Shown here: positions 1 to 64,000 of the stretch, piece after piece | How positions within the stretch are numbered: the stretch's first letter is position 1 | Layout: every line of letters begins with the position of its first letter | Sequence record: MK327935.1 | Source: Escherichia phage vB_EcoM_G2494 | Direction: 5' to 3' (one strand) | Length of the DNA stretch: 64,000 nucleotides | Program-made: the position numbers and the translations under genes | The notes under the pieces: model-generated | The model's input: the letters and a program-made list of their open reading frames with translations, nothing else | What the model was told of the DNA's origin: nothing | The model's database searches: none

Positions 1-98
1 GCGTAGTCCGCTAATTCTGTTTTAGCGGCTTTCTGTGATTCTTTGTCGTCGGACGCCGCAATAGCGCGGAGTTCTTCGAAATATTCTTTATCAAACAT
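1..98 (-). CDS. hypothetical protein, N-terminal part only (gene runs off window start)
   Basis: ATG at 98-96 preceded by AGGAGAATAAC RBS; frame open to window edge. Confidence 0.4.
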   Translation of the reverse strand, partial: MFDKEYFEELRAIAASDDKESQKAAKTELADY

Positions 99-124
99 GT
101 TATTCTCCTGATTGGTGGTGTTTG

Positions 125-132
125 TATAAATA
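125..132 (+). promoter_or_regulatory. T4-type late promoter TATAAATA upstream of uvsW
   Basis: exact TATAAATA about 37 nt upstream of uvsW ATG. Confidence 0.55.
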
Positions 133-168
133 TTTGTATACTGTATTTATTGAGTGAGGCTATTCGCT

Positions 169-1671
169 ATGCAAGATATTAAAATTCACTTTCTGAACTA
201 CTCCCATGTTCAAATTGAATGTAGCGATTCAATTTTATTAGAAATGCGAGATTATTTTAGTTTTGAAGTCGAGGGAGCGCGGTTTCAAAAAAGATTTAAG
301 TATGGTGGATGGGATGGGCGTATTCGTCTTTTAGATTACAACGGAAAGCTGCCAATCGGCCTAACTAAAACCGTGGGAATCTTCGCTAAAAATATGGGCT
401 ATAGCGTATGGGTAGATCCTCGCTTATTCGAAAAAGAACAAGTTACAGAAGAAGAAATTACAAAATGGTGTAATGACTTAGAATTATATTCCGGTGCTAA
501 CAGGATCACCCCGCATTGGTATCAATCAAAGGCTGTCTTTGAAGGTATTCATCATAAACGCCGTATGTTAGTTTTGCCTACGTCCGCTGGTAAATCTGCG
601 ATTGCTTGTATGTTGTCTCGCTGGTACTTAGAGAACTACGAAGGGAAAGTGCTGATCATCGTTCCTACCACGTCGCTAGTGCTGCAAATGCGTGATGACT
701 TTGTTGATTATCGCCAGTTTCCTTATGAAGCAATTCATACTATCATGAGCGGTACTAGTAAACACGTAGGTGATCGCCTGATCGTTGTTAGTACGTGGCA
801 ATCAGCATGTAAACAGCCTCGTGAGTGGTTCCAGCAATTTGGGATGGTTATTGTTGACGAATGTCACAAAGCCACTGCTAAAAACCTGCTAAACATCGTT
901 ACTGATATGGATCATTGCCAATTTAAGATCGGCATGACTGGTTCCCCTCGTGACGGGAAAGCTAACATGATGCAGTATGTCGGGCTTTTCGGTGATATTT
1001 CTAAGATCGTGAGTATTGACCGCCTGATGGAAGAAGGGCAGGTGACAAAACTGAAAATTAACTGTCTTTTCCTTCGTTATACCGATGATGAATGTAGCGC
1101 GGTTAAGGGGCGAGAATATGCGGAAGAGATCAAGTATATTACGTCTAACCCACGACGAAATAAGTTTGCTTGTAATTTGGCGCTAAAACTCGCTAAGAAG
1201 GGCGAAAACGTATTCCTGATGTTCCGCAATACTAAGCACGGAAAACTTATGTATGATGCGTTACAGAAGGTACACGACAAGGTTTATTATATTGACGGTG
1301 GAGTTAAGACAGAAGAACGTGATGAATTTAAGAAATTAGCGGAAGGGGAAACCGGGATCATTTGCGTTGCATCCTATGGTGTGTTCTCTACTGGTGTTTC
1401 AATTAAGAATTTGCATCATGTTATTTTCGGTCATCCAGTGAAGGAATCAACTATCGTTCGTCAGAGTATCGGTCGTGCATTGCGTAAACATGGTTCTAAG
1501 GATATTGCAACGGTCTGGGATCTTATAGATCATCTGGCGGTGAAGACAAAGAGCAAGAATGCTAAGAAACAGTTTAGTCACCTTAATTATGCTCTTAAAC
1601 ATGCCATTGAAAGAATAAAAATTTACAACACCGACCGATTCGAATATGCCACGAAAACCATCGAGATTTAA
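169..1671 (+). CDS. uvsW: UvsW DNA/RNA helicase (SF2)
   Basis: N-terminus MQDIKIHF...GWDGRIRLLDYN and Walker A LPTSAGKS match T4 UvsW; ORF track start at 154 is GTG, ATG at 169 has GAGG RBS. Confidence 0.9.
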   Translation: MQDIKIHFLNYSHVQIECSDSILLEMRDYFSFEVEGARFQKRFKYGGWDGRIRLLDYNGKLPIGLTKTVGIFAKNMGYSVWVDPRLFEKEQVTEEEITKWCNDLELYSGANRITPHWYQSKAVFEGIHHKRRMLVLPTSAGKSAIACMLSRWYLENYEGKVLIIVPTTSLVLQMRDDFVDYRQFPYEAIHTIMSGTSKHVGDRLIVVSTWQSACKQPREWFQQFGMVIVDECHKATAKNLLNIVTDMDHCQFKIGMTGSPRDGKANMMQYVGLFGDISKIVSIDRLMEEGQVTKLKINCLFLRYTDDECSAVKGREYAEEIKYITSNPRRNKFACNLALKLAKKGENVFLMFRNTKHGKLMYDALQKVHDKVYYIDGGVKTEERDEFKKLAEGETGIICVASYGVFSTGVSIKNLHHVIFGHPVKESTIVRQSIGRALRKHGSKDIATVWDLIDHLAVKTKSKNAKKQFSHLNYALKHAIERIKIYNTDRFEYATKTIEI

Positions 1672-1714
1672 TAAATAGGGGATTTAATGCCCCTTTATTC
1701 TACGGAGATTAAAA

Positions 1715-1951
1715 ATGATTAGCTTTAAACGTTTTTTGGTTGAGGCCGCTATTGACGGTTTCATGAGTAAGATTTATTCTTGTAATACTATCGAGGGATT
1801 AAATGAACTTGAGGCATATTATGAGAAGCGCAAGAAAGAAACAGAATTGAAACCTGCTGATGATATTTCGATCCGTGATGCCATCGCTGGACGCCGTAAG
1901 CAATTGGAAGCGGACAACGAGCCAGAAGAGGAGCCGGAAGAGGATTTTTAA
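1715..1951 (+). CDS. small acidic protein, UvsW.1-like
   Basis: 78-aa ORF directly after uvsW with acidic C-terminus; position matches T4 uvsW.1. Confidence 0.5.
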   Translation: MISFKRFLVEAAIDGFMSKIYSCNTIEGLNELEAYYEKRKKETELKPADDISIRDAIAGRRKQLEADNEPEEEPEEDF

Positions 1952-1955
1952 GATA

Positions 1956-1990
1956 TAAAAAAGCCCCATCAATGATGGGGCAAAATAAAC
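1956..1990 (-). terminator. hairpin terminator for minus-strand uvsY transcripts
   Basis: perfect 8-bp stem GCCCCATC/GATGGGGC followed by T-run on minus strand. Confidence 0.5.
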
Positions 1991-2014
1991 CAATTAAAAT
2001 CGGTTATCAACAAA

Positions 2015-2191
2015 TTACATTAACAGCATTGTTTGCTCTACGAGTTGTTCTTGTTCTTCGCCGTTCGCATCTTCACTAATCGAACGTTCTGTTACTAGCT
2101 GTAAGCAGTAGCCAGTGTGAACAACGCCGTTTTCTGTCTGGACGGCTAACGCATCCTCGACAGGTTGTTTACAACAAATACAGATTTTCAT
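2015..2191 (-). CDS. small Cys-rich protein (58 aa), uvsY.-2 position
   Basis: ATG with GGAGGAATTTTT RBS immediately downstream of uvsY; not in ORF track (<60 aa). Confidence 0.5.
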   Translation of the reverse strand: MKICICCKQPVEDALAVQTENGVVHTGYCLQLVTERSISEDANGEEQEQLVEQTMLLM

Positions 2192-2212
2192 AAAAATTCC
2201 TCCTGCATGTAT

Positions 2213-2620
2213 TTAGCGTCCAGATTCCAGCATACGCAATTCTATAGCATTCTTGATCGCAAATCCACGAGATTTAACGATATCAAGTGCGCGACCAGCA
2301 AAATCCATTACCATCTGGTAATATGCAATTTTCGTATCAAGCGGTAAGATCTCGTCGTCTGCTGCCATGACAACTTTCAATTCTGATTTCTCATATTCAG
2401 CGCGACACCAGTCATCACTACGGTTAGTGTAAAAGTCAAGACGATTTTTCATAGCCTTTTTCTTTTTAGCCTCAAGAGCAATCGTCTCTCTTTTCGCCTC
2501 GCTGTAAATCCTTAACCACTTTGAGTATACTACCGGATTATTCAGCGCCTCCCATTGCAACTTAGTCGCATCGATCTTCATGTCAGCTTCTAATTGTTCT
2601 TTCAAATCGTTTAGGTCCAT
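2213..2620 (-). CDS. uvsY: UvsY recombination mediator
   Basis: 135 aa; DATKLQWEA...LDFYTNRSD...KSRGFAIK matches T4 UvsY. Confidence 0.85.
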   Translation of the reverse strand: MDLNDLKEQLEADMKIDATKLQWEALNNPVVYSKWLRIYSEAKRETIALEAKKKKAMKNRLDFYTNRSDDWCRAEYEKSELKVVMAADDEILPLDTKIAYYQMVMDFAGRALDIVKSRGFAIKNAIELRMLESGR

Positions 2621-2667
2621 AATATCCCCTTATTCACACTAAGACCTATATCATATCACACACAAAA

Positions 2668-3066
2668 TCACTTTGCAAGTCTTATGCGTAGTTGTTCAAG
2701 ATCATCTGGGTTATCTATTACTGAAAAGTAGATTGATACTATGATTGAGTTATCGTCGTACTGCGGAGTTACTTCTACTGTCAGGTTTCGGACCCGTGGT
2801 TCATAGTTTCGGATCGCCTCATTGATGTTTTTTGATAAGGTGTCCACTGTCAGTGGGTTCATGTTCTCAAACAGTGATTTATTGAGATCGCATCCAAACA
2901 GTGGATCAAATGGACGAGATCCCTTGCGAGTAGTCACGATCAGTAGAATAGAATCCTTAACCGCTTTAATCCCTATGTTCTTTTTAACGTCGTTATTCCA
3001 CGATCTGGATATATTGAGATCCAAATCAGTATACATCTGATTAATAGTTGCCATGTTATACCTCAA
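2668..3066 (-). CDS. 25: baseplate wedge protein gp25
   Basis: 132 aa; TTRKGSRPFDPLFGCDL and VIDNPDD motifs as in T4 gp25. Confidence 0.9.
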   Translation of the reverse strand: MRYNMATINQMYTDLDLNISRSWNNDVKKNIGIKAVKDSILLIVTTRKGSRPFDPLFGCDLNKSLFENMNPLTVDTLSKNINEAIRNYEPRVRNLTVEVTPQYDDNSIIVSIYFSVIDNPDDLEQLRIRLAK

Positions 3067-3692
3067 AGAATTTTAAGGAAACTGGATAGACCTGATAATG
3101 AATATACACCAGATTCCCCGCATTCGCACTTGATCGGTACTGCCAGCGTGATTTGATTTCTTGTTAGCTCGTCGATCACTTCTTCCACTTTATCCGTGGT
3201 AAGCATATCCAGCACGCGGTCAAAGTCCTGTGCGTTCAGGTCGTCTATATTGAATTGCTGATCGCCGATCACGATATATTCGATACATGCAATTACCATC
3301 TGCATAATATCAACATCTTCTGTAAACTTAGGTTGACGAAATTTGATTTTTACTTGCCCTAAGTCCAGAATATACGGTTCAACTTCTGGTATCTGTGTGC
3401 GTGAAACATCAAGAGAATATACTTTCTCTTTATTGCATACACCACATACCCAAGTAGCATCAATTTTCATCTTATTGAGGCTGTGACACCATAAGAGAAG
3501 AAAAATATATTCTGCTTCGCATTTCTCTAGCTCTAATGCATTGATCCCCGTACATTCATGTATGATCTCTATAACAACCTCTGACAGCTTGCCAGTCTCT
3601 TTTGCTGCTACCAGTTTTTGAAATTCGCCGAAGGTGAAAGCACGGGCGTGTATCAACTTTTCGCCTAATTGGATCTTGAAAAAGTATTGCAT
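3063..3692 (-). CDS. 26: baseplate hub subunit gp26
   Basis: 209 aa, overlaps gp25 start, synteny with T4 26-25. Confidence 0.75.
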   Translation of the reverse strand: MQYFFKIQLGEKLIHARAFTFGEFQKLVAAKETGKLSEVVIEIIHECTGINALELEKCEAEYIFLLLWCHSLNKMKIDATWVCGVCNKEKVYSLDVSRTQIPEVEPYILDLGQVKIKFRQPKFTEDVDIMQMVIACIEYIVIGDQQFNIDDLNAQDFDRVLDMLTTDKVEEVIDELTRNQITLAVPIKCECGESGVYSLSGLSSFLKIL

Positions 3693-3734
3693 AATAAAAC
3701 ACCCTTTATAAACACATAGAATTATTTAGTATTT

Positions 3735-3742
3735 TATAAATA
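3735..3742 (+). promoter_or_regulatory. T4-type late promoter TATAAATA upstream of gene 51
   Basis: exact TATAAATA 21 nt upstream of ATG at 3763. Confidence 0.6.
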
Positions 3743-3762
3743 CCCGAAAGGGGGATTATACC

Positions 3763-4533
3763 ATGAATATTATCCGAATAAAACTACCGGAAGGTGTGCA
3801 GAGATTTAAACCATTCACGGTAAAAGATTATAGAGATTTCCTTCTGGTGTCAACTGAAATTAAGATGAATCCAGAAGAAGAACAAACGATTCTGGATGAG
3901 CTATTAGAAGAAATATATCCAGAAGTAGATCCGGCATTTCGTGAATATATTTTCCTGAATGTCTTTACTAGTTCAATTGGTAAAACAAAGATACCGCTTT
4001 GTTTTACTTGCCCGACTTGCAACAAAGAAAGAAAAATGTTGCTTAACTTACAGGTTGAAGCACTAAAACCAATCGTTCTAGAGGCCGCAGGGCTTAAAAT
4101 AACTTTCCGGTATGTTAAACCATCAACCGACTATGCAAAAACGTTTCTGGATGCGATAGAGCGTGTATCTGATGGTGTTAATGATTATCTATGGACTGAA
4201 TTACCGGAAGAAGTTAGAGAACAGGTTATAGATTCAATCTCATTTGCTGAATTTGAAGAAGTTGTTAAGCAGATGCACACAATCAAGATCGAACAAAAGA
4301 TATCTTGTTGTGAAAGTCATGACCTGAAATACATAGGTCTTCTTCCATTATTCAAATTGTTGTTGAATCCAGATGAGTTATTCATCTTTTATCGAATAAA
4401 CCATCTATTGGCAAAATCAAATTATTCTATCAGTGATCTTATGGATATGTTACCGATTGAGAGAAACATTGCACTGACACTGGTCGAGAAAGACGTAAAA
4501 GAGGCAAATAATGCAAAGAACGGGGTTTCCTAA
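3763..4533 (+). CDS. 51: baseplate hub assembly protein gp51
   Basis: 256 aa, divergent from 26 as in T4; CxxC pair FTCPTCNKE. Confidence 0.7.
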   Translation: MNIIRIKLPEGVQRFKPFTVKDYRDFLLVSTEIKMNPEEEQTILDELLEEIYPEVDPAFREYIFLNVFTSSIGKTKIPLCFTCPTCNKERKMLLNLQVEALKPIVLEAAGLKITFRYVKPSTDYAKTFLDAIERVSDGVNDYLWTELPEEVREQVIDSISFAEFEEVVKQMHTIKIEQKISCCESHDLKYIGLLPLFKLLLNPDELFIFYRINHLLAKSNYSISDLMDMLPIERNIALTLVEKDVKEANNAKNGVS

Positions 4534-5620
4534 TGTCTCAATAAAACTTTATCAGGATTATGAGGCATTTCTAAATCATCGCTTTATAGAATTGGGTGCT
4601 ACCTTTGTTACAATGACTCTGCGTGATTCGATTCGTGGGGTGAACGAAGGATTGTTGCAATTCTATGATAATAAGGCGATGCATACAAAATTAAATGGAC
4701 GAGAGATCATTCAGATTTCGCTATCCACTGCTAATACAGATGAAGTGTTTAACCGAATCTATGGGATCTCTCATAGTAATGTAACAATTGACCAAAAATC
4801 CGACAACATTTTAACATTCCAGTTAAAGAGCTATCACGAAACACTAAACCTTAAATTTTCTCGCTCATTGACAAATAACGCTGTTAATAACGTAACTAGC
4901 ATGATTGATGCCATCTATAAGGAAGTTCCTTTATGGAAACCTACTATAAAGGGTGATAACGTTGTTATTCCTCGTTGTCCGTGGGTTAGTACCATAAATG
5001 ACTATATGGATTTTGTGAGGGCATACGGGCAAAGCGTAGAAACAGAGTCTTTCGTGTATTGCTGGGAAGATTTTGATGGTATAACGATCGCTGGACACGA
5101 TACAATATTAAAAAATGAGCCAATACCAGCTATAATCTGTGAGCCTAGACTCATGGGGCAATTTATTGATATGTCGCCTAATCTGATGGTTTTTAATTTC
5201 GAGTGGCAGACTAAGAGCAATGCTAAAGTTAAAAATTCATTTAGCAATGTGACATACACAACTATTGATTTTGTTACTAAGCAGTATAATAAAATTATTG
5301 TTGGTAATGGAGATAATATTGCACACTTTGCTCATGGTGGCGCTTATGGCGATTTAACTTATAAGAATGCGTTTTTGGAAGGTTCTAAACTTGCCACAAT
5401 AGAACAATATGATTCATATGCTACCGCCGTGTGTCACGGTAATTTCTCGTTGCGCCCCGGTATGGTTATTCGATTCTTTGATGAGAAGCAACAAGCACGC
5501 AATGATTTTATTGTTGACGAAGTGGTGCATGAAATTAGCCGAGAGCAATCATTAACTCACCTGTATATGATCGGTAACAGCGAAGAATTACAGGAAGTCA
5601 AATTTGAAGGTAAGATATAA
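4511..5620 (+). CDS. 27: baseplate hub protein gp27
   Basis: QRTGFPNVSIKLY...NEGLLQFYD...IIQIS matches T4 gp27. Confidence 0.85.
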   Translation: MQRTGFPNVSIKLYQDYEAFLNHRFIELGATFVTMTLRDSIRGVNEGLLQFYDNKAMHTKLNGREIIQISLSTANTDEVFNRIYGISHSNVTIDQKSDNILTFQLKSYHETLNLKFSRSLTNNAVNNVTSMIDAIYKEVPLWKPTIKGDNVVIPRCPWVSTINDYMDFVRAYGQSVETESFVYCWEDFDGITIAGHDTILKNEPIPAIICEPRLMGQFIDMSPNLMVFNFEWQTKSNAKVKNSFSNVTYTTIDFVTKQYNKIIVGNGDNIAHFAHGGAYGDLTYKNAFLEGSKLATIEQYDSYATAVCHGNFSLRPGMVIRFFDEKQQARNDFIVDEVVHEISREQSLTHLYMIGNSEELQEVKFEGKI

Positions 5621-6138
5621 TGACAGAAACTAAACCTATGCTAAAATTTGTTGTTCCTGTAAAAAAATTAGAGATAAACGGGAAACATATCAAGATCCCA
5701 AAAATGGGGATTAAGCAACATCGATTATTAAAAGATGTTCGTAGCTGTGATGAAACATTAAAGATTCTTCTTGATTCAATCTGTCCTGGGTTAAACGCTG
5801 CCGAGTCTGAATTGGTTATGCTTAACCTTTGTGCGTTTAATGGCAAGTGTCTGGAAGAAAAAGATGGTCTTAAGCTGTCTGATGTGTATATTTGTACAGA
5901 GACTGAATTTACTTTAAATGGTAAAGTCTTTAAATTTAAAAATCCAGTGTATACTTCTGACCCCATTATCGATGACGCTGATTTCTTGAGTCATCATTAT
6001 CACGATCCTAGCGTAGACTTCCATGATTTCCCCGCTTTTATTATGGATTGGGCTACAGGATTAAGAAAAACTATTGCACTGGATACACCGGAAGGTACTA
6101 TCTATGGTGGAATTAACATATTGGATCGCCTATCATGA
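5620..6138 (+). CDS. 28: baseplate hub distal subunit gp28
   Basis: 172 aa, size and position as T4 gp28. Confidence 0.7.
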   Translation: MTETKPMLKFVVPVKKLEINGKHIKIPKMGIKQHRLLKDVRSCDETLKILLDSICPGLNAAESELVMLNLCAFNGKCLEEKDGLKLSDVYICTETEFTLNGKVFKFKNPVYTSDPIIDDADFLSHHYHDPSVDFHDFPAFIMDWATGLRKTIALDTPEGTIYGGINILDRLS

Positions 6139-7868
6139 ATAACGCATTAACATCATTTCGCGGGATGCGCAAGGAAGCGGAAGAAAACCCGATTGATAAA
6201 CTTAACAAATTAGATAAACTTGATTCTATTGATAATTTGCAAGCTGCTACCGAATTGGTGGCAGAGACAGTAGAACAAAAATCTAATGAAGTTGTTGGTG
6301 CGGTCGAGGATAACACCGCAGCCAATGAATTGACGGCAGAAAATACACAATCTACCGCTGGCAATACCCAAAAAACTTATGAAGAATTGCAAAAACTCAA
6401 TAATTTCTCTTCTCAGATGAATGAGAAATTACGTGGTTTTGGTGTTATGATGGAACGTAGATTTGGTGTTGTCAGTAAAATGGCTAGCGGTATTGGTGCG
6501 ATTGAAGAAGCATTGAAAAAACCGGAACAACCGCAAACAATGCCATCACCTCAGCCAGTTTTGCCTACTGTACCGGAACAGCCTAACAATGACAACTATC
6601 AAGGTCTTCCAAAGAAAAAACCAGATGCTGATGACCGAAAGAAAAAGAACGTCACAGATAAGCGTAATGCTGATTCTATGGAAAATCTTCTTAAAGTTGT
6701 TCGTGGAGGATTTAAAGAAACCATAGGTATCTCTAATAAGGTCTTAGGGATGTTATTTAAGATCACCTTGACCGCTATGGCAGAAGCCGCAAAATGGGGT
6801 GCCATTTTGATGGGTATTGTTTTTGTCATTGATACCCTGATGGTTCATTTCAGATATTGGAGCGATTTATTCGAGACAAAATTCAGTGAATTTATGGATA
6901 AAGCCGGAGAATGGGCTGGACCAATTAGTGATATTCTAACAACTATTCGTCAAGTTCGAGATTATTGGTCTAAAGGCGAATATGGAGAGTTAATTAAATC
7001 TCTTGTTATGGGTATTGGTGATGCATTCTATAAAACCTTTATCCAACTTGATCGAATTATCACTACTGGTATTGCTAAAATTCTTCGCATGATCCCTGGT
7101 ATGGGTGATTATGCCGATAAGTTAGAATATGGTGCTTTAAAATCTGCTGTCGCTCAAGGCTATACGCCAAATGAAAGAGAACTCGAATTAATGGATAAGG
7201 TCGAGTCTGAACACGAAGAGGACAAATACGGGGAGCGTACTGGTTGGGCCGGAAAAGCCCGTGATATTGGTGAGGCTATCGGTGACTCCATTAAAGATAA
7301 AGTTAATGAAGGACTTGTTAGTCTGGGATGGAGAGATCAAAAGGATGTTGACGCAGAGAAGCGACAAGAAGAATTAAAGCGCGGGGAATATGAGTCTGTT
7401 TCTGCTGAACAACGATCTGCTAGTCGTAAACTTAGAATTAAAAGTGAGGGCGCGATCAATAATATTAATGAAGTTATGGAGAACTTGAGCGGTGACTATG
7501 ACAAAGAAAGAATGGGAGAGTTGAAAAGGGATATTGATGTTTACCGTGAGAAAGTTCAAGATCCTACATTAGTTGAAAGTGATCGTTCTCAGTTAGAGCG
7601 TCTTATTGAAAAATTTGATGAGATGTATGCTGATAAGACTAAGGGTGTTGTGCAAACACAGCCGGTTCCTGCAACTGAAACGGAAACAGCAAAACAAGCG
7701 GAGCGTACTGAACAAATGCAGAAACAAGCTGCAATCCAGCAACAAACGACAAATCAGACCTCAAACGTAAATAATACACAAATTGTAACAAACAATAGAA
7801 CTATTAAACAGGGTGCACCAACAACTAGAATTGATGCCCCCGGTACAATTAATATGGGGAACTTTTAA
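6135..7868 (+). CDS. 29: baseplate hub / tail-length determining protein gp29
   Basis: 577 aa, coiled-coil rich, synteny with T4 gp29. Confidence 0.75.
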   Translation: MNNALTSFRGMRKEAEENPIDKLNKLDKLDSIDNLQAATELVAETVEQKSNEVVGAVEDNTAANELTAENTQSTAGNTQKTYEELQKLNNFSSQMNEKLRGFGVMMERRFGVVSKMASGIGAIEEALKKPEQPQTMPSPQPVLPTVPEQPNNDNYQGLPKKKPDADDRKKKNVTDKRNADSMENLLKVVRGGFKETIGISNKVLGMLFKITLTAMAEAAKWGAILMGIVFVIDTLMVHFRYWSDLFETKFSEFMDKAGEWAGPISDILTTIRQVRDYWSKGEYGELIKSLVMGIGDAFYKTFIQLDRIITTGIAKILRMIPGMGDYADKLEYGALKSAVAQGYTPNERELELMDKVESEHEEDKYGERTGWAGKARDIGEAIGDSIKDKVNEGLVSLGWRDQKDVDAEKRQEELKRGEYESVSAEQRSASRKLRIKSEGAINNINEVMENLSGDYDKERMGELKRDIDVYREKVQDPTLVESDRSQLERLIEKFDEMYADKTKGVVQTQPVPATETETAKQAERTEQMQKQAAIQQQTTNQTSNVNNTQIVTNNRTIKQGAPTTRIDAPGTINMGNF

Positions 7869-8926
7869 TGAAAATTAGTGTTATCAATGATGCCGTTGAT
7901 AGCTTTAAAGCGGGGGTTAAAACCTCCGCTGGTTTTACCTCAAAAAATAAAGGGAAAACATTAACCGCTCAATTCCCCGCTGAACGTGCTAGCGGTAATG
8001 ATGCTAGCGGTTATTATATCAACGACTTATATAATAATGGTCTGTTATTCACTGCATACGATTACACATCTCGTACTACTGGATCGCTGCGTGATTTCAG
8101 GAAAAAGAAAAATGTTGCTAGCGGTTTTGGCGGTAGCGTTAATATCGCTGGTTTTGATTTAAATTTGGGTGGGAGAAATGCTGCATTTGACCGAGAGGCA
8201 ATTGCTAATATTCTTCTTCCTCGTAGTCAATCTGACGTTGACGCTGCCAGCCATAAGTTTAATGATGTTGGTGAATCTGTTATTTCTCGCGGCGGTGGTA
8301 CTTTAGGCGGTGCTCTTTCTAATATGGCATCTACTGCCGTTTTTGGTGGTATCGAAAGTATTACTGGTGGATACCTTGCCGATCACGGTGAACAGATTTA
8401 TAATACTGCGCGAAGCATGTATGCGGGTGCTGACGCACGAACGAAAAACTACGTATGGCATCTAACCCCACGTAGTATTGAAGACCTTCGCAATATTCTG
8501 ATCATATACGAAACGTTTTTAGAATTGTCTTATGGTTCTAGTGGTATTTCCAGCACCGCAAAAGAATTAAAAGCGGAAGTTGATGCGTGGTATAAAAATA
8601 CACTATTGAGAAAATCCACTCCAGAGGAAGCGAAGAGAAATGATACTCTGTTTGAAGGGATCACCGATTTTCTATCAAACGTAATTACTGTATCTAACCC
8701 GACAATATGGATGATCTCTAACTTCGGCAAGCGTACATCGTTTGAAGGGCGTAGCGATGCATTTGGTCCCGCTCAGATCTCAAGTGTACGTCTGGACAAG
8801 TCGCCTGATGGTAAGTTTAATGGCCTTGCTATTTCTCCTAACTTGCCGAGTACCTTTGTTCTGGAAGTAACATTTAGAGAGATCTTGACACTTTCCCGTG
8901 GTACTATATTTGGGAGTGCGGCATAA
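7868..8926 (+). CDS. 48: baseplate tail-tube junction protein gp48
   Basis: 352 aa, synteny. Confidence 0.75.
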   Translation: MKISVINDAVDSFKAGVKTSAGFTSKNKGKTLTAQFPAERASGNDASGYYINDLYNNGLLFTAYDYTSRTTGSLRDFRKKKNVASGFGGSVNIAGFDLNLGGRNAAFDREAIANILLPRSQSDVDAASHKFNDVGESVISRGGGTLGGALSNMASTAVFGGIESITGGYLADHGEQIYNTARSMYAGADARTKNYVWHLTPRSIEDLRNILIIYETFLELSYGSSGISSTAKELKAEVDAWYKNTLLRKSTPEEAKRNDTLFEGITDFLSNVITVSNPTIWMISNFGKRTSFEGRSDAFGPAQISSVRLDKSPDGKFNGLAISPNLPSTFVLEVTFREILTLSRGTIFGSAA

Positions 8927-9858
8927 TGTTTGATTTAAATGACTTTAACGAACAAGCCGCTAACCTTGACTTTCAGCGATCTAACTTATTCAGCGTGGCA
9001 TTTGCCACCACTCCAAGTAATAAGACACAAGCGATCCTAGAAAGTATGGGTGGTGCGGTATATGATATTATACCAAATGCATTAAATGACTATTTCGGGA
9101 TTACTCGTGGTGATTATACTGACGCATTAACAAATCTTGCTGTACAGGGTGTTAGGCGTGCTGTTGATTCATCTGGTGTCAAAAAGTATCTTTTAGGTGC
9201 AATGTCATCCCGCGTAGTTCAATCTCTTCTGGGGCAATTTGATGTTGGTACGTATGCTCTTGACTGGTTCAATATGGCATATAAGACAAGCGGTCTTCTG
9301 GTGTATGCTGTTAAGGTTCCAGAAAACAGATTGAATTATGAAATGGACCGCAACCACAATGCGCCAAACATTCGAATTACCGGACGTGATTTTGATCCGC
9401 TTGTATTGAGCTTTAGAATGGACTCTAGCGCATCAAACTATAGAGCAATGCAGGATTGGGTTAACTCAGTAGAAGACCCCGTTACAGGGCTTCGTGCGCT
9501 TCCTGTTGACGTTGAAGCAGATATTCAGGTTAACTTACATAACCGAATGGGAGTTCCTCACACGATCATGATGTTTAATGGTTGTGTTCCTGTTGGTGTG
9601 AGTGCACCGGAATTAACCTATGAAAATAACAACGAAATTACAACATTCGATGTTACTTTCGCATATCGTTCTATGCAAACTGGTGCTGTAGGAGAGCAAG
9701 CCGCGCGAGAATGGATTGAGGATAAGGCAATAAACGCAATAACAAACACTTTCGGCAATAATTTACTTGATAGTGGGTTATCTGCTGCTGGTAATGCTTT
9801 ATCGCGTCTAAATGGCGTTGGTGGGCGTGTGGTGAATACTGTCACTAACTGGTTCTGA
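8926..9858 (+). CDS. 54: baseplate tail-tube initiator gp54
   Basis: 310 aa, synteny. Confidence 0.75.
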   Translation: MFDLNDFNEQAANLDFQRSNLFSVAFATTPSNKTQAILESMGGAVYDIIPNALNDYFGITRGDYTDALTNLAVQGVRRAVDSSGVKKYLLGAMSSRVVQSLLGQFDVGTYALDWFNMAYKTSGLLVYAVKVPENRLNYEMDRNHNAPNIRITGRDFDPLVLSFRMDSSASNYRAMQDWVNSVEDPVTGLRALPVDVEADIQVNLHNRMGVPHTIMMFNGCVPVGVSAPELTYENNNEITTFDVTFAYRSMQTGAVGEQAAREWIEDKAINAITNTFGNNLLDSGLSAAGNALSRLNGVGGRVVNTVTNWF

Positions 9859-9864
9859 TAAGCG

Positions 9865-9896
9865 AAAGGCGGGGATTATCCCCCGCCTTTTTATTT
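9865..9896. terminator. bidirectional rho-independent terminator
   Basis: stem GGCGGGG/CCCCGCC with loop ATTATC, T-run on plus and A-run upstream; lies between convergent genes 54 and 9891 lipoprotein. Confidence 0.65.
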
Positions 9897-10376
9897 TGCT
9901 AAATCATTGCAATATTTTAGTGCCTTAGTTTGAAATTCTGCGCTGTTAAGTTCTTCATAACGGTCATAATCACCGTTTAATGCTGCCTTTCTTGCTTCTT
10001 GCTCTATCTGCATGTCAGACATGATAATACAGCGATCCCGTGCTTTCATCTTCTCAAGTTGTATAGACTCTTCTTTCTGCTTGCGCAATTCTTCTTGACG
10101 CTTCTTTTCTTCTTGTGCTTTCTCTTCCCGCGCTTCTTTGATTGCATCCTTGAACATCTGCGTTTGTGGTGCTAAACCAACTTTAACGCGATCTACGTCT
10201 CGACGTTCCATTTTAGAAATAAAGCATGATTCGATCTTATCATCACTTGCATATGTTGCTTTACATTCACGAAGCAAGAAAACCGGATCTGATTTAGCAT
10301 TCATCATAGCTTCCATGTTAGCACAACCAGTAAGCATGAATACAGCCGCAAGACCAATTAGTTTAATCATTTTCAT
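9891..10376 (-). CDS. putative lipoprotein with K/E-rich coiled-coil segment
   Basis: signal peptide MKMIKLIGLAAVFMLTGC with lipobox LTGC; start overlaps upstream ART gene stop. Confidence 0.6.
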   Translation of the reverse strand: MKMIKLIGLAAVFMLTGCANMEAMMNAKSDPVFLLRECKATYASDDKIESCFISKMERRDVDRVKVGLAPQTQMFKDAIKEAREEKAQEEKKRQEELRKQKEESIQLEKMKARDRCIIMSDMQIEQEARKAALNGDYDRYEELNSAEFQTKALKYCNDLAK

Positions 10377-11197
10377 TTAGTCACCTCACCGAAAATTGTA
10401 AATTGTCTACGATTCTCATCGCCGAAAGATTCTACTACGTCGTTTACCTTGACGCAAGTCCCGCGCGGTAAAATTACTTCACATTCGCAAGGGTTCCATG
10501 CAATGGACCCAACAACAAAACCTTTATGATCTTTTACATCAATCACCCATGATACATTACAAGAATGTTGCATCTTTCCGGTCATTGATTCATATCGATT
10601 CTCACAATAAAGGCTAGTGCTGTTTGAAAGCCATCCTCCAAAGATGATCGGTGTCATGCTAGTAGATACAAAGTTTTTAAAGGTAAATTCCTTATCTTCA
10701 ATAATACGCTCTATTGTCTGAATGTCAAGATGTTGACCGCGATAAAGAGTACCGTTTAACTTTTCGGTTTTATCCATGACACAATCCATCAAATCAACAA
10801 TCTCTGATATCTCATCGGTCATGTCTTCTTCCCCTAAGAGAGCACCATTTACCCATTCGTATTGTTCAGACACATAATCACAGATTGCATTATATTCTGC
10901 TGGGGTTATGTTGTTATGTTTGTAATGTTTGAATACATTATCTCCAAAGTCTTCGGAGTGTACTTCATACATCACATTAATGATTTTCTTTACAAATCCA
11001 TAATCTTGTGTCTCGCGCTCAAGGAAGCGGATAACCTTCACATAATCATCAAAGTTAATCTGATCGCTGATCATTTCAGTGATCATGTAACCATTAATAC
11101 CATCAATGTCATATGTTTCGATGTAATTATCCATACGTTCCATCATTGATTCGCGTGATTCTTCCGAAAGACGAAAATCCTGTAATTTCTTGAACAT
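10373..11197 (-). CDS. Alt-like mono-ADP-ribosyltransferase paralog (R-S-ExE type)
   Basis: LYRGQ, FVSTSMTP, NPCECEVILPRG motifs parallel the Alt C-terminal catalytic domain. Confidence 0.7.
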   Translation of the reverse strand: MFKKLQDFRLSEESRESMMERMDNYIETYDIDGINGYMITEMISDQINFDDYVKVIRFLERETQDYGFVKKIINVMYEVHSEDFGDNVFKHYKHNNITPAEYNAICDYVSEQYEWVNGALLGEEDMTDEISEIVDLMDCVMDKTEKLNGTLYRGQHLDIQTIERIIEDKEFTFKNFVSTSMTPIIFGGWLSNSTSLYCENRYESMTGKMQHSCNVSWVIDVKDHKGFVVGSIAWNPCECEVILPRGTCVKVNDVVESFGDENRRQFTIFGEVTK

Positions 11198-11220
11198 TTT
11201 AAACCTCCCATATAACAGAA

Positions 11221-11250
11221 AACGGGGCTAGTATAAAACTAGTCCCCGTT
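11221..11250 (-). terminator. hairpin terminator after alt
   Basis: 12-bp stem AACGGGGCTAGT/ACTAGTCCCCGTT, loop ATAAA. Confidence 0.5.
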
Positions 11251-11275
11251 TGAGTCAACCATTATTTCTTAAAAA

Positions 11276-13327
11276 TTACATTTTAAATTTATCTGGCATT
11301 GCGTCTACCGATACCAGATCAGCGATAAGCTGACGTAGAGTTGCCTTATCTGCTTTCTTACGTTCGGTTTTAGCTTCGGTAATAAATCTGGAGAAAGACA
11401 GGTCAGAAGCAGGTTTAACAACACCTTCACGGATGAATGCATCACCGTCCGCGATCATCTCACCAGATTCTTGTAATGCTGCCAGTTCATTTTTGTTCAT
11501 AATATGTGCCTCAATGTAATAAGTTTCTTGTGAATCCGTCGATGCCGTAGCACGAGTTACCGTATCAAAGGATAACACAACACCGCGAGGAAGTAAAATC
11601 TCGCATTCTTTGTAAGCAAATGCTTTGTTACCTACTGGCAACACAGGGATGTTTTCCGCGCCAGCAATGGAGAAAGCAACATTAGCGCCACCTTCACCGC
11701 GAGAGCCAGCCATAGAATCAACACCAGCAACGGCACTAGCCACGTTTGCATTCCAGCCGCCAAAAATGTTAGGTGCAAGGGAAGTGCTCACATAGTTTTT
11801 AAAGTAAAACGCTTTTTGCTTACGTGCAGTTTCCCACATTTGCGACCGGAAGTCCATACCACGATACAGAATAGTACCCGGATCAAGTTTAACGCCATAG
11901 TTGGAGAAGGCATTATCCAGTGCATCACACATCTTGACCAATTCTTCTGGATCTGCGATGCCTTCAAACTCTTCCAGCTTACGGTCGGTTAGGAAGTTGT
12001 TCATATTGATGTATGCTGCATCGGCATATTCGCTCAACACAAAACCTTCCGCGCCTGGCAGATCAAGATCAATATTTGCCATCATTTCACCCATGTTGCT
12101 AGCAATTGCTTCAAACATACCGGAAGCAACATTACGTAGGGCATCGGTTTTAATCTGGGTGATATGACTACGCAGCATTTCAGCTTTTACATCTGCTGGC
12201 ATAGACTGGTCTACTCGATCCATTGCCAGGGCGGTGATCTTGTTTTCGAATACTTCCTCGCTCATGATTTCTTTTAAGCGTTTGATTGATGCTGCGATAA
12301 CTTCCGCAGACAACGGATCATATTGATCCTGAACTTTTACCAGTTCGCTTACTGCGTATTTTGCATCGGCTTCGCTTTCAAAAATAGTACGCATGAAACC
12401 ATAGCGAGTGATAATATCACTTGTCCATTCATTCAGAGAACGGGCGGTTGAACGTTCTAAGGCTTGACGATCAATCAGAGTATTAAACTGTTTCTTAGGT
12501 TCGGCTTCGGTGATATCTTCTTCCGGTTTAAGATTAATTTTTTCTGGATGATTCACATAGTCGCTGTTATAGGTCGCTTGAGTTTTCAGCATTTCTTCTT
12601 TAGTCAAACGAGATTTAGCCGCTACGCGTTGTTCCGCTTCCGCGTTTCGTTCTTCTTCTGACACCAGACTAGCCGCATACGCCTCATCTTTAGTCAGAGA
12701 TTCACCAGTAGCCTTAGATACCCAGCGATCACCTAAATCACTTTCTACTTTAGTGAACAAGGAATCATCAAGTTTAATCCCTTTAATCTTATCAATCGCC
12801 ATACCGCGACGTTTGACAACAACTAAAGCGATCTTTTTGCTGGTCATTACTTCCTGCTGGAATACTTCAAACTTCGGTGTACGACGCACCAAACGCTCTA
12901 TAACGCGCTTAACCAGTTCGGTCTTACCTTTCATGCGGGATACGTTAAAACGGAACATAACAGCGTCTAATTGCGCTTTACGGGCTGTTTCCATAACCAC
13001 ATCAAAAGCACTTGCCATAACTGCAATCGGGTTATCGCCTAGACCATTTTTAAGCTGTACAATACGACCGCTTTTGTTCATTTCGCACAGTACAACATGT
13101 GCGGTCTTGTCACCCATACGAATGATTTTAGGTGTTTTGTTGGTGAAGTTACAAAGACGGACAATCACATCTTTATCGCGTGTCTGTACTGCAAAAAGCT
13201 GTTTAGGATTCTGCTTAGGCTTTAAGCACTGTACCGGAGCAATACTGCCAAAGTTTTCTTCCTCTTCCGTCAACAGCCATTTCTCGAAAGATTCAATCAT
13301 TAGATCGTCGATTTCTAAGTTAAACAT
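11276..13327 (-). CDS. alt: Alt ADP-ribosyltransferase (virion-packaged)
   Basis: 683 aa (T4 Alt 682); ILYRGMDFRS, YVSTSLAP, ECEILLPRG catalytic motifs. Confidence 0.85.
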   Translation of the reverse strand: MFNLEIDDLMIESFEKWLLTEEEENFGSIAPVQCLKPKQNPKQLFAVQTRDKDVIVRLCNFTNKTPKIIRMGDKTAHVVLCEMNKSGRIVQLKNGLGDNPIAVMASAFDVVMETARKAQLDAVMFRFNVSRMKGKTELVKRVIERLVRRTPKFEVFQQEVMTSKKIALVVVKRRGMAIDKIKGIKLDDSLFTKVESDLGDRWVSKATGESLTKDEAYAASLVSEEERNAEAEQRVAAKSRLTKEEMLKTQATYNSDYVNHPEKINLKPEEDITEAEPKKQFNTLIDRQALERSTARSLNEWTSDIITRYGFMRTIFESEADAKYAVSELVKVQDQYDPLSAEVIAASIKRLKEIMSEEVFENKITALAMDRVDQSMPADVKAEMLRSHITQIKTDALRNVASGMFEAIASNMGEMMANIDLDLPGAEGFVLSEYADAAYINMNNFLTDRKLEEFEGIADPEELVKMCDALDNAFSNYGVKLDPGTILYRGMDFRSQMWETARKQKAFYFKNYVSTSLAPNIFGGWNANVASAVAGVDSMAGSRGEGGANVAFSIAGAENIPVLPVGNKAFAYKECEILLPRGVVLSFDTVTRATASTDSQETYYIEAHIMNKNELAALQESGEMIADGDAFIREGVVKPASDLSFSRFITEAKTERKKADKATLRQLIADLVSVDAMPDKFKM

Positions 13328-13369
13328 TTTATATCCTCTAGTTGATAACCTATAAACCTATATTTATGA

Positions 13370-13399
13370 AAACGGGGCTTAACGCCCCCTTTTTATTAT
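13370..13399. terminator. hairpin GGGGCTTAACGCCCC with flanking T-run
   Basis: 5-bp GC stem plus CTTTTTATTAT; same hairpin recurs at 17933-17947. Confidence 0.4.
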
Positions 13400-13608
13400 A
13401 ATGCACCATCGAGCAATTGCTCTAAGGTGTATCCTGAATAGTCTTTTTCAATCAGGATATATTTTCCTACTCGTTTAATACAACCGCGCATTTCAACGTA
13501 TTCTGCGTAGTTGATGGTACGAGTTGTTCCATCTTCCAGTAATGCAGTACCGATTTCGTTAATGCGGTCATAAGTTACGTCGGTAATGATGATTTCGATG
13601 TTAGCCAT
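13396..13608 (-). CDS. hypothetical early protein (70 aa)
   Basis: ORF with RBS, own promoter cassette upstream. Confidence 0.55.
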   Translation of the reverse strand: MANIEIIITDVTYDRINEIGTALLEDGTTRTINYAEYVEMRGCIKRVGKYILIEKDYSGYTLEQLLDGAL

Positions 13609-13644
13609 TTGATACTCCTTAGTAGTTCGTTTCTGTATGTGTGT

Positions 13645-13673
13645 ATTATGATATACACCCTCTGTTATGTCAA
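13645..13673 (-). promoter_or_regulatory. sigma70-like early promoter (TTGACA-17-CATAAT)
   Basis: minus-strand TTGACA at 13673-13668, 17-bp spacer, CATAAT at 13650-13645. Confidence 0.6.
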
Positions 13674-13679
13674 CAACTT

Positions 13680-13859
13680 TTAGAACATTTTTGAAATTAA
13701 TTCTGCTTTGATTTCGCAGAGAACATCTAAAGATTTCTCGTCACCCGCTTTTGCTGCTTCTGCTTGCATTTTTGAAATGGCTTCAATCTCAGTGCAATTA
13801 TAAGCCGCTTGAACTTTAGCGATTGCGAGGATTGCCGATTCGATGGTTAAGTGTTTTAT
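13680..13859 (-). pseudogene. small ORF (~59 codons) with ATA in the start-codon position (decayed start or AUA initiation)
   Basis: cassette RBS GGAGAATCAAAC followed by ATA where paralogous cassettes have ATG; first in-frame ATG leaves only 29 codons. Confidence 0.35.
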
Positions 13860-13891
13860 GTTTGATTCTCCTTTCGTTTCGGTATGTGTGT

Positions 13892-13920
13892 ATTATAGGG
13901 GATCGATGATCCCCTGTCAA
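13892..13920 (-). promoter_or_regulatory. sigma70-like early promoter with palindromic spacer
   Basis: TTGACA, spacer GGGGATCATCGATCCCC (17 bp, inverted repeat), TATAAT. Confidence 0.65.
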
Positions 13921-13928
13921 CAACTTTT

Positions 13929-14447
13929 TTAGTTATTTTTTAATTGCTCATCTTGCAATAGGGCAATCACATGCTGGCGATGTTCTTCCGATTGAGGCAC
14001 ACCGAAAAAGTTTGTTTTGTAGAAATACTCTAATCGGTCTTCTCGTGTGCTCTCTTCCATCATGATCGCGGGTAGTCCGAGATTTCGGAAACGTCGCTTT
14101 TCTGCTGGCGTAAAATCACTGTAATACATCATAGAATCATCATTACCAGCAATGCTAAACTCATCCTTCATGAAGGAGAATATTGCGTTTAAACGCTGTT
14201 TACCGTCCACGATTTCGATCTCATAGCGAGAGCCATCATCAATCTTAGCCATTGCGATAGCACCAACCGGAAAATCATTAATCAGGTTTTCGATAAACAT
14301 ACGTTTGTTTTCGGTGTCCCATACTAAAGGACGCTGATAATCTGGGTTCATGTTGATATAGCCATCTTCTAACCATGCATCATAAACAGAGATGACAAAG
14401 TTTTTAGTATTGGTATAGTAACGGCGTTTAGGCGTTAAACGGTTCAT
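13929..14447 (-). CDS. DUF262 / ParB-like (GmrS-like N-terminal domain) protein
   Basis: NPDYQRPLVW and VDGKQRL motifs; ATG at 14447 with AGGAG RBS (ORF track start 14483 over-extends). Confidence 0.65.
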   Translation of the reverse strand: MNRLTPKRRYYTNTKNFVISVYDAWLEDGYINMNPDYQRPLVWDTENKRMFIENLINDFPVGAIAMAKIDDGSRYEIEIVDGKQRLNAIFSFMKDEFSIAGNDDSMMYYSDFTPAEKRRFRNLGLPAIMMEESTREDRLEYFYKTNFFGVPQSEEHRQHVIALLQDEQLKNN

Positions 14448-14448
14448 G

Positions 14449-14778
14449 TTATAGTCTCCTGAATGGATCATCACGTAAATCAATATCTTTTAAGAACTCA
14501 TCCCATGAATGGCGGATATTGTTCTTAATTCTCCAGATAAGAGCAGGGATTGAACGCTCTCCCATCTGGAAGTATGGATCATATGATCCGTATGCCCAAT
14601 ATGCTACTACAATTCCACAATCAGCGCAATAGTATTCTATTTCACTTGCTGGCGACAAAAGTCCATCAATATGATCGGTGATCTTGCTTTCGATGTTATG
14701 GCTATGACAATCAGGGCAACGGATGCAATGACCTTGTTTATCGTAATTTGATGTTAGTGAATACTTAAACAATCTCAT
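14449..14778 (-). CDS. Zn-ribbon protein
   Basis: CIRCPDCHSH...YYCADCG (two CxxC pairs). Confidence 0.55.
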   Translation of the reverse strand: MRLFKYSLTSNYDKQGHCIRCPDCHSHNIESKITDHIDGLLSPASEIEYYCADCGIVVAYWAYGSYDPYFQMGERSIPALIWRIKNNIRHSWDEFLKDIDLRDDPFRRL

Positions 14779-15494
14779 TATAGATCCTTATTTGCTTCAA
14801 ATACTGCCTTTGCGAATCCTCGCGGGGTAAGTGACCTTATAGTCTTTGTTTTCGTTCCTTTCCCGCCTAGCTTAGAATGCTGTTTACTGTACCCTTTATT
14901 AATCTGCAACGGTTTCTTTTCTGGCATTATAAAGCCTTGTCCGGTCCATAAGCAAGTCTTTTTTGGGTACATATCACGGGCGGCAATATACTCAGGAAAC
15001 GTAGGATGCTTATCATCTTCCGGCAAATAACCGCCATATTCCCACGGATGGAACATATAATCAGGCTTACGCCACATGCTAGAGATAACGCTTACAGGAT
15101 TCTCTATCATGTAGGGAACTCCTAGCCATTCACCCAAATAAGCGGTTATTTTGGCTGCCCTTACATCATGAACTTGAATCAATGGTCCTTGTTCTCGTTT
15201 CTTTCGTTCAAAGTGCGCAGCGCCACTAACAGCTAAATTGGTGCATGGTGGGAATGCAAAGATAATATCCGGTTTCCCCCATTCAAGGTCCATTGCTCTT
15301 TCTAGCCAGTTAAAATCAATCCATGTGTTTACATAGGTAATGTTTGGATGTTCAAATCTGGTATTATACTTTTTGTATGTTCCGTGGTCGCCATCGTCAG
15401 CATTAAAGCAGATCACCTTATGACCTGCTTTAGCCCATTCTAACCCCATTATCCCCGATCCGTCAAAGTTACAGAATATTAATTTTTGTTTCAT
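14778..15494 (-). CDS. DNA cytosine-5 methyltransferase-like protein
   Basis: FDGSG (motif I-like), FPPCT (PC motif IV), IENP (ENV motif VI-like); 238 aa. Confidence 0.45.
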   Translation of the reverse strand: MKQKLIFCNFDGSGIMGLEWAKAGHKVICFNADDGDHGTYKKYNTRFEHPNITYVNTWIDFNWLERAMDLEWGKPDIIFAFPPCTNLAVSGAAHFERKKREQGPLIQVHDVRAAKITAYLGEWLGVPYMIENPVSVISSMWRKPDYMFHPWEYGGYLPEDDKHPTFPEYIAARDMYPKKTCLWTGQGFIMPEKKPLQINKGYSKQHSKLGGKGTKTKTIRSLTPRGFAKAVFEANKDL

Positions 15495-15736
15495 ATACGC
15501 CCCTTTAATCCAACACAGATTTTAGAAGGTTCTTTGCCGTGCCACATTAAGTAAAGTCCGTTAATGCGGCCTTGTTTTGTATATGATTCTTTTCTGATCT
15601 TCTTATAGTGTCGTGCTTCCTCAGCCGATTGTTTAGAATACCAATCATAAAGGAAGAGGCACAAAGGCCACCCATTAGCGGCCTTAATGCAGTTATTAAG
15701 AAATTCCTTATTGCGTTTAATTAATTTTCTTTTCAC
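15491..15736 (-). CDS. hypothetical early protein (81 aa)
   Basis: ORF overlapping neighbours in operon. Confidence 0.5.
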   Translation of the reverse strand: MKRKLIKRNKEFLNNCIKAANGWPLCLFLYDWYSKQSAEEARHYKKIRKESYTKQGRINGLYLMWHGKEPSKICVGLKGRI

Positions 15737-15984
15737 GCTGCCCCCATTGGTTTGATAGTAACAGAATCTAAAAGACCTTTGTTAGCCAGTTCGCGGCAAG
15801 TTTTCAGATCCGCAACTTCCCAGCCAGCCGCAATCAGGTTATCAATGAGGCTGTTAGCAACTTCTTCGCTCATGAAAGAGCACTGTTTGCCGATGGTGTA
15901 GCGTACACGCTGTAATTTCAGTTTACGGAAGCCTTTAACGTTCAGGTCTTTAGCGATTTTCTTTGCGGTTTCGATGTTAGCCAT
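15733..15984 (-). CDS. hypothetical early protein (83 aa)
   Basis: ORF behind promoter cassette; N-terminus MANIE shared with 13396-13608 gene. Confidence 0.55.
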   Translation of the reverse strand: MANIETAKKIAKDLNVKGFRKLKLQRVRYTIGKQCSFMSEEVANSLIDNLIAAGWEVADLKTCRELANKGLLDSVTIKPMGAA

Positions 15985-16024
15985 TGTTTGATTCTCCTAA
16001 GTGGTATCTCGTCTTGATGGTTGT

Positions 16025-16053
16025 ATTGTAGGGGAGTTATCCTCCCCTGTCAA
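16025..16053 (-). promoter_or_regulatory. sigma70-like early promoter
   Basis: TTGACA, spacer GGGGAGGATAACTCCCC, TACAAT. Confidence 0.55.
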
Positions 16054-16067
16054 CACTTTTTATAAAA

Positions 16068-16235
16068 TTATTTGTTAATTTCCGGTGCGTTGCTTGGATA
16101 GTAACCTTCTTTAACACCCAGGTATTTCGCAACCATCCCTACAATCTTCTGTGCTACTACAATGTCAAATTTCAGATAATCTTCGCCGTGGGTTTCAATG
16201 ATATATGCTTCACATGCTGCTTTAGTCTCGAACAT
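16068..16235 (-). CDS. small early protein (55 aa), copy 1 of duplicated gene
   Basis: ATG with cassette RBS; about 85 percent nt identity by eye to 19861-20028. Confidence 0.55.
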   Translation of the reverse strand: MFETKAACEAYIIETHGEDYLKFDIVVAQKIVGMVAKYLGVKEGYYPSNAPEINK

Positions 16236-16268
16236 TTTGATTCTCCTATTTCGTTTCGTTATGTGTGT

Positions 16269-16297
16269 ATTATAGGGGATCTCCCGATCCCCGTCAA
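16269..16297 (-). promoter_or_regulatory. sigma70-like early promoter
   Basis: TTGACG, 17-bp palindromic spacer, TATAAT. Confidence 0.55.
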
Positions 16298-16310
16298 CAA
16301 CTTTTTAAAA

Positions 16311-16784
16311 TTATTTGCACCAAATTCGAATGATTTCGTCTCGTTCAAATTTTTGCCAGATTACTCGGTCGCCCGCTGCCATAATCCTGACAAATCCAGT
16401 TATATTTCCGGTGTACTTGCTTTTAGTTTCTGCATCATATTCAAAGAATGGAGCTTTAAGATCGCTAAACTCATCTTTTCCCACAAACTTCATAACATGA
16501 CGGTGTGCGTAATATTCGCTTCTTAGTGTTGTTGTGATAGTTCCGTCATCATTTGATTTCAGATGCAATTCGGCATCTTCATAAAGACTTGCATCTCGTT
16601 GTTTACTTTCGATACCATCATTATATGTTGATTTGGTTGCACTCCAACATTGATATGTCTTATCTACATTTTCGATCTTTTCCTGTGTCATGTCAAAAAG
16701 CGGCGCAACCTTTTTCTTAGCCGCGTGCGCAACGTTGGTCATAGACAGTGCCGCAACAACCGCAATAGCAATAATTTTCTTCAT
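16311..16784 (-). CDS. secreted/periplasmic protein (157 aa)
   Basis: N-terminal signal peptide MKKIIAIAVVAALSMTNVAHA. Confidence 0.6.
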   Translation of the reverse strand: MKKIIAIAVVAALSMTNVAHAAKKKVAPLFDMTQEKIENVDKTYQCWSATKSTYNDGIESKQRDASLYEDAELHLKSNDDGTITTTLRSEYYAHRHVMKFVGKDEFSDLKAPFFEYDAETKSKYTGNITGFVRIMAAGDRVIWQKFERDEIIRIWCK

Positions 16785-16845
16785 AATATCATCTCCTTTG
16801 GTTTATATGGCGGGAGTATCTTAGCAATACTCCCTTAATACTATA

Positions 16846-17127
16846 TTATTCGTGATTAGTTTCGATGTTGTGCATTTTGCACCAGTTCAGCCAATCGCCC
16901 AGATCTTGATAGTTGATGCTTTTATCTGCTGCCATCGTTTTTGTCTTGATACCCATATGTGCGTTATGAGTAAGCATTTTTACAGTGAACTCAATTTTAT
17001 CACCTTTAGCTTTAACATCAACCAGTTTGGTCCACTGGCTACCAGCGCCGCGAATGTTCATACCAACGATGTTTCCGATGTATGCTTCTTTGTTTTTCAG
17101 GATTTCGGTTGCTTTGATGAATTTCAT
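16846..17127 (-). CDS. hypothetical early protein (93 aa)
   Basis: ORF with cassette RBS and promoter. Confidence 0.55.
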   Translation of the reverse strand: MKFIKATEILKNKEAYIGNIVGMNIRGAGSQWTKLVDVKAKGDKIEFTVKMLTHNAHMGIKTKTMAADKSINYQDLGDWLNWCKMHNIETNHE

Positions 17128-17160
17128 TTTTGATTCTCCAGTTCGTTTCGGTATGGGTGT

Positions 17161-17189
17161 ATTATGCTATGTTCTTACTTTGGTGTCAA
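17161..17189 (-). promoter_or_regulatory. sigma70-like early promoter
   Basis: TTGACA-17-CATAAT. Confidence 0.55.
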
Positions 17190-17197
17190 CAACTTTT

Positions 17198-17467
17198 TTA
17201 GATATTTTCAGAAATAAATTTTAAAACTTGACGTAAATGTTTCTCGTCTTTGATAGTCGCCGGAAGTTCTTCTTTTACTTCCTGTGCAAGATAGATATTT
17301 CCGTTCCAAGTGAAAGATCCGTCTTCGTTTACGCGATAGCTGAACATCCACTCGCAATCATTTTCGATTTCATATACACACAGAAGGGTGTAATCTTCAA
17401 AGCTATTGATTTCAAGGTCGAAGCCGTGACGTTTTGCAAAGTTGGTAGTGGTTTTAGTCAGTGCCAT
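17198..17467 (-). CDS. hypothetical early protein (89 aa)
   Basis: ORF; 32-bp upstream leader identical to that of 15733-15984. Confidence 0.55.
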   Translation of the reverse strand: MALTKTTTNFAKRHGFDLEINSFEDYTLLCVYEIENDCEWMFSYRVNEDGSFTWNGNIYLAQEVKEELPATIKDEKHLRQVLKFISENI

Positions 17468-17507
17468 TGTTTGATTCTCCTAAGTGGTATCTCGTTTCGA
17501 TGTGTGT

Positions 17508-17536
17508 ATTATGCTATAGGCGTGATCTGGTGTCAA
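17508..17536 (-). promoter_or_regulatory. sigma70-like early promoter
   Basis: TTGACA-17-CATAAT. Confidence 0.55.
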
Positions 17537-17559
17537 TGCCTTTTTTAAAATTTTATGCA

Positions 17560-17592
17560 ATAAAAAAGCCGACACTAAGGTCGGCTAATAAA
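17560..17592 (-). terminator. rho-independent terminator
   Basis: stem GCCGAC/GTCGGC flanked by A6 and T-run. Confidence 0.55.
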
Positions 17593-17593
17593 A

Positions 17594-17902
17594 TCATTTA
17601 GACAAATAATCATTCTGTGCAATCCGGTCGGCGTATGCTGGTGTTATGTCAATCGCCAGCACTTTAACGCGTGCTTTCTTGCGACCTGGGTTTTCTCGTA
17701 ACCAGTGCTCATGACCGTGAACATTTTTATACTGCGATGCTTCTTCGAAGGTACGGATCGGACCTGGGTAATCAGCGTAAAGGATCTCTAGATCTTCGGT
17801 GATGTAAAAATATACATCGTAATTGCTGTTCTCTAGCTTAAGCAGAGACTTTCGGAACATTGGGAGATTTTCGCGGGTAAATTCAAAGATATTATCTTTC
17901 AT
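17594..17902 (-). CDS. HxHW-motif small protein family member a
   Basis: YDVYFYITEDLEILYADY...HGHEHW...VLAIDI. Confidence 0.6.
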   Translation of the reverse strand: MKDNIFEFTRENLPMFRKSLLKLENSNYDVYFYITEDLEILYADYPGPIRTFEEASQYKNVHGHEHWLRENPGRKKARVKVLAIDITPAYADRIAQNDYLSK

Positions 17903-17926
17903 AGTATTATCCTCAATAGTTGGATG

Positions 17927-17950
17927 AAAAGGGGGGCTTAACGCCCCGTA
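17927..17950 (-). terminator. hairpin GGGGCTTAACGCCCC (copy 2)
   Basis: same stem-loop as 13374-13388; follows stop of 17953 gene. Confidence 0.4.
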
Positions 17951-17952
17951 TA

Positions 17953-18240
17953 TTAAAACAGTCCTTCCTGTACACCGTAGTAGAGTTCATCGCTGATAAT
18001 TTCATTAATGCGACGGTGTGCATATTCCTGATTTGCGAAGTTGTCAGCAAGTTCTACTTTAGTTTCGCCGTCATGAGTCCATTTAGTGATAACTTTACCA
18101 TCTGCAAATTTGAAGTTGAACTCTTTAGCTACCGCATCGCGTACCAGACGTGCAAACTTATTGTTGCGGATTGCATTGTCGGTTTCGTGTTCAGCGTGAG
18201 CGAATTTGTTAACTTTCAGAGTGATAGTAATGTATGCCAT
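17953..18240 (-). CDS. hypothetical early protein (95 aa), paralog of 21518-21829
   Basis: shared VAKEFNFKF / LAKEFNTKI segment. Confidence 0.55.
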   Translation of the reverse strand: MAYITITLKVNKFAHAEHETDNAIRNNKFARLVRDAVAKEFNFKFADGKVITKWTHDGETKVELADNFANQEYAHRRINEIISDELYYGVQEGLF

Positions 18241-18286
18241 AATTTGATTCTCCTAGTTAGAAAGTGTATCTCGTTTCGATGGGTGT

Positions 18287-18315
18287 ATTATGCTATACAC
18301 CCGATCTTATGTCAA
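18287..18315 (-). promoter_or_regulatory. sigma70-like early promoter
   Basis: TTGACA-17-CATAAT. Confidence 0.55.
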
Positions 18316-18321
18316 CACTTT

Positions 18322-18600
18322 TTATAAAATAATTTTTTGATATTTTTCTATGATGTTTGTGTAGGTCACATCAACCGCGAGCACCGTTGCTTCGAATCCA
18401 CCGTTTAGCCAATGGCTATGATCGTGATCGTTAAAGAAACCGAGGCCAGTGCGAAGACCTTCTTTATATTCGGCGCGTACATTCAGTTTGTCGTCGATAA
18501 ACAGATAAAACCATGAATTTTTACTAGGATTGATGATACAACCTTTCAGATTAGGGAGAATATCACGACTAAGAATAAACTTATCACCTACTTTGAACAT
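18322..18600 (-). CDS. HxHW-motif family member b
   Basis: WFYLFIDDKLNV...DHDHSHW...VLAVDV; ATG at 18600 with GAGGA RBS. Confidence 0.6.
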   Translation of the reverse strand: MFKVGDKFILSRDILPNLKGCIINPSKNSWFYLFIDDKLNVRAEYKEGLRTGLGFFNDHDHSHWLNGGFEATVLAVDVTYTNIIEKYQKIIL

Positions 18601-18604
18601 AATA

Positions 18605-18925
18605 TTAGTCCTCACTTATAAGGTCAAACCAATTGTTTTTCGCATAATGCTTAATGCGTGCTTGATCTGCTTCCGCTGGTGATAGATTCCATGCGATCAC
18701 TACAACTTCTGACGCATCGTCATCCGTTTCTGATATCCAATGATTGTGATTCATACAGTTATTTGCTATCGCGTGAGCAAATGATCTCATTACTGGAGAC
18801 GTATAATCATAGTAACGGATTTTCAGATTTTCATCAACGTACAAATAGATCGTATAAGGTTTATATTCAGTAACCAGTAACAGACAGTTACGCAATTCTG
18901 GGAAAATCTTTTTAGTTAATTTCAT
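18605..18925 (-). CDS. HxHW-motif family member c
   Basis: YTIYLYVDENL...NHNHW...VVIAWN. Confidence 0.6.
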   Translation of the reverse strand: MKLTKKIFPELRNCLLLVTEYKPYTIYLYVDENLKIRYYDYTSPVMRSFAHAIANNCMNHNHWISETDDDASEVVVIAWNLSPAEADQARIKHYAKNNWFDLISED

Positions 18926-19127
18926 AGTCTATTTCTCCGTAATACACGGTAATCCATTTTTCTTCATACTTTGTATCTTTCCAACACACAATCCCGTTTA
19001 CTGTGCAATCTTTGGAATTGACGAATGATTCATATTGTTCTGCGTCTTCCATCATTGCATGAGCGGTCTTTTCATCGAATATATCGCAGATCGCTTTATA
19101 TGCTCAATAATCTTTAAATTTGCTCAT
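18912..19127 (-). pseudogene. paralog of 19130-19339 interrupted by in-frame TGA at codon 8
   Basis: MSKFKDY-TGA-AYKAI...; TGA at 19106-19104 where intact copy has AAA; frame otherwise open for 71 codons. Confidence 0.45.
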
Positions 19128-19129
19128 AA

Positions 19130-19339
19130 TTAAGACCACTCAAGAGTTTTTGAAAACACATCTATCCATTGTTGAGTATATGCGGTTTCTTTCCATGATA
19201 CAATACCAGTAGAATAATGGTTTTTGTTTCCAGAAAAGGACGGGCATTTTGATGCGTCTTCCATCATCTTTTCGGCGAACTCTGGTTCGTATACTCGCAA
19301 GATCTGTTGATATGCTTTGTAGTCTTTAAATTTGCTCAT
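19130..19339 (-). CDS. hypothetical early protein (69 aa)
   Basis: intact copy MSKFKDYKAYQQ... Confidence 0.55.
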   Translation of the reverse strand: MSKFKDYKAYQQILRVYEPEFAEKMMEDASKCPSFSGNKNHYSTGIVSWKETAYTQQWIDVFSKTLEWS

Positions 19340-19604
19340 AATCGTTAACTACCTTATCAGCTTCTTTTATTGTTTTTACATCAACTGCGATAACCCGTAA
19401 AGGTTCGTCATGGTTCCACCAATGATCGTGAATATCGGCTTGTGATTTATCACCAAAGGAATCACGAATATCATTTTTACATTTATAGCTAATGTGACCT
19501 TCATAGTCAACATAAAGGTAATTATCGAAAATCGGCGTTTTTAAGATCATACCGAAAAATCTTTCTTTGTGTGTCTTATCCAGTGTTGCAGTAATTCGCA
19601 TCAT
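19326..19604 (-). CDS. HxHW-motif family member d
   Basis: YLYVDYEGHISY...HDHWW...VIAVDV. Confidence 0.6.
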   Translation of the reverse strand: MMRITATLDKTHKERFFGMILKTPIFDNYLYVDYEGHISYKCKNDIRDSFGDKSQADIHDHWWNHDEPLRVIAVDVKTIKEADKVVNDYEQI

Positions 19605-19616
19605 AATATATTCCTC

Positions 19617-19796
19617 TTAGAAAGGGATGGTCATTTCTTGAGCTTGTACATTCTCGTTAGGATTAAACTTCATCCAACCGATATTGTCTACCAGCATATG
19701 CACATTTTTATCATATCCTACGTGAGTAGTCAACACTAAATGTGATTTACCTTCAACGATGATTTCCATGTACTTCTGAACTTCGATAGCTTTCAT
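19617..19796 (-). CDS. small early protein (59 aa)
   Basis: ATG with cassette RBS GGAGAATCAAA; not in ORF track. Confidence 0.5.
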   Translation of the reverse strand: MKAIEVQKYMEIIVEGKSHLVLTTHVGYDKNVHMLVDNIGWMKFNPNENVQAQEMTIPF

Positions 19797-19860
19797 TTTG
19801 ATTCTCCGTTTGTTGTCTTGATGGGAGTATCTTACTACTCCCTTTAATCATTGTCAACGA

Positions 19861-20028
19861 TTATTTGTTAATTTCCGGTGCGTTGCTTGGATAGTAGCCT
19901 TCTTTAACACCCAGATATTTTGCAACCATTCCGGTGATCTTCTGTGCTACTACGATATCGAATTTCAGGTAGTCTTCACCGTGGTTTGCTACAATGTATG
20001 CTTCGCATTCTGCTTTAGTCTGGAACAT
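19861..20028 (-). CDS. small early protein (55 aa), copy 2 of duplicated gene
   Basis: ORF track 86-aa call over-extends through promoter; true ATG at 20028 behind cassette RBS. Confidence 0.55.
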   Translation of the reverse strand: MFQTKAECEAYIVANHGEDYLKFDIVVAQKITGMVAKYLGVKEGYYPSNAPEINK

Positions 20029-20062
20029 TTTTGATTCTCCTATATCTCGTTGGTATGTGTGT

Positions 20063-20091
20063 AGTATAGGGGATCGGTGATCCCCTGTCAA
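20063..20091 (-). promoter_or_regulatory. sigma70-like early promoter
   Basis: TTGACA, palindromic 17-bp spacer GGGGATCACCGATCCCC, TATACT. Confidence 0.55.
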
Positions 20092-20101
20092 CAACTTTTT
20101 T

Positions 20102-20410
20102 TTATTCTTCATCTTCATCATTATCTTTATATGCGTACTTCATAAATTTGTCTGCTACTTCGTCCGCGTTTTCAGGTTCTACGTCTGACGCTAGGACAAC
20201 AGCTAGTTCGGTTTTGTCGTTTCCATCATACCAATGATTATGAGTGTCGTTTTCTTCGATATAAAACGAATCAGTTGGAGTTGTGCGACAATATACGTCT
20301 AAATTCCCATCGATATAAAAGATCCAATCCGAATACAAAATGATTGTTTTAGCAAGATTTTTATTGTCTCTCACAAAAGGTTCTGAGACAAATAGCTTAG
20401 TTTGTTCCAT
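20102..20410 (-). CDS. HxHW-motif family member e
   Basis: WIFYIDGNLDVY...HNHWY...AVVLASDV; ATG at 20410 with GAGGAAAA RBS. Confidence 0.6.
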   Translation of the reverse strand: MEQTKLFVSEPFVRDNKNLAKTIILYSDWIFYIDGNLDVYCRTTPTDSFYIEENDTHNHWYDGNDKTELAVVLASDVEPENADEVADKFMKYAYKDNDEDEE

Positions 20411-20426
20411 AACATTTTCCTCAAAA

Positions 20427-20618
20427 TTATACAGCTTCGTAAACTTCCCAATGTCCAGCGCCAACACGCTTAACGAAAAGGTTTTCTTTGATGTTATTCA
20501 TAAACGTCTGGATGGATTTAATGCGGTTTGAAGGTTTCCAGTCTTCGTTGGAATTGCGTCGATACATCATAACATTACCAGTTCGCTTATATTCAGCAAC
20601 CATTTTAAGACCATACAT
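20427..20618 (-). CDS. hypothetical protein (63 aa)
   Basis: ORF fills gap between family members e and f; no clear RBS. Confidence 0.4.
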   Translation of the reverse strand: MYGLKMVAEYKRTGNVMMYRRNSNEDWKPSNRIKSIQTFMNNIKENLFVKRVGAGHWEVYEAV

Positions 20619-20669
20619 AATATTATCATCAATTTGTGGGAGAGTATTACCCTCCCGATTATTGTTATA

Positions 20670-20978
20670 CTACATTACGCAAAATGGCGTGTCAATACTT
20701 CTTTTTGCTGTTCCGCTAAGATTCTCGATCTCTCCTGGCATAACATCAACCGCCAGAACTTCTACAACATCCTCTGATCCTAACCAGTGAGTATGACCTT
20801 TGTAGAACTTGATATCCCATTTATCGCTATCGCTAGCCCACCACACATCACCGTCTATAAAGTTGATGTAAAGCACACTACGACACATTGAATTAGTTAC
20901 TTTCAATACTGCGCCTTTCATCTCTTCCACGGTATGGTCTTCCATTTTGAAGACCTCGCCTACCTTAACTTTTGCCAT
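20670..20978 (-). CDS. HxHW-motif family member f
   Basis: LYINFIDGDVWW...HTHWL...VLAVDV; start coupled to stop of member g (TAACATG). Confidence 0.6.
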   Translation of the reverse strand: MAKVKVGEVFKMEDHTVEEMKGAVLKVTNSMCRSVLYINFIDGDVWWASDSDKWDIKFYKGHTHWLGSEDVVEVLAVDVMPGEIENLSGTAKRSIDTPFCVM

Positions 20979-20979
20979 G

Positions 20980-21246
20980 TTACATGTTCCGAATATGTTT
21001 AGATGCATCTTCCAGTTCGTCGATAGTGACACTGTGAGCCAGTAAGTGTACTGGTTGTGGTTCTTCACCTTCCATAGTATTGATCAGATGACCGTTTCCT
21101 GGGTGGAATGTATCGTTGCCGTTCCAAATAGCATACACATCATCTTCTGTTACGTAGATAATAAGTCCAATCGGTGATTCTGGTAATTGAAAAATTTTAC
21201 CCACTGCATCTTTGCGATTGTCTACGATATCTTTGACTGTCTTCAT
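20980..21246 (-). CDS. HxHW-family-related protein g (divergent)
   Basis: LIIYVTEDDVYAIW...HPGNGHL...HLLAHSV. Confidence 0.5.
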   Translation of the reverse strand: MKTVKDIVDNRKDAVGKIFQLPESPIGLIIYVTEDDVYAIWNGNDTFHPGNGHLINTMEGEEPQPVHLLAHSVTIDELEDASKHIRNM

Positions 21247-21265
21247 TTAGTTACCTCTCTTTAAA

Positions 21266-21445
21266 TTACATCACAATCACGCCAGCCGTAGAAAGTTGAT
21301 GTTTCAACTGAGCATTTTCTGCTACTGTCAAATCAATAATTTCTTGTGACGCTGCAATCATATAGCCATTGGTGATATTGTTTTGCATCAGTTCAATGGT
21401 TTCTTCGTTGTAGCGGATTTTAGCGATGATTTCGTTGAAGTTCAT
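21266..21445 (-). CDS. small early protein (59 aa)
   Basis: ATG behind cassette RBS; not in ORF track. Confidence 0.5.
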   Translation of the reverse strand: MNFNEIIAKIRYNEETIELMQNNITNGYMIAASQEIIDLTVAENAQLKHQLSTAGVIVM

Positions 21446-21479
21446 AATTGATTCTCCTAGTTCGTTTCGGTATGTGTGT

Positions 21480-21509
21480 ATTATAGGGGAGTTTAACCTC
21501 CCCTGTCAA
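21480..21509 (-). promoter_or_regulatory. sigma70-like early promoter
   Basis: TTGACA, palindromic spacer (18 bp), TATAAT. Confidence 0.5.
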
Positions 21510-21517
21510 CAACTTTT

Positions 21518-21829
21518 TTAAAGTTTTTCCATGATAACGGTCATAATTACATCTTCTGCGCGAGCGGTCAGATTATCAGCGTCAGCATGTGGGCGGTTGG
21601 TTGTTACAGAGATAACACCGTTGCGCACTGGTTTGATATTGATATCAAGATGATCCGCGAAACGTTCGCCAGTTACAGAATGAATTTTGGTGTTAAATTC
21701 TTTTGCCAGTGCCTTGCGAACTTCACGAATCAGGATAGCGTTTTTCAGTTGGTTCTCCGCGCTCATGGTCTTCTGGGTGTTCATGGTTCCGTCGAAGTCA
21801 ATCATTGGCAGCGTTACGATGTATTTCAT
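21518..21829 (-). CDS. hypothetical early protein (103 aa), paralog of 17953-18240
   Basis: shared LAKEFNTKI segment. Confidence 0.55.
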   Translation of the reverse strand: MKYIVTLPMIDFDGTMNTQKTMSAENQLKNAILIREVRKALAKEFNTKIHSVTGERFADHLDINIKPVRNGVISVTTNRPHADADNLTARAEDVIMTVIMEKL

Positions 21830-21874
21830 TTTTGATTCTCCGTTTAAGAAAGTGTGTTTCGTTTTGATGTGTGT

Positions 21875-21903
21875 AGTATAGGGGATACGTGATCCCCTGT
21901 CAA
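21875..21903 (-). promoter_or_regulatory. sigma70-like early promoter
   Basis: TTGACA, spacer GGGGATCACGTATCCCC, TATACT. Confidence 0.55.
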
Positions 21904-21996
21904 CAACTTTTTTGAATTATTTTTTCATGAGCTTAATGGCTTCTTCCATAGCCAGCACATTTCGATAGTTAGGGTATCGTGTTAGATCGTCATACA

Positions 21997-22028
21997 TTCG
22001 CTTAAGGGTGGATTCGCTTAAGGGTGGA
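21997..22028. repeat. perfect 16-bp tandem duplication (TTCGCTTAAGGGTGGA x2)
   Basis: two adjacent identical 16-mers at 21997-22012 and 22013-22028; creates the stop of the 22002-22262 ORF. Confidence 0.9.
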
Positions 22029-22262
22029 AACTTCCTCAAACTCTGGGTTTTCTAGATACAGTTGAACAAATTGTTTCTCTACCATCTCGGCTTTTAGCTT
22101 GTCTGCTTGTTCCTGTTCATATGATTTAGTTGGACCCAACACCAACAAAATGATAAAGGTGATCAACGATAGGAGAACATAACCGATAACGCTACGGTTT
22201 AAACGGCTTGCGTACATGCCTACCAGGAAAACAAAAAGGATATAGATAAACAGAAAGAACAT
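22002..22262 (-). CDS. small membrane protein (86 aa), apparently C-terminally truncated
   Basis: two hydrophobic helices; stop generated by 16-bp duplication, old frame stays open 26 further codons. Confidence 0.5.
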   Translation of the reverse strand: MFFLFIYILFVFLVGMYASRLNRSVIGYVLLSLITFIILLVLGPTKSYEQEQADKLKAEMVEKQFVQLYLENPEFEEVSTLKRIHP

Positions 22263-22269
22263 ATAATGG

Positions 22270-22743
22270 TTACTCCTTATTTTCGCGCTCGTACTTTTCG
22301 AAATAAAATTCTACTGGCTGGTCGTGGATTGACAGTAAGCCAAAGCGTTTAGCCGCTCGCAATCCCATATTGCGCTGAATGTACTTCTGGAAGTTCTCGC
22401 GTATACACTTACGCCAGTATTCTAAGCCCATACAGCTTTTGTAAAGATTGCATTGCACACAAGCCGGATTCATATTATCAAGTATATCGTGCTCCGGTTT
22501 ATGCATTCCTACAACCTTATACTTCCACGATCCATCATCATTACGGGCAATTCGTCCATTTTCATCATAGACTACCTTTGAGCGTCGCAATACTGGTTTG
22601 ATGTGGTCTGCGTGCCATCGGTCCCCTAGTTCCTCGCCACAATAGGCACAACGCCCACCGTATTTCATTTTCAGGATCTGGCGTTGCTCTTTCTTTGACA
22701 ATTTTTTAGGTTTAGGGGCTTTCGCCCCTTCATTATCACACAT
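22270..22743 (-). CDS. HNH endonuclease (157 aa)
   Basis: CAYCGEEL...WHADHIKP...CVQCN HNH zinc-finger motif. Confidence 0.65.
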   Translation of the reverse strand: MCDNEGAKAPKPKKLSKKEQRQILKMKYGGRCAYCGEELGDRWHADHIKPVLRRSKVVYDENGRIARNDDGSWKYKVVGMHKPEHDILDNMNPACVQCNLYKSCMGLEYWRKCIRENFQKYIQRNMGLRAAKRFGLLSIHDQPVEFYFEKYERENKE

Positions 22744-24238
22744 CGAATACCTCTTTTACTGTATTTGCAGTGGTCTTGTCGTAGCGAATACGTTTGATGA
22801 TCGGGAGAAATAAAGAGAACTCCGGTTCATCTTCTTTACGTGATTTGCTGCGGATATACCCGTTGCATGTCATCTCAATGACTTTTCCAATCAGGTTATG
22901 ACGGTCAGCCCATAACATTTCTCGGTCGAGTTCATTTCGACGATCGAACGGAATTACACGTTCAGTACCATCATCACCTTTTTCGGTTGTAGTGTCGGTT
23001 AATCCCGATCCGGTGTTAGTCATCATTCGTCCGCACGCACTACGGACAGTAAAACCGCCTACCTTATTGGGGTCTTTACTATGCGGATATGCATCAACAA
23101 TTTCCGCGTCGAAGTCAATCACTTCTTTAAATTTAACCTGATCTTTACTACGGCGATCTTCAAATACACCATGTAAATTTTTAAGGATAATACCTTCTAA
23201 GCCCATGTTTACATAGCGATGATATACTTCGCGAGCTTCATCGATATTGTTAACTACAGTGTTTTCGATTATCTGAACACGAGGATCGTTAAGTTCTTCA
23301 ACAATCTGTTTTAGTTCTTCGAATCGATCTTTATATTGCTTCGTTGCTTTCTCGTTTCCGTAATACACATCACGGTCGATAACATCCCAGACAGTGTAAA
23401 CAATACATTGGGCTTCTTCTTTTGGAATAGTTCCTTTAAGTGATTTGTTGAGGATACCATTTCCGGTCTGACGATCTGCAACAACGGATTCTTTCACTGC
23501 TTCCGCTACTGGCGTTAATGGCATTTCCTCTTCTTCAAATATCCATGACAGAGTACCATCATAAACGCTTTCAACGAAGTTCTGCGCTGGTGTTTGCGAA
23601 AGGGTAGGCATATATACCAATTCGCCATCTAGAACAATTCCACGGCCTCGTAGACGCTCTAAAACCGCAAACAAATCATCAAGTCCTTGATAGGTATTAC
23701 CTGAGCGGGTATAGATTGCTAATGTTTCCCCGTCAATATCAGCCATACCACGAGCGCCATCGCTTTTAAGTTGTGCATACGCCGGATACTTGATATTAGC
23801 AATAGTCTTATCAGAACATGACGATGCAAGGTGGCACGGCTGCTGGGGGATCAGTTTCTTCCATACCTTGTTTGCAGTGGTAGCGGAACAACCGCATTCC
23901 AGGTCACGATTCAGGACCATCATTGCAACTTTAGCATCATCTTCTGACAAGCAAGTCAGAGTATCGGTAACTAGCTGTAATGCTGCATTACCAGTTACTT
24001 GACGCGTGGCAAGTTTATTTTTAAAGACCTGCAATGCACCGGATAAAGACAATACAGACGAATAACGCGATGGTTTATCGTATTTCTTTACGCCAAACGT
24101 AACCTGTTTGCAATATGCCAGATAAAAGCATTCTTTCAGCGTTTCATTGCTCGCGGATTCTTTCAGAATCTTTTCTTTCAGCGATGTTTTGTCTGTTGTT
24201 GCAAGCTGATTAATGATATTAAGAATTGACATTTTCAC
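22736..24238 (-). CDS. 30: ATP-dependent DNA ligase gp30
   Basis: 500 aa; adenylation motif LKSDGAR; VMMxRDLECG and LIDGELVY segments match T4 ligase. Confidence 0.85.
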   Translation of the reverse strand: MKMSILNIINQLATTDKTSLKEKILKESASNETLKECFYLAYCKQVTFGVKKYDKPSRYSSVLSLSGALQVFKNKLATRQVTGNAALQLVTDTLTCLSEDDAKVAMMVLNRDLECGCSATTANKVWKKLIPQQPCHLASSCSDKTIANIKYPAYAQLKSDGARGMADIDGETLAIYTRSGNTYQGLDDLFAVLERLRGRGIVLDGELVYMPTLSQTPAQNFVESVYDGTLSWIFEEEEMPLTPVAEAVKESVVADRQTGNGILNKSLKGTIPKEEAQCIVYTVWDVIDRDVYYGNEKATKQYKDRFEELKQIVEELNDPRVQIIENTVVNNIDEAREVYHRYVNMGLEGIILKNLHGVFEDRRSKDQVKFKEVIDFDAEIVDAYPHSKDPNKVGGFTVRSACGRMMTNTGSGLTDTTTEKGDDGTERVIPFDRRNELDREMLWADRHNLIGKVIEMTCNGYIRSKSRKEDEPEFSLFLPIIKRIRYDKTTANTVKEVFDV

Positions 24239-24698
24239 CTCGTTTTGTTAAACGTTCACGAATATCATTGAGGATACTACAAAATTCCGATTCAGTCAAT
24301 ATAGTCTTTAACGGATCTGTTCCACCTATACTATGACGCAATTTCTTATTTCCTGTAGCGAGTAATGCTTTACAAAATTCTGGGTTATTCCGTGCCATCG
24401 TAACAAATGCCAGATGTACCAGTCTGTAATAATGCTCACTCATTCGATGAATCGGGCGACCCTGAAAATATAACATGTGATTCTCAGTCTTTTCAGTTCT
24501 TCCGGTTCTTTTTGCTTTGCCACCGTGCATCAAAAAGATTTCTCTTTGTCTCTGAGGGTTCTTAAATCTTAGCCCCTGTAAAAATCCTTCTGTGCTGTTA
24601 ATATCGCAACCAAATAGACGGAATGGTCTTTTATTGAAGTTACTCAATTCACCAGATGGATAAGGTCCACCCGCATAGATATCAATTTCAGAAGTCAT
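24219..24698 (-). CDS. NADAR / YbiA-like domain protein
   Basis: IYAGGPYPSGELSNF, STEGFLQGLRF segments resemble the E. coli YbiA NADAR fold. Confidence 0.6.
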   Translation of the reverse strand: MTSEIDIYAGGPYPSGELSNFNKRPFRLFGCDINSTEGFLQGLRFKNPQRQREIFLMHGGKAKRTGRTEKTENHMLYFQGRPIHRMSEHYYRLVHLAFVTMARNNPEFCKALLATGNKKLRHSIGGTDPLKTILTESEFCSILNDIRERLTKRGENVNS

Positions 24699-24852
24699 TG
24701 AAACTAATCTCGCTAATCAGAGAGAACGGATCATAATCGTCATTAGGAATATCGATAGTAATCGAATGAGGATTTACCCATACACCAAAGTGGTCTTCTT
24801 CGGTGAATACTTCGGTATGGATTTCGTGGATGTTTACATTCATAGTTTTCAT
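24688..24852 (-). CDS. small acidic protein (54 aa)
   Basis: ATG with AAGGA RBS; stop overlaps NADAR gene start; not in ORF track. Confidence 0.45.
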   Translation of the reverse strand: MKTMNVNIHEIHTEVFTEEDHFGVWVNPHSITIDIPNDDYDPFSLISEISFNDF

Positions 24853-24934
24853 AATAAAATTCCTTAATAATCAATAACTTACAAAATCATATAGCCAAAA
24901 TATAGGCGGGATTATTTCCCGCCGTTTAAAATCA

Positions 24935-25258
24935 TTAACCGTAAACTACCACAATATTCTGTTTGTGCGTTACAGTCCATTTCAGGTCGATCTCTTCTTC
25001 CTTCTTAACGCCGTTAATAACGTCTGGATGAGGAACTTTATTAAGTTTCCCATGAGGAAGCAATACAGTCTTGCCCAGCAATTCTTTATCAACGTTATCA
25101 CCGATATCAATAATCTTACCGACTAAAGGAATCTCTCCCATAGTTCGTTTTTGCTCGATGATAATACCAAAATCGCTCTTTACTTCGGTCCCTGCGCTTT
25201 CCGCTTTAGCTTCAATGATCACATAGTCACCAAGTGCTTTAGGAGTTTTAACGGTCAT
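24935..25258 (-). CDS. 31: co-chaperonin gp31 (GroES-like)
   Basis: 107 aa; position between ligase and cd as in T4; GroES-like glycine-rich pattern. Confidence 0.6.
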   Translation of the reverse strand: MTVKTPKALGDYVIIEAKAESAGTEVKSDFGIIIEQKRTMGEIPLVGKIIDIGDNVDKELLGKTVLLPHGKLNKVPHPDVINGVKKEEEIDLKWTVTHKQNIVVVYG

Positions 25259-25294
25259 AATTTTCTTACCTCTTCAATTCATCTCAATAGTAAA

Positions 25295-25912
25295 TTATTT
25301 ATATTTCGCGACCTTTGGATTTCGCCGCAGACCGGAATGTATTTGCGCTATACAACAATAAGAAACATTAAACATATCAGCTATAATTTGCTTCTTAACT
25401 TTTCCTTTAAGCCGCATTATTTCTTCGACTTGCGCATTTGTCAGTTTTGCCCGTGAGTGGTTTTCACCGACATTGTTATTGAGTCCAGTTCTAAATGAAT
25501 GTCTCATATTTTCTAGTAAGGTTACTATTTCTAGATTCCACACATAATTGCAGGTTTTTACACCATTGATGTGATTAACCTCAAGTCCGGTAACGTCTCC
25601 TAGAAATGCATTTGCTACAAGTCGATGTATCTTTTCGGCTTTAACTGAGATTTTACCATTGTCGTTTTGTTTTGACAATGTTGAATAATAATATCCATAT
25701 CGGTCTAAAATTGGTTTTATTATTTTACCAGCACGTTTTTGCTTTACGAGCTTAATATTACCGGGAGAAACTTCTCTATAAAATTCGATACTTCGGTCAA
25801 TAGATCTCAATCTACCATAATTAGAGATTTCATACCACGGATAACCTACAGCTTGTCTCCATTCTTCCGGCGCTGGTAATATGATATTATCATCTTTTGT
25901 TTCCATTGTCAA
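25295..25912 (-). mobile_element. HNH homing endonuclease (NUMOD4 + HNH, mob-type)
   Basis: GYPWYEISNYGRLRS (NUMOD4), HINGVKTCNYVWNLE (HNH); inserted between 31 and cd. Confidence 0.65.
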
Positions 25913-26235
25913 CTGCCACCATGAATTTCGACGATCTGCGCTGGTGTTAAACCGTCTACATTAATCAGACTATCAAGCCCAAAACTACAGAAACCTTCAA
26001 CTGCAATTTCATATACTGGCAAAGATGTTTCTGATTCTTTACGCGGTTTTTCAACATTAGGAACTAACCACTTTTCGTATGTTTCGAAAGGCATCAGTGC
26101 CGGATCTCGCGTGGCGATCATCTCACGGACAGTACCATCTTTCTTAGTAAACTGCAAAGAGTGAGTACCGACCGAAAACATTTTCTTTAGTGCTTCACGA
26201 AGTGCGATATTATCAACTTGTTCAGTCATTATCAA
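25909..26235 (-). CDS. hypothetical protein (108 aa)
   Basis: ORF in operon, overlaps cd stop. Confidence 0.5.
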   Translation of the reverse strand: MIMTEQVDNIALREALKKMFSVGTHSLQFTKKDGTVREMIATRDPALMPFETYEKWLVPNVEKPRKESETSLPVYEIAVEGFCSFGLDSLINVDGLTPAQIVEIHGGS

Positions 26236-26728
26236 TACCCTTCAAATCAGTCAATAATGCTTTTGGAATACGCGTGATCGTAATATCTGCATTATTCAGA
26301 ATATCAGCCCAATCACGCCCACCATTTCGATCATATGTGTCGCAATAGTATAAATGTTTAATTCCACTGTTTGCAATTGCTTTAGCGCAATCTGGACACG
26401 GTGAAGCAGTACACCACATACTAGCGCCTTCAATCGATACACCGCTACGGGCAGCAAACAAAATAGCATTTAATTCAGCGTGGATCTCGTTTTTCTGTGA
26501 CCATGCACTATGCTCTGGTCGTTTTTCTGGGATCATTTTTCCTTCATCATCCAGCCAACCGCTTTTATGTGCATGACAGCTACAGTTTTCTTGTCCTGCT
26601 GGAGTGCCGTTAAATCCAGTAGAAATGATTCGCCCGTCTTTTTCGATCAGTGCGCCTACCTTCCACGAAACGCATTTAGAGTTCTTTGCGATTAGATAGG
26701 CGATCTGCATGTAAGTTTGTGACAACAT
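26222..26728 (-). CDS. cd: dCMP deaminase
   Basis: HAE and PCPDC zinc-binding motifs of the CDA fold; synteny. Confidence 0.8.
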   Translation of the reverse strand: MLSQTYMQIAYLIAKNSKCVSWKVGALIEKDGRIISTGFNGTPAGQENCSCHAHKSGWLDDEGKMIPEKRPEHSAWSQKNEIHAELNAILFAARSGVSIEGASMWCTASPCPDCAKAIANSGIKHLYYCDTYDRNGGRDWADILNNADITITRIPKALLTDLKGIDND

Positions 26729-26749
26729 AATATAATCCTCACATATTAA

Positions 26750-26953
26750 TTAACCGTATACGCGAAAGTATTCTACTGATCCGTCGCTATACTGTTTTAC
26801 ATTGAATGTATTCACACCATGATCATTGCTCATAATGACATACACACTGCGACGCTCATCACTAAACGGGTTAACTGGTGCGGGTTCAATTTCAACATTA
26901 AAACCACGTTTAGCAAGTGCTTCGCCTAATTGCTTGAGTTTATCGGTAAACAT
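26750..26953 (-). CDS. hypothetical protein (67 aa)
   Basis: ORF between cd and pseT. Confidence 0.45.
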   Translation of the reverse strand: MFTDKLKQLGEALAKRGFNVEIEPAPVNPFSDERRSVYVIMSNDHGVNTFNVKQYSDGSVEYFRVYG

Positions 26954-27852
26954 TAAAAGTCTCCGTAGTTAACCTGAAAACATTCTACACCAATTGAGCG
27001 GTACATGTCAACCACTTGATCACGGTCATCTACTGCCAACACAACATGATAACGCGGTGCAATTTCAGAGAAGAAAATCTCTTTCTTCACTTCATGATCA
27101 GGACGACGATCATTAGTTTCACGTTGAAAGTGATCGCTAGGTTCAATACCCTGTTCACGCAACCATTGCAGAGTATCTTCTTCGCAAACATCCTCACGCC
27201 CTGAGCATGTAATGATACGATAACCATTATCACGATACAGTTTAAGCATTTCGATCACTTGCGGACGCGGTTTATCTTCTTTGACCTTTGTCCAGTCAAA
27301 CGGATGACGACCGCCCTTATCCGCTAATGTTCCATCAATATCAAAGATCACTGCCTTCGGCAGCATGGTATTCGGTTTGTATACTTCTTGACCCATATAT
27401 TCCTGCATCAGATAAAATTGGTTACGCAAATGAGAAAGTGGAATTGCTTTCTCGCCTCGATAGAAATTACGTTTCTTTAGTGTCTCAAATGATTCATTGA
27501 ACACTTGTTCAGTATACACCGCGTTAAATTCTTTTGCAAGTTCTTTGTAGAATACACGATGTTTTTCTTTCAGGTTAGTATCAGAGATAATGATACTTAA
27601 TCCGCGTGATAGAGTCTCACGAGCAATCATTCTCTGAATAGACTCTACCAGCTTTTCTTTTTCCTTAGTATACTTGTATTTCAAATGTGAGTCAACACCA
27701 AACAACATAAGACGAAGATCATCACGATTCACATTACGATAATTACTAAACCGGTTACATGTTTCCATAGCCCATGTAGTTTTACCAGACCTAGAACAAC
27801 CAACGGTTAAAATCACTTCACATTTCGGCATTATTTCTCCTTCGGTTTGCAC
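26953..27852 (-). CDS. pseT: polynucleotide 5'-kinase / 3'-phosphatase
   Basis: Walker A GCSRSGKTT, RDD motif, HAD motif DIDGTLA; 299 aa (T4 PseT 301). Confidence 0.85.
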   Translation of the reverse strand: MQTEGEIMPKCEVILTVGCSRSGKTTWAMETCNRFSNYRNVNRDDLRLMLFGVDSHLKYKYTKEKEKLVESIQRMIARETLSRGLSIIISDTNLKEKHRVFYKELAKEFNAVYTEQVFNESFETLKKRNFYRGEKAIPLSHLRNQFYLMQEYMGQEVYKPNTMLPKAVIFDIDGTLADKGGRHPFDWTKVKEDKPRPQVIEMLKLYRDNGYRIITCSGREDVCEEDTLQWLREQGIEPSDHFQRETNDRRPDHEVKKEIFFSEIAPRYHVVLAVDDRDQVVDMYRSIGVECFQVNYGDF

Positions 27853-28286
27853 CGTTCCTCATTAAGTTCTTTTCGATAATAACACATGATCAACTTACTT
27901 TCAAGTGTATATCTCTTAATATCCGCAAGCCAGACTCTGAATTTTTGGGAGTCCTCCCACGACATAGAAACTCTAGGTTTACCGTCTATTGTATCCACTT
28001 TCAGGTCAATGTCAACTTTTTCTATTGGTGCTGGTAGTTGAGGATGTAATTTCGGTTCCTGTGAATACTGGTCCATTGTACACGAAGAAAGAGCAAATAC
28101 AATAGGCACAGCGAAGACATGGATTATGGCGGTCTGAAAATTCTTATGTGCTTTCTTAAACATCCGGTGTATCACGAAAATTGAAAACACCATCAGGATA
28201 ATAATAATGCTTGCCCCTATCCCCAGATAATCAACCAGATTAAAATTGCTTATCTGCTCTTGCGTAGGCAATATTTCTATGCTCAT
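27831..28286 (-). CDS. putative outer-membrane spanin-like lipoprotein (o-spanin position)
   Basis: hydrophobic segment with lipobox LSSC; start ATGA-coupled to i-spanin stop with AAGGAGG RBS; alternative internal start at 28163. Confidence 0.4.
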   Translation of the reverse strand: MSIEILPTQEQISNFNLVDYLGIGASIIIILMVFSIFVIHRMFKKAHKNFQTAIIHVFAVPIVFALSSCTMDQYSQEPKLHPQLPAPIEKVDIDLKVDTIDGKPRVSMSWEDSQKFRVWLADIKRYTLESKLIMCYYRKELNEERCKPKEK

Positions 28287-28606
28287 TTAGTAGCCTCCTT
28301 TAATTCTTCGGTAAACTCCTTAAATGAATCATTAAGCTGTTTCTCTACCAACTTGGGTTTTTGTGCTACTACATAGCCTCGTGTAGCGTCTTTCATTGCT
28401 TTGTTTTGTTCTTCTGCAAACTTAGTTCTTATTCCGTACATCTCCTTTTGTAGTGAGTCTACGACCTTCATCTTTTCATCGGTCTTTTTCTTATACTCTG
28501 TAAATTCCCGATTCAGTCGATCTACCTCCTTTTTATTTTCCCACCACATATTGCCACCTACCCCTAGCAACACAGAGATGATAACAATGTATATCAGCTT
28601 TGACAT
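28283..28606 (-). CDS. putative inner-membrane spanin (Rz-like)
   Basis: N-terminal TM LIYIVIISVLLGVGG then coiled-coil; ORF track start 28657 over-extends into terminator hairpin. Confidence 0.5.
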   Translation of the reverse strand: MSKLIYIVIISVLLGVGGNMWWENKKEVDRLNREFTEYKKKTDEKMKVVDSLQKEMYGIRTKFAEEQNKAMKDATRGYVVAQKPKLVEKQLNDSFKEFTEELKEATK

Positions 28607-28650
28607 ATTACCCCCAACGACAAAAGGCGGGGAACTAGCCCCGCTTATTA

Positions 28651-29820
28651 TTACCAATCAATCTTATCAGCCGGAATCAGTTTCTTATAATTCCGTAGAT
28701 AGTAAGTTTTCATTGAATCCAGAATACGGTCATAATCAAGACCATCAAATGCAATCATCAGACACATGAAAATATATGCTTGTGCATCACCATGTTTACG
28801 TGATTCGATAGTCGCATTTGATGCATATGTCTTTCTGTCTTCTCCCGCGTGTGCGTTATAAAATTCTGTTGCTGTAGTGAAGGCATTGCGAAGAATAGAC
28901 CTGAATGCTTCCTCGAATAACTCGATTCGTTCCAGTGCTTCCGGTTCGCCTTCATATGCAGCACGCAAATCATCGGTTTCGCTTTCTACGACATAGTAGA
29001 TCAGGTTATTAGGAAACATCGATGTGTTTTTAATGTTATGCACACCAATATACCATTCACTCTTCACTTTGAACATTTGACCGTCTTTAGTGCGTGCAAC
29101 AATTCCTTCGATACCTTCTGCGGTCCGAACTTCATCAAGAATATTGCTAAAATGCGCTGAATCAACCTGTAACGCATTTACCAGATGAGGACGTAGGATT
29201 GCGTCAGCAAATAGCATTTGATGCGGTACGTACTCTCCTGTGACGTTATGGCGTACATTCAGAAGTGTTAGCGACGGTTCAGAATATTCTACAACAATTC
29301 GGTTGCTGGGTGCTGTATATTCAAAGTTGAAAGTATAATCAGACCCAATATCAGCAATCTTAGCGCGTAGATCCGCATACTTCTCTGAATACAGAAGACC
29401 GTTTGCTCTCTCTGCCTGGCTTGAGTACAAGGCCGCTTTAGACTTCAACTGAACATAGCCGTTATCAATGTAGGTGCTTACTAGACTACCGTCCATTTTG
29501 TCCATGACCATTTCCACATCTTCCGGCTTAAAGCGAGCGCGATCATTCTCACCCAAATTAAAAAACTTCTCCATAGGACGAGATGCGATGCGGACCGGAC
29601 GACCTTTATCGTCAATTTCAAACATGATCCCGCGACACTCTAACGCATCTGGTTTATTCCACATTTCCGGTTTGCTCAAGTACAGATAGCTAAAAATGCG
29701 CATACGGGTTTGCATCGCCGTAATTTCATCTTTGTAATAGAACGTATCAGATCCGTCACACAGTGCCATCAGATTTTTGAACAATGCTAAAACTTTTTTG
29801 TTGTTTTCTTTTGTTGACAT
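28651..29820 (-). CDS. rnlA: RNA ligase 1
   Basis: KxDG adenylation motif DKMDGSL; ALECRGIMFE and RIASRPMEKFFNL match T4 Rnl1; start may be an internal Met (overlap with denA). Confidence 0.8.
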   Translation of the reverse strand: MSTKENNKKVLALFKNLMALCDGSDTFYYKDEITAMQTRMRIFSYLYLSKPEMWNKPDALECRGIMFEIDDKGRPVRIASRPMEKFFNLGENDRARFKPEDVEMVMDKMDGSLVSTYIDNGYVQLKSKAALYSSQAERANGLLYSEKYADLRAKIADIGSDYTFNFEYTAPSNRIVVEYSEPSLTLLNVRHNVTGEYVPHQMLFADAILRPHLVNALQVDSAHFSNILDEVRTAEGIEGIVARTKDGQMFKVKSEWYIGVHNIKNTSMFPNNLIYYVVESETDDLRAAYEGEPEALERIELFEEAFRSILRNAFTTATEFYNAHAGEDRKTYASNATIESRKHGDAQAYIFMCLMIAFDGLDYDRILDSMKTYYLRNYKKLIPADKIDW

Positions 29821-30217
29821 AATTTGTGTTCCATTCTGGTTTAAATTTGGTGATCAAAACAGGTTCTTCGATATCGGCAGTGCTTATAATATCCTTACCC
29901 GTTGGATTCTCGATGTACAACTCAAAACACTGGCGGTAATAGAATGTTACTGTCTTACCTTCCTCTAGCGCCTTATGAATATTCTTACTCTTGCGAGTAT
30001 CCGCTGTTGGTGTTTGTCTGTTAATGCTGGTCCGGTAATAATTGATCCGCTTTCTGAGATTGACAGTCTGACCAATGTATACCAGTTCATCATCAACCAC
30101 AATAGCATAAAGAACATTTAAACGGTTCTTCTGAGGAGGTAGAATCACATCACCATCTTTACACTCTAAACATGAATATTTAACGAATCCATAGTTTTCT
30201 ATTAGCTCATTAATCAT
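29756..30217 (-). CDS. denA: endonuclease II (GIY-YIG-like)
   Basis: NVLYAIVVDDELVYIGQTVNLRKRINYYRT matches T4 DenA. Confidence 0.8.
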   Translation of the reverse strand: MINELIENYGFVKYSCLECKDGDVILPPQKNRLNVLYAIVVDDELVYIGQTVNLRKRINYYRTSINRQTPTADTRKSKNIHKALEEGKTVTFYYRQCFELYIENPTGKDIISTADIEEPVLITKFKPEWNTNYVNKRKQQKSFSIVQKSDGTV

Positions 30218-30267
30218 TATCCTTTCCTCACGTCACAACAAAGGCGGGATTTCTCCCGCCCACCTTA

Positions 30268-30666
30268 TTAACTTTCCAGAATATCGCGAGCTTCGTTACG
30301 CTCCTTGATGATTTTCAGGACAAATTCCAGTTTTTCTTTGTTTAGTGTTCCGTTTTCCATTGCTTCTTTGACGGTAAACACTCCGCCACCTTGCCCGTAT
30401 ACAGTGACAGTGATTTCACCTAACATCGTGGTATGAAAACCTCCAATTTTCGGTGATTCGAAAGAAACAATTACCTCGCGGACAGTATTACCGTCGTTGA
30501 TTTCTGAGAGGGTAATGTCGTTTTTGTAGGCGGTTGCTTTAACCATACGGATCAGCATAGTCTGATCTGGGGAGATGGTCATTTTGTCCATTGCATGTTG
30601 CAATGCAGCGTAACCGAAAACTTTAACGAAGTCCAGAACATCTTTGCGAGTTTGAAATTTAATCAT
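30268..30666 (-). CDS. hypothetical protein (132 aa)
   Basis: ORF with cassette promoter upstream. Confidence 0.5.
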   Translation of the reverse strand: MIKFQTRKDVLDFVKVFGYAALQHAMDKMTISPDQTMLIRMVKATAYKNDITLSEINDGNTVREVIVSFESPKIGGFHTTMLGEITVTVYGQGGGVFTVKEAMENGTLNKEKLEFVLKIIKERNEARDILES

Positions 30667-30736
30667 CTTGATACTCCTTAGTAAGTTAGTTTCGTTTCGA
30701 TGGGGGTATATTACTACCCCCGTTTCATGCTGTCAA

Positions 30737-30955
30737 CTACTTTTTAATGACAAGTTCGAATTTTGCTACCTTGCGTCCTCGTTTATTGAAAGCAACCCAC
30801 GGACGGTTTTCAATGTAGAACAATTCTTCGCCAATAATGAATACTGGCTGATTGTAAAGGCGACCCATCAGGTCACGCTGGCGAATGGTAGTAGATTCGT
30901 ATACTTCGCCTACTACAAAGTGCTTGCTGATAGAGTCGGTGCAAGTAAATTTCAT
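30737..30955 (-). CDS. hypothetical protein (72 aa), VAKFE-family
   Basis: C-terminus VAKFELVIKK resembles 59493-59699 protein. Confidence 0.5.
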   Translation of the reverse strand: MKFTCTDSISKHFVVGEVYESTTIRQRDLMGRLYNQPVFIIGEELFYIENRPWVAFNKRGRKVAKFELVIKK

Positions 30956-31024
30956 TTTGATTCTCCTTTGTTTCGTTTCGATGGGGGTATATTACTACCC
31001 CCGTTATTCAGTGTCAACTACTTT

Positions 31025-31243
31025 TTACTTGTTGTATTCATTCCACCATTGGGTTAGCTTATCAATTATTTTTGTGTTTCTATCCAACTTCTCCCACCGT
31101 TTTCTAGGGTTTATCAACCGGAATAGGTAAGGTGTACTTGTTAAGTGGACTCGGTCAATGCAGTGATTGATGTACTGCTTTTCAATTCTAAGTTTCATCT
31201 TTTTACGATGAAAATATGCAATGACTTGTTCTTCTGTTTCCAT
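31025..31243 (-). CDS. hypothetical protein (72 aa)
   Basis: ORF. Confidence 0.45.
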   Translation of the reverse strand: METEEQVIAYFHRKKMKLRIEKQYINHCIDRVHLTSTPYLFRLINPRKRWEKLDRNTKIIDKLTQWWNEYNK

Positions 31244-31343
31244 ATGTTCCTCCGTTTAGATGTGCGTATTATGCTATGGCAAGATCAGATTGTCAACACC
31301 CAATAACAAAAAAGTCGCCACTATGGGCGACTTTGAACAAACA

Positions 31344-31820
31344 TTAATCATGACCGTGATTTGCAATATCCGCTCGCGTCTTATCTTTGTGATTTCCTAC
31401 GTCAAAGACACGATAACCATTTTCACGCAAAACTTTAATCACTTCTGGGTTATCCTCAAAGACTCCGACAACTTCATCCTTATCAAAGGATTTAATTACC
31501 TCTAATTTGATGTGATAGTCTTTACGGGAATCGGTACGGCCTCTCATAAAGATTTTATCAAAACACACCCCGTTAGAAATTAACCAATCAATTGTTTCCA
31601 TGTAAGCATGTGAACTTCGTCCGGTGAGGATGTAAATCAAATGCCCGTTGTCGGAAAGAGCATTAATAACACGAATTACATCGTAAATGGGGGAATCTCC
31701 CCCACATGCCTTGTTATATTCGATCCATGACTCGACTTTATCAAGATTTTCGGTTGGCATCTTTGCTAGTCGATGTGTTGGATCTGTAATCGTAAAATCT
31801 AAATCGACAAAATATATCAT
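31344..31820 (-). CDS. HAD-superfamily phosphatase-like protein
   Basis: N-terminal DxDxT motif FVDLDFTIT. Confidence 0.55.
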   Translation of the reverse strand: MIYFVDLDFTITDPTHRLAKMPTENLDKVESWIEYNKACGGDSPIYDVIRVINALSDNGHLIYILTGRSSHAYMETIDWLISNGVCFDKIFMRGRTDSRKDYHIKLEVIKSFDKDEVVGVFEDNPEVIKVLRENGYRVFDVGNHKDKTRADIANHGHD

Positions 31821-33007
31821 AGATATTTCCCGAATCGGTTGTAGTCATCGTCTGTTAAATCGGTATTAACCTGAGATACCAGATACATGATCTCTACTTC
31901 TTGCGCCGCGTTTTGAACTTCGTCAGAGTTTAACCACTTACGCATCCACGGTAAAGGATGACGACGAACACTAAACGGGCTTTTCAGTCCGGCAGCACGC
32001 ATACGGGAATCTGCCAGGTATTCTACATAGGTTTTCAGAATTTCCGGTGACAGGTTAGGAATTGCCCCCATTGCGAATAGGTGGTCTACCCATTCTTTTT
32101 CTTGCTCGACAACATCCAGAAAGATTTTCGTTGCTTCGCCTTCAAGTTCTTCCGCAATCTGTTTCCACTCATCACCATCAACCCCAGTTTGCCATTGACG
32201 AATAATGTATTGTGTGCCTTTTAAGTGAAGTTGTTCATCACGCGCAATAAATTTCATGATCTTCGCGTTACCTTCCAGTAAACCACGTTCGGCAAAGCTG
32301 AAAGTACATGCAAAGGACACATAAAAACGGATTGCTTCCAGTGCATTTACGCAGTGTGCACACAGATAAATCGAAGCCATCAGATCTCGTTTTGTGTCTT
32401 CAAAAAATCTTCTTGCATCATCTAATTCTGTCTGATCGTCTCGTTCTTCCCAATAGTGGTGGAGAACTTCTTCTTCCCAATAGCGGAGATCTTCTTTTGC
32501 ATTCTCATACTTACGAATCCAATAGAGAACATCATCATAATATTTCCCGATAGATTCCGCTCGCTTCATGATAGAAGGGTTATCGATGATCTGGTCGAAC
32601 TCACTAGCAGGATCAATAAAACAGTTACGCATAATGTGTGTATAGCTTCTGCTATGAATCGTTTCGCTGAATGTCCATGTTTGCAACCATGTATCGAGAG
32701 TTGGATCAGATACAATTGGACCAAATACACGGGCTGGCGCTCTGCCTTGAATCGAATCTAGCAAAGTTTGATAACGTAAGTTCTCGGTGAAGAAACGCTT
32801 TTCAACATCGCTCATATTCAGATATTGAATGCGGTCAGTTGCAAGTGAAATCTCTTCTGGACGCCAGAAAAATGACAACTGCTTCTCGATCAACTCTTCA
32901 AATACTTGATGACGCTGAATATCATAACGGGCAATCCCTAAATCACTACCAAAAAACATCGGTTCGGTCATAATATCAACATGTTCACGATTAAATACGC
33001 TCATCAC
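31817..33007 (-). CDS. nrdB: ribonucleotide reductase small subunit
   Basis: 396 aa; diiron ligand region LEGEATKIFLD...; uninterrupted (no intron). Confidence 0.85.
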   Translation of the reverse strand: MMSVFNREHVDIMTEPMFFGSDLGIARYDIQRHQVFEELIEKQLSFFWRPEEISLATDRIQYLNMSDVEKRFFTENLRYQTLLDSIQGRAPARVFGPIVSDPTLDTWLQTWTFSETIHSRSYTHIMRNCFIDPASEFDQIIDNPSIMKRAESIGKYYDDVLYWIRKYENAKEDLRYWEEEVLHHYWEERDDQTELDDARRFFEDTKRDLMASIYLCAHCVNALEAIRFYVSFACTFSFAERGLLEGNAKIMKFIARDEQLHLKGTQYIIRQWQTGVDGDEWKQIAEELEGEATKIFLDVVEQEKEWVDHLFAMGAIPNLSPEILKTYVEYLADSRMRAAGLKSPFSVRRHPLPWMRKWLNSDEVQNAAQEVEIMYLVSQVNTDLTDDDYNRFGKYL

Positions 33008-33546
33008 TATTCTCCATCAATTTTGTTTATATTGTAGCCCATGTTGCCTTTTTCTATTTCTCTCAACGCAACTGAATTAAACGCTCTTGCCGCATCTTGT
33101 TCGCTATCAAATCTCCCTATATGAACACTCTTTCCTTGTATATTAATATGAACTAGCCATCTATTTGTGTACTTACACCAACTTACCCCGTTATATTTTG
33201 ATGATGCACCTTTAAATTTAGTTCTGTTTCTATTATTGACAGAATAATCAGTACCTCGTAAATTTTCTATATGATTGTTCAGCTTGTTTCGGTCGATGTG
33301 ATCTATAACTTTAGGCTTATGCCCGTGAAACATATGATAAATCACATGATGTATTAACTTCTTTCTATTGTCTACTGTTAGTTGAAGATATCCCCCATTA
33401 TGTGGACTTCCAACCTCATCACCAACTTTAACTTTATTGCTTGTTGAAACCTTTCTGAAAAGTTTACCATCTTCGTATTTAAATAGATAATGATACCTTT
33501 CGTAAAGTATTCGGTCCTCTTCCGTATAATGTATTACCTCATACAT
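33007..33546 (-). mobile_element. HNH-AP2 homing endonuclease (mobE position between nrdB and nrdA)
   Basis: HNH region HHVIYHMFHG...HIDRNKLNN plus AP2-like YNGVSWCKYTNRWLVHI...GRFDSEQDAARAFN. Confidence 0.7.
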
Positions 33547-33556
33547 AATATTTTAC

Positions 33557-33724
33557 TCACTTTTTAACACAAAATAACTTAGTATTTCTGTTTACTTCGC
33601 TATCCCGCTGCAATTCCTGCACAGCTTCAAAACAATTTTGATATGATGAAAACTCTACGCTGGTAACAGTTCCTTTATTATATACGCCTACGCTAACGGA
33701 AAGCAATAACCATAATGTAGCCAT
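33557..33724 (-). CDS. small hydrophobic protein (55 aa)
   Basis: MATLWLLLSVSVG...; tandem paralog of next gene; not in ORF track. Confidence 0.45.
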   Translation of the reverse strand: MATLWLLLSVSVGVYNKGTVTSVEFSSYQNCFEAVQELQRDSEVNRNTKLFCVKK

Positions 33725-33897
33725 TAGTTCACCTTTTGTTTTTCAACGCAATATAGATTCATAAAGCGTTTATTGTCTTCGCTGATAATCTCGCGAGCTT
33801 TAACGCAATCCTGCTTTGTTGCAAACTCAATGCTTGACATATTTCCGTAATTATACATTGAATTGCTTATTGCAATCAATAACCATACAGTAGCCAT
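33724..33897 (-). CDS. small hydrophobic protein (57 aa)
   Basis: MATVWLLIAISNS...; start overlaps upstream stop. Confidence 0.45.
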   Translation of the reverse strand: MATVWLLIAISNSMYNYGNMSSIEFATKQDCVKAREIISEDNKRFMNLYCVEKQKVN

Positions 33898-34064
33898 TAT
33901 CCGACAACCTCAAAACATTTATCATCAGGAAGAATCGCCCATTCTACACCGTATTCATCCTCGACGTAGTAGCAAGTCCCATCATGTCGAGCATCATATT
34001 CATCACCAACAACAAAGCTATCAGCTAGTTCAAAATCTACAGCAACACATTTTAATTTGGTCAT
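33897..34064 (-). CDS. small acidic protein (55 aa)
   Basis: ATG at 34064 with GAGGA RBS; ORF track 76-aa call over-extends into promoter. Confidence 0.5.
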   Translation of the reverse strand: MTKLKCVAVDFELADSFVVGDEYDARHDGTCYYVEDEYGVEWAILPDDKCFEVVG

Positions 34065-34095
34065 AATAAAATCCTCACTTGTTTTTGATGGTTGT

Positions 34096-34124
34096 ATTAT
34101 AGCGGGGATTTCTCCCCGCGTCAA
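34096..34124 (-). promoter_or_regulatory. sigma70-like early promoter
   Basis: TTGACG, palindromic spacer CGGGGAGAAATCCCCGC, TATAAT. Confidence 0.55.
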
Positions 34125-34132
34125 CACTTATT

Positions 34133-36376
34133 TTACAGCTTGCAAGATGAGCACTCGCTAGCGTCTTCCGTACCATCTGCACCGTCGCGAACGTTCGCAT
34201 AATACAGGGTTTTCAGACCGTAATATTGAGCAAACAACATATCATCTAATACATCAGCAATATCGACTTTACCAGTCTTATAAGTGCTTGGATCGTAGGA
34301 TGTGTTGGAACTAATCGCCTGATCTACAAACTTCTGCATGATCGCTGCCAGTGTCAGATAAGGCTTGTTACCTTTCTTGATCAGTGTCCAAAGCAGGTCA
34401 ATAACATCAGCATTATTCTCTACGTTCGGAATAACCTGATTAAATTGCCCTTCTTTCGATCCTTTAACCGATACAATACCGCGAGGCGGTTCAATACCGT
34501 TTGTGCTGTTAGATACCTGAGAAGACGACTCACAAGGCATCAGAGCCGAAAGCGTACTGTTACGAATGCCATATTTTTTCAGGTCTTCGCGCAGTTCTTC
34601 CCAATCCATCTCATATACCGGATCAACCAGTTCATCTACTGTCTTTTTGTACCAGTCGATAGGCAGTTCACCGCGTCCATAACGTGTTTCGTGCATCAGT
34701 TCGCAAGCACCCTTCTCTTTAGCCAGTTGCACACTAGCCTTAATCAGAGCATATTGCAAGCGTTCAAACGTTTTATGCGTAAACTCGTTAGCGTCTTCAT
34801 ATGTGAAGAAATTATCCGCGAGATACGATGCAAAGTTAGTCACCCCAACACCCAGAGAGCGACGTTTTTTGGCTGTCAGAGCTTGCTCTACAGGATAATC
34901 CTGGTAATCTAACAGGTTGTCAAGTGCACGCACCATAACCATAGCAATGCGTTCTACTTCTTCCATATTTTCGATATCAAAGTTTCCTAAAACATATGCT
35001 GCCAAAGTACATAGGCTGATCTCTGAATCATCACGACCCATCGGTTTTGTAGGCAGAGCAATTTCACAACACAGGTTGGATTGTTTAATCGGTGCTACAT
35101 TACGAATAAACGCCCCGTGATTGTTCATGTTGTCTGTGAACGTTGGGTAGATTCGACCAGTGTTAAAACGTTCAATTGCCACCGCTAAAAACAGGTCTTC
35201 GGCTTTAACACGAGTTTTACGAACACTCGGATCTTTTTCCAGTTTTTCGTAAAGCTGGCGGAAACCTTCCTCATCTCGGAAGTATAGATCCCACAACAAG
35301 CCACCTGCAACATCTGGACTAAACAGAGTAATGTAATCCCGTTTAAGGAATCGCTCTACCATCAGGTTATTAATCTGTACGCCGTAATCAAGATGACGAA
35401 TGCGGTTATCTTCCACCCCCTTATTGTTCTTTAACACAATCAGACTTTCAAACTCTAAATGCCACATTGGGTAATAGAGAGTCGCCGCCCCGCCACGAAT
35501 ACCGCCTTGTGAGCATGACTTAACGGCAGTCTGAAAATGTTTCCAGAATGGGATAACGCCAGTATGACGAACTTCACCATGCCCGATCTTAGATCCTTCC
35601 GCGCGAATCATGCCAGCGTTGATACCGATACCAGCACGCTTGCTAATATACTTGATGATTGCATTTGCTGTTTCGTTGATGCCCTGCAATGAGTCATCAC
35701 TTTCAATCACCACACACGAACTAAATTGGCGTGTTGGGGTACGCACACCTGCCATAATCGGAGTAGGCAGAGAGATTTGCTTATTCGCAACAGCATTATA
35801 AAAATCAATCACATGTTCAAGTCGATTTTCGGTCTCTTCTTGATGCAAGCACATACCGATCAGCATATACGCAAATTGCGGTGTTTCGATGATTTTCTTA
35901 GTGCTGCGATCCTGAACAAGATATTTCTCTTTTAACTGCATCGCACCAGCATAGGTCATTTTAAAATCAAGTTTATGGTCGATGAATTTCTCCAGATATT
36001 CCACTTCTTCACGGGAATACTTTTGCAGAATTTCGCGATCATATTTTCCGATTGCAATATTACGCTCAATATGGCTATAAAAATCAATAGGTTGGAATTG
36101 ACCGTATACTGATTTACGAAGCGCGAACATTGCAAGGTTACTTGCTACATATTGATAATCGGGTGTTTCTACCGTGATGTTATCTGCGGCGACCTTAATC
36201 AATACTTTCTGGATATCATTGGTAGACATACCTTCTGTCAGAAGTGGTTCAACCATATCAAACAATTCATATGGATCAACGTTATGACCTTCGGCTGCCG
36301 CTTCCAGAATTTTCATTACTTTTTCTTTTTCAAACGGAACAGTCAGACCGGAAGACTTAACAACATTTTTAATCAT
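34133..36376 (-). CDS. nrdA: ribonucleotide reductase large subunit
   Basis: 747 aa; class Ia catalytic Cys region and C-terminal CxxC; ATP-cone N-terminus. Confidence 0.9.
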   Translation of the reverse strand: MIKNVVKSSGLTVPFEKEKVMKILEAAAEGHNVDPYELFDMVEPLLTEGMSTNDIQKVLIKVAADNITVETPDYQYVASNLAMFALRKSVYGQFQPIDFYSHIERNIAIGKYDREILQKYSREEVEYLEKFIDHKLDFKMTYAGAMQLKEKYLVQDRSTKKIIETPQFAYMLIGMCLHQEETENRLEHVIDFYNAVANKQISLPTPIMAGVRTPTRQFSSCVVIESDDSLQGINETANAIIKYISKRAGIGINAGMIRAEGSKIGHGEVRHTGVIPFWKHFQTAVKSCSQGGIRGGAATLYYPMWHLEFESLIVLKNNKGVEDNRIRHLDYGVQINNLMVERFLKRDYITLFSPDVAGGLLWDLYFRDEEGFRQLYEKLEKDPSVRKTRVKAEDLFLAVAIERFNTGRIYPTFTDNMNNHGAFIRNVAPIKQSNLCCEIALPTKPMGRDDSEISLCTLAAYVLGNFDIENMEEVERIAMVMVRALDNLLDYQDYPVEQALTAKKRRSLGVGVTNFASYLADNFFTYEDANEFTHKTFERLQYALIKASVQLAKEKGACELMHETRYGRGELPIDWYKKTVDELVDPVYEMDWEELREDLKKYGIRNSTLSALMPCESSSQVSNSTNGIEPPRGIVSVKGSKEGQFNQVIPNVENNADVIDLLWTLIKKGNKPYLTLAAIMQKFVDQAISSNTSYDPSTYKTGKVDIADVLDDMLFAQYYGLKTLYYANVRDGADGTEDASECSSCKL

Positions 36377-36444
36377 ATTACCTCACTTCATATTTTAGCA
36401 GGAACAAGTTTATCCTCCATATTGGGGGCTTTCGCCCCCTTTGT

Positions 36445-37665
36445 TTATACTGCCATTTGAGCGGTGATCGCTGGATGGCTTTGATAGTTGTGAATTTTAA
36501 AGTCTTTCGGAGTCTTTGTCAATACCTCATCTAAAGATTTAAATTCCGGCAACTCAATTGTTGGTTTATCAAACGGAACACGGCTTAACTGTTCCATAAC
36601 TTGATCAAAGTGGTTTTTGTAAATGTGAGTATCTCCACCAGAGAAAATCAGTTCTCCTACCTCAAGATCACACATTTTCGCTATGATGTGAGTTAACAGC
36701 GCATAGCTGGCAACATTAAAGGGCAAGCCCAAAAAGCTGTCTACGCTTCGCTGAAACCACATACAAGACAGTTTACCTTCATTGACGTAGAATTGCACGA
36801 AAGGATGACATACACCTAATACAGCATTATGTGTTCCTTGTACGTTCCATGAGTCAATAATGATCCGGCGATCCGTTGGATTATTTTTAATTTGTTCAAT
36901 CACGTTTTGTAACTGGTCTTCCCAAATCTTCGGGCGATAGACATATTCTTCATCGTCTTTAGGGCTTGATGTGTCTACATCCATACTAACAAAGATCGTG
37001 GTATCAGGTGCTAAAATGTCACCGCCCAGATATTCATTATCAAACAGATAACCGAAATAACCATCATCTACCCATTCCTGGAATCCCCACAAGCAATATG
37101 CATCATTAACAAAATTAGATTGAGTCTTCCAGTGATCTGCTACCAGAATATAATCAAACTCTTCATAACGCATACCACGCCAGATAGCACATAAACGGTC
37201 TTCTGTTTCATTGGTTGGCGTAAAGTCTTCTACCCACGGGTGTTTAAATGTATGTGTATATTTGCTCTTAACGCGCTTAATTTTGATTTCACCGTGTGGA
37301 TGAATCGGTTTGCGTCGCCATGCCATACCATACATATTGCCGACATTATAACCATTGAATCGCAAAGGATTCTTTTCTTTCATATCAAGACAGTTGCCGC
37401 GCCAAATGTCGAAGGCTTCTTCGTCAAACTTACCGCGTGTAATTTCCTGTAAGCGACGGCGGTCAAGTGATCCCTCCATAAACCATAGCAATTCACCAAT
37501 TACAGAGGCTGTAGCCATCTTTTTAGTGGTCAGTAAGGGGAAACCCTTGCTTAAGTCAATTCGCATTTCTGCACCGAATTTAGAGAGCGTACCTATCCCC
37601 GTTCGGTCTTCACGAGGCCAGCCATTATCAAGAACATCACGCAACAGTTTCAAATATTCTTTCAT
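36445..37665 (-). CDS. td: thymidylate synthase with ~120-aa in-frame insertion
   Basis: ThyA motifs DRTGIGT, catalytic Cys in LGVCHPF, MWFQRSVDSFLGLPFN; 406 aa versus T4 Td 286 aa. Confidence 0.8.
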   Translation of the reverse strand: MKEYLKLLRDVLDNGWPREDRTGIGTLSKFGAEMRIDLSKGFPLLTTKKMATASVIGELLWFMEGSLDRRRLQEITRGKFDEEAFDIWRGNCLDMKEKNPLRFNGYNVGNMYGMAWRRKPIHPHGEIKIKRVKSKYTHTFKHPWVEDFTPTNETEDRLCAIWRGMRYEEFDYILVADHWKTQSNFVNDAYCLWGFQEWVDDGYFGYLFDNEYLGGDILAPDTTIFVSMDVDTSSPKDDEEYVYRPKIWEDQLQNVIEQIKNNPTDRRIIIDSWNVQGTHNAVLGVCHPFVQFYVNEGKLSCMWFQRSVDSFLGLPFNVASYALLTHIIAKMCDLEVGELIFSGGDTHIYKNHFDQVMEQLSRVPFDKPTIELPEFKSLDEVLTKTPKDFKIHNYQSHPAITAQMAV

Positions 37666-37999
37666 CCCACATCACCTTTTTCTTATTGATTGCTTTCTTA
37701 CGCAGTTTTGCTACTGTCTCGTCAATATCGATAAAGACAACGCCACGGTCGAATACAGTAGCAGGTCTTGAGATATCGCTATTTTCTTGCACAGGAAGCC
37801 ATGATGCGCTCGCTTCATCATAGAGATATTATAAACCGTAATAATCTACGGCTACTGCGTAGTTTTCACTGGTAGCCGTCCATAATTGAATAATACCGAC
37901 TTTCATTATTGTTCCCGTCCGCAATGTAAGCACCGACTACCAGCAAACATTAAAGATTCACCACAATGTTTGCACTCATAATCTGTCAGAATTTTCATG

Positions 38000-38581
38000 T
38001 TACGCCTTCTTACGTTCTAAAATTTGTTCGCTGATCAGGTAATTATCAAGGAAGTAATTATGTTCTTCTTTGGTTACAAAGTCAAAATACAATTCCTGAA
38101 TCATTTCCTTAGATATACCAACATCATATTCAAATGGATCGTTGATCCCTGAACGTTGAACATACGTTAACACAATACGGTCCGCAAAGTCAACTGCTTT
38201 TTCAATCAGGGAAGGTCCGCCAATAACGCTTACCAAACCTTGCAATTTCTCTATGACTTCTAATAATTCCTTCAATCCACCATCATTAGTAATCGCGGTA
38301 TACACATCTGGTTGGTCGCCGTTTTTTGCTTTCGGTGCTGGCTTACTGGTATCGGTGCTAACAACCACATTCACACGGCCTTCCAGTGCTTTAGGTAGAC
38401 TTTCAAAGGTATTACGTCCCATTACAACCGCCGCAAGATCAACATCTCCCATAGTGCGCATTTTAAAGTTTTCCATGTCTTTTTTGATTGGACGTCCCCA
38501 CGGTAAACCGCCTTTAAAACCAAAAGCCCAATTTTCATCTGACATTTTAGTATCACCAATCGCAAATACACATTGAATCAT
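38000..38581 (-). CDS. frd: dihydrofolate reductase
   Basis: 193 aa; FGFKGGLPWGRP and GRNTF motifs of DHFR. Confidence 0.8.
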   Translation of the reverse strand: MIQCVFAIGDTKMSDENWAFGFKGGLPWGRPIKKDMENFKMRTMGDVDLAAVVMGRNTFESLPKALEGRVNVVVSTDTSKPAPKAKNGDQPDVYTAITNDGGLKELLEVIEKLQGLVSVIGGPSLIEKAVDFADRIVLTYVQRSGINDPFEYDVGISKEMIQELYFDFVTKEEHNYFLDNYLISEQILERKKA

Positions 38582-38596
38582 AATATAAATCTCCCA

Positions 38597-38926
38597 TCAA
38601 ATCAGTTTGAAATAGTTTTCATTTACATTTTCTTCTGTGATTGCTGTCTTAAATTCTTGACCGTTATCCGGTGTGATGAAATAACGGTCTGAATAATCAC
38701 GAAAACGTTTTAAGTGAGATACCCCAACATTAACACCATGTTCCCAAAAACGAAAGGTAATCATTTTTGGTTCATATCGATAGTCGCTGGTCAACACAGT
38801 ACCATCACCGCGACGGGCTTCATAAACCGTAATACATTCACGATTGGCGGCTTTTAGGCATTCTTCAATAGTGCCGCACGAGATAATACTTACTTTTTCA
38901 TCTACGATTTGTTCTACAGTCCACAT
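38597..38926 (-). CDS. hypothetical protein (109 aa)
   Basis: ORF downstream of frd. Confidence 0.5.
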   Translation of the reverse strand: MWTVEQIVDEKVSIISCGTIEECLKAANRECITVYEARRGDGTVLTSDYRYEPKMITFRFWEHGVNVGVSHLKRFRDYSDRYFITPDNGQEFKTAITEENVNENYFKLI

Positions 38927-38981
38927 AATATAATCCTCTCTTTGTTTCGATGTTTGTATTATACATCATCTGTGTTCGGCG

Positions 38982-39311
38982 TCAACCTTTTTGTTCCATG
39001 AAAAGCGGTGCTGTTTCTTCTTTCAGTTTAATAACTAGCGCGGAAACTTCATCAAGAAAATCTTTTTCCATATGAGCAAGCATTGATTTAGAATCTTTGA
39101 TGACTTTCAAAGAATATTCACTTAGATTTCCTTTTCCTAACAATAATGCAGGATACACACTATGTGGGATCTCGATTTCATGATATTCACTCATAGTATA
39201 ATATTTGTGAATTTTTAAATCTATATTTCTTCGTTGTACGTCTACATCAGCAATGACATACAGACGTTCGATTTTATCACTTTTTTGAGAAAGGGTAGCA
39301 TTCAAAAACAT
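38982..39311 (-). CDS. hypothetical protein (109 aa)
   Basis: ORF with cassette promoter upstream. Confidence 0.5.
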   Translation of the reverse strand: MFLNATLSQKSDKIERLYVIADVDVQRRNIDLKIHKYYTMSEYHEIEIPHSVYPALLLGKGNLSEYSLKVIKDSKSMLAHMEKDFLDEVSALVIKLKEETAPLFMEQKG

Positions 39312-39429
39312 TGTTAATCCTCCGTTGTTTCGATGTGTGTATTATACATTACCGCGCCAGCATGTCAATATATTTTTCATAAAAATTTAGGTAATAAAAA
39401 AGCCCCCCGAAGGAAGGCTTTAAAATTCA

Positions 39430-40404
39430 TTACATCCCTAACAGAGCGTCAAGATCATCCAGATCAGAAGCGGAGGAAGTACCGCCACCCAGATCCAGCG
39501 ATGCCATCAGGTCATCAGCGGAAGAATCTAACGCCGTGCTAGCTGCGTTAATACCAACTACAGTGCTAGCTGCGTTAATACCAGCATCGAATGCATTCAT
39601 CTGTGCGTCAAAATCGTCAAGCTGGCTGTTAATCGCTGCCGCAGCACTGAAAGCCACAGCACCAGCTACCATAGAAACGCCCATAGTTTTCTTAAATTTG
39701 GTTTCCAGTTCATCGAACGGTTTAAACTGGCTAGGTGCTACAATCTCACTCAGATCAACCATGTTTTCCATCAGATATTTCTGATATGCTTCGTCTTCAA
39801 TTTTCGGAAGCTGTGATTGCTGCATGAAACGAGAATCATCATAGTTCTGGTGTTTATCAACCTTCTTAGCTTTCAGGAGGAAGTTAGCACCGGAGAACAC
39901 ACAAGTTACATCTACCGGAACTTCGCCCATGTCGGTATTCACGTTCACCATTGCAACGATCTTATCATAAATTTTCTGACCGAAGCGGAATTTGAATACC
40001 TTACCTTCATTTTCTGGTGCTTGAGGATCTTTCAGTACCAGAATATTTGCGTAGTAAGACGCTTTACGCTTAATCAGTTGCCATTCGGTTTTATCGGTAT
40101 TGTACAGGTCTTTTTCGTTAATATATTTGCACACAGGGCAAGAATCAAAATCACCGTGGGTGCTGGAGCAGTTTTCCCAATACCATTTGCCATTAACTTT
40201 GAAGGAATGGTTTACCAGTTTCACAATCGGCAGACCGTCTTCTGTCTTAGGCGGCAGGAAGCGAATCAGGGCTTCACCGTTACCTGCTGCATCAGTCTTA
40301 ATCTTCCACTCTTTCGGATCTTCTTTGGAGAAACCGTTGCCACCTTTCAGTGCGGCCAGTTGAGCTTGCAGTTTGGAGCTATCTTGACGACGAAACATGT
40401 TCAT
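39430..40404 (-). CDS. 32: single-stranded DNA-binding protein gp32
   Basis: KGGNGFSKEDPKEWKIK, GNGEALIRFLP, CSSTHGDFDSCPVCKY Zn site match T4 gp32. Confidence 0.9.
   Translation of the reverse strand: MNMFRRQDSSKLQAQLAALKGGNGFSKEDPKEWKIKTDAAGNGEALIRFLPPKTEDGLPIVKLVNHSFKVNGKWYWENCSSTHGDFDSCPVCKYINEKDLYNTDKTEWQLIKRKASYYANILVLKDPQAPENEGKVFKFRFGQKIYDKIVAMVNVNTDMGEVPVDVTCVFSGANFLLKAKKVDKHQNYDDSRFMQQSQLPKIEDEAYQKYLMENMVDLSEIVAPSQFKPFDELETKFKKTMGVSMVAGAVAFSAAAAINSQLDDFDAQMNAFDAGINAASTVVGINAASTALDSSADDLMASLDLGGGTSSASDLDDLDALLGM
39536..39589. repeat. in-frame 27-bp tandem duplication within gene 32 C-terminal region
   Basis: GTGCTAGCTGCGTTAATACCA repeated with 27-bp period (encodes GINAAST twice). 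Confidence 0.8.
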
Positions 40405-40464
40405 AATTATACCTCTTTATACATTAACTATTGATTAATTTACGTTTTATACTATATCAGATAC

Positions 40465-41061
40465 TTAATTGCTTGTCAATACTTTATCAATTATATCTAA
40501 CAGTTTTGGCTTTCTATTTTCAAATTCTAACATCTCTTCGGGAGAAATGTCAACTACTTCTGTTTTGTTGAAAAAGTTTGGGTCTATAGCATCAGCAACA
40601 AAGTTTCTCGCAAGTGCTGCCGCTTTCTCATGAACATATATTCCCAAATATATCAACTTCTTTCTTTCGACCTGAATATTGGCAACATATTTACCATCTC
40701 GTTTATAAAGACTAACACCGATATATTCAGACGATCGACCTTTCTGTTTACCCATATTTCTTGAGTTTTGTTGCTCGTTCGCATCTCTCAAGTTTTCAAT
40801 CCGATTATCTGTTATAATTCGGTTAACATGGTCAACGTATTTTGGCATGTATCCATGATGCATAAAGAAAATTATTCTATGCTCTTTATGATGTTTACCA
40901 TCGATACACACCAATCTGTATCCATGACTAGGATTAACTCCACCCGCTCTAGATCCGACTTTATGCTTTCTGTTTGTCGATATCTTGCGAATCAGCTTAC
41001 CGTTATCATATTTAAAGAGTTCATGACAACGAGCATACAATTCAGGATCATATGTTTTCAC
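40465..41061 (-). mobile_element. HNH-AP2 homing endonuclease between genes 32 and 59
   Basis: HNH region HRIIFFMHHG...HVNRIITDN plus AP2-like EYIGVSLYKRDGKYVANI...GIYVHEKAAALARN. Confidence 0.7.
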
Positions 41062-41725
41062 CTTTTAACCTCGATATTTCTTTACACTCTTTAACTACTT
41101 TAACAAATAATGCTCTTGCTTTTGCGGCGTCAATAACAAGTAGTTTCTTGTACGCCTTCATTTTAACACTATAAGTTTGCCAAATCAAGTCTTTGGCTAC
41201 CTTGTCGTGTTCGTCGATTATATTTAGAAAGCTATCTAACAACATAAACGACTCAAACGATATAATCCGATTTTGCAGTAGTTTAAAGATACCGCTAGTT
41301 TCGGTTGCGGGATTGTATGTAATTAGCTCTTTAAGAGTAACCCCGCGTTTCTCGGAGAAGTATACCAGACTTTTAATGTCATCGTCAAATCGTGTTGCTG
41401 CATCGGTTATCTTTCCTATGTATTCCATATAAAAGCCGTATGCGTCAACATCAGTGATTTCACCTACCCATGCATCGGTATTAGCTACCAGATTGCTTAG
41501 GAATAGGAAGTATAATTCTCTTAGATTGTACTTTTCCGCTAATTTTGCGAAATAATACTTATCTCTGCGTTTATTGAATGCGGCATCAGACAACCGCATC
41601 CTCCAATTGTATTTTACGCAATCATAACGCCCGTTCATATGAGCTTTCATCATGCAATATAACATATACACAGATTTAGCATTAATTCGCATATCTGGTT
41701 CTGGAGGAAGACGGTTTCTGATCAT
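41048..41725 (-). CDS. 59: helicase loader gp59
   Basis: KSVYMLYCMMKAHMNGRYDCVKYNWRMRLSDAAFNKRRDKYYF matches T4 gp59. Confidence 0.9.
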   Translation of the reverse strand: MIRNRLPPEPDMRINAKSVYMLYCMMKAHMNGRYDCVKYNWRMRLSDAAFNKRRDKYYFAKLAEKYNLRELYFLFLSNLVANTDAWVGEITDVDAYGFYMEYIGKITDAATRFDDDIKSLVYFSEKRGVTLKELITYNPATETSGIFKLLQNRIISFESFMLLDSFLNIIDEHDKVAKDLIWQTYSVKMKAYKKLLVIDAAKARALFVKVVKECKEISRLKGENI

Positions 41726-41734
41726 ACATACCCC

Positions 41735-42004
41735 TTAAATATCGAGAGTGTTGGTCGGTTCGTCGATCACTCCCTTCCTGAGTGTTCTATTTACTATACA
41801 TTCTTGTGTGATCTTGTCAATAATGGACACCGGAATATACTTCTGATAGTGACCATATTCTATAGAGTTTTCCTCTACAAACTGAGTGGTCGCTTCAAGA
41901 TAAGTCAATCCCTCTTCAACAACCAGTTTTTCGATTGCAAGACCGTTTGCTGTTTTGTTCGCGGCTTTTACCGCATGTTCATTAAGCATTGAACACCCGA
42001 TCAT
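41735..42004 (-). CDS. 33: late transcription accessory protein gp33
   Basis: LTYLEATTQFVEENSIE...NTLD matches T4 gp33. Confidence 0.8.
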   Translation of the reverse strand: MIGCSMLNEHAVKAANKTANGLAIEKLVVEEGLTYLEATTQFVEENSIEYGHYQKYIPVSIIDKITQECIVNRTLRKGVIDEPTNTLDI

Positions 42005-42257
42005 AGAGTTCTACCGCTTCGTCGCGTTCTGCTTCGAAGGTTTCGCGCTGTTGCTGGTGATACAGTTTAAACAGAATGCCCCACATTTTACCATCTACGC
42101 CTAATTCTTCTTTAGCACGCTGTTTGATCTCTTTGATCTTATCGCCGTATGCTTCTTGAATGGTTTTCTGATCGCTGGCTTCTTTAATCAGTTGTGCCAG
42201 GGTATTTCCGTGTACATTTTCATCGAATACTACTTTTTCTTTTTTCTGTTCAGTCAT
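41982..42257 (-). CDS. dsbA: dsDNA-binding protein DsbA-like
   Basis: 91 aa, position between 33 and rnh. Confidence 0.55.
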   Translation of the reverse strand: MTEQKKEKVVFDENVHGNTLAQLIKEASDQKTIQEAYGDKIKEIKQRAKEELGVDGKMWGILFKLYHQQQRETFEAERDEAVELYDRVFNA

Positions 42258-42262
42258 AATAT

Positions 42263-42661
42263 TTAACCCTCTTTCGTCATTAATTGAAAACCACGTTCAG
42301 CTTTTGAGATTTCGCTAGGACTTAAATCGTCACCCACATATTCTAGCATCATTTCTCGGATAATGTCAAGTGCTTTTTCATCACCTGATTTTAACTCGAA
42401 CTCAAGTTCATAGTGAGCATCTCCCATGACTTCGCCGACTTTGCAATAATAGAAAGTGTCTTTGCACATTTCCACTATAGCACCCTCAAGGTCAAGTGTC
42501 AATGACTTGCGGTATGTCCTTACTTGCAATAAAGGAACGATAAGGTCGGAGTTTACGCCTAGACTATCAACATAATGATAGAAATCATCCATTGTTGAAA
42601 AAGTGATTTCTTCTCGGTTGAATAGTCCAGATTCACGATCACCTATTTTGAGCATGATCAA
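42263..42661 (-). CDS. hypothetical protein (132 aa)
   Basis: ORF. Confidence 0.5.
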   Translation of the reverse strand: MIMLKIGDRESGLFNREEITFSTMDDFYHYVDSLGVNSDLIVPLLQVRTYRKSLTLDLEGAIVEMCKDTFYYCKVGEVMGDAHYELEFELKSGDEKALDIIREMMLEYVGDDLSPSEISKAERGFQLMTKEG

Positions 42662-42858
42662 TGATCTATTAACGTCAAGTCTAGATAAATTCCTTTTCGA
42701 CGCAGTGCATGATCTTCGTTATCATAATAAAATTCGTGTTTTAGTGTGTTAGCATGATCTACGATATTGTACCCGTCATACATTGCTACCCACAAATCAC
42801 AGATTGTTTCGACGCCAATTTGTGAGTGTGCATAGTATTTTAATTCAAGTTCTTTCAT
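42658..42858 (-). CDS. hypothetical protein (66 aa)
   Basis: ORF. Confidence 0.45.
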   Translation of the reverse strand: MKELELKYYAHSQIGVETICDLWVAMYDGYNIVDHANTLKHEFYYDNEDHALRRKGIYLDLTLIDH

Positions 42859-42868
42859 ATGTCAACCC

Positions 42869-43816
42869 TTAGAACTCACCAATTTTCTGCAACATTTTAA
42901 CTAACGCATTTGTTACAAAATAGTTATAAATTTTACCGCGTGGTGCTGGTTTAGATTTTTCCCATGCTAACAAAATTTCATATTCGATGTTATCAGGAAT
43001 AAATTCAAAATCAATAAGTTCGCGGTTTTCGTCAAAGCGTCGTGCTTCTTCCTCTGTCATCAAAGACTTTGGATCTTCGGCATCGAAAATTTGCTCTAAC
43101 CATTTGGTTGCAATTGGTTTAGCTCGTTCCCCTTCCAGTCGTGAGATAATGAAATCACTACGGCACTTGATCGAAGCTACACCGTCTTTTGCGTCACCCT
43201 TAACACATTTTACCATCAGGTCTTTGTAAGGGCTACCATATTTGCATTTCTTCCATGCTTTCTGTACTGGCGCCCACTGTTTCACGTTTTTGTATTTGTG
43301 CAACTGTGTGTAGTCACCATCACCTGAGTTGATCAGCACCTGGCGACCTTCGACAGAAAACTTTTTAGTTAATACAGCGATTATATCATCTGCTTCAACT
43401 TTGTCAACCTTAATAACGTGATAAGGCATGTTCTCTTTAAACTCTTCGGTGATCTTATTGATCGCAGCAAAGATCATCTCCCAATCACGCGGATCTGCGT
43501 CTCGTTTTTCCTTACGGTTGCGTTTATAGTAAGGGGCGATATCACGTCGCCAGTAACCTTTACTTGAATCAAAGGCAAGTACCGTAATTGGGTATTGCTC
43601 TTTGAATTTTGTCATATTATAACGCATGGTGTCAAGGATAAGATGACGGATCATGCCTTCATTAATAGGGTCTTCCGGTTTAAAGGTATGCGAGATAGTA
43701 GCAATCATAAGCTGCGACATATCAATCAAATGCACACCTTCCGGTAGTTTATCTTCTGGATCATCAAAGAAATCATTAAGTGTAGCGATAGTTTTTGTAA
43801 ACGGGTTATACGTCAT
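42869..43816 (-). CDS. rnh: RNase H (5'-3' flap exonuclease)
   Basis: GYWRRD, YKRNRKEKR, EADDIIAVL, KGDAKDGVASIKCRSDF match T4 RNase H. Confidence 0.9.
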   Translation of the reverse strand: MTYNPFTKTIATLNDFFDDPEDKLPEGVHLIDMSQLMIATISHTFKPEDPINEGMIRHLILDTMRYNMTKFKEQYPITVLAFDSSKGYWRRDIAPYYKRNRKEKRDADPRDWEMIFAAINKITEEFKENMPYHVIKVDKVEADDIIAVLTKKFSVEGRQVLINSGDGDYTQLHKYKNVKQWAPVQKAWKKCKYGSPYKDLMVKCVKGDAKDGVASIKCRSDFIISRLEGERAKPIATKWLEQIFDAEDPKSLMTEEEARRFDENRELIDFEFIPDNIEYEILLAWEKSKPAPRGKIYNYFVTNALVKMLQKIGEF

Positions 43817-43818
43817 AA

Positions 43819-44004
43819 TTAAGTTCTCTCCACTCTCACAACAACAGACTCATCAAACGAGCTAGATACTTCACGATCATACCCGTATTTCTCCATAACT
43901 CGCAGAATTGCATTGTTTAATTCGGCACGGAAATAATTGTAATCCTTATCTGGGATTCTGTCAACTACCCATTTTGCACCATCTGACAAATCAACTTTAA
44001 CCAT
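43819..44004 (-). CDS. hypothetical protein (61 aa)
   Basis: ORF. Confidence 0.45.
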   Translation of the reverse strand: MVKVDLSDGAKWVVDRIPDKDYNYFRAELNNAILRVMEKYGYDREVSSSFDESVVVRVERT

Positions 44005-44042
44005 AATATATCATCCTCTTTTGTTTCTATCAAGCCTTATTT

Positions 44043-44050
44043 TATAAATA
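44043..44050 (+). promoter_or_regulatory. T4-type late promoter TATAAATA upstream of gene 34
   Basis: exact TATAAATA 29 nt upstream of ATG; AAGGAG RBS. Confidence 0.65.
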
Positions 44051-44078
44051 TGAACATACTATAAAAGGAGACCCAATA

Positions 44079-47000
44079 ATGGCAGATTTTTCTCAACATT
44101 TCAAGGCCACATTTGGCTTTGACGCTGGTAATGAAAAGGTCGTCAATGTAGCATTGGCTGATAAGAATGTCAACACCGATGCGGTCAACGTTGAATTTTT
44201 CAATTACCATAATGGTATTACTCAGTATGACACAACTCGCGGTTATGATCAATACGGAACTACAATCTATCAAAACCGCCCGTATTATGCAAAAGAAGAT
44301 ATCGCAAAACCAGCAGGTGACTTTGACCCGACTAAATGGCAAGCACTGCGCACGGACCCACGTTGGGATTATGTTGCAGCAACTTCCGGCGATACTCCTT
44401 TAAAGTCCGGTGATTATATCGCAGCGGACTGTCAGTTTGCAAACTTGACATTCTCAATGCCTACTAATCCGGCAGAGGGCGACACTATAACAGTAAAAGA
44501 TATCGGTGGCAAGTGTGGTGTTAATGAGTTATCGTTCCTTGCGGCTGGTCATGAGTTCTATCATAACGGTAATGTGTATAACCGCAAATGGTATTGCACT
44601 ACCCCGTATGCAATGAACTATTTCATCTTTGTTCGTAATCGTTGGCATGTTTATCAGACAGGAACAGAGCCACGCGGTGTGTACGCACAGCCAGCGATTG
44701 ATGCTATTCAAATGCAGAATGGTGATCAGGTATTCCGCCGTAGTTCTTTGGGTAACATTGTTTTGATGCTTCCTAAGTTTGCTAATAACGGTGATATGAT
44801 CCAGACTACCGATCTTGACGGATTGACTGCAACCAACCATGTTACGGTAAAAGTGCATGAAGGTGCGCAAGAACAATCGATCGGTACTTTCGGGGTAAAA
44901 GAAATTGTTGGTAAGCGTAGCGGTCATGGTGTATTCATATTTGACAAACCGGAAAACTTATGGCGTTTGTGGGATGGTGATCAGTCTGTTCGCTTGAATC
45001 CTATCATTAGTGATACTCGCTTATCCCCTAATAGCTATGTTGCAGTATTTGGTGATCGTGATGTTACCTTGACTTTACCGACCAATGTCGAGCCGGGTGA
45101 TCGCATTCAAGTTTCTATGCAGTATATGCACGGAAACCAGACTTGCCGAATCATTACCTCAGAAGAGGATACAAAAATCCTTATGCAGAAAAACATGGTT
45201 CAGTTTCCTAAGCGTAGCGAGTACCCATTCAATGGGACCGATACATGGAGTGGAGTGTCTGAATTGTCTTTCAACGCTGCAAATGATTATGTACCTTATC
45301 TGGAGTTCTCTTATTCAGAAGGTGATGATGGTAAGAAATACTGGTTGGTGGCACATGCTCACCCGATTGTAGAACGAGTAGATCCGACTCGTAAAGATCG
45401 TGTTGGTGTAATTGCACTGGCTACCCAGGATGAAACAAACAAAAACCATGAAGATAATCCTAGCGACGAAGTTGCGGTGACTCCAAAGGTTCTGGCTAAT
45501 AAAACAGCCAACGAAACTCGACGCGGTATTGCTCGCATTGCAACTCAAGCGGAAACGCATCAAGATACTGGTTCCAGCTTCCTGGATGATGTTATCGTTA
45601 CGCCTAAAAAGTTAAATGATTGTGTTGCTACCGAAGCCCGTCGTGGTGTAATGGAAATTGCAACTCAACATGAAACCAACGAAGGTTTAGACGATACTCG
45701 CGCAATAACTCCTAAGAAGTTAGAAGAACGTCGCGCTTCCGAAGATCTCGCTGGTATTGCTGAAATTGTTCAGGTTGGCGGTAGTGCTTCCGCTCGACGT
45801 GGCGAAGCTGGTACAGGGATCTATAACATCAACGACCATGCTAAAATTGTTACGCCACAAAACATCAACGAAGTCAAGGCGACCGAAACTTCCCGTGGTG
45901 TTGGCTATCTGGCAACTGACGCGGAAGTGCAAGGGGCTACAGAATCAACCCCGCAAGATGCTTTACTAATCACGACTCGCACGCTAACGAAGCGTACTGC
46001 TACAGAATCGCGTACTGGTATCGCTGAAATTGCAACTCAGGAAGAAACAAACTTAGGTCAAAGTGATAACCATATCATCACGCCTAAAAAGCTGCATAAT
46101 CGCCGCGCAACGGAAACTTTACACGGTTTAGCAGAAATTGCAACTCAGTCGGAATTTGACGCAGGTCGTGACGATGCTCGCATTTCTACCCCATTGAAGA
46201 TTAAAACCTTCTTTGAGAATGCACAGCGTTTGAAAGTAGATCCGACTCAGGGGCTTAACCTTACGGGTGACTTGTGGCAAGGTATCATGATCAGCGGTCT
46301 TGATGCAACCGAAGACACAAAAGGTGTCGCTAAAGTTGCTACTACTCAGCTTACGGATGTTGGTCAAGATGATACTACAATCATCACTCCTAAAAAGCTG
46401 CAAGGCAAAAAGGCCACCGAAGGTAAAGAAGGTATTATCCGAGTTGGTACTCAAGCCGAAACCGTGGCTGGTACACTGGCTAATGTAGCAATTTCTCCGA
46501 AGAACTTCAAATATGTTGTTCAGACAGAGGATACATGGAAAGCAACCGAAGCGCGTCGTGGATTCTTGAAAGTTGCTACTCAGGAAAACTGTTTTGTTGG
46601 TGATAATCTGCAAGGTTCTACTCAAGAACTAGGAAACTACCAGCATGACGGAATTGCTGTTACTCCGAAAGGATTAAACTACGCACTTGCTAATTTCTTA
46701 CCTAAGATGGCAACCGCTCAGAATAGTTTGAAATTGGGTAACGTAGAGGCCGCTAAATGGGCGCGTAGAGACATTGACCAGATCATAGAGAGCAATTACA
46801 CGTTTAATAAAAACGTTAACGTGAAGGGCGATTTAGAGTGCTTAAAATCTGGTTCCTTTGAAACTCTGTCTGTGACTAAGAACTCTACTGATGATCTGAG
46901 TAATGGTCATCTGGTGTTGGGTGAGCGTGGAGTTGACGGTCACACCGGAATTACTCTGCATGGCACAACCGCATCGGAAGGTATGGAAAACTCATGGTCT

Positions 47001-47819
47001 ATTATCGTTGGTGGTACTGGAACAGCGCAAGTCGTTGATAGTGATGCTATCGCTTTCGGTAAAATCAGTGATGGTGGAGTCGTCGAGCATTACTCCTTTG
47101 CTATGGAACATGACGGCGATGCGTTAGCCTATAGAGACTTTATTGCAGGTCGTAACCTGTATGCGAAACAAGGCGGTTTATACATTGTTGACCAGTCTAA
47201 TCCGGCAATGACTCGTTCCCCAGATGGTATGCTGAATATCGGTCACGGTGGAAGTGTTAACATCAAGGCAGGTCATCAAACGTTAACTACAGAGATCGCC
47301 GGACAGAAATATCAGATCGTCCACGCAGGAAACGCAGACGAAGTTCTTAACCGTCAGTTTGTTAAGAATGCTGGCGATACAATGGTCGGTAAGCTGACTA
47401 TGGATAATGCGCCTATTGTTTCTGTTAAGCATGAAGCTAGCGCGGCAACCGCTCCGGCAATCGGTAACATCGGTTTCTGGAACATGCGAGTAACTACCCA
47501 AAACATCAAAGAAACCTATCCAGAGAAGAAAAACGGCACATTGATGCAATGGGGTACTGATGAAAACGGCCTTACCCAAATCTGGTCACCTGATGGTACT
47601 CATAAACATTATATCCGTTCCGGTACTGGTGGTCAATGGACCGCATGGGGTGAAATTTACACCAAACAGAATAAGCCTACCGCTCAGGAAATCGGGGCAG
47701 TAGTTGCAGAAGGTGGTTTAATGAACTCTATGACGGTTCGTGATTGGATCAAAGTTGGTAATGTTAAAATCATCGCCAATAATCTGACTCGTACCGTAGA
47801 CTTTATCTGGGAAGACTAA
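44079..47819 (+). CDS. 34: long tail fibre proximal subunit gp34
   Basis: 1246 aa; repeated ...ETRRGIAEIATQ.E... units and C-terminal VRDWIKVGNV...DFIWED match T4 gp34. Confidence 0.9.
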   Translation: MADFSQHFKATFGFDAGNEKVVNVALADKNVNTDAVNVEFFNYHNGITQYDTTRGYDQYGTTIYQNRPYYAKEDIAKPAGDFDPTKWQALRTDPRWDYVAATSGDTPLKSGDYIAADCQFANLTFSMPTNPAEGDTITVKDIGGKCGVNELSFLAAGHEFYHNGNVYNRKWYCTTPYAMNYFIFVRNRWHVYQTGTEPRGVYAQPAIDAIQMQNGDQVFRRSSLGNIVLMLPKFANNGDMIQTTDLDGLTATNHVTVKVHEGAQEQSIGTFGVKEIVGKRSGHGVFIFDKPENLWRLWDGDQSVRLNPIISDTRLSPNSYVAVFGDRDVTLTLPTNVEPGDRIQVSMQYMHGNQTCRIITSEEDTKILMQKNMVQFPKRSEYPFNGTDTWSGVSELSFNAANDYVPYLEFSYSEGDDGKKYWLVAHAHPIVERVDPTRKDRVGVIALATQDETNKNHEDNPSDEVAVTPKVLANKTANETRRGIARIATQAETHQDTGSSFLDDVIVTPKKLNDCVATEARRGVMEIATQHETNEGLDDTRAITPKKLEERRASEDLAGIAEIVQVGGSASARRGEAGTGIYNINDHAKIVTPQNINEVKATETSRGVGYLATDAEVQGATESTPQDALLITTRTLTKRTATESRTGIAEIATQEETNLGQSDNHIITPKKLHNRRATETLHGLAEIATQSEFDAGRDDARISTPLKIKTFFENAQRLKVDPTQGLNLTGDLWQGIMISGLDATEDTKGVAKVATTQLTDVGQDDTTIITPKKLQGKKATEGKEGIIRVGTQAETVAGTLANVAISPKNFKYVVQTEDTWKATEARRGFLKVATQENCFVGDNLQGSTQELGNYQHDGIAVTPKGLNYALANFLPKMATAQNSLKLGNVEAAKWARRDIDQIIESNYTFNKNVNVKGDLECLKSGSFETLSVTKNSTDDLSNGHLVLGERGVDGHTGITLHGTTASEGMENSWSIIVGGTGTAQVVDSDAIAFGKISDGGVVEHYSFAMEHDGDALAYRDFIAGRNLYAKQGGLYIVDQSNPAMTRSPDGMLNIGHGGSVNIKAGHQTLTTEIAGQKYQIVHAGNADEVLNRQFVKNAGDTMVGKLTMDNAPIVSVKHEASAATAPAIGNIGFWNMRVTTQNIKETYPEKKNGTLMQWGTDENGLTQIWSPDGTHKHYIRSGTGGQWTAWGEIYTKQNKPTAQEIGAVVAEGGLMNSMTVRDWIKVGNVKIIANNLTRTVDFIWED

Positions 47820-47852
47820 TTAAAGGGGGCGAAAGCCCCCTATGGGGTTATT

Positions 47853-48992
47853 ATGACACAAGAGATAGAATTACGCAACACTGGAATTAAGTTTGCGCAT
47901 TTCGACGAAGACTCCGCGACATTTACAAGCATTTCAGAAAACAACTCTGTGATGTATAAGCTGGAAGTGCGCGGATCTAATGCGGATTCTACCAAACCAG
48001 CAAGAATTAGATTTAATGGAGTGGAGATCGTTGGCGCTGGCTATGAAAATGGCCTAAATTTTAAAGTTCTTACTCCAACTGGACAACTACACGAAGAAAA
48101 GGTATTCTATGGTCGCGGTGCTGTTTTGGCGATGCGTGATTATCTTTCTTTGCTGAAAGGTGATTATATCATTGCGATGGCAACGCATGGAGAATTGTTT
48201 GCAGATCCGATAAGTGATGTTGTATTTTCTAAGATGGGATCTGTATCATTCCCGAATCACATTTTGCTACAGCAAATGCCTCGTGTATCCTATGCAGCAA
48301 TTTATTCTACTAAAATGGGTAAAATTGTGTGCGAAGGGATGCAAGCAACGCACGGAGAAGGTCAAGATTCGTCTATACAAATTGAGAAAGTTTATGATAC
48401 TATAGACGATCTTGCAATAACAGGAACACCACAACGATTTTTAGATTATCCGGTTGAGTATGTTAGCGAAGATGCCGAACATTTCGAGCTAATACAATGG
48501 CCTCATGATGAGATCAGCGCACCACTTGAATATTTTAACATAAAGGCAGGTGACAAACTATCAATATCCTTTGAATTGTTCCGTGATAGTGCCGCAGCCG
48601 CAGCCAACGTAACAGCGCGTTTCTATCACAACTACTTCACCGATGGACAATATCAAACTGGTGTTCGATACAATGCCAGCAAAAAAGACCAATGGGAAAA
48701 GTTTGAAGCCGTCTATACCGTACCGGAAGGAGTTGATAGTGTAGTAACTGGTTGTATCAGATATCCAACCAACTCCAATGAAGGTATTGTTAAAATTAGA
48801 AACATACTAATAACGCCGATCAGTGGAGTCGTCAAAACTACTGGTCCTACTTCATTTGGTGTTAATGGTGTTAGAACAACTCATATTCAGGATAACGGTG
48901 ATTTTACTAACCCTGTAATGAGTCTTCTTAAACTGCCTAGAGATAATAAACACATCACATCCAACAACTTTAAAGAGTTCGATGTTGATTAA
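47853..48992 (+). CDS. 35: long tail fibre hinge protein gp35
   Basis: 379 aa, synteny. Confidence 0.75.
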   Translation: MTQEIELRNTGIKFAHFDEDSATFTSISENNSVMYKLEVRGSNADSTKPARIRFNGVEIVGAGYENGLNFKVLTPTGQLHEEKVFYGRGAVLAMRDYLSLLKGDYIIAMATHGELFADPISDVVFSKMGSVSFPNHILLQQMPRVSYAAIYSTKMGKIVCEGMQATHGEGQDSSIQIEKVYDTIDDLAITGTPQRFLDYPVEYVSEDAEHFELIQWPHDEISAPLEYFNIKAGDKLSISFELFRDSAAAAANVTARFYHNYFTDGQYQTGVRYNASKKDQWEKFEAVYTVPEGVDSVVTGCIRYPTNSNEGIVKIRNILITPISGVVKTTGPTSFGVNGVRTTHIQDNGDFTNPVMSLLKLPRDNKHITSNNFKEFDVD

Positions 48993-49003
48993 CATTTTTA
49001 ACA

Positions 49004-49034
49004 AGCCGATCCATGTGGTCGGCTTTATTTTTAT
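49004..49034 (+). terminator. rho-independent terminator after gene 35
   Basis: stem AGCCGA.../...TCGGCT followed by TTATTTTTAT. Confidence 0.55.
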
Positions 49035-49142
49035 ACAGTTGGTTAAATTGTAACCAAAACGAAGAAAGATCTTTAGAATAATAGAAAATTTGTTTCGGTT
49101 AAAAATTAGTCAGTGCCTACGGCACGTCGCGAAGCGATATTT

Positions 49143-49150
49143 TGTTAACA
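49143..49150 (+). promoter_or_regulatory. T4-type late promoter TATAAATA upstream of gene 36
   Basis: exact TATAAATA about 47 nt upstream of ATG. Confidence 0.65.
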
Positions 49151-49196
49151 TTCTATAAATACTCGGAACTATAACTAATTTTTTTGAGGTTACTTT

Positions 49197-50687
49197 ATGG
49201 CAGATTTGAAATATGGATCTACTGTAGGCGGATCTCCCATTTGGACGCAAGGAAACTTGACGATCCAGCCAGCGGGGGATCAGCTTTTCTACAAAGGTCA
49301 TAAAATCTATACCGCTTTTGATAGACCTTCGGCTACCGATTTTGATGCTGTTAGTGCATCCGAAGGTGGCACATTTCAAAAGCAAGTTCATTTCGAGGAA
49401 GGTTTAAGCGTAGGTAGCGCATCGGCTGGAGAAACCAAAAAGAACGGGATCTTTAAAGGAAAGAGCGATGCTGCTAACTTTGATGGTGTAAGTTGGGGTC
49501 TGCATTCGTGGAAATCCATTGGTTTTGTTAATGCTCGTGATGATGTTATCATGGCTTATATTGACACTACCACAGGTGATTTTAAAACTAAAGGGACCAT
49601 CGAAGGGACAACCATTAAAGACACTGGTCAACGCGTCTATAGTCCTGTTAATAAGCCGACAAACAATGATTTGGATTTGGTGTCTCGTCGCGGTGATACT
49701 CTCACGGGAACGTATAATTTAAACACGGCTACATTTAAACTTGATGTTAATTCGAAAATACTTGCGCGGGATCGTGGTTTCATTGCTTTCGATTCTAATG
49801 CCATTTATTTTGGAAATAGTCTTGATACTTTGGCATTCAGTAGCAAAAACGAGCCGACAATTTCTGTTAATGGCAAGGCAGGTAGATTCTACCACACCAA
49901 CAATAAACCGACTAAAGCCGATGTTGGACTAGGTAATGTCACCAATGATGCACAGGTTAAACGTGCTGGTGATATTATGGAAGGCAACTTGCAAGCGCCT
50001 AGAATGTTGGCGACAAACGATCCTGCTGGTCCTAATGAATTGGTTCGTTTGAGCTACTTTGAGAGAAAATCAATGGTAGCAAATCCAACAATCATTGGAA
50101 ACGTTGATTGGAACACTCTTATTAATCGCGGTATCTATCGTGTGGAAAATGCTGGATCAGGTACTAATAAACCGTCTGATAGCTATTATAACGGCGTTTT
50201 GATGGTATATCGCCCAGAAGATGCGGTCGGTACTCGTCGAATTGTTCAGGTATACTATCCTGAATCTATTGATCATCCGATGTGCTGGCGTTCTTGTTCT
50301 AATGAATCATGGACTGCATGGAACTATGTAGATCACCGTAAATTGGCTGATATTCGCTATGTTAACGTCACTGGCGATACCATGACAGGACCGTTAACTG
50401 TTCCGGCGGCAAATGGCGTTCATACCGCAGAAGCTAACTATAATGGTGATAATTGCTACGCTGGACTTAATAGCTTAAATGGCACAGCAATGATTCATCG
50501 TGTTAGTGATATTAAAGCGCACGAGAAACTAGGCATCACACATGATTCTAAAATTATTTTCGTTAAATCACGCAACAATACTCAGGACACCGATACATTT
50601 GAATTATACCACGAAGGACACAAACCAACTCCTGATGATGTTGGCGCTGTTCCGCTTAATGCGGTAATTGATTTTGGTACTTTCTAA
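49197..50687 (+). CDS. 36: long tail fibre distal connector gp36 (enlarged, 496 aa)
   Basis: N-terminus MADLKYGSTVGGSPIWTQGN matches T4 gp36 but protein is more than twice as long. Confidence 0.75.
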   Translation: MADLKYGSTVGGSPIWTQGNLTIQPAGDQLFYKGHKIYTAFDRPSATDFDAVSASEGGTFQKQVHFEEGLSVGSASAGETKKNGIFKGKSDAANFDGVSWGLHSWKSIGFVNARDDVIMAYIDTTTGDFKTKGTIEGTTIKDTGQRVYSPVNKPTNNDLDLVSRRGDTLTGTYNLNTATFKLDVNSKILARDRGFIAFDSNAIYFGNSLDTLAFSSKNEPTISVNGKAGRFYHTNNKPTKADVGLGNVTNDAQVKRAGDIMEGNLQAPRMLATNDPAGPNELVRLSYFERKSMVANPTIIGNVDWNTLINRGIYRVENAGSGTNKPSDSYYNGVLMVYRPEDAVGTRRIVQVYYPESIDHPMCWRSCSNESWTAWNYVDHRKLADIRYVNVTGDTMTGPLTVPAANGVHTAEANYNGDNCYAGLNSLNGTAMIHRVSDIKAHEKLGITHDSKIIFVKSRNNTQDTDTFELYHEGHKPTPDDVGAVPLNAVIDFGTF

Positions 50688-50754
50688 TTCTAGCGGGGAT
50701 TATCCCCGCTTTTCTAAATAATATTATTCTAACAACCGTTAAGGATTTTATAAA

Positions 50755-53535
50755 ATGGCAGATTTACAGAGAATCCAATTTAAAAGAACAAGTACGGCAG
50801 GTCGCAAGCCGGATGCGAATATTCTAACTCCGGGTGAACTTGCTATTAACCTAGCGGATCGAGAACTATATACAAAAGATGACAGCAATAATGTAATTAC
50901 TTTGGGACACTTTCGCGGTGAGTTGCCATCTGATGCAAATTTAGATAATTATGGACCTACTGGTAAATTTACTGGCGTTTGGTCTAAATCAACTTCAACA
51001 AATGCGCAGCCAGCAAATAAATTCCCAGAAGAGAATGCTGTAGGTGTATTAGAAGTATTTGTGGCTGGTCAATTTGCTGGCACTCAGCGTTATACTGTTC
51101 GGTCTGGTAACGTTTATATCCGTTCTTTGTCTGCGAAATGGAATGGCGTAGATGGTCCATGGGGTCCGTGGCGCAATATTCAAACTGGCACACGTCCACT
51201 ATCAACTACACTAGACTTGAATACTTTAGGTGATGCTTCTCATTTTGGGTTATGGCGAAATAGTTCAAGTTCCATTGCATCATTTTCTCGAAATTACCCA
51301 GAAGAAGGTGGTCTCGCGCAAGGTCTTTTAGAAATTTATGAAGGTGGTAACTATTCTCGCACGCAACGTTATACTACCCGAATGGGTGTTGTATATGTTC
51401 GTTGTCTTGCTGGTGCATGGGATCCAGAAGCTCCGAATTGGGGACCGTGGCAACAAGTAGGTATGGTTACTCCCAACACATTCTATGACGGGGATCTTAA
51501 TAATTTTCGTTCTCCTGGCTTATATAATATTTTAGGCACTGATGCCGTTATTAACCGTCCAGTTGCAGAAGGTGTTCCGGTTGAGATGACCGGATTGCTT
51601 GAGGTTAAACAGCGTGCTTCCGGTGGCGCTATTTTCCAACGTTTCACTACCGCAGGAACGGGATCTACTACCCGTGGTCGTGTTTTTGAACGTGCAATGA
51701 CAAATAATATCTGGGGAAATTGGCATGAAGTATATACATCTTATTCTCTGCCAATTACTTTGGGTATGGGTGGTATTAAAACTCAATTAGCGGAGCTAGA
51801 TTGGCAAACATTTGATTTTGTTCCTGGTAGTATGTTTAGCGTTCCTTTGAACAAAATAAAGAACATGCCAGCAAATATGGATTGGGGTGCGATTGACGGA
51901 AACTTGGTTATGTTTTCTGTCGGTCCTAGCGAACACACTAGCACAGGGCGTACTGTTCAGGTTTGGCGTGGTACTGTATCCCAGACAAACTACCGTTATT
52001 TTGTCGTTCGTGTGTTCGGTAATTCTGGAAATAGAACTTGTACAGTTCGCCGTGTTGTTCTTGAAGACGGATCACATACTTGGACTGCTAAACAAGATTT
52101 TAATGGTGCTGTCAACTTTGGTGGTTCGACAACTTTTAAGTCCACTACAACTTTTAACACAGAAGTTAAATTCCGTTCATCCAATGCATTTAAAATGTAT
52201 GGCGGTAATTTTGGCACAATTTTCCGTAATGATGGTGAAAGTCTTTATATTCTTTCCACCGACGAAAATGATCAAGATGGAAACTTTAATACAAATAGAC
52301 CTTTCCGCTATCAATTAAAAACTGGCGATGTTACTTTGGGTGGCACTAGCGGTGCTAACGCTTTAGTATTAAAAGGCGGTTCTCTTGCTGCTACCTTTAG
52401 CGGTGATGTTAATTTAAGTAAAGGTACGCTGACGTTTGAAGCGGGTGGTAAGCAATCACGCGATTATTTCCGGTTTAATCATTGGGGTGATAGCAATAAC
52501 GCTCGTGATAACATTATTCAGTTAGAAGATAGTAAAGGCGCTCATTTTTCCACTGAACGTACTTTAGCGACTGGTGCAATTAAAACTAAATTCTTTGGTG
52601 AAGTTGAATCAACTGGTCGATTGACTATTAAACGTCCGGGTGGTGCTATTGTATTATCGACTACAGCCAGCAACGCTTTGCATATTCGCGGTGACGTAGA
52701 CGGGAATGGTAACTGGTATATTGGTAAAGGTGGTGCTGATAATTCGCTAGCATTTTATAGCTATGCTACTCAGGCGGCAGTACATATAACAAACAATGGT
52801 GAGATTGCGTTAAACCCGCAAAATACCTTAATGGTTAACGTTAACCGCGATCGTATGTATATCAATGGTGCAAGTTGGGTTGCCAGACAACCAGGTGATT
52901 GGGGCAACCAATGGCGAGTAGAAGCTCCATTATTCGTTGATCATGGTTATGTTGGTCAAGATAGTTATTATCCTATTCTTAAAGCAAGAAGCGTTATAAC
53001 CAATCAAGGATATAGCACCGCTGTTGACTTTGGTATGCGTCGTATTCCATCACAGTGGGGGCAAGCAATCATTCGTGTCGGATCCACGGAGGCTTCTCCT
53101 GATGCTGGACACCCACAAGCTGTGTTTGAATTCCATCATGATGGGTTCTTTTATACACCAGGAAATGGTAGCTTTAGCGATGTGTATATTCGTTCTGACT
53201 CCCGTCTTAAGATTAATAAAGAAGAGTTAGAAAACGGAGCACTTGAAAAAGTATGCCGTCTGAAAGTTTATACTTACGATAAAGTTAAGTCTATTAAAGA
53301 TCGTAGTGTGATTAAACGTGAAGCTGGTATTATTGCTCAGGATCTTGAAAAAGAATTGCCGGAAGCTGTATCTAAAGTTGAAGTTGATGGATCTGATGTT
53401 CTGACAATTTCTAACTCGGCAGTGAATGCTCTTTTAATTAAGGCTATTCAGGAAATGAGTGAAGAAATTAAAGAATTGAAAACTCCTTTCTTTACTAAAA
53501 TTGCTCGCAAAATTAGTAAATATTTTAAATTCTAA
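50755..53535 (+). CDS. 37: long tail fibre distal subunit gp37 with C-terminal intramolecular chaperone domain
   Basis: N-terminus IQFKRTSTAGRKPDANILTPGELAINL matches gp37; last ~113 aa SDSRLK...GIIAQDLEKELPEAV...LLIKAIQEM resemble the S74 self-cleaving chaperone domain. Confidence 0.8.
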   Translation: MADLQRIQFKRTSTAGRKPDANILTPGELAINLADRELYTKDDSNNVITLGHFRGELPSDANLDNYGPTGKFTGVWSKSTSTNAQPANKFPEENAVGVLEVFVAGQFAGTQRYTVRSGNVYIRSLSAKWNGVDGPWGPWRNIQTGTRPLSTTLDLNTLGDASHFGLWRNSSSSIASFSRNYPEEGGLAQGLLEIYEGGNYSRTQRYTTRMGVVYVRCLAGAWDPEAPNWGPWQQVGMVTPNTFYDGDLNNFRSPGLYNILGTDAVINRPVAEGVPVEMTGLLEVKQRASGGAIFQRFTTAGTGSTTRGRVFERAMTNNIWGNWHEVYTSYSLPITLGMGGIKTQLAELDWQTFDFVPGSMFSVPLNKIKNMPANMDWGAIDGNLVMFSVGPSEHTSTGRTVQVWRGTVSQTNYRYFVVRVFGNSGNRTCTVRRVVLEDGSHTWTAKQDFNGAVNFGGSTTFKSTTTFNTEVKFRSSNAFKMYGGNFGTIFRNDGESLYILSTDENDQDGNFNTNRPFRYQLKTGDVTLGGTSGANALVLKGGSLAATFSGDVNLSKGTLTFEAGGKQSRDYFRFNHWGDSNNARDNIIQLEDSKGAHFSTERTLATGAIKTKFFGEVESTGRLTIKRPGGAIVLSTTASNALHIRGDVDGNGNWYIGKGGADNSLAFYSYATQAAVHITNNGEIALNPQNTLMVNVNRDRMYINGASWVARQPGDWGNQWRVEAPLFVDHGYVGQDSYYPILKARSVITNQGYSTAVDFGMRRIPSQWGQAIIRVGSTEASPDAGHPQAVFEFHHDGFFYTPGNGSFSDVYIRSDSRLKINKEELENGALEKVCRLKVYTYDKVKSIKDRSVIKREAGIIAQDLEKELPEAVSKVEVDGSDVLTISNSAVNALLIKAIQEMSEEIKELKTPFFTKIARKISKYFKF

Positions 53536-53571
53536 CAACAAGGGGGCGTTGCCCCCTTTGGAGTATAAATT

Positions 53572-54372
53572 ATGGCAGTAGTTGGTGTTCCTGGTTGGAT
53601 TGGAAGTTCAGCCGCAAATGAAACAGGACAACGATGGATGAGTCAAGCGGCTGGTCAATTAAGATTGGGTGTTCCTTGCTGGATGAGTCAATTTGCAGGT
53701 CGCTCGCGAGAAATTATTCATACTGTAGGAGCAAACCACAATTTTAATGGTCAGTGGTTCCGTGATAGATGCTTTGAAGCTGGCGGTGCACCTATTGTAT
53801 TCAATATTGTTGGTGATATCGTTTCTTATTCTAAAGATGTACCGCTTTTCTTTATGTATGGTGACACTCCTAACGAATACGTTGTCCTTAATATTCATGG
53901 TGGTGTCCATATGTGGGGTCGAGGTGGTAATGGTGGATACACTCACTCAGGTGGAGATGGTAACGGTACACAAGGCGGTCATGTTATTCAAAATGATATC
54001 GGTGGACGGCTTCGTATTTGGAACTACGGTGTTATAGCTGCTGGCGGTGGTGGCGGTGGTGGTATTGCATATCGTCCACACTCAGGGGCAAACTGGCAAG
54101 ATATCGGTGGCGGTGGCGGTCGACCTTTCGGTGGTGCTGGCGGTGGCGGTTATTCCGGTGGTGCTGCTTCTTATGAAGGTCCGGGTGGTGGTTACAACTA
54201 TGGTAACGCACACTCCGGCGCGGGTGGTAATGCTGGCGCTGCTGGTCAGAATGCATGGTCTGATGGCGGTAAAGTTCTTAAAGTTGGTGTTGGTGGTGCT
54301 TCTGGTCATGCCGTGTTTGGATCTTCTCCAACTTGGGGCGCTGTAGGGACAATTTATGGACCTTACATTTAA
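53572..54372 (+). CDS. 38: gp38 receptor-recognising adhesin (T2-type, glycine-rich motifs)
   Basis: N-terminus [45 protein letters not shown]; several GGGGGG motifs separating variable segments. Confidence 0.8.
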
Positions 54373-54431
54373 CCGTTAAAAAAGAATTAAGGAAAAATCC
54401 CAGGGAAGGGAACTACTAAGGAGAAACGGCT

Positions 54432-54671
54432 ATGGTCTATAATATCGTCATTGGTGCTTTGTCTAATTTCGGAATGAAATTATTGTCAAAGTTAATTAGT
54501 GAAAAGATGCTCACTAAAATTTTCTTCTATTGCGCTCGTCGTCTTGCGGCTTATACCAATACGCCAATTGATGATCGTTTTGTGGAAGAACTTTATAAGG
54601 AGTTTAATAAAGATCAGTCAGAAGATAGTAACGAGCAAGATAAACCTAGTGATAGTCAACTACCTAAATAA
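54432..54671 (+). CDS. hypothetical protein (79 aa) between adhesin and holin
   Basis: strong RBS AAGGAG; amphipathic N-terminus, acidic C-terminus. Confidence 0.5.
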   Translation: MVYNIVIGALSNFGMKLLSKLISEKMLTKIFFYCARRLAAYTNTPIDDRFVEELYKEFNKDQSEDSNEQDKPSDSQLPK

Positions 54672-54704
54672 GAGTACACTGTCATAGTTATCTTAGGGCA
54701 TTAT

Positions 54705-55361
54705 ATGCAAGTTTCTGAAAAAGGGAAAGACTTTGCTATCTCAAATGTCCTGCGCGCTATTTTCACAACTAAAAGCACGGAGTTGCTCGTACTTCGTGTT
54801 TTTGCTGCCGTCGTGTTGTCCATATTAGCATTTGTCGTTTATAGTAAAAACGAGTTATTTGCGCTTTATAAAGAGACTCGTTATGAGACTTATGCTCACA
54901 TTCTCCAGGTAGAGAAAGACCGCAATTTTGATAATGCAGCACAGGAGCAGTTACAGATAGTTCATGTGTCGGCTGATGCCGATTTTTCTGCTGTTTTTAG
55001 TTTTCGTCCGAAAAACCTAAACTATTTTGTTGATTTGGTGGCATATGAAGGAAAGCTACCTCACACAATCGATGAAAAAAATTTAGGCGGATTCCCTATC
55101 AATAAAACGAGTGAAGAATATCGTAGGCATCTTTTAGGTAAATCATATTTTACCGATAAAGATTTCCAGTATATTCCATCAAGAGAAAAGAAATTAGAGA
55201 ATATCGATATAGGGTTTATGTATTCTTGCCCTATATTCAATCTCGATAATGTCTATTCTGGTAGTATCGCCATTGCATGGAAGAATAAACCGGATATTGA
55301 CATTGAGAATTTAGATACTCTTTGCAATCAATCTGCCAGAATCCTCGGAAGGATTAGATAA
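54705..55361 (+). CDS. t: holin t
   Basis: 218 aa; LQIVHVSADADFSAVFSFRPKNLNYFVDLVAYEGKLP and YSCPIFNLDN match T4 holin. Confidence 0.9.
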   Translation: MQVSEKGKDFAISNVLRAIFTTKSTELLVLRVFAAVVLSILAFVVYSKNELFALYKETRYETYAHILQVEKDRNFDNAAQEQLQIVHVSADADFSAVFSFRPKNLNYFVDLVAYEGKLPHTIDEKNLGGFPINKTSEEYRRHLLGKSYFTDKDFQYIPSREKKLENIDIGFMYSCPIFNLDNVYSGSIAIAWKNKPDIDIENLDTLCNQSARILGRIR

Positions 55362-55365
55362 CTTA

Positions 55366-55399
55366 AAGGGGAAGCCTTTCGGCCTCCCCTTCTTTTTAT
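55366..55399. terminator. bidirectional rho-independent terminator
   Basis: long GC-rich stem AGGGGAAGCC/GGCCTCCCCT followed by CTTTTTATT; between convergent t and 55396 gene. Confidence 0.65.
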
Positions 55400-55644
55400 T
55401 GGCGCATAGAAGCCCCTGAATCACATTTTGACGCTGTATGATGAAAACAGGTAGCGTACCAGTCATCGGCTTGTTTGTCTTCGTCAGAAAACGCGTAATT
55501 GCGTTGTATGCCGTTTTCTACTTTGACCAGTGCAATAGCTGTTTCTGGAAGATCAATCAATCGGACAAAATCACCATCTTCCCACTCTACACGAGCAATA
55601 TCATAGCCCATCTCAAAGTATACAATCGCTTGTTCTAATTTCAT
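55396..55644 (-). CDS. hypothetical protein (82 aa)
   Basis: ORF. Confidence 0.5.
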   Translation of the reverse strand: MKLEQAIVYFEMGYDIARVEWEDGDFVRLIDLPETAIALVKVENGIQRNYAFSDEDKQADDWYATCFHHTASKCDSGASMRQ

Positions 55645-55970
55645 TCTGGAAACTTCCCGTAAACATTCTCTGCCAGCTTACGTGCATCTTTTACAATATC
55701 TTTCATGTAATGACTATAATTTTTAGCTAGATCAATGATACAATCAACAAAGAAGTAATAGCGTCGCAGTGCTACCAGCTCAACATCTTCAAGATGACCA
55801 TTTTCTCCAATCGCTGAAATATGTTTAAATTCCTTTCGGATCGCGTCCATCGCTACATTAACTTCTTTTATAATATCTTTCGTATTATATGCACCTCGAC
55901 TAATCAAAATTTTGGTTAGGTCTTCTGCTTTTTCGTGAAAGTTGTCAATTTCAAACTCGATCATAATCAC
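55641..55970 (-). CDS. hypothetical protein (109 aa), paralog of 56079-56411
   Basis: shared C-terminal ...ENVYGKFPE / ...ENIFGKF. Confidence 0.5.
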   Translation of the reverse strand: MIMIEFEIDNFHEKAEDLTKILISRGAYNTKDIIKEVNVAMDAIRKEFKHISAIGENGHLEDVELVALRRYYFFVDCIIDLAKNYSHYMKDIVKDARKLAENVYGKFPE

Positions 55971-56078
55971 CTCTCATAGTTTCACGCTGTTGTTTCAACA
56001 TTTTTTCGTGGTTTGCTAATTCTATACCTTGTAATAGCATAACCAGTGCAATTTTCAATGATTCATCATCTTTCATAA

Positions 56079-56411
56079 TCAAAATTTACCGAAAATATTC
56101 TCTGTCATAATTCTTGCTTCGTCGATTATTTTCGTCATGTTCATGGTGTAGTTATGATCATTTAGTGCCTTAATGACAACGAGCAAGGAATCTAAAAACA
56201 CTCGATACCGTGTATATTCTACGCTATTTGTGAATACCGATGTTTTCTCTACTTTATCGATCAGATAGCCTAAAGCCGATAGCGCCTCGTTTACTTCCCT
56301 TGTTACTTTATCGGCGCTAAACAACACCGGATAAAGACGCGGTGTGATTAACCGCGCTGCCTCTTTCAATTCGGTCGCTTTCCATGATTCATATTTGTCA
56401 TAATTAAACAT
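56079..56411 (-). CDS. hypothetical protein (110 aa), paralog of 55641-55970
   Basis: as above. Confidence 0.5.
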   Translation of the reverse strand: MFNYDKYESWKATELKEAARLITPRLYPVLFSADKVTREVNEALSALGYLIDKVEKTSVFTNSVEYTRYRVFLDSLLVVIKALNDHNYTMNMTKIIDEARIMTENIFGKF

Positions 56412-56423
56412 TGTATAATGTCC

Positions 56424-56756
56424 TTACAGATGAAAACCTGTTACAATCACCGCATCGATCATACCGCTAGGAATAAACGGTTCACCCTCTTTTATTTCAA
56501 CTTTGAATTGATGCCATTTCGCTAATACTTCTTCCGGTACACCCAGCGATTCGGCGTCTGCTTTAGTTTCATCCATAATCCAACTAGGCTGCATGAGAGC
56601 ATAGTTTACATAGTCCATTTCTGGGGTCATGTCATCAATGTTAATATATTTGCAGTTGACGCGTTTCAGAATTTCAAATTCTTTATTGTCAACCTGTACC
56701 ATGTATAATTCAGTAGTTTCTGGAATCAGTTCCCACACAATCAGTACATTTTTCAT
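56424..56756 (-). CDS. hypothetical protein (110 aa)
   Basis: ORF. Confidence 0.5.
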   Translation of the reverse strand: MKNVLIVWELIPETTELYMVQVDNKEFEILKRVNCKYINIDDMTPEMDYVNYALMQPSWIMDETKADAESLGVPEEVLAKWHQFKVEIKEGEPFIPSGMIDAVIVTGFHL

Positions 56757-56764
56757 AGTTCACC

Positions 56765-57133
56765 TCACTTAACAAAGATTTTCTTTAATGCTTTCAGGAT
56801 CGTTGCTTCCGGCGCTTCTTCCGGTGGAGGAAGCAATTCTACCACTTCCTCTTCCAACTCGATATAGTCTACCAGATATTCTACATAGAATGCAAGTGCT
56901 TCCATGAAATTAGATGCTACATCCGATTCACCACACGCGCCTACATGCATTGTATAAACATCACTGCGATCAAGTTTGTGAATACTCCCCAGATAGTTCC
57001 GGTTATACCAGACTTCCCACACTTTCAGCTTTCCGGTTTTGGTTGATGTTTTATAATCGGTTTCGTAATGATGCAATTGACGTTGCAAATCATTGATAAT
57101 AACACATTTTTCGTAATTGTTTTGAATTTCCAT
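56765..57133 (-). CDS. hypothetical protein (122 aa)
   Basis: ORF. Confidence 0.5.
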   Translation of the reverse strand: MEIQNNYEKCVIINDLQRQLHHYETDYKTSTKTGKLKVWEVWYNRNYLGSIHKLDRSDVYTMHVGACGESDVASNFMEALAFYVEYLVDYIELEEEVVELLPPPEEAPEATILKALKKIFVK

Positions 57134-57143
57134 GATGTAATCC

Positions 57144-57335
57144 TCACTTATCGTTAAGAAGTTCTAAAACTTTCTGTCGTACTTTGTCAATATTAGTTGA
57201 TTCAAAAACTGTACGGTATCCCCAGCTTTGACCGTATGAGCGGTTGCAATCTCCATATCCCCATTGTTCAACCTGATAGTATTCAAGGAATGGATGCTGC
57301 CGAACTATGATACCATCGCGATTAAAAATTACCAT
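57144..57335 (-). CDS. hypothetical protein (63 aa)
   Basis: ORF. Confidence 0.45.
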   Translation of the reverse strand: MVIFNRDGIIVRQHPFLEYYQVEQWGYGDCNRSYGQSWGYRTVFESTNIDKVRQKVLELLNDK

Positions 57336-57358
57336 AATATAATCCTCACGTCAACAAC

Positions 57359-57646
57359 TTATTTTCGGTTGTGGTCACGATATGTTTTAAAATATCCCTT
57401 GTACCACGGTAAAACATCTGGATTTTTACCACTATACAGACCTTTAACCATCATGTCAATAAGACCGTCCGGTGTTTGATAATTACCAGCTTTTATAAGC
57501 TCTCTGATTAAAATTTCCCTGTATATGTCTTTCGGATCTTCGTAATCAACTTGTATCGTGGTTGTAGTCTCATTCAATTTGGTTTCTGGAGTATCTTGCA
57601 TCGCCTCCCACCAATCTTTTGTAATCTTCATGTTATTGAATTGCAT
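57359..57646 (-). CDS. hypothetical protein (95 aa)
   Basis: ORF. Confidence 0.5.
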   Translation of the reverse strand: MQFNNMKITKDWWEAMQDTPETKLNETTTTIQVDYEDPKDIYREILIRELIKAGNYQTPDGLIDMMVKGLYSGKNPDVLPWYKGYFKTYRDHNRK

Positions 57647-57657
57647 AATTTAACCTC

Positions 57658-58416
57658 TTACTTGCAAACGTATTGATCTACATCAATTGCGCCACCGAAT
57701 GTAGGATGACGTTTTTCAAATCGAATAGTTCCGTCGTTTGGTTCGAAAACGGAGTATTCATATAGATCTTTCTTGCCAACATTCTTATAAAACCCGCCTT
57801 TAGTCATAACGGTTTCTTGTACGTTTGCTTTGTGTACGTTGTATTCGTCAATGTATACAAAATCAACCATCTTCCCATTTTTAATGGTTACTTTAAGATC
57901 TCCTGGCTGGTTTCCATATTTGGCATACATTGGCGCTTCTTTAATTTTGGTAGAAATTCCATCTTTCATACTCCACTCATAACGAACGGTGCATTGATAG
58001 GTAAAAGTTTCGACCTTCGGTTCTTCTACCACTTTTTCTTCCTGTTTCGGTTGTTCTTCTTCAACCTTCACAGAAGTCTCTGAATCGCTTTCTGACGCGG
58101 TTTCTTCTTTAGGTAATACATTCATCAAGTTTTGGATTTGAGCGTTATATACAGCCTCCAGTGGCTGAATCTGCCCGATATTGATCATAGTATCACGAAC
58201 AGTTTTATTCCAGTTGCGTTGCTCTTGTTTAAGCGACGGGTCAATCTTAACAGCCTTAACATATACTTCATGAAGTTTAGAATCAAGTGTGGAGATTGAC
58301 TCATTAGCACAAATAAACTTCTCTGATTTGGTAGTAGCTTTAGCGCAATCAAAGGACGCAGCGTTAGCACCGAAAGCAGTAGCAGAAAGAACGATAGCAG
58401 CGATAATGTTTTTCAT
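57658..58416 (-). CDS. periplasmic protein with LprI/DUF1311-like N-terminal domain
   Basis: signal peptide MKNIIAAIVLSATAFGANA; DCAKATT..E.FIC....LD..L...Y......QRNW pattern; own promoter cassette. Confidence 0.55.
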   Translation of the reverse strand: MKNIIAAIVLSATAFGANAASFDCAKATTKSEKFICANESISTLDSKLHEVYVKAVKIDPSLKQEQRNWNKTVRDTMINIGQIQPLEAVYNAQIQNLMNVLPKEETASESDSETSVKVEEEQPKQEEKVVEEPKVETFTYQCTVRYEWSMKDGISTKIKEAPMYAKYGNQPGDLKVTIKNGKMVDFVYIDEYNVHKANVQETVMTKGGFYKNVGKKDLYEYSVFEPNDGTIRFEKRHPTFGGAIDVDQYVCK

Positions 58417-58487
58417 AATATATTCCTCAATGTTTTGTCTTGATGGGAGTATCTTACTACTCCCTTAATCCAGTGTCAACTACTTTT

Positions 58488-58643
58488 TTAAATTTCTTCT
58501 ACAGTAAAGTCTTCAATGTTGTTGTGCTCGGCGAACGTTGCCAGACCAGCATTCCATGCATCATCCTCAGAGAAGAATACACCGTAACGTTCATATCCTT
58601 TAGCGCCTTCAAATTTAACCATTAATTTGTGAGTATGTTTCAT
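58488..58643 (-). CDS. small early protein (51 aa)
   Basis: ATG at 58643 behind cassette RBS; ORF track call over-extends through promoter. Confidence 0.5.
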   Translation of the reverse strand: MKHTHKLMVKFEGAKGYERYGVFFSEDDAWNAGLATFAEHNNIEDFTVEEI

Positions 58644-58674
58644 TTTGATTCTCCTTCGTTGTCTTGATGAGTTT

Positions 58675-58703
58675 AGTATAGGGGATCGCCGATCCCCTGT
58701 CAA
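58675..58703 (-). promoter_or_regulatory. sigma70-like early promoter
   Basis: TTGACA, spacer GGGGATCGGCGATCCCC, TATACT. Confidence 0.55.
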
Positions 58704-58713
58704 CAACTATTTT

Positions 58714-58926
58714 TTATTTTTTACCCGCTCGTGCATTAATACGCATTTTCTGCATAGCCATGATCTGGCTTACTGCTTCTTCTTTACGTTCTTGCGTGAT
58801 AACGTGACCAGATTCCGCAAACTCTCCAGCAACTTCTTCTACGATCTCGCGAACTTGAGAACGTCCAAAGATGCGGTTTCCTTCGTAGCTCATAAATTCA
58901 GTCACTACTTGCTCAATAGATTTCAT
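58714..58926 (-). CDS. small early protein (70 aa)
   Basis: ATG at 58926 with GGAGAATCAC RBS. Confidence 0.5.
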   Translation of the reverse strand: MKSIEQVVTEFMSYEGNRIFGRSQVREIVEEVAGEFAESGHVITQERKEEAVSQIMAMQKMRINARAGKK

Positions 58927-58987
58927 GTGATTCTCCTTTCGTTTGGTATGGGAGTATAATACTACTCCCATTTCTTTACGTCAACAA

Positions 58988-59149
58988 CTATTTTAAATTA
59001 TTTTCGACCTTCATCCATTCCGCGTATTCTTGCGCAGCTACTTTCGGATTTAGTCCGTCTTCGTACATTGCATCAAGTAATTCTTCGTCGGTGGGCTTAT
59101 ACCCTAGATAAGCCTCCATCTGATTTTTCCAAATTTTATAACAGTTCAT
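58988..59149 (-). CDS. small early protein (53 aa)
   Basis: ATG at 59149 with GGTGA RBS 5 nt after upstream stop. Confidence 0.45.
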   Translation of the reverse strand: MNCYKIWKNQMEAYLGYKPTDEELLDAMYEDGLNPKVAAQEYAEWMKVENNLK

Positions 59150-59153
59150 ATTA

Positions 59154-59426
59154 TCACCAGTCAAGAGCGCGTGTCTCTGCGTCTTCCCATGCTTGATCCA
59201 TAACAGCCTTGAAAACATATTCTAAAGTATCATCTTTAGAGAATCCGAAGACCTTAGACGGAATATCTTCAATTGCTACTCCCGCAACTTCTGCATTACG
59301 CGCTTGGCAATAATGCAACTCTAAGTTATCGAGATAGCGACCGCCTAATTTCTCCATATCATCCCAGCATTTCCAGTAACCTACTTTATTTGCAATTGCT
59401 AACACTTTGCTGTTTTCGTTGCTCAT
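59154..59426 (-). CDS. small early protein (90 aa)
   Basis: ATG at 59426 behind cassette RBS. Confidence 0.5.
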   Translation of the reverse strand: MSNENSKVLAIANKVGYWKCWDDMEKLGGRYLDNLELHYCQARNAEVAGVAIEDIPSKVFGFSKDDTLEYVFKAVMDQAWEDAETRALDW

Positions 59427-59492
59427 CTTTGATTCTCCTTTTGTTTGGAATGGGAGTATATTACTACTCCCATTATTCAGTGTCAATAGATT

Positions 59493-59699
59493 TTATTCGA
59501 TTATTTCAAATTTTGCTACCGGATCACCGTTTCGTTTGGTTGCAGTAAGTTGTTGTTTGTCAAAGTAAAACCAAATATAGTCACCATGAACTACATCAAA
59601 TGTGTTTCCGCTATTGTCCGTGGATACATCAACATCATAATCACAACCGACACTAAAGCTATAATTGATGTGATCGGTTTCAATGCAACGTACTTTCAT
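59493..59699 (-). CDS. small early protein (68 aa), VAKFE-family
   Basis: ATG at 59699 behind cassette; C-terminus VAKFEIIE. Confidence 0.5.
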   Translation of the reverse strand: MKVRCIETDHINYSFSVGCDYDVDVSTDNSGNTFDVVHGDYIWFYFDKQQLTATKRNGDPVAKFEIIE

Positions 59700-59730
59700 T
59701 TTTGAATCTCCTTTTTGTTTCACTGTGTGT

Positions 59731-59759
59731 ATTATGCAATGCTGGATTATGGAAGTCAA
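59731..59759 (-). promoter_or_regulatory. sigma70-like early promoter
   Basis: TTGACT-17-CATAAT. Confidence 0.5.
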
Positions 59760-59773
59760 ACAACTTTTCAAAT

Positions 59774-59802
59774 AAAAAAGCCGACCACAAGGATCGGCTT
59801 AA
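59774..59802 (-). terminator. rho-independent terminator
   Basis: A-run, stem GCCGACC/GATCGGC, T-run on minus strand. Confidence 0.5.
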
Positions 59803-59809
59803 TAATCAG

Positions 59810-60205
59810 TTACTTACTAAATTTCTTTTTGGCTTCGTCTACTGCATGAGATGCTAGTACCGCTGCCGCATGTGCACTTTTATCTGTGTTGCAGAGAACG
59901 CCCAGATAAACATCACGCCAAAGTTTAATCATCTCGTAGATCATATCAATATCATTTTCTTGTTTGTTGGCGATGCTATTCGTCGTTATCTGGTAAGGTA
60001 ACGGCTTGATCTGTACTGGTTCCGCCATCGGGCTAATCGGTTTCGGATCAGTCATAATAGGTGCTGTTGTGGGTGGTGTTTTCCACACACCATTAATCCA
60101 CGGTTTAATTGTTGTATCGTAAAGTTTATAAGGATTTTTGTCTGGGTCAACCATCCATGCATGATGAGTACCCAAACCATTTGAAGTGATGCGTCGTTCA
60201 GTCAT
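59810..60205 (-). CDS. hypothetical protein (131 aa)
   Basis: ORF. Confidence 0.5.
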   Translation of the reverse strand: MTERRITSNGLGTHHAWMVDPDKNPYKLYDTTIKPWINGVWKTPPTTAPIMTDPKPISPMAEPVQIKPLPYQITTNSIANKQENDIDMIYEMIKLWRDVYLGVLCNTDKSAHAAAVLASHAVDEAKKKFSK

Positions 60206-60407
60206 ACTTTCCCTCCAAAAATTCTTTCATCAAATAGTCTATCGTTGCTCTGTGTTCTGGTGTGTTTGTTATCTCTGCTAACTTATTCAGAGATTCAATA
60301 GTGATCCGGTTGGCTTCTTCCATAGTCTCAACGACCATTGGCACAATCTTTTTATTGTTGTACACGAAAGCCACATAACCGCCTTCTGGATATTCTTTCA
60401 TAATCAA
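60198..60407 (-). CDS. hypothetical protein (69 aa)
   Basis: ORF overlapping neighbours. Confidence 0.45.
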   Translation of the reverse strand: MIMKEYPEGGYVAFVYNNKKIVPMVVETMEEANRITIESLNKLAEITNTPEHRATIDYLMKEFLEGKYD

Positions 60408-61765
60408 CCCTTCTTAAGTTCTTTAAGATCTTTCTTATATTCCTTCATTGCGGTCGTCTTTGTCCAATACTCATATTCACTATGATGTTTATCGGCATCT
60501 TTGACCAGTCGATCATATTCTTCTTGGGTAACGCTGTACAATGGCATAGAAACGAGCTTATCGGCGTATGGACGCAGTTTTTCATGTCCATTGATGGATT
60601 GCATTACCTCGGCCTTTTTCTTGCCCTGTAGCTCGATTTCGCCCTTAATTACGCGATCGATAAATTCGGCTTTAGCCATTGCATAATTGTATGCTTCCAG
60701 CGTTTCCGCTTGCATCAATTCAATGCGTTTATCGACATACCCTAATCGGATTTCGACGAATCGACGGATCAGATCGCTCGCTTTCTCGAATACTTCTACT
60801 AAACCACGTTCGTTAACTACTACGATATTCTGGGCTACTAACTGCGTTAGTTTAAAATCCTTCATGATTTGCTCATGTCGAGCGGATTCATCTTCGCTTT
60901 TGAAATAATCGCGTTTCAGTGTTACTTCAAATCTGAATCCGTCCTTAGAGCAACGGTCATTATATGATACAATCAGATCTTTTTCTTCCAGTGCATCCAG
61001 TACCGCTACATATTCTTCACGGTCGAACTTATAAGGAACTTCTGATATTGTCAGTTTAGTCTTGCCGTTTAGTTCATATGTACCCTCAAGAATCACACCA
61101 TCGCGATCATCTCGCGGGATAACTTTACCCGTGAATTTCGGGAATTGAACACTAGGTTCTTTATCCAGTTTTCCGGCAAGTGCTAGCTCTGTGCATTCAA
61201 TAAGGCTTTCCAGTGAATGCGGTAAAATGTCAGTTTTATACCCTGTAGCAATACCACTAATACCATTAGCCAATACCATTGGCACAACTGGCAAGTAGAA
61301 CGCTGGCGGGATGTGTTCCATATCTTCGTGCTTAGGTGCGCAATTCATATCTTTATAGATTTTAAAGAAGTTTTCATGCACACGAGCAAAGATATAACGT
61401 GCTGCACCTGCTTTCTGGACTAAACGAGATCCGAAGTTACCTTGACCGTCAAGCAGTGGAGTATTATTGCTCCATGTATTCGCCATGAGTGATCCGGCTT
61501 CTACGGCATTAGTTTCGCCGTGGTGATACCCCAATTCAGCAACACCAGATCCAATATCTGCCATCTTACGGAATTTCTTACGGTCGCCTTTACTCTTTTG
61601 AAGTGCGCACTCCATAACAAAGCGTTGCACTGGTTTAAGCCCATCCACTAATTGAGGAATCCCGCGTTCCTCGGCAGAATAGATCGCATATTCCTTAGCT
61701 TCATTATGTACAATGCTTTCAAGGCTGCGGTAAGTAACTGATTTATTCATCTTCACCTCATACAC
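60404..61765 (-). CDS. 52: DNA topoisomerase II medium subunit gp52
   Basis: 453 aa; DGLKPVQRF and active-site Tyr region AGAARYIFAR (GyrA-like). Confidence 0.85.
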   Translation of the reverse strand: MYEVKMNKSVTYRSLESIVHNEAKEYAIYSAEERGIPQLVDGLKPVQRFVMECALQKSKGDRKKFRKMADIGSGVAELGYHHGETNAVEAGSLMANTWSNNTPLLDGQGNFGSRLVQKAGAARYIFARVHENFFKIYKDMNCAPKHEDMEHIPPAFYLPVVPMVLANGISGIATGYKTDILPHSLESLIECTELALAGKLDKEPSVQFPKFTGKVIPRDDRDGVILEGTYELNGKTKLTISEVPYKFDREEYVAVLDALEEKDLIVSYNDRCSKDGFRFEVTLKRDYFKSEDESARHEQIMKDFKLTQLVAQNIVVVNERGLVEVFEKASDLIRRFVEIRLGYVDKRIELMQAETLEAYNYAMAKAEFIDRVIKGEIELQGKKKAEVMQSINGHEKLRPYADKLVSMPLYSVTQEEYDRLVKDADKHHSEYEYWTKTTAMKEYKKDLKELKKG

Positions 61766-62120
61766 GCTTACAAATCACATTCTTTACTTTATCAGATTTA
61801 TCAGCCCAATCCAATAGCCATTTTAACGGAAGGATTGAAACAATAAACGGGGCAGCAATCAAAGAAAACATGATACACCTGATAATCAGGAAAACGCAAG
61901 TGACAAAACTAGCGATAGTGATCCCGACAAAACAAAATACCATAGAAAACAGAGTAATGATATAGAAAGGCCAGAATACCCACTCCCGCATCTTAACGCC
62001 TTTGTATTCTCTGAATTGCTTAAAATCTACAAACAACTCTCGGATAGACGCGTACAGGACCGAAAAATCATCTTTCATTGCTCTGAATGAGCAATCTTCT
62101 ATTTTAGAATGACCTAGCAT
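61758..62120 (-). CDS. small membrane protein (120 aa)
   Basis: two or three hydrophobic helices. Confidence 0.5.
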   Translation of the reverse strand: MLGHSKIEDCSFRAMKDDFSVLYASIRELFVDFKQFREYKGVKMREWVFWPFYIITLFSMVFCFVGITIASFVTCVFLIIRCIMFSLIAAPFIVSILPLKWLLDWADKSDKVKNVICKRV

Positions 62121-62122
62121 TA

Positions 62123-62416
62123 TTAACCGCCTTTAACCATTAATACAGGAATTGTTTTCTGATTTGTGTATAATTGACCTACTTCAATTTTTTCTTGAAT
62201 CACCACAACGTTACAATATCCACTGTCTTTAAGTTTTCTGATAATGACTCGCTTTTGTTCGTCGGTGATAGGATTGACTGTTCTCACCAATTCACCGCAA
62301 ATAATAGCACCATCTTTACAATTACCAGTAACTTTCATGCTACGACCGTGAACAACAACCACATCACCGTAAATCACATTTTCGTCGTCGTATTTGGTAA
62401 TAACCGTGACTGTCAT
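62123..62416 (-). CDS. hypothetical protein (97 aa)
   Basis: ORF. Confidence 0.5.
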   Translation of the reverse strand: MTVTVITKYDDENVIYGDVVVVHGRSMKVTGNCKDGAIICGELVRTVNPITDEQKRVIIRKLKDSGYCNVVVIQEKIEVGQLYTNQKTIPVLMVKGG

Positions 62417-62461
62417 AATGTATTCCCTCTAAGAAAGGCCGCGCAAAGCGGCCTATGTTGA

Positions 62462-62788
62462 TTATTGTTCTACAGTATAACCGTTGTTTTCAAGCCATGC
62501 AATAACAATCTTTTCGCCAATTTCATCGAGCATTTCATCGGCGCCGTATTCTTTAATGAAAGTCGATGGATCATTATTGCTTACTACGTGCTGGATCACA
62601 ACATGCTCAGGAATTGCGTCTAGCAGTTCACTATGATCATACTCATTAACGATATCTTCAACACTAACATTATTAACCAAATCAACATCATCCATAGTCA
62701 CAGTAACGCGGCCTGACGGACGCAATGAATATTGGCTACTTTCAACTTCAACATGTGCACTTTCGCAAGTAACTTTCATATCAATCAT
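62462..62788 (-). CDS. hypothetical acidic protein (108 aa)
   Basis: ORF. Confidence 0.5.
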   Translation of the reverse strand: MIDMKVTCESAHVEVESSQYSLRPSGRVTVTMDDVDLVNNVSVEDIVNEYDHSELLDAIPEHVVIQHVVSNNDPSTFIKEYGADEMLDEIGEKIVIAWLENNGYTVEQ

Positions 62789-62802
62789 AATTAATTCCTC
62801 TG

Positions 62803-63804
62803 TTAGTAATGGCTAAACCCTTCGGTCACATCTTCAACCACATAGTAACGATGACAGCGCATTTTGGCATTCGCATAATCTTTCGGGATACTTACAACGT
62901 GACGCGGATCAACTTTACATTTAATGATTCGGCCTCGTCCACCGCCATAGTGCGGAATATAGTGTTTCGCTGCAACGTGGAGGCCATTAGAGCAAGTGCG
63001 ATCATCATCTGGGTCCACGTCTTTACGCTTCATTTTAACCGTGCGACCTGGGCTATTATCAAACGTATGCGTAAAGAAATCTTTATAATCAACATCAACA
63101 CGTTTCCATGCATAGAAACAACCATCTTCCACGATCTCAATGTCGTTGTGCTCTAAGAAGTCAAACAGACGATCTACGGCCTTACGGCTAGGGTTTTTCT
63201 TGCACTTCTCAAAGAAGTTCAGATAGTGCGTATATGGCTTATTCTCTTTAATCGACTCCACAACTCGACGAGTCAGATTATTATCAAGAACAATATTATG
63301 ATAATACACAATACCATTTTCGATACGGAAAGCGCCGTGATAATATACTTCAACCGCTTTCTTAATGTCAATCAGCGTAATAGCTTTGATGAAATCATTA
63401 TGTTTAATCGCTTCCAGTGCTTCATTAAAGTTAACATGCGACGGATCAGCAGTATAAACAATGTCACCACATGTAATAGTAATAAACTTAGTTGAGGCTA
63501 TTGCTACGATTTTTGAGGAAGTAGTCACGGGCTTTTTTGCGCGTTCACCGCCTTTTCCTTTACTGGTTTTACGGCGTGCTTTACGTTTTTCTAGTGCCTT
63601 GCGACCTTCCGCTACTGCGTCTTTCTGAATCAGTAATACACGGGAAGCAGTACGACGAGATACACCAAATGCTGCCGCAAGTGCTTCGCGGGTAGTAAAC
63701 TTACCTTCGCCCCACTGTTTAGCCAGTTTGATTTGTTTCGCAGAATCCAGGCATTGAACGTTACGGTCAGAGACGGTGATTTTTGCTTTAGTCATAGTAT
63801 TCAT
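62803..63804 (-). CDS. rIIB: rIIB membrane-associated protein
   Basis: ENGIVYYHNIVLDNNL, NPSRKAVDRLFDFL, TFDNSPG, CSNGLHV, VVSIPKDYANAKMR, YVVEDVTE match T4 rIIB. Confidence 0.85.
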   Translation of the reverse strand: MNTMTKAKITVSDRNVQCLDSAKQIKLAKQWGEGKFTTREALAAAFGVSRRTASRVLLIQKDAVAEGRKALEKRKARRKTSKGKGGERAKKPVTTSSKIVAIASTKFITITCGDIVYTADPSHVNFNEALEAIKHNDFIKAITLIDIKKAVEVYYHGAFRIENGIVYYHNIVLDNNLTRRVVESIKENKPYTHYLNFFEKCKKNPSRKAVDRLFDFLEHNDIEIVEDGCFYAWKRVDVDYKDFFTHTFDNSPGRTVKMKRKDVDPDDDRTCSNGLHVAAKHYIPHYGGGRGRIIKCKVDPRHVVSIPKDYANAKMRCHRYYVVEDVTEGFSHY

Positions 63805-63857
63805 TCCTCTATTAGTTGGGCGACTATCGCCGCCCGATTCACATCATTATACCAGAA

Positions 63858-63989
63858 TTATTTTGCTTCTACAACCTTGCGGATTGTGCGGTCTGATACA
63901 TTATAGATTCGTGCCAGTTCGCCTTTAGTCAAGCCGCGAGCGTATTGTTTACGGATGGTTTCTTTCTGGATAGCGGTCAGTTTAGTCAT
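63858..63989 (-). CDS. small HTH protein (43 aa)
   Basis: ATG with GAGGTGA RBS; ...GLTKGELARIYNVSDRTIRKVVEAK helix-turn-helix-like; frame also open to window end. Confidence 0.4.
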   Translation of the reverse strand: MTKLTAIQKETIRKQYARGLTKGELARIYNVSDRTIRKVVEAK

Positions 63990-64000
63990 AGTATCACCTC

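Follow-up and report, generated by a model that had tools for sequence, protein, structure and literature searches.

Phage T4 packages Alt in its virion. Receptor masking is the role of certain small phage lipoproteins, among them T5 Llp and the Cor proteins. Many phage ADP-ribosyltransferases (ARTs) are delivered by the virion (PMC9503650). In RB49, a paralog of alt, RB49ORF183c, was published in 2006 (PMC1524935), and the PeSL motif class was described by Arbiol et al. in 2010 (PMC2839356); Cor is mentioned in PMC11162368. Here, we analyzed a locus in sequence record MK327935.1 (Escherichia phage vB_EcoM_G2494), which belongs to a Krischvirus of the RB49/JSE type (98 to 99% identical). The window is the whole stretch of 64,000 nucleotides that was analyzed. 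Between alt and gene 54, in a variable region, it carries an ART gene equivalent to the published RB49 paralog and a lipoprotein gene. Both were annotated in GenBank beforehand. An initial annotation, made from the letters alone, had placed a second Alt-like ART beside a lipoprotein gene at 9891-11197, next to a full-length Alt. On re-reading, the coordinates and motifs of the pair held, and the full-length Alt was correctly placed at 11276-13327, with matches to phrog_802 and PF03496 and the alt label in JSE (Table 1).

The explanation that we favor, and think rather probable as a whole, is an early two-gene unit made of a short Alt-paralog ART and an independent, exchangeable lipoprotein. 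This transcription unit would be headed by a PeSL element and closed by a strong terminator. The short ART would be an active arginine-specific mono-ADP-ribosyltransferase, as its motifs suggest. Infected cells would make it early, in their cytoplasm, with no packaging into the virion, and it would modify host proteins, complementing both injected Alt, the product of a late gene, and a separate ModB-like enzyme. The second gene would encode an unrelated exported lipoprotein, with a mature domain that recombination exchanges, as a cassette, for deeply divergent alleles.

Table 1. Features of the ART-lipoprotein locus, in window coordinates
Feature	Position	Strand	Remarks
Terminator hairpin (13374-13388), then late-promoter-like CATAAATA (13361-13368), upstream of alt	13361..13388	-	Read from sequence
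Full-length Alt, 683 aa, upstream paralog of the short ART	11276..13327	-	phrog_802 (E = 2e-179) and PF03496; annotated alt in JSE
PeSL-type element	11222..11258	-	Sigma-70 TTGACT 11258-11253, 17-nt spacer, TATACT 11235-11230; overlapping stem-loop 11249-11222, then T-run
Short ART gene, Shine-Dalgarno sequence GGGAGG	11204..11209	-	Read from sequence
Short Alt-derived ADP-ribosyltransferase, 274 aa	10373..11197	-	RB49 ORF183c; JSE EpJSE_00190
Catalytic Arg153 codon (LYRG)	10739..10741	-	Unchanged in 6 homologs (identity as low as 42%)
S178-T179-S180 motif codons	10658..10666	-	Invariant in 6 homologs
E238-C-E240 codons (ExE, ARTT loop)	10478..10486	-	Both Glu invariant in 6 homologs
ATGA stop/start overlap of ART and lipoprotein	10373..10376	-	Read from sequence
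Lipoprotein precursor, 161 aa	9891..10376	-	phrog_16112; "putative lipoprotein" as W115_160
Signal peptide and lipobox LTG-C18	10323..10376	-	Nucleotide-level conservation across alleles
Replaceable cassette, mature lipoprotein domain	9908..10319	-	At least 3 alleles, ~30% identical, within Krischvirus
Strong GC hairpin terminator, common to the lipoprotein gene and convergent gene 54	9864..9891	.	Read from sequence

The R-S-ExE signature that had been read in the 274-aa open reading frame is there in full, as LYR153GQ, S178-T-S180, and E238-C-E240-V. We found matches of the short ART to the Pfam family PF03496 (ADPrib_exo_Tox) over residues 82 to 266 (E = 4e-16; 59.3 bits, cutoff 23.4) and to phrog_15144 (E = 8e-198), and these profile matches are far above chance level. 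The ART fold is supported by its AF2 model (pLDDT 75), which hits the toxin structures of Vis, C3bot, Certhrax, iota Ia, and CDTa at E values of 3e-10 to 1e-8. [quoted passage not shown] Arg, STS, and ExE are also retained in relatives that are 31% and 44% identical. These profiles and motifs place the short ART in the R-S-E Alt/VIP2 family (PF03496), as a true second enzyme of the Alt type.

Profile-profile comparison (hhalign) aligned residues 47 to 273 of the short ART with residues 379 to 610 of the window Alt (probability 99.9%; E = 1.4e-33). Pairwise BLAST of the two proteins covers ART residues 151 to 257 only, and for this reason the similarity beyond that segment was overlooked in a reading done without tools. 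The "unrelated N-terminus" ascribed to the 274-aa protein is correct for the first ~46 residues, which have no counterpart in Alt, but not from residue 47 onward, where the two proteins align.

The lipoprotein open reading frame begins with MKMIKLIGLAAVFMLTG-C18, a textbook lipoprotein signal in which the n-region, h-region, and lipobox read MKMIK-LIGLAAVFM-LTG-C18. The LTGC lipobox noticed at the outset fits the PROSITE-style rule [LVI][ASTVI][GAS]C, which across the window picked, among real genes, only this lipoprotein and the o-spanin. It is kept family-wide, in 10 of 10 representatives down to 25% identity. Four Cys are also invariant across the family, and the protein probably carries two disulfides. 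Under the Lol sorting rule, Ala at position +2 sends a lipoprotein to the outer membrane. The residue after the lipobox Cys is Ala in the window lipoprotein and Ala or Ser in the family, and by this rule the protein should lie in the outer membrane, facing the periplasm. The AF2 model is confident and all-helical (pLDDT 88), and the K/E-rich segment is one predicted 62-residue helix (residues 72 to 133).

An exhaustive HMM search of 1.84 billion clustered representatives found relatives of the lipoprotein only in the RB49-like lineage, in all ~10 representatives; the one further hit, to a 4,432-aa protein (E = 3e-4), we set aside as spurious. Searches of Pfam, PADLOC, and PHROGs with the lipoprotein returned no family of known function and nothing consistent, and its fold search returned no structural relatives. 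We rejected a spanin as a candidate identity, as the true pair lies at window positions 27831-28286 and 28283-28657 (phrog_812 and phrog_739) and the lipoprotein has no C-terminal transmembrane domain. By tblastn, homologs of T4 Sp and Imm were found neither in the window nor in JSE outside its 100- to 105.7-kb segment, and hhalign against T4 Sp gave a probability of 6%, over the signal peptide only. The apparent absence of Sp and Imm marks a possible vacancy for superinfection exclusion.

Aligned with E26, the window is at least 95% identical in nucleotide sequence on both flanks of the cassette and 30 to 44% identical inside it. The borders are sharp, at window positions 10320 and 9907, and the recombination breakpoints lie a short way beyond the junction of the two genes, where the signal peptide codons of the lipoprotein end. 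A divergent allele, ~30% identical in its mature part, occurs in 8 of 58 Krischvirus records, and across these 58 sequenced Krischviruses the short ART is 96.7 to 99.6% identical. The allele types include those of the window, E26, and Whisky, and metagenomes contain many type-A alleles at 81 to 97%. In L022, dS is 0.19 for the ART gene and 0.93 for the lipoprotein gene, the latter being like that of gp54 and gp48. The overall dN/dS of the lipoprotein, 0.11 to 0.47, does not establish positive selection, since close pairs differ at too few sites and the deep comparisons are saturated. Replacement of the mature domain by other alleles fits a binding protein in phage-phage or phage-host conflict.

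By analogy, our best guess for the role of the lipoprotein is early superinfection exclusion or a block to phage entry. More specifically, it may belong to a new family, confined to RB49-like phages, of early outer-membrane-anchored periplasmic proteins that block competing T4-type phages, a proposal that we offer tentatively. The lipoprotein would then stand in for Sp and Imm, apparently missing from RB49-like phages. Cassette exchange of the mature domain would reflect an arms race with the entry machinery of incoming phages, and the fixed place after the short ART might represent coordinated early expression that takes over the cell and locks the door.

A protein of the Llp/Cor type would instead act on the phage's own outer membrane receptor, shielding the infected cell and the released progeny. 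The early promoter, the predicted outer membrane lipoprotein, and the allelic diversity are consistent with receptor masking, and T5 Llp and Cor offer precedents of small phage lipoproteins in such a role. However, the allele is independent of the gp37-gp38 module: the window has a T6-like gp37-gp38 cassette and JSE has another, but their lipoproteins are 96.9% identical, and we found no correlation between lipoprotein allele and receptor-binding module. Nor does the lipoprotein resemble, in sequence, any Pfam or PHROG family with a known function. We consider receptor masking unlikely and keep early exclusion or a block to entry as our best guess.

Upstream of the short ART gene, GGTTGACT-17-TATACT matches the early-promoter consensus of RB49 (PMC1524935). 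This promoter and its embedded stem-loop are conserved in relatives whose ART is 31 to 63% identical, and the stem shows a compensatory change among relatives (TAG/CTA versus CAG/CTG). With its sigma-70 consensus, GC stem-loop, AT-rich upstream stretch, and intergenic location, the segment from 11258 to 11222 is, on sequence grounds, a PeSL element. An Rfam scan of window positions 9500 to 14000 gave no matches. Upstream of alt, the hairpin and CATAAATA occupy the same position as the hairpin and TATAAATA of T4 and T2 alt, and distant relatives have AATAAATA or TCTAAATA at the corresponding site. This motif is of the xATAAATA type and lies at the site of T4's late promoter. Together, the promoter motifs suggest that the short ART is expressed early and alt late.

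Alternatively, the short ART could be packaged as another internal head protein and injected with the DNA, as Alt is. Its derivation from Alt, the full-length second Alt copy that T2-type phages have at the same place, and the virion delivery of many phage ARTs would all suit such a protein. So would an L-S-E tripeptide at residues 10 to 12, which may resemble the prohead protease site. However, the short ART lacks the whole N-terminal 375 aa of Alt (the Tevenvirinae_ADPRT region) and its conserved C-terminal tail of ~70 residues, and it has a sigma-70/PeSL promoter in contrast to the late-type promoter of alt. Further, the N-termini of short ART family members are poorly conserved, and a comparison with Alt for capsid-targeting N-terminal similarity gave nothing convincing. 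Literature searches on the virion proteome of Krischvirus and on exclusion turned up nothing relevant. Packaging of the short ART is quite improbable, and we retain synthesis early in infection as the preferred reading.

The stop codon of the ART gene does overlap the start of the lipoprotein gene, as first read, in an ATGA, and relatives keep an overlap too, as TAATG or ATGAATAA. Every lipoprotein family member checked in context, down to 25% identity, lies directly 3' of a short ART, with codons abutting or overlapping. At related loci with a contig extending beyond the ART gene, a lipoprotein-family gene comes next in every one. These observations support one conserved transcription unit, predicted to be early. 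Overlapping genes and conserved gene order are normal for T4-type genomes. The pair was never seen apart, and a functional link, instead of mere inheritance of the gene order, could be the reason.

Were the ART and the lipoprotein a single functional system, for example, in envelope remodeling or exclusion, the ART might modify an envelope or lipoprotein-biogenesis target or even the lipoprotein precursor itself. Adjacency without exception, a stop/start overlap kept in three forms across the family, a common promoter and terminator, and the same narrow distribution of both families are in keeping with such a system. However, Alt, gp54, and gp48 are equally syntenic, and adjacency therefore says little. 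The two proteins are also predicted to end up in different compartments. The lipoprotein would be exported, whereas the short ART lacks a signal peptide and NAD is found in the cytoplasm, which makes the short ART a predicted cytoplasmic enzyme; modification of periplasmic or envelope targets by the ART, as suggested initially, is not borne out on present evidence. In addition, a 99.6% identical ART is found with lipoprotein alleles that are ~30% identical, and recombination breakpoints separate the two genes. We regard a single system as very unlikely. The proposed coupling of the pair holds insofar as they have a common conserved transcription unit and fixed adjacency, but they are not inherited and do not evolve as a unit (58 ARTs at 96.7 to 99.6%, 8 lipoproteins at ~30%). 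We conclude that the two genes are carried on one transcript, possibly with coupled translation, but that neither depends functionally on the other.

T4 RefSeq notes call alt.-1 and alt.-2 a decayed alt duplication, and Tequatrovirus-like contigs contain split copies, 273 and 415 aa long. The short ART could likewise be a decaying, nonfunctional remnant, but its reading frame is intact, its catalytic residues stay unchanged in lineages as distant as 31% identity, and its own promoter and Shine-Dalgarno sequence are conserved. Its dN/dS is 0.01 to 0.07, and by this measure the short ART is under strong purifying selection. A decayed remnant is highly improbable.

JSE has a separate ModB-like gene, EpJSE_00014, which matches T4 ModB at 8e-11 and holds the site beside srd, where the short ART is not found. 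A tblastn search of T4 with the short ART as the query found neither ModA nor ModB. That the 274-aa protein is a ModB (or ModA) ortholog relocated next to alt, a case against itself that the initial annotation had named, is suggested by comparable small size and probable early expression but has next to no probability, as it is ruled out by the distinct srd-adjacent gene and BLASTP gives E = 0.067 to the JSE ModB-like protein versus E = 1e-33 to the Alt family.

RB49-like phages would thus have three ARTs: Alt, which is injected; its short paralog, made early; and a ModB-like enzyme. There is little else new for the enzyme. The lipoprotein is the more useful lead, with deeply divergent surface alleles on a conserved scaffold (lipobox and four Cys). 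These alleles are exchanged even among phages with 98% identity elsewhere, the signature expected of direct molecular conflict. Like T4 Sp and Imm, T5 Llp, and Cor, the lipoprotein is predicted to be a small early-expressed envelope protein; it shares a helical, disulfide-containing character with Sp and its lipoprotein nature with Llp and Cor, but it has no detectable homology to any of them.

The upstream element resembles the PeSL cassettes of RB49 and phi1 (PMC2839356) in its strong sigma-70 promoter, embedded GC stem-loop, and AT-rich upstream stretch and in heading nonessential genes in a hyperplastic region. However, the lipoprotein allele swaps break in the signal peptide codons and near the stop codon or terminator, not at PeSLs. 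T4 ModA and ModB are probable functional analogs of the short ART, as small free-standing R-S-E ARTs made early, but they show no significant sequence similarity to it, and a ModB-like gene is already at the syntenic site in the phage.

The closest relative is Alt itself. With T4 Alt, the short ART shares a homologous catalytic module that includes ~100 residues upstream of the Arg, the motifs LYRG, FxFKNxVSTSxxPxIFGGW, and ExEviLPRG, and a genomic position adjoining alt. It differs in its early sigma-70 promoter, where Alt has a late one, and in the loop after GGW (NSTSLYCENRY), which is kept within the short family, unlike in Alt; the targets of the two enzymes may therefore differ. Tandem duplication of alt between alt and gene 54 is also seen in T2 "alt.-1" (685 aa), the T4 alt.-1/alt.-2 remnants, and 44RR ORF187c/188c. 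Those second copies are full length or retain the N-terminal part, whereas the Krischvirus copy consists of the catalytic C-terminal module only and, unlike them, has gained its own early promoter. Tandem duplication of alt has thus ended differently across T4-type lineages, and the duplicates offer a natural experiment on how ART target specificity is split between copies.

The short ART, a 274-aa Alt-like ADP-ribosyltransferase, is a known and conserved paralog of the full-length Alt encoded upstream of it. In the region from 9700 to 13700, the window is 98.4 to 98.9% identical to 58 GenBank Krischvirus genomes, RB49, Phi1, JSE, and GEC-3S among them. The short ART is annotated in JSE as "ADP-ribosyltransferase" (EpJSE_00190) and the lipoprotein encoded directly downstream as "hypothetical protein" (EpJSE_00189); in W115, the pair is "ADP-ribosyltransferase" and "putative lipoprotein." As both genes are annotated in GenBank, and the enzyme was published in 2006 as an alt paralog (Nolan et al., RB49ORF183c, PMC1524935), the core of the finding is already on record.

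The ORFs, coordinates, and motifs of both genes in the initial annotation all agree with the sequence. The 274-aa protein scores 59 bits against PF03496 (cutoff, 23.4), and its R-S-ExE signature (L151-Y-R153-G-Q, S178-T-S180, and E238-x-E240) is unchanged across six homologs with identities down to 42%. Relatives sharing 31% and 44% identity also keep the Arg, STS, and ExE motifs. An AlphaFold model (pLDDT 75) matches the toxin ARTs Vis, C3, Certhrax, iota, and CDT with E values of 1e-10 to 1e-8. Pairwise BLAST aligns only residues 151 to 257 with Alt, but profile-profile comparison of the two families aligns ART 47 to 273 with Alt 379 to 610 (E = 1.4e-33). Thus, the N terminus, originally called unrelated, resembles Alt back to residue 47. 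The short ART is a catalytic module from the C-terminal part of Alt; it lacks the first ~375 residues and the conserved C-terminal tail of Alt and has a stretch of ~46 residues of its own. It is under purifying selection (dN/dS = 0.01 to 0.07) and is probably enzymatically active. The loop after STS, GGW-LSNSTSLYCENRYES (residues 187 to 207), is near-invariant across the short-ART family, differs from that of Alt, and has the lowest model confidence (pLDDT <50); as a candidate substrate-recognition element, it would distinguish the short ART from Alt.

The suggestion that the 274-aa protein is a relocated ModB ortholog is rejected: in JSE, a separate 167-aa gene annotated modB adjoins srd, the syntenic T4 position, its product (T4 ModB, 8e-11; ModA, 2e-6) is the only ModB match across the genome, and the short ART matches it at E = 0.067 at best. 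With this ModB-like gene besides Alt and the short ART, Krischviruses encode three ARTs.

Upstream of the short ART, GGTTGACT is followed after 17 nt by TATACT, in agreement with the RB49 early-promoter consensus GTTGAC, and a GC stem-loop followed by a T-run overlaps the -10 element. This element is kept in relatives with ART identity down to 31 to 63%, with a compensatory stem change (TAG/CTA in the window, CAG/CTG elsewhere). It is consistent with the promoter-early stem-loop (PeSL) cassettes, whose action as both promoter and terminator was shown in RB49 and phi1 (Arbiol et al. 2010, PMC2839356). Upstream of alt, a hairpin is followed by CATAAATA; the corresponding site carries a hairpin with the late promoter TATAAATA in T4 and T2 and AATAAATA or TCTAAATA in distant relatives. 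From these signals, we infer that alt is a late gene, as in T4, whose Alt is a packaged head protein (PMC9958956), and that the short ART, probably made early, and the lipoprotein would form an early bicistronic unit.

A sigma-70-like motif inside the ART gene (TTGACA, 16 nt, TATTAT; 11 of 12 consensus positions) precedes the lipoprotein start by ~330 nt. A separate lipoprotein transcript could arise from it; the match may equally be due to chance. Two further PeSL-type early promoters (GTTGTTGACA, 17 nt, TATAAT or CATAAT) lie on either side of small uncharacterized ORFs located upstream of alt; in one, a GGGGATCATCGATCCCC stem-loop sits between -35 and -10 (see the table).

Coordinates of the features discussed
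Feature	Coordinates	Strand	Remark
Genes 48 and 54	7868-9858
Hairpin terminator, strong	9864-9891		after lipoprotein gene
Lipoprotein gene	9891-10376	minus	161-aa precursor
Divergent stretch of lipoprotein gene	10320-9907	minus	window versus E26
Short ART gene	10373-11197	minus	274 aa
GGW-LSNSTSLYCENRYES loop	~10577-10639	minus
Sigma-70-like motif in ART gene	10701-10728	minus
PeSL of short ART	11222-11258	minus	stem-loop, 11249-11222
alt	11276-13327	minus	683 aa
PeSL-type promoter	13645-13673	minus
PeSL-type promoter	13892-13920	minus	GGGGATCATCGATCCCC stem-loop
184-aa ORF	13929-14483	minus
DNA methyltransferase gene	14778-15494		after 184-aa ORF
Spanin pair	27831-28657		by pseT
Distal long-tail-fiber/adhesin module	50853-54378		ORF 50755-53535 and following
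Second Alt copy, T2	L008:2247-4304
Second Alt copy, Tequatrovirus-like	L015:3183-5248

The ART stop overlaps the lipoprotein start, as first described, in ATGA, and overlap or abutment persists across relatives in several forms. Both families are small: at 90% identity, there are 6 clusters for the short ART (each sharing ≥42% identity with the window protein) and 46 for the lipoprotein, and exhaustive HMM searching of 1.84 billion representatives yields only ~10 for the latter. The order Alt, short ART, lipoprotein, and convergent gp54 holds in all contigs examined, including the most distant members (lipoprotein 25 to 28% and gp48/gp54 70 to 79% identical to the window). Small families, constant order, and kept overlap point to an ART-lipoprotein link, and we conclude that the two are likely co-transcribed. 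However, every neighboring gene shows the same synteny, and adjacency by itself therefore says little. The ART is 96.7 to 99.6% identical across 58 of 58 GenBank Krischviruses, but in 8 of the 58 the lipoprotein allele is only ~30% identical, which argues against a specific partnership. In the metagenomic phage L022, dS is ~0.19 for Alt and ART, versus 0.93 for the lipoprotein, 0.77 for gp54, and 0.95 for gp48; the lipoprotein groups with gp54 and gp48, placing a breakpoint at the ART/lipoprotein junction. The ART lacks a signal peptide, the lipoprotein carries an export signal, and the two would thus act in different compartments. Therefore, neither the proposed functional pairing nor a distinct ART target in the periplasm or envelope is supported; allele, dS, synteny, and signal-peptide comparisons gave no evidence of functional interdependence.

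Of remaining interest are the lipoprotein family, an orphan one, and the cassette-like replacement of its alleles, a description of which we did not find in the literature searched. The lipoprotein signal is canonical, as claimed (MKMIK / LIGLAAVFM / LTG-C18). There are at least three allele types (window, E26, and Whisky/JK32). Between the window and E26, either flank is at least 95% identical in nucleotides, and identity of 30 to 44% is confined to a stretch that begins immediately after the codon of the Cys predicted to be lipid-modified and ends about five codons short of the stop. Constant across the family are the lipobox, a G-[DN]-Y motif, and four more Cys (C38, C51, C116, and C156), together with a handful of scaffold residues; the rest is variable. 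N- and C-terminal subdomains are combined differently in different members, suggestive of intragenic recombination. The model (pLDDT 88) is all-helical with a central helix of 62 residues, and its helix positions make disulfides C38-C51 and C116-C156 plausible. In the closest comparison, which has five substitutions, dN/dS is 0.40, versus 0.04 to 0.14 for neighbors; deeper comparisons are saturated.

An early exclusion role for the lipoprotein is conceivable, though a guess, since tblastn found no T4 Sp or Imm homologs in JSE (all but 100 to 105.7 kb) or the window. An Llp/Cor-type receptor-masking model is weakened because, in the window and JSE, alleles do not follow the receptor-binding module: the lipoproteins are 96.9% identical despite different gp37-gp38 cassettes. 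A spanin role is rejected, as the spanin pair lies by pseT.

The window's gp37-gp38 cassette is T6/T2-like, 85 to 89% identical in nucleotides to Tequatrovirus phages and 100% to Krischvirus G5211; just 4 of 58 Krischvirus records have it at ≥90% identity. In JSE, flanks 94 to 99% identical enclose an unrelated cassette. This looks like exchange of a receptor-binding module between genera. Genes 48 and 54, at the baseplate-tail-tube junction, are mosaic within the genus (versus L004, L005, and L022): identity is ~78% in nucleotides and 76 to 89% in amino acids in Whisky, JK32, and L022, and 99% in E26 and JSE. The adjoining Alt and ART are 97 to 99% identical. The 184-aa ORF, "DUF262 domain protein" in W115 with a PF03235 (GmrSD_N) match in related contigs, encodes a protein with a domain similar to the N-terminal one of GmrSD, a type IV restriction enzyme.

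T4-type phages repeatedly carry a duplicate alt between alt and gene 54, and its fate differs among them. In T2-type phages, T2 among them, a complete second Alt (685 aa, "alt.-1") comes directly after alt; in some Tequatrovirus-like metagenomic contigs, it is divided into two ORFs, one N-terminal (273 aa) and one with the ART (415 aa); and in T4 it is reduced to the remnants alt.-1 and alt.-2. The T2 full copy, the divided copies, and the T4 remnants are a series of stages of decay or specialization.

Follow-up and report, generated by a model that had tools for sequence, protein, structure and literature searches.

Promoter-early stem-loops (PeSLs) were defined at the locus that RB49 and phi1 have in common, through PeSL193/192, 206/205 and 211/210 and the ORFans 192 and 210 (Arbiol, Comeau, Kutateladze, Adamia and Krisch 2010, Genome Biol Evol 2:140; PMC2839356). 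As described in the sections of that report drawn on here, a PeSL consists of an AT-rich stretch containing the upstream stop codon, a sigma-70 promoter, a stem-loop, a Shine-Dalgarno (SD) sequence and an ATG, with the stem-loop in the promoter spacer, over the -10 or, in one subclass, downstream of the -10. The same sections document promoter and terminator activity experimentally, with the hairpin of the cassette upstream of ORF210 assayed as a terminator and one PeSL hairpin reducing read-through in a reporter as strongly as rrnB T1, and report PeSL-bounded mini-circles with cassette junctions in both RB49 and phi1. The PeSL-like motifs of T4/PST and KVP40/nt-1, repeats of hyperplastic regions that combine promoter and terminator and are exchange points between otherwise unrelated genes, share the concept but have different sequences (Comeau, Arbiol and Krisch 2014; PMC4122927).

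The window, a 64,000-nucleotide stretch of Escherichia phage vB_EcoM_G2494 (MK327935.1), matches 63 phage records, the top one 95.5% identical, and the source phage is a Krischvirus, a member of the RB49/phi1/GEC-3S group of T4-like coliphages. Between alt and the DNA ligase gene, positions 13396-22262 form a hyperplastic region with ~27 gene-like units on the minus strand, collinear with, and 92-98% identical to, ORF185-ORF211 of RB49 and ORF185-212 of phi1, the locus (HPR3, ORF185-211) of the published PeSLs. Promoters are annotated at the same positions in the GEC-3S record. The repeated cassettes of this region are very probably, judging from their sequence, PeSLs of the type found in RB49-group phages of the genus Krischvirus; they belong to the RB49-type sequence family, unlike the T4/PST and KVP40/nt-1 motifs. 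Their architecture and stem-loop placements equal those described for RB49 and phi1, several cassette cores are identical to those of RB49, and the ORF192 and ORF210/211 indels are the same as those reported (PMC2839356). There is no essential difference: the cassettes are real but were described in 2010, in the same phage group and genome region, and the original prediction, which likened them to the promoter-early stem-loops of T4-type phages, was a correct rediscovery rather than a new finding. The window represents a different isolate with its own combination of modules, in which ORF192 is present, as in RB49, ORF195/196 is absent, as in phi1, and an extra 88-aa gene (21246-20980) is common to G2248 and FL20.

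Read on the minus strand, a cassette begins with an AT-rich stretch that usually holds the stop codon of the upstream gene and continues as AAAAAGTTG-TTGACA, a 17-18 nt spacer, TATAAT, TATACT or CATAAT, a short conserved leader (ACACACAT..GAAACGA) and GGAGAATCAA(A) followed by ATG. The promoter is near-consensus sigma-70, a Shine-Dalgarno block (GGAGAATCAAA) precedes the start codon of a small early gene, and most cassettes have a G+C-rich hairpin within the promoter spacer or overlapping the -10. A scan for the promoter consensus across 13396-22262 identified 10 sites that agree with the hexamers at 11 or 12 of the 12 positions, every one on the minus strand, which is the gene strand, and within a cassette, with 17-18 nt spacing and a start codon 60-90 nt downstream. 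A looser pattern applied to the whole window gave 30 matches where 4.9 are expected, a number reached in none of 100 shuffles, and an nhmmer profile search recovered 22 cassettes (E<1e-3), none of them on the plus strand. A reiterated promoter-leader-RBS cassette is thus confirmed, but not for each of ~35 genes, as first proposed: full cassettes precede 11 of the ~27 genes and variant elements 2 more (Table 1), and the remaining 14 are operon members, tightly packed or overlapping, with only their own ribosome-binding site. The leader identity noted between positions 15981 and 17464 is exact and extends over 33 bp rather than 32 (17495-17463 and 16012-15980), and the gene starts at 13608 and 15984, both predicted to encode MANIE, do share ATGGCTAACATCGAAA. 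Overall, overstatement in the original prediction is limited to the counts and to where one class of palindrome lies.

Table 1. Cassettes and terminators of the window, every one on the minus strand (numbered genes are homologs of RB49 ORFs)
Element	Position	TTGAC start	Downstream gene or context	Search result	Hairpin	Fold
PeSL	21825..21922	21903	ORF210 (21829-21518)	nhmmer E=1.1e-17; TTGACA-17-TATACT, 11/12	GGGGATCACGTATCCCC, in promoter spacer	
PeSL	21440..21533	21509	ORF209 (21445-21266)	nhmmer E=2.7e-18; promoter 12/12	GGGGAGGTTAAACTCCCC, in spacer	-14.4 kcal/mol, z=-2.7
Variant PeSL	20619..20706		ORF207 (20618-20427)	promoter scan 10/12, TTGACA-17-TAGTAT	GGGAGGGTAATACTCTCCC, ~20656-20638, downstream of -10	-18.4 kcal/mol, z=-2.8
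PeSL	20023..20109	20091	ORF205, 55 aa (20028-19861)	nhmmer E=3.8e-20	GGGGATCACCGATCCCC	z=-3.07
PeSL	19792..19874	19857	ORF204 (19796-19617)	nhmmer E=1.1e-14	GGGAGTA-GTAAGA-TACTCCC, overlaps -10 TAAGAT	-15.7 kcal/mol, z=-5.8
PeSL	18237..18334	18315	ORF198 (18240-17953)	nhmmer E=3.3e-17	GGGTGTAT-AGCATA-ATACACCC, overlaps -10 CATAAT	z=-3.5
Cassette	17466..17560	17536	ORF194 (17467-17198)	nhmmer E=1.3e-17; promoter, leader and SD	no stable hairpin	z=-1.7
Cassette	17123..17213	17189	ORF193 (17127-16846)	nhmmer E=2.2e-16	none	z=-0.06
Variant/degenerate PeSL	16785..16845		ORF192 (16784-16311)	TGnTAAGAT-type -10, no -35	GGGAGTATTGCTAAGATACTCCC	-14.8 kcal/mol, z=-3.7
PeSL	16232..16321	16297	ORF191, 55 aa (16235-16068)	nhmmer E=2.2e-19	GGGGATCGGGAGATCCCC	z=-3.2
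PeSL	15981..16073	16053	ORF190 (15984-15733)	nhmmer E=2.8e-16	GGGGAGGATAACTCCCC	-19.4 kcal/mol, z=-5.95
PeSL	13857..13937	13920	ORF186 (13859-13680)	nhmmer E=1.6e-18; promoter 12/12	GGGGATCATCGATCCCC	z=-3.06
PeSL	13604..13694	13673	ORF185 (13608-13396)	nhmmer E=9.5e-16	weakened, GTGTAT/ATACAC	z=-1.05
Canonical intrinsic terminator	17567..17586		3' of ORF197		hairpin + T-run	
Canonical terminators	17947-17933, 13388-13374			terminator scan		
Second cluster, 5 cassettes	59783-59695, 59509-59421, 59008-58923, 58727-58637, 58497-58430		matches RB49 ORF260-265, adjoins gene 52	nhmmer E 1.7e-12 to 9e-17		
3 cassettes	31300-31252, 31030-30951, 30758-30663		matches RB49 ORF225-228	profile search		
Isolated cassette promoter	34079..34140			nhmmer E=9.7e-07; loose-pattern match	palindromic spacer TTGACGCGGGGAGAAATCCCCGCTATAAT	
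2 weaker copies	39387-39317, 38990-38940			nhmmer E=1.6e-07 and 8e-04		

Eight of the 11 full cassettes have a stable hairpin (7-8 bp), one hairpin is weakened and two cassettes have none; together with both variants, the eight have 7-9 bp stems with z values of -1.4 to -6, and for most copies only 0-5 of 200 shuffled controls fold as well. Several hairpins are, as anticipated, perfect inverted repeats within the spacer, but the GGGAGTA...TACTCCC palindrome, also placed in the 17-bp spacer by the original prediction, overlaps the -10 hexamer and the bases that follow, as does GGGTGTAT...ATACACCC. At the ORF198 site, orthologs have the compensatory stem GGGGATAT/ATATCCCC, which is two compensatory pairs from GGGTGTAT/ATACACCC, with pairing in 96% of cells versus 31-62% after sliding of the partner; in FL20 the two forms are combined in a hybrid. 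GGGAGTA/TACTCCC and GGGGGTA/TACCCCC exhibit the same pattern, with a G.U intermediate between them in RB49. Judged from the aligned copies, compensatory change demonstrably maintains the stems; the covariation support consists of few independent events. At 7 of 11 sites the spacers of orthologous cassettes differ by 13-29%, whereas the neighbouring leader and coding sequences differ by 0-5%. The ORF209 cassette has seven different spacer alleles across 12 orthologs, the loop of the ORF205 hairpin is ACC in some orthologs and the reverse complement, GGT, in others, and where the ORF185 hairpin is weakened in the window, relatives have the full GGGTGTAT/ATACACCC stem. The ORF193 spacer is unchanged in 12 genomes, and the promoter core at the ORF210 site is identical to that of RB49 at the same position. 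A small set of hairpin alleles turns up repeatedly, at one site or another, as expected from exchange between cassettes. The concentration of turnover in the hairpin spacer when orthologous sites are compared, loop inversions included, is a small addition to the available text of Arbiol et al. (2010).

Perfect palindromes between the -35 and -10 are in the classic position of an operator, in most cassettes of class A and several of class C GATC occupies spacer positions 10-13, and cassette cores contain 12 GATC in 660 nt (18 per kb) compared with 5.3 per kb elsewhere. The palindromes might then bind a dimeric phage or host protein, for example a repressor that shuts off early promoters, or be Dam-methylation switches, rather than form hairpins. 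We regard this as improbable, as the stems vary (GATC, GAGG, GAGTA, GTGTAT and GATAT types) with complementarity retained, and the loops are free to vary and in some cases inverted, as is characteristic of a structure rather than of a sequence recognized by a single protein. The G.U-type intermediates, moreover, pair only on the sense strand, the hairpin shifts position relative to the promoter between subclasses, and genome-wide GATC is neither avoided nor unusual. Like canonical rho-independent terminators, hairpin-forming cassettes end a transcription unit with a G+C-rich hairpin, but the hairpins are followed by TATAAT or ACACAC instead of a T-run, and a terminator scan of the region called none of them. 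It did identify three canonical terminators separate from the cassette hairpins, one directly upstream of the hairpin-less ORF194 cassette. Termination or attenuation by the PeSL hairpins rests on the lacZ assay of one element, as given in the published account (PMC2839356).

Gene gain and loss were evaluated by comparing the window with 12 relatives (11 for region 13396-22262 itself). Nine of the 11 gene-scale indels found touch a cassette, consistent with the predicted coincidence of breakpoints and cassettes, and at five the junction shows a chimeric cassette or cassette homology over 37-97 bp; at four, one end lies at the AT-rich edge of a single cassette, with an overlap of at most 15 bp. 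The ORF186 module is missing from Sf20 and JK32, with a 42 bp overlap and a junction that joins an ORF186-type promoter to the ORF185 leader. (The start codon of the ORF186 homolog is ATA in this window.) ORF191 is missing from JK32, in which the remaining chimera has an ORF191-type promoter half and the ORF190 leader. The ORF195/196 module of RB49, Sf20, TB34 and JK32 is flanked by a 97-bp repeat with a counterpart at 17489-17585 in the window. RB49 lacks 59460-59695, with a 37 bp overlap and a chimeric cassette at the site, and has one extra cassette and small gene, flanked by a 95-bp repeat, in the counterpart of 30663..31300. Based on the chimeras and the 37-97 bp overlaps at these five junctions, crossovers demonstrably occur within cassettes, and their position, between the -10 and the SD, agrees with that in the mini-circles sequenced for RB49 and phi1 (PMC2839356).

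Indel placement itself carries little weight: as a cassette is present at 13 of the 27 gene boundaries in the region, the frequency with which indels touch one is not statistically above that expected for indels that respect boundaries, and the case for cassette recombination comes from the chimeric junctions. It is possible, if doubtful, that the cassettes are simply strong early promoters with an optimised translation-initiation region, alike through selection and tandem duplication of genes with their promoters, with recombination an unselected by-product rather than the work of a 'shuffling device', and indels located at cassettes only because viable indels fall between genes. Two indels (20979-21243 and 15494-15719) are unrelated to cassettes, and duplication does account for part of the similarity, as the leaders of paralogous genes are themselves paralogous, both in the 55-aa pair (16235 and 20028) and in ORF198 and ORF210, which have the long ACACTTTCT leader. 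This explanation is countered by the five junctions and by the mini-circles found experimentally, as the published account has it, in RB49 and phi1; it also contests the purpose of the cassettes and leaves the mechanism uncontested. Modular shuffling through cassettes is supported. The cassettes are also short, repeated, internally palindromic and linked to gene gain and loss, and the 529 bp ORF192 module (16316-16844), which of 12 genomes only the window and RB49 possess, lies between copies of a 6-bp direct repeat, AATAAT, as might be expected of mobile elements of MITE-like or homing type, autonomous or not, inserted by a dedicated enzyme rather than by general homologous recombination. This is very improbable given that all 22 copies share one orientation and register relative to the downstream start codon, that junctions are homologous crossovers in shared sequence, that there are no terminal inverted repeats besides the promoter hairpin, that no transposase was seen among the proteins of the region and that Rfam has no family matching the cassettes.

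In the scheme that we favor, recombination between cassettes, unmodified host RNA polymerase would read the sigma-70 promoters immediately after infection and so drive small, non-essential early genes. A hairpin located upstream of its cassette's own transcription start would be transcribed only by read-through from upstream, and could then act as an attenuator or terminator that insulates each small transcription unit. Homologous recombination is very active in these phages and, given near-identical stretches of ~80-100 bp that recur in the same direction at intervals of a few hundred bases, would be expected to cross between cassettes, deleting, duplicating or inserting gene-plus-cassette modules and leaving a functional chimeric cassette at the junction. 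Promoter strength, hairpin termination and mini-circle formation are presumed for the present phage by analogy with homologous or identical elements.

T4 early promoters (Durand et al. 2006; PMC1702504) resemble those of the cassettes in being of sigma-70 type with an A/T-rich upstream element but, unlike them, are generally without a spacer hairpin. A second small addition to the available text of Arbiol et al. (2010) is the agreement of the cassette SD block, GGAGAAUCAAA, with 10 of the 11 positions of the RegB/S1 consensus GGAGRAYARAA (PMC1702504); position 8 is a C where an A is strongly preferred. A divergent RegB with cleavage activity in vivo is encoded by RB49, and the GGAG block may double as a RegB cleavage site.

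Elsewhere in the window, the profile search recovered all of the recurrences listed originally, at 30.7, 31.0, 34.1 and 58.4-59.8 kb, the last of these within a hyperplastic region, and added three, at 31.3, 38.99 and 39.39 kb. In the 58.4-59.8 kb cluster, FL04 has an additional 503 bp at 58992-59006. Two of the three cassettes within 30663..31300 have the compensatory stem GGGGGTA/TACCCCC.

Window 13396-22262, flanked by alt (11276-13327) and the HNH/ligase genes, is a hyperplastic region collinear with ORF185-ORF211 of RB49 and ORF185-ORF212 of phi1, as placed from the annotated regions of 11 relatives. A megablast comparison with phage records returned 63 matches, all T4-like phages of the genus Krischvirus (coliphages or Shigella/Salmonella phages, RB49, phi1, GEC-3S and JSE among them), with the top match 95.5% identical over 87% coverage. 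The cassettes that precede many of the minus-strand genes in this region are promoter-early stem-loops (PeSLs), already known elements that were described from this locus in the same genus, and promoters at cassette positions are already annotated in the GEC-3S GenBank record. As described in the 2010 comparison of RB49 with phi1 (Arbiol et al., PMC2839356), there are ~50 PeSL motifs per genome, mostly in hyperplastic regions upstream of ORFans. Each has an AT-rich stretch, a sigma-70 consensus promoter, a stem-loop, a Shine-Dalgarno sequence (SD) and a start codon, the stem-loop taking one of five positions: within the spacer, over the -35, over the -10, or immediately before or after the promoter. 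The concept was extended in 2014 to T4/PST and KVP40/nt-1 (Comeau, Arbiol, Krisch, PMC4122927). The mechanism having been published in 2010 and 2014 for this phage group, its recognition here adds no new biology. The original prediction, that these are promoter-early stem-loops with a role in modular gene shuffling, was made from sequence only and turned out to be correct, as the motif and the locus are the same and there are cassette-bounded indels with chimeric junctions.

Alignment of the cassettes gives the consensus (T)AAAAAGTTG-TTGACA, a 17-18 nt spacer, TATAAT/TATACT/CATAAT, ACAC(A/C)CAT, a GAAACGA-rich leader, GGAGAATCAAA and ATG. As in a PeSL, an AT-rich stretch, (T)AAAAAGTTG, is conserved 5′ of the TTGACA, and contains stop codons (for example, at 21920, 20104 and 13931). 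Sigma-70 hexamers with 17 ± 1 nt spacing are present at 10 sites that match the consensus at 11-12 of 12 positions and at 3 that match at 10; all are on the gene strand and the ten best are all within cassettes. A looser promoter pattern has 30 matches, with 4.9 expected, a six-fold excess over shuffles. The ribosome-site block GGAGAATCAA, allowing at most one mismatch, occurs 19 times on the minus strand and never on the plus strand, with a promoter and leader before 17 of the 19, and in 17 cassettes GGAG(A/T)ATCA is followed 4-8 nt on by ATG. One cassette copy has ATA in place of this ATG. The gene concerned is the ORF186 homolog (start at window 13857-13859, minus strand; cassette at 13920); it has an ATG in all nine relatives that have the gene, and the remainder of its 59-codon frame is intact. 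Either the start codon has mutated, the gene is turning into a pseudogene, or the base was misread in sequencing.

Across the 64-kb window, a profile built from the cassettes identified 22 copies at E<1e-3, every one of them minus-strand. Eleven are within 13396-22262 and the rest at 30.7, 31.0, 31.3, 34.1, 38.99, 39.39 and 58.4-59.8 kb, so that the recurrences originally noted at 30.7, 31.0, 34.1 and 58.4-59.8 kb were all recovered. The copies cluster at 13.6-21.9, 30.7-31.3 and 58.4-59.8 kb, upstream of ORFans, with the downstream genes being hypothetical or belonging to PHROGs of unknown function. The cassettes are therefore real, but their number had been inflated: the original prediction had about 35 small genes, each with a cassette, whereas gene-by-gene inspection recognized ~27 gene-like units, 11 with a full cassette, two with variant elements (upstream of genes 20618 and 16784) and 14 that are operonic and have no cassette. 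The N-terminal sequence MANIE is indeed common to the genes at 13608 and 15984, and the leader reported as identical over 32 bp is identical, over 33 bp (17495-17463 and 16012-15980).

G+C-rich stems of 7-9 bp are present in 8 of the 11 full cassettes and in both variant elements; for most copies, an equally good fold is reached by only 0-5 of 200 dinucleotide shuffles (z down to -6). The hairpin is missing from two cassettes (17536 and 17189) and weakened in one (13673). The original description of palindromic spacers holds only in part, as GGGAGTA/TACTCCC overlaps the -10 and so falls outside the spacer proper, as does GGGTGTAT/ATACACCC. In orthologs of the cassettes upstream of ORF198 and ORF185, the stem is either GGGTGTAT/ATACACCC or GGGGATAT/ATATCCCC, forms that differ at two adjacent pairs with both arms changed; 96% of cells are paired as opposed to 31-62% with slid partners, although the number of independent compensatory events is small. 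FL20 has a hybrid of the two types of arm. Hairpins of the -10-overlapping class are GGGAGTA/TACTCCC or GGGGGTA/TACCCCC, with a G.U intermediate, GGGGGTA/TACTCCC, at one RB49 site. As such wobble intermediates pair solely on the sense strand, they lean weakly towards a role at the RNA level.

Stem sequences that vary between cassettes while pairing is retained favor a nucleic-acid structure over a protein operator, and the same variability disfavors a Dam methylation switch. GATC is 3.4-fold denser in cassette cores (18 per kb) than elsewhere (5.3 per kb), as a Dam switch would have it, but its genome-wide frequency is ordinary (346 observed, 334 expected). The enrichment in the cores probably reflects the shared ancestry of the cassettes, and GATC/Dam was dropped as a main explanation. 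GATC occupies spacer positions 10-13 in most cassettes with a hairpin in the spacer, and also in several that have no spacer hairpin.

The hairpins are upstream of the predicted start of the cassette's own transcript, and hence can act only on read-through transcripts. They have no T-run, and a scan for canonical intrinsic terminators called none of them on the gene strand, so that they were discarded as classical intrinsic terminators. Clear minus-strand terminators, with an all-G-C stem and a T-run, are present at 17586-17567, 17947-17933 and 13388-13374, none inside a cassette. The designation of the hairpins as attenuators or terminators thus rests on the published reporter assay. In PMC2839356, PeSL206/205, PeSL193/192 and PeSL211/210 of RB49/phi1 were assayed, PeSL206/205 having very strong promoter activity and the PeSL211/210 stem-loop terminating comparably to rrnB T1. 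These assayed elements are orthologs of window cassettes, and the core of RB49 PeSL211/210 is identical to the core at 21903. Searching 9.6 kb, both strands, against Rfam 15 at a permissive E-value identified no known RNA family; the sole match, to the snoRNA sR52, is sub-threshold and due to chance (21.9 bits, gathering score 50, E=0.44).

Evidence for recombination between cassettes comes from gene gain and loss. BLAST alignments of window 11000-24500 with 11 relatives were chained, and 57.5-60.6 kb and 30.0-31.8 kb were additionally compared with FL04 and RB49. Cassette-bounded indels, sought as a check on the original prediction, are present: 9 of 11 indels touch a cassette, and in 5 the junction has a chimeric cassette or overlapping homology of 37-97 bp. 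With cassettes at 13 of the 27 gene boundaries, however, this co-location is not significant by itself, and breakpoint enrichment was dropped as evidence; the case rests on the chimeric junctions and the long overlapping homology. The decisive signature emerged when the cassettes were tabulated by downstream gene. In genomes that lack ORF186, the ORF185 cassette has an ORF186-type promoter and hairpin fused to an ORF185-type leader, and in those that lack ORF191 the leader of the ORF190 cassette is its own but the promoter is of the ORF191 type. A chimeric cassette is also present in RB49, at the 59.5-kb junction. The crossovers map between the -10 and the SD, as they do in the sequenced mini-circles reported in PMC2839356, where inverse PCR detected circles closed by a PeSL-PeSL junction for ORFans 192 and 210. 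Chimeric junctions from a dozen genomes, rather than two as before, clearly make the evidence for cassette-to-cassette recombination reproducible. Duplication of plain strong promoters together with their genes explains part of the similarity between cassettes, as paralogous genes have paralogous leaders, but leaves the chimeric junctions unexplained. A MITE-like mobile element is likewise disfavored, by the uniform orientation and register of the cassettes, by the homologous junctions at indels, and by the absence of a transposase among 20 small proteins checked.

Cassette features, indels and paralogous genes, with window positions
Feature	Position	Detail
Indel inside cassette: ORF186 module	13650-13860	missing in Sf20, JK32; 42 bp overlapping homology
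Indel inside cassette: ORF191		missing in JK32
Indel inside cassette: ORF195/196 module	17489-17585 (97-bp flanking repeat)	+406 bp in RB49, Sf20, TB34, JK32
Indel inside cassette	59460-59695	missing in RB49; 37 bp overlap
Indel inside cassette: additional cassette and small gene in RB49	30655-30749 (95 bp flank)	
Indel, one end at cassette AT-rich edge: ORF192 module	16316-16844	only in window and RB49
Indel, one end at cassette AT-rich edge: ORF211	21925-22282	
Indel, one end at cassette AT-rich edge: ORF210+211	21536-22282	
Indel, one end at cassette AT-rich edge	58992-59006	+503 bp in FL04
Indel without cassette	20979-21243	
Indel without cassette	15494-15719	
Loop-orientation sites	21903, 21509, 20091, 13920	and orthologous sites in 11 relatives
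GATC in cassette cores (examples)	20082-20079, 17527-17524, 18306-18303	
RegB-like SD blocks (examples)	21841-21831, 20040-20030, 16246-16236	in all cassettes
Paralogs of ~90-106 aa	17594-17902, 18605-18925, 18322-18600, 20102-20410	also 19326-19604, 20670-20978

With modules exchanged in this way, PeSLs account for the combination, in T4-like phages, of a conserved core genome with rapid swapping of small accessory early genes, many of which are probably concerned with countering host defences and with taking over the host. A module carries its promoter, insulator and ribosome-binding site along with it, and its landing site is a harmless intergenic one.

Turnover is concentrated in the promoter spacer. 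At 7 of 11 sites, orthologous spacers have 13-29% pairwise divergence, as compared with 0-5% in the leader or first 60 coding bases at the same sites. A few hairpin alleles, with the loops ACC, GGT, GGGA and ATC and a GAGG..CTC stem, recur across sites. The ACC and GGT loops are exact reverse complements (GGGGATC-ACC-GATCCCC and GGGGATC-GGT-GATCCCC); among the 12 genomes, both orientations are present at 4 of 5 GATC-type sites, and loop orientation and the neighboring -10 variant are found in all combinations. GCC and GGC are a further pair of loops in opposite orientation. This pattern suggests frequent short-patch exchange (conversion) between cassettes, inversion of the hairpin loop, or both. 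The allele differences in 12 near-identical genomes, the exact loop inversions and the contrast between spacer and flank divergence led us also to consider that the spacer hairpin, more than a passive attenuator, actively turns PeSLs into hot spots of recombination, the cassette then being, with an SD cleavable by RegB, an integrated unit for expression, mRNA decay and recombination, a reading that we regard as improbable. A hairpin or cruciform would be extruded in the DNA and then be cut, or cause template switching, so starting exchanges; a phage junction-resolving endonuclease or replication forks would be the candidate agents.

The cassette SD consensus GGAGAAUCAAA (conserved block GGAGAATCAAA) conforms at 10 of 11 positions to GGAGRAYARAA, the single-stranded 11-nt target of RegB/S1 (PMC1702504); position 8 departs from it, with C in place of the strongly favored A. 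The RegB of RB49 is functional although divergent. Given this fit and a functional RegB, the early transcripts may come with RegB sites built in, and the cassette may also set the short lifetime of early mRNAs. A word search of PMC2839356 found neither RegB nor inversion nor compensatory change mentioned. Spacer turnover, loop inversion and the RegB match are refinements of a known system, not a new one.

When 20 of the small proteins were compared with Pfam and PHROGs, nearly all were of unknown function and none was a transposase or recombinase; the only domain matches were to a GmrSD_N/DUF262 domain and, sub-threshold, to a zinc ribbon. The genes at 13929-15736 (minus strand) form a cassette-driven operon with products of 83, 81, 238, 109 and 172 aa. 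The 238-aa protein is annotated as a DNA methyltransferase in relatives but has no Pfam match here, the 109-aa protein is zinc-ribbon-like and the 172-aa protein has the GmrSD_N/DUF262 domain, and the operon may have to do with anti-restriction or DNA modification. Its 81-aa gene is missing from G2248, JK32 and E26, through a 226-bp deletion that involves no cassette.

Two 55-aa paralogs 3.8 kb apart (window 16068-16235 and 19861-20028, minus strand; phrog_8009) are ~85% identical and have one GATC-type cassette each; they are a duplicated gene-plus-cassette module. Several genes of ~90-106 aa that lack cassettes appear to be diverged paralogs, with the motif H-W ... V-L-A-V/I-D-V close to the C-terminal end. 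Matches to phrog_9345 are strong for two of them and weak for two more, no function is known for any, and they look like a locally expanded ORFan family. Of the 12 genomes compared, only the window and RB49 have the ORF192 homolog (16311-16784, minus strand; 157 aa), which starts with the signal-peptide-like sequence MKKIIAIAVVAALSMTNVAHA, and the element upstream of the window copy has diverged from that of RB49 and lost its -35.

The ATA of the ORF186 homolog is one of three inactivating changes in accessory genes of this one 9-kb region. The second, at 19104-19127 (minus strand), is a nonsense mutation in an accessory gene, a paralog of the one for 69 aa at 19339-19130: the frame ends at a TGA directly after MSKFKDY, a codon that is CGA (Arg) in GEC-3S, phi1 and JK32, in which the gene is full-length (~71 aa). 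The third is a 16-bp tandem duplication (CCACCCTTAAGCGAAT twice) at ~21995-22026 (minus strand), inside ORF 22262-22002, that is not present in RB49, Sf20, E26 or G2248. It causes a frameshift in the ORF211 homolog, which is predicted to be a membrane protein and is thereby reduced from 114 to 86 aa.

Follow-up and report, generated by a model that had tools for sequence, protein, structure and literature searches.

A 59-codon gene of Escherichia phage vB_EcoM_G2494 has ATA in the position of its start codon, where the other phages that carry the gene have ATG. The allele is very probably the product of a recent G>A start-codon transition in one lineage, and a null or strong hypomorph of a dispensable early gene. 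The start mutation is an ordinary lesion and involves no new initiation mechanism, and a conserved or programmed AUA start is refuted by the comparison with relatives. The phage (MK327935; Korf et al. 2019) is a Krischvirus with a genome of 168,327 bp, obtained from pig manure in 2016 (Hameln) and sequenced at 51.6x with PacBio RSII or MiSeq (PMC6563267). The window, as the term is used here, is the whole stretch of 64,000 nucleotides that was analysed, and all positions refer to it (Table 1).

The initiation region

The PeSL (promoter-early stem-loop) elements described in RB49 and phi1 (Arbiol et al. 2010, PMC2839356; Comeau et al. 2014, PMC4122927) are built of an AT-rich region, sigma-70 consensus boxes and a G/C stem-loop, and end in a Shine-Dalgarno (SD) sequence and the downstream gene's start codon. 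In the commonest PeSL subclass the stem-loop lies between the boxes (PMC2839356). The elements cluster in hyperplastic regions rich in small ORFs of unknown function (PMC2839356; PMC4122927). Promoter and terminator activities have been shown experimentally with lacZ fusions for other PeSL copies. One cloned PeSL yielded about 13,000 Miller units, and PeSL promoters are hard to clone owing to their strength (PMC2839356).

Table 1. Features of the locus in window coordinates
Feature	Position	Strand	Remark
Upstream 172-aa gene, GmrSD_N/DUF262 domain	13929..14447	minus	Pfam PF03235 E=5e-20; exact match QBO63152.1 (G2494_00191)
PeSL early promoter TTGACA 13920-13915 / TATAAT 13897-13892	13892..13920	minus	spacer 17 nt
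Stem-loop GGGGATC-ATC-GATCCCC between -35 and -10 boxes	13914-13898	minus	read from sequence
Shine-Dalgarno AAAGGAG	13874-13868	minus	8-nt spacer to start position; conserved in orthologues
ATA in start-codon position	13859-13857	minus	private G>A at 13857
59-codon frame + TAA, orthologue of RB49ORF186c / phi1p186 / EpJSE_00193	13680..13859	minus	phrog_20811
Codon 11 CTC (Leu), second private substitution; relatives ATC (Ile)	13827..13829, change at 13829	minus	multiple alignment
Met31-to-stop remnant, 29 aa, annotated G2494_00190 (QBO63151.1, "hypothetical protein")	13680..13769	minus	no upstream SD
Next PeSL-type promoter TTGACA / 17-nt spacer / CATAAT	13645..13673	minus	11/12 consensus; annotated in GEC-3S
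Downstream 70-aa gene, RB49ORF185c orthologue, phrog_10679, intact	13396..13608	minus	own promoter, RBS, ATG
Intrinsic-terminator-like hairpin closing the small-gene block before alt	13374..13388	minus	annotated terminator in GEC-3S

The cassette in front of the ATA frame resembles these elements in nearly every part. A consensus scan scored its promoter 12/12 against the sigma-70 consensus, in line with the consensus promoter of the preliminary description, and the orthologous locus of GEC-3S is annotated with a promoter at the same place. An AT-rich segment, TAAAAAAGTTG, stands directly 5′ of the TTGACA at 13920, as in the upstream region of a PeSL. The G/C stem is retained in relatives and the loop and stem-edge bases vary, again as in a PeSL. 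On the minus strand the leader 3′ of TATAAT reads ACACACATACCGAAACGAAAGGAGAATCAAAC. At the 3′ end of the element the SD sequence stands at normal spacing, and the start position is occupied by ATA in the window and by ATG in the orthologous cassettes.

Sister cassettes at 21509, 16297, 16053 and 13673 (minus) share the leader ACACACATAC..GAAACGAA..GGAG and place ATG 6-9 nt after GGAG; thus the ATA is exactly in the proper start position. The earlier statement that a standard cassette ribosome-binding site (RBS) is followed at normal spacing by ATA therefore holds (AAAGGAG plus 8 nt). Two copies of the 40-nt cassette core are present in the window (0 expected by chance), and at least seven cassettes of the PeSL type lie on the minus strand, in keeping with the repetition and clustering of PeSLs. 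The G2494 copy thus shares with the PeSL ORFan cassettes of RB49 and phi1 the AT-rich region, boxes, stem-loop, 3′ SD, small ORF of unknown function, site in a hyperplastic region by alt and genomic repetition. It differs in that the described cassettes end in a downstream start codon, in whose place it has ATA. Judged on these parts it is a PeSL element, the start codon excepted, with predicted promoter and attenuator activity. The leader RNA had no significant structure in either the ATA or the ATG version, folding no better than shuffled sequence, and no Rfam match was obtained.

The leader of the next cassette carries a private change of its own at 13640 (minus), where C>A gives ACACACATAC as in the upstream cassette; 18/18 relatives have ACACCCATAC. 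It could have arisen by point mutation, or by gene conversion over a short stretch between the neighbouring PeSLs. A likeness between leaders was also found in a different, uncultured phage (L026 2920-3003, Logan SRR12352302 contig). A homologue of 62 aa in it (P0009, 61% identical to the window protein) is preceded by a TTGACA...TAGAAT promoter and by a leader, GCACATACCGAAGCGAAAC, similar to that of the Krischvirus PeSL, ACACATACCGAAACGAAAG. From this likeness the leader seems to travel together with the gene.

The ATA frame consists of ATA and 58 sense codons followed by TAA at 13682-13680 (minus), as had been estimated, and its translation is IKHLTIESAILAIAKVQAAYNCTEIEAISKMQAEAAKAGDEKSLDVLCEIKAELISKMF*. 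An in-frame TAA upstream of the ATA sits inside the -10 box. There is no ATG, GTG or TTG in frame between this TAA and the ATA, and none before codon 31, so the preliminary description was right in finding no such start near the RBS, as it was in all its other details. The first canonical in-frame start is the ATG of codon 31 (13769-13767, minus), and sequence inspection found no SD 5′ of it. Since it has no canonical start before codon 31, the frame was missing from the mechanical list of open reading frames. A 35-aa ORF beginning with TTG (13923-13816) was rejected as an alternative start, as its first codon falls within the -35 box and its frame is a different one.

The RB49ORF186c family

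A 180-nt CDS is annotated on exactly this frame in JSE (EpJSE_00193), RB49 (RB49ORF186c), GEC-3S (BN201_0191), Phi1 (phi1p186) and all other fetched records. The locus is shared with the orthologues, lying between the GmrSD_N-domain gene and ORF185/alt. Its identity is 99.3% to the locus of Escherichia phage JSE and 96-98% to those of about 40 further coliphages of Krischvirus (RB49-like, T4-type). Across 20 kb, the best-matching records reach 96-97% identity with the window. The window protein is 93-98% identical in amino acids to the Krischvirus orthologues over 59 residues. With query residue 1 set to Met, it matched phrog_20811 (annotated “unknown function”) over positions 1-59 of 59 (E=1.1e-41). 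Members of the family begin with Met (ATG), unlike the window copy, which has Ile (ATA) at position 1 and Leu for Ile at position 11. The protein of G2248, whose allele has ATG, differs from the window copy at these two residues only.

Several lines of evidence bear on whether the frame is a gene. Among 14 distinct alleles mean pairwise pS was 0.067 and pN 0.017, giving a pN/pS of about 0.25. The length is 59 aa in all copies examined except three, and in two relatives the indels, one of 15 bp (phage kvi) and one of 81 bp (an ENA contig), are in frame. A profile search of 1.8 billion representative proteins returned 43 small proteins at E<1e-3, all unannotated. Diverged homologues, from other uncultured phages, are 59-76% identical to the window protein, have 58-62 aa and a Met start, and share the motif KAGDE.SL.VLCEIK. 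One of the profile matches (P0020) is QBO63151.1 itself, identical to window residues 31-59. AlphaFold2, run with the family alignment, predicted a bundle of three helices, which span residues 6-20, 24-38 and 41-58 (mean pLDDT 90). Foldseek with the predicted fold found nothing in the PDB at E<1, and the best fold match in BFVD was an uncharacterised 52-aa Cellulophaga phage protein (E=0.04, TM 0.81).

The frame is on these comparative grounds a real protein-coding gene, given its pN/pS, conserved length, in-frame indels, distant homologues and confident fold. The preliminary description had allowed that orthologues might show the region to be non-coding; they point the other way. That the stretch is a non-coding spacer or RNA between two cassettes, its open frame a coincidence, is a reading that comparison with relatives refutes. 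The 59-aa protein is very small and has no Pfam match, as such a spacer would allow. However, the substitution pattern, the in-frame indels, the full-length PHROG match, the retention of length and Met start in homologues of 59-76% identity and the predicted fold all argue against it, as does the lack of an Rfam match or significant RNA structure. From its cassette, the 59-aa protein is predicted to be an immediate-early product of host RNA polymerase.

The start codon and other lesions among relatives

The preliminary description had proposed ortholog comparison as a check, and the result was uniform. The start codon was ATG in 18/18 fetched loci carrying the gene and ATA in the window only, and a four-way alignment of the initiation region showed no difference besides this codon. 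None of the 43 gene-carrying GenBank phage records was perfectly matched by a 58-nt query with the ATA at its centre. When the query was given ATG, each of the 43 gained exactly one extra match and 27 became perfect; no record was aligned through the codon 11 base in this search. The Met version of the protein recovered residues 1-59 in 42 of the 43 records by tblastn, and residues 1-57 in ELT4. An exact 28-mer scan found no ATA allele in IMG/VR or JGI metagenome contigs, and a pattern scan with NNN at the start gave no match in metagenome contigs or GTDB genome contigs. The gene is essentially confined to isolate genomes and a few Logan/ENA assemblies. With ATG in 43/43 records and no match to the ATA allele in these scans, the ATA is private to the G2494 genome.

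Over 857 alignment columns surrounding the locus, four substitutions are private to the window (0-28 in other isolates), and two of the four fall in this gene, at the start codon and in Ile11>Leu. In a CDS-by-CDS comparison with 79 JSE genes, the only lost start was that of this gene, and all large genes were intact. An ACG at 19345, ATG in JSE, was rejected as a second non-canonical start, as an ATG two codons downstream serves. At 19337-19345 (minus) JSE annotates ATGATTATG as the start of EpJSE_00207 and the window has ACGATTATG; the second ATG, which overlaps the stop region of the upstream gene, is probably the true start in both phages. A 32-aa fragment of a distant homologue (P0028), of the Met31 type, was likewise rejected as a second start loss because it is cut by the contig end.

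The gene was present in 43 of about 64 records matching the surrounding 20 kb, and about a third of Krischvirus records are without it. Other lesions were found where it is present. A nonsense allele, GAG>TAG at codon 41, occurs in a 167.8-kb ENA contig (ERZ11466806) and a Logan contig (SRR11489781; P0011). In ERZ27298264 an 81-bp deletion between direct repeats ATTTCAAAAATG leaves 32 aa (P0013), and in phage kvi a 15-bp in-frame deletion removes residues 5-9. In ELT4 (OM803178), at 429-858 of the fetched locus, the ORF186 homologue has lost its stop through one additional A in an A-run close to its 3′ end, and the annotated CDS, shifted by +1, reads through the next PeSL cassette into ORF185 to give a 154-aa fusion. 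The extra A may be a homopolymer sequencing error. The absence of the gene from about a third of records and the independent lesions elsewhere mark it, on sequence evidence, as a dispensable accessory gene.

Private lesions were also observed in other genes of the window. At 21997-22028 (minus) the EpJSE_00218 homologue is thrown out of frame by a private tandem duplication of 16 nt (TCCACCCTTAAGCGAA x2), leaving 86 aa and 40 aa instead of 114 aa; the duplication is absent in 21/21 relatives with the gene. At 42684/42685 (minus, within 42263-42858) a conserved 198-aa gene, located between dsbA and rnh, is broken into 66 aa and 132 aa by a private 1-nt deletion (JSE TTTATGCTCGAC, window TTTAT-CTAGAC). 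This gene is named “inorganic triphosphatase” or “adenylate cyclase” in some records, and the deleted base is retained in 57/57 relatives; the frameshift could be genuine, or the deletion could be an indel of the long-read consensus. The gene for the gp27 baseplate hub (4511-5617, plus) is one continuous frame in the window and is annotated as two overlapping CDSs, EpJSE_00183 and EpJSE_00184, in JSE, so the frameshift or annotation problem is on the JSE side.

Effect and origin of the ATA allele

[quoted passage not shown] In the mechanism we propose, the PeSL cassette, with its strong host-sigma-70 early promoter, terminator-like stem-loop and strong SD, would drive synthesis of a 59-aa early accessory protein, and a G>A change in one phage lineage would have converted ATG to ATA at the start codon. 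Transcription and binding of the 30S subunit to AAAGGAG would be unaffected by the change. Only codon-anticodon pairing in the P site would be hit, the third-base A facing C34 of the initiator tRNA, and going by published measurements translation would drop to a few percent of normal. The allele would bring no selective benefit. Its tolerance would be explained by the accessory nature of the gene and by the separate promoter and RBS of the downstream gene. The latter gene is 100% identical to that of JSE, and polar effects are not expected, given its own promoter, RBS and ATG and the terminator before alt. The stop of the upstream GmrSD_N gene lies 70 nt before the ATA, so the two genes are not translationally coupled.

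What was found agrees with a null allele in that the orthologues are intact with canonical starts, whereas in the window copy no other start is preceded by an RBS; among members of phrog_20811 it departs from a canonical start altogether, having ATA and nothing canonical before codon 31. No further degenerative lesions (frameshifts or stops) were found in the window copy, and the one extra private change is the conservative Ile>Leu. The want of any sign of decay beyond the start codon was counted against a null allele, and the intact frame is consistent with a very recent event. The preliminary description had left the choice between a freshly inactivated gene and rare AUA initiation. The former is supported by the private G>A in an otherwise intact gene; the latter survives only as leaky residual initiation and fails as a conserved or programmed start.

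The likely size of that residue can be set against published values. In E. coli in vivo a GFP reporter starting with AUA gave 1-2% of the AUG output, and further reporters gave 0.02-3% (bioRxiv 10.1101/063800). As summarised in the review PMC5499595, AUA gave 7.5% of AUG in a phage HB-3 hydrolase construct, and AUG>AUA in T4 rIIB cut translation by about 85% at 25 C, to about 15%, with a temperature-sensitive phenotype (Belin et al. 1979). In vitro, with an optimised initiation region, the AUA/AUG ratio was 0.95 when the extracts came from cells grown in rich medium and 0.56 when they came from minimal medium (PMC5499595). The rIIB case, in which the loss is leaky rather than a clean null, is the closest precedent for the G2494 allele: both are the same base change at the same codon position, in early genes of T4-type phages of E. 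coli. The two differ in that rIIB was a laboratory mutant with a measured phenotype, whereas the G2494 allele comes from an environmental isolate and was read from sequence alone. Some full-length, fMet-initiated protein is probably still made from the G2494 allele, and given the strong SD and the very strong PeSL class the residual protein could be substantial.

A different origin for the ATA would be selection for a working start that tunes a dose-sensitive early protein encoded behind an extremely strong promoter, through lower or temperature- or nutrient-dependent output, in the manner of the infC AUU. We consider this improbable. The near parity of AUA and AUG in vitro in a strong initiation region (PMC5499595), the intact remainder of the ORF and the difficulty of cloning PeSL promoters on account of their strength (PMC2839356) would fit it, and full expression could sometimes be costly in a gene so repeatedly lesioned in nature. 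On the other hand, the ATA is found in one genome only, against ATG in 43/43 other records, and in vivo AUA reaches only 0.02-3% of AUG (bioRxiv 10.1101/063800). Regulated non-AUG starts are phylogenetically conserved (PMC5499595), and the G2494 ATA is not. The AUU starts of infC and pcnB in E. coli share with it a near-cognate AUN triplet correctly spaced behind an SD, but they are conserved among orthologues and linked to IF3 autoregulation, whereas the G2494 ATA is private and has no evident regulatory logic. The ATA could also be grouped with the nonsense, deletion and frameshift alleles as the outcome of recurrent selection to lower or abolish the protein, the ATA serving as an adaptive “dimmer” and not as neutral decay. 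In such a case some E. coli hosts may, for example, sense the protein and mount an abortive-infection defence, or the full output of the strong promoter may be toxic. This proposal is unlikely as well; the tally of lesions covers this gene only.

The chance that the A at 13857 is a consensus or base-call error, or a variant that arose during laboratory propagation of the sequenced lysate, is slim. Substitution errors are very rare at about 50x on PacBio HGAP or MiSeq/SPAdes, judging from general error profiles, and these are the methods given for MK327935 (PMC6563267). The allele is known from a single assembly, whose 51.6x is the lowest coverage among neighbouring entries in the authors' table (PMC6563267), and the same window has the private 1-nt deletion in the conserved 198-aa gene that could be a long-read consensus indel. 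Against this, the four private substitutions in 857 columns lie within the range of other isolates, the large conserved genes are intact, and the 16-nt tandem duplication, another private lesion, is a biological type of mutation. A base-call error at 13857 is therefore unlikely, and a recent start-codon mutation in the phage itself remains the preferred reading.

The deposited record agrees with the window at protein level, as its QBO63149 (Alt), QBO63152 (GmrSD_N domain), QBO63153 (109 aa) and QBO63213 (RNase H) each have an exact counterpart there. Only the Met31 remnant is annotated in place of the 59-aa protein, so the deposited MK327935 already carries the ATA. The correct description of G2494_00190 is a start-codon (ATG>ATA) allele of a 59-aa RB49ORF186c-family gene, and the chief value of the finding lies in this annotation. 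The G2494 ATA also adds one natural example beside the classic T4 rIIB AUG>AUA case, and a cassette gene is seen to be dispensable and repeatedly damaged in nature. Should the protein turn out to trigger a host defence, or to counter one, such natural loss alleles would be useful material.

Follow-up and report, generated by a model that had tools for sequence, protein, structure and literature searches.

Gene organization of the locus

The window, a stretch of 64,000 nucleotides from the sequence record MK327935.1, belongs to an RB49-type Krischvirus, i.e., a T4-like coliphage; the part considered here shares, over 3 kb, 97–98% identity with RB49, TB34, kaaroe, JSE, Phi1 and about 50 further Krischvirus genomes. 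On its minus strand, in a plastic region adjoining alt, lie three intact genes encoding a methylase-like protein, a zinc-ribbon protein and a small protein with a DUF262 domain (Table 1). Their annotation pre-exists: in GenBank, RB49p189 is named ‘DNA methyltransferase’ and is accompanied by p188 and p187, and other records carry the labels ‘putative C-5 cytosine DNA methylase’, ‘Dcm’ and ‘DUF262 domain protein’.

Table 1. Genes and promoter elements of the locus, in the order of transcription.
Feature	Position	Strand	Remarks
PeSL-type early promoter (TTGACA, 17 nt including a GGGGAGG...CTCCCC hairpin, TACAAT)	16025..16053	-	Starts the five-gene unit
First gene of the unit, 83 aa, RB49p190 homologue, phrog_14908	15733..15984	-	Hypothetical
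Second gene of the unit, 81 aa, GTG start, RB49p189.1 homologue, phrog_7065	15491..15736	-	Hypothetical
Methylase-like gene, 238 aa, ATG start, RB49p189	14778..15494	-	From the ORF list
Zinc-ribbon gene, 109 aa, ATG start, RB49p188, phrog_2993	14449..14778	-	From the ORF list
Mini-DUF262 (ParB/Srx-fold) gene, 172 aa, RB49p187	13929..14447	-	From the ORF list, in-frame ATG at 14447
Next PeSL early promoter/hairpin (TTGACA, GGGGATCATCGATCCCC, TATAAT)	13892..13920	-	Closes the unit and starts the following one

The three genes are translationally coupled, as a previous reading of this DNA made from the sequence alone (the sequence-only reading) had stated. Inspection of the sequence reveals a TAATG stop/start overlap between the methylase and zinc-ribbon genes and the junction TAAcATG between the zinc-ribbon and DUF262 genes, and a Shine-Dalgarno-like sequence precedes the start of each of the three. 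The DUF262 ORF is listed as 13929..14483 and a longer, TTG-initiated reading is possible; from the ATG at 14447 the product has 172 residues, a length equal to that of the annotated RB49 gene (519 nt).

The same reading had described the trio as an operon, which is right for the coupling and wrong for the extent. In fact, two upstream genes (15984-15733 and 15736-15491) share 4-nt overlaps with their neighbours, the second of them on both sides, and at 16053-16025 lies a sigma-70 promoter that is close to the consensus and whose spacer contains a GC hairpin. An element of the same type, at 13920-13892, begins 9 nt past the stop codon of the DUF262 gene, whose protein ends at residue 172. With these coupled upstream genes and flanking promoters, what had been called a three-gene operon makes up the distal portion of an early unit that has five genes and two PeSL boundaries; Pfam and PADLOC profile searches found no nuclease family in this unit. 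PeSL cassettes are mobile promoter/terminator elements of RB49 and phi1, and the shuffling that they mediate has been documented for neighbouring ORFs such as RB49 ORFan192 (PMC2839356).

Conservation within the genus Krischvirus

Each of the three genes is found in 56 records at an identity of at least 90%, and the trio is seemingly co-present in every Krischvirus sampled. In pairwise comparisons within the genus, pN/pS is 0.04–0.05 for the methylase, 0.05–0.18 for the zinc-ribbon gene and 0.07–0.20 for the DUF262 gene, values that indicate, for all three, maintenance by purifying selection. The block is nevertheless plastic even within Krischvirus: in kaaroe an additional ORF of 59 codons separates the zinc-ribbon gene from the DUF262 gene, p189.1 is missing from one contig (L009), and in phage SAP the PeSL just downstream of the DUF262 gene is duplicated (79 bp).

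As a separate observation, tight coupling together with co-presence in all the sampled genomes also gives the trio a module-like look, which counts against the independence of its genes.

The methylase-like protein

The 238-residue protein matches phrog_757 (‘DNA methyltransferase’) at 4e-90. The Pfam profile DNA_methylase (PF00145) is matched weakly, with an E value of 0.03 and 14.2 bits against a gathering cut-off of 22 bits over profile positions 7–87, and NCBIfam gives no match; at E 0.1 or better the same Pfam profile is found in 16 of 32 family members (best 1.3e-6). Since its score lies under the gathering cut-off, the protein is placed in a divergent branch of the PF00145 superfamily rather than among its typical members. 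Single-sequence and profile searches of PDB sequences returned no match, and the structural placement came from the fold search only, which identified a class I AdoMet-methyltransferase fold, closest to solved DNA C5-methyltransferases; the matches include DNMT3A/B, M.HhaI and M.HaeIII, and CmoX (8yf3) is also among the top ones.

In the alignment of the 32 members, motif I (F10-x-G12-S13-G14), which binds AdoMet, motif IV (P82-P83-C84-T85), which contains the catalytic cysteine, the ENV-like motif VI (E131-N132-P133) and R142 are invariant, and motif IX (I219-R-S-L-T-P-R-G226), resembling RRLTPRECARLM of Dcm, shows the highest conservation in the family. PPCT and ENP are colinear with FPCQ and ENV of Escherichia coli Dcm, against which the hhalign and hmmsearch alignments cover motifs IV–VI only. 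Fold and catalytic cysteine being present, and motif I with them, the doubt admitted in the sequence-only reading that the 238-residue protein might lack a methyltransferase fold is removed. No motif X (FGNSV in Dcm; the FGNxV helix that closes the cofactor pocket) is recognisable across the family alignment: the chain ends 13 residues past motif IX and, in the sequence alignment, has no GN motif there, and the invariant N235 of the last helix might act as a stand-in. The target-recognition region is short, about 75 residues, and conserved across the family.

This family comprises 7,310 database proteins, all of about 225–250 residues. The 1,581 phage records that contain it belong mostly to T1-like Drexlerviridae, Webervirus, rV5-like and other enterobacterial phages, and the protein is 52–65% identical to hundreds of phage homologues; a search of the literature found no measured specificity or methylome for any member. 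Judged from its sequence, the protein is assigned to a compact, phage-specific branch of the DNA cytosine-5 methyltransferase superfamily, and the family is a very large one. That T4 is not known to have such a module is consistent with the annotation of T4 bases 1–50,000, which lists Dam only, and with the absence of Tequatrovirus among 60 evenly spaced methylase matches. Genes for dCMP deaminase, thymidylate synthase and DHFR are present in T4 as well, and RB49-type phages lack hydroxymethylcytosine (hmC), so that a C5-methylase in the latter is not ‘unexpected’, as had been supposed. A homologue was, moreover, already in GenBank and had been noted in RB49- and RB43-type phages (PMC8056088).

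The zinc-ribbon protein

The 109-residue protein is, by its cysteine pattern, a conserved Cys4 zinc ribbon: C18, C21-x2-C24 and C51-x2-C54 are common to it and to gp22 of phage 9g (44% identity). Pfam zinc-ribbon matches are weak (Zn_Ribbon_TF at E 1e-4, under the cut-off), and a word-indexed homologue search with the protein returned itself only. Homologues are found in 9g-like phages and in Felixounavirus, in unrelated neighbourhoods and without the partner genes.

The mini-DUF262 protein

RB49p187 matches the Pfam family GmrSD_N/DUF262 (PF03235) at 5e-20, with 72.8 bits, over the cut-off. Compared with structures, the family profile picks up DndI (9jfl) and BrxU (7p9k) through their DUF262 domains at E<1e-3 and, weakly, SspE (6jiv; E 1.9). 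The protein displays the motifs Y37-Q-R, D81-G-K-Q-R85 and N146-F-F-G-V-P-Q-S-E-E-H156 and falls in the ParB/Srx superfamily, the ParB N-domain fold with its arginine-rich NTP-binding motif being present.

In an exhaustive HMM search, the best 150 representatives of 50% clusters have 150–200 residues, or 250–300 with an unannotated N-terminal extension; nearly all of these closest relatives are shorter than 350 residues and none reaches the length of GmrSD. YQR is present in all 154 family sequences checked, DGKQR in about 147 and a looser C-terminal signature, G[VIT]P[QLM]S..[EH], in 93, about 20 residues from the C-terminus. On this basis, we define a mini-DUF262 clade by a length of about 160–190 residues (or about 250–300 with the N-terminal extension) and by the motifs YQR, DGKQR and NFxG[VI]PQSxEH; RB49p187 has this length, both internal motifs and the C-terminal signature. 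Because the relatives are short and the motifs are kept, these proteins form a separate clade and are not truncated restriction enzymes; because neither a fused C-terminal DUF1524/HNH nuclease nor an adjacent GmrD gene is found, RB49p187 is not a GmrSD. In PADLOC, the protein comes closest to NsnA and PD-T4-2_A, not to GmrSD models. All three domain assignments of the sequence-only reading have therefore stood up, namely a C5-methyltransferase fold with a catalytic PC, a Cys4 ribbon and a standalone DUF262 domain that has no nuclease domain.

A related-locus search with the single DUF262 protein returned Krischvirus only; homologues also exist in KP27, Lw1, the lambdoid prophage ST64B and three metagenomic contigs. 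In KP27 and Lw1 a gene of 304–319 codons overlaps the DUF262 homologue and was considered as the missing effector; it was rejected, as it has no Pfam or PADLOC match and no counterpart here.

Distribution of the three genes in other phages

To follow the three genes beyond this genus, we sampled 80 IMG/VR viral loci with a methylase homologue (52–98% identity) and sought the partners within 4 kb. A zinc-ribbon or DUF262 gene was found at only two loci, both of Krischvirus, and the other 78 have neither; a regex motif screen for other ParB-like ORFs near the 80 methylase genes gave spurious matches only. The immediate neighbours of the methylase are varied, SNF2-type helicases and Dam being among them. 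In more than 1,500 phage genomes the methylase is present and the zinc-ribbon and DUF262 genes are missing; conversely, no methylase lies near the mini-DUF262 homologues of KP27, Lw1, ST64B and the three metagenomic contigs. Since the three genes do not keep company beyond Krischvirus, nothing points to a joint function, and the reading of the operon as a DNA-modification or anti-restriction module is not borne out. No experimentally characterised member was found for any of the three families.

These data bear directly on the possibility that the trio is a single DNA-modification machine, in which the zinc-ribbon protein and the DUF262 NTPase would load or activate the compact methylase on DNA. 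Phage DNA methyltransferases, including C5-methylase homologues, repeatedly have a ParB-type domain fused to them or encoded next door, which provides a precedent for a ParB-like methylase helper (PMC12783734), and a methylase with a short target-recognition region, no recognisable motif X and a C-terminus so close to motif IX could fit such help, as could translational coupling within a single transcription unit and the apparent co-occurrence of the trio in all the sampled Krischvirus genomes. However, the 78 loci devoid of both partners and of any ParB-like ORF, the large number of genomes in which the methylase does without them, the presence of mini-DUF262 without the methylase in Slopekvirus, Pseudotevenvirus, ST64B and metagenomic phage contigs, and the interruption of the trio by another ORF in kaaroe all speak against it, and we regard a machine of this kind, proposed by analogy, as unlikely.

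DNA modification and restriction in closely related phages

The DNA of RB49-type phages contains ordinary cytosine (PMC6563267; PMC4041780). In the study of the Durham collection, modified nucleosides were undetectable by HPLC-MS in TB34, and BrxU, a GmrSD-family enzyme that also cleaves 5mC DNA, does not cut this phage (PMC13390438). The methylase gene of TB34 is about 98% identical to that of the window. As TB34 is both unmodified and uncut by BrxU, bulk cytosine methylation is unlikely, which leaves room for methylation at rare sites: a rare target of 5–6 bp would evade bulk detection by HPLC.

The same observations are compatible with a methylase that is not a conventional DNA 5mC enzyme, being inactive on DNA, acting on RNA or another substrate, or transferring another group. 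The unmodified, BrxU-insensitive DNA of TB34 (PMC13390438) would be expected in this case, and the lack of a recognisable motif X, the sub-threshold Pfam score, the missing NCBIfam match and the presence of CmoX, a phage carboxy-SAM enzyme, among the top structural matches point in the same direction, as does the BASEL collection, where such methylase genes show no simple relation to restriction sensitivity or resistance (PMC8594841). On the other hand, motifs I, IV and VI are invariant in 32 diverse members, purifying selection is strong, the best structural matches are DNA C5-methyltransferases, and the rare target considered above would be invisible to bulk HPLC; we hold a non-canonical activity to be doubtful, while giving it some weight.

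Phage SAP differs from TB34 in being restricted by BrxU and in the hmC and glucosyl-hmC reported in its DNA (PMC13390438). SAP has no genes for hmC synthase or glucosyltransferase, and the coding sequences of its operon, the DUF262 gene included, are identical to those of TB34. A mapping of the difference in modification between the two phages to the operon was considered and dropped: the coding sequences being the same, the sole local difference is the 79-bp PeSL duplication. Most entries in the published list of SAP/TB34 variants are homopolymer indels that ‘frameshift’ essential genes, and C/T differences are listed as well; the two differences that could be checked each affect the middle base of a CCWGG site; these variants are probably sequencing artefacts.

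The comparison of SAP with TB34 also concerns the suggestion that the DUF262 protein is a dominant-negative decoy, which would heterodimerise with the N-terminal domain of host enzymes of the GmrSD/BrxU type. The protein does share domain family and fold with the N-terminal domain of BrxU and SspE, it is predicted from the sequence to be expressed from an early promoter, and its gene sits in an accessory region of the sort where anti-defence genes are common. Nevertheless, SAP has the same DUF262 gene and is still restricted by BrxU (PMC13390438), which argues against an effective decoy of this enzyme family, and the unmodified cytosine of RB49-type DNA offers no substrate to GmrSD (PMC6563267; PMC4041780; PMC13390438). 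Furthermore, the protein belongs to a clade of its own that has kept NTP motifs of the catalytic type and a private C-terminal signature, features that fit an enzyme or a switch better than a passive mimic, its closest PADLOC matches lie outside the GmrSD models, and the inhibitors of GmrSD known from T-even phages, the injected Ip proteins, are unrelated to it (PMC12373910). The decoy hypothesis of the sequence-only reading is thus disfavoured, and we consider it very improbable.

Interpretation and significance

The trio is probably a set of independently distributed accessory genes that are adjacent in this genus within one PeSL-bounded early unit and do not form a conserved functional module; PeSL-mediated shuffling best explains their adjacency. 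The biochemical activities and biological roles that we infer for the three proteins can be outlined as follows. The methylase would be an orphan post-replicative enzyme acting on a limited set of sites, probably in a site-specific manner, and its main role may be to blunt host restriction. The zinc-ribbon protein could bind nucleic acid or another protein. The mini-DUF262 protein, given its intact NTP-binding motifs, may be an NTP-gated DNA-binding or dimerising switch with a target of its own. We see hardly any likelihood in a bolder scenario, in which the trio would be a post-replicative cytosine-modifying machine, maybe conditional and maybe behind the hmC and glucosyl-hmC of SAP, or, more modestly, mini-DUF262 would represent a widespread class of phage NTP switches with a role in anti-defence or in competition between phages.

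The locus is an ordinary patch of RB49-type accessory genes, whose genes and domain labels are already public, and the main value of this analysis is in correcting the over-interpretation of the trio as a module. What is new is that a mini-DUF262 clade has been delineated and that the PHROG 757 methylases have no recognisable motif X; neither point makes the locus less ordinary. PHROG 757 is among the most abundant phage ‘methylase’ families and its target, once defined, would inform predictions of restriction evasion for many therapeutic coliphages and Klebsiella phages; mini-DUF262 is a coherent and conserved phage group of the ParB/Srx superfamily that deserves a biochemical study.

Comparison with known systems

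RB49p189 is most akin to the orphan C5-methyltransferases of phages (PHROG 757, the ‘Dcm-like’ proteins of Drexlerviridae, Webervirus and rV5-like phages), with which it shares the fold and motifs I, IV, VI and IX and, likewise, a solitary state without a cognate nuclease. It is set apart by having only 238 residues, a target-recognition region of about 75 residues and no recognisable motif X.

With GmrSD, BrxU, SspE and DndI, RB49p187 shares PF03235, the ParB/Srx fold and the QR and DGxQR NTP-binding motifs, whereas it lacks their DUF1524/HNH nuclease and helical domain, has DGKQR instead of DGQQR and bears the private C-terminal NFxGVPQSEEH. A small NTP-binding protein of the ParB superfamily is similarly located beside a DNA-modifying enzyme in the case of the ParBc proteins found by phage methyltransferases, for example in CmoA/CmoX clusters; these, however, belong to PF02195 and not to DUF262, and the adjacency described here is limited to one genus and was not seen at 78 other methylase loci. 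The ATPase DpdB assists DpdA, and this couple may be taken as an analogous pairing of an NTP-binding helper with a DNA-modifying enzyme.

Finally, the organization of the unit recalls the PeSL-bounded ORFan cassettes of RB49 and phi1 (PMC2839356; PMC4122927), which are flanked by the same kind of early promoter, close to the consensus and with a spacer that contains a GC hairpin. The unit adjoins the mobile ORFan192 and, as in those cassettes, the gene content varies among close relatives (kaaroe, L009, SAP); the difference is that a single ORFan is enclosed there and five coupled genes here.

Differences between SAP and TB34

The published comparison of the Krischvirus phages SAP and TB34 lists mainly 1-bp homopolymer indels, together with C>T changes in proline codons (PMC13390438, Table S5). 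The 1-bp indels would frameshift essential genes, namely those of the DNA polymerase, the sliding clamp and topoisomerase, and the two variants that can be mapped to the window (5458 and 7097) both fall on the central base of a CCWGG (Dcm) motif. The published variants look like sequencing artefacts, and therefore the hmC/glucosyl-hmC reported for SAP is left without a visible genetic basis; it is also possible that the SAP stock was mixed. In the 3-kb region that we compared, the sole difference between the two phages is a 79-bp tandem duplication in SAP, missing from the SNIPPY table of PMC13390438, of the PeSL (an early promoter with a hairpin in its spacer) directly 3' of the DUF262 stop codon.

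Positions of the features discussed (L003, L004, L005 and L096 are comparison loci with their own numbering)
Feature	Locus	Position	Strand	Remarks
79-bp tandem duplication	L003 (SAP, OZ034687)	about 1560-1700 (= window about 13924)		covers PeSL promoter/hairpin and Shine-Dalgarno sequence
RB49p186 homologue	window	13859..13680	minus	59 codons; shortly 3' of PeSL 13920-13892
RB49p190 homologue	window	15733-15984	minus	83 aa; first gene of the unit
phrog_10932 gene	L004 (KP27)	3504-4418		304-319 aa in the two loci, conserved; overlaps mini-DUF262 gene
phrog_10932 gene	L005 (Lw1)	3504-4463		as for KP27
Additional ORF	L096 (kaaroe, MN850574)	1346-1525		59 codons; between zinc-ribbon and DUF262 genes
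ADP-ribosyltransferase pair	window	10373-11197 and 11276-13327	minus	tandem; shortly 3' of the unit

Gene content and neighbours of the unit

The first codon of the RB49p186 homologue in the window is ATA (13857-13859) where RB49, TB34 and SAP have ATG, the preceding AGGAG being common to all; the start codon may either have been lost or be a non-canonical one of low efficiency. Within Krischvirus, the set of genes making up the five-gene early unit is variable: the additional ORF of kaaroe overlaps both the zinc-ribbon and the DUF262 gene by 4 nt, and the p189.1 gene is absent from another contig (L009). The RB49p190 homologue matches weakly (E 2.6e-5) positions 722-785 of RT_UG35, the PADLOC model of a defence reverse transcriptase.

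The phrog_10932 gene, present in Slopekvirus and Pseudotevenvirus and absent from Krischvirus, encodes a possible partner or effector of mini-DUF262, the short ParB/Srx-fold clade; searches of Pfam, NCBIfam and PADLOC with the KP27 and Lw1 proteins gave zero matches.

Surrounding window

In the whole window CCWGG occurs 29 times, where base composition by itself would predict about 62 occurrences. Of the two ADP-ribosyltransferase genes, one is Alt-like and full-length (683 aa), and the other is shorter and resembles the C-terminal part of Alt; RB49 has the same arrangement in p183/p184.
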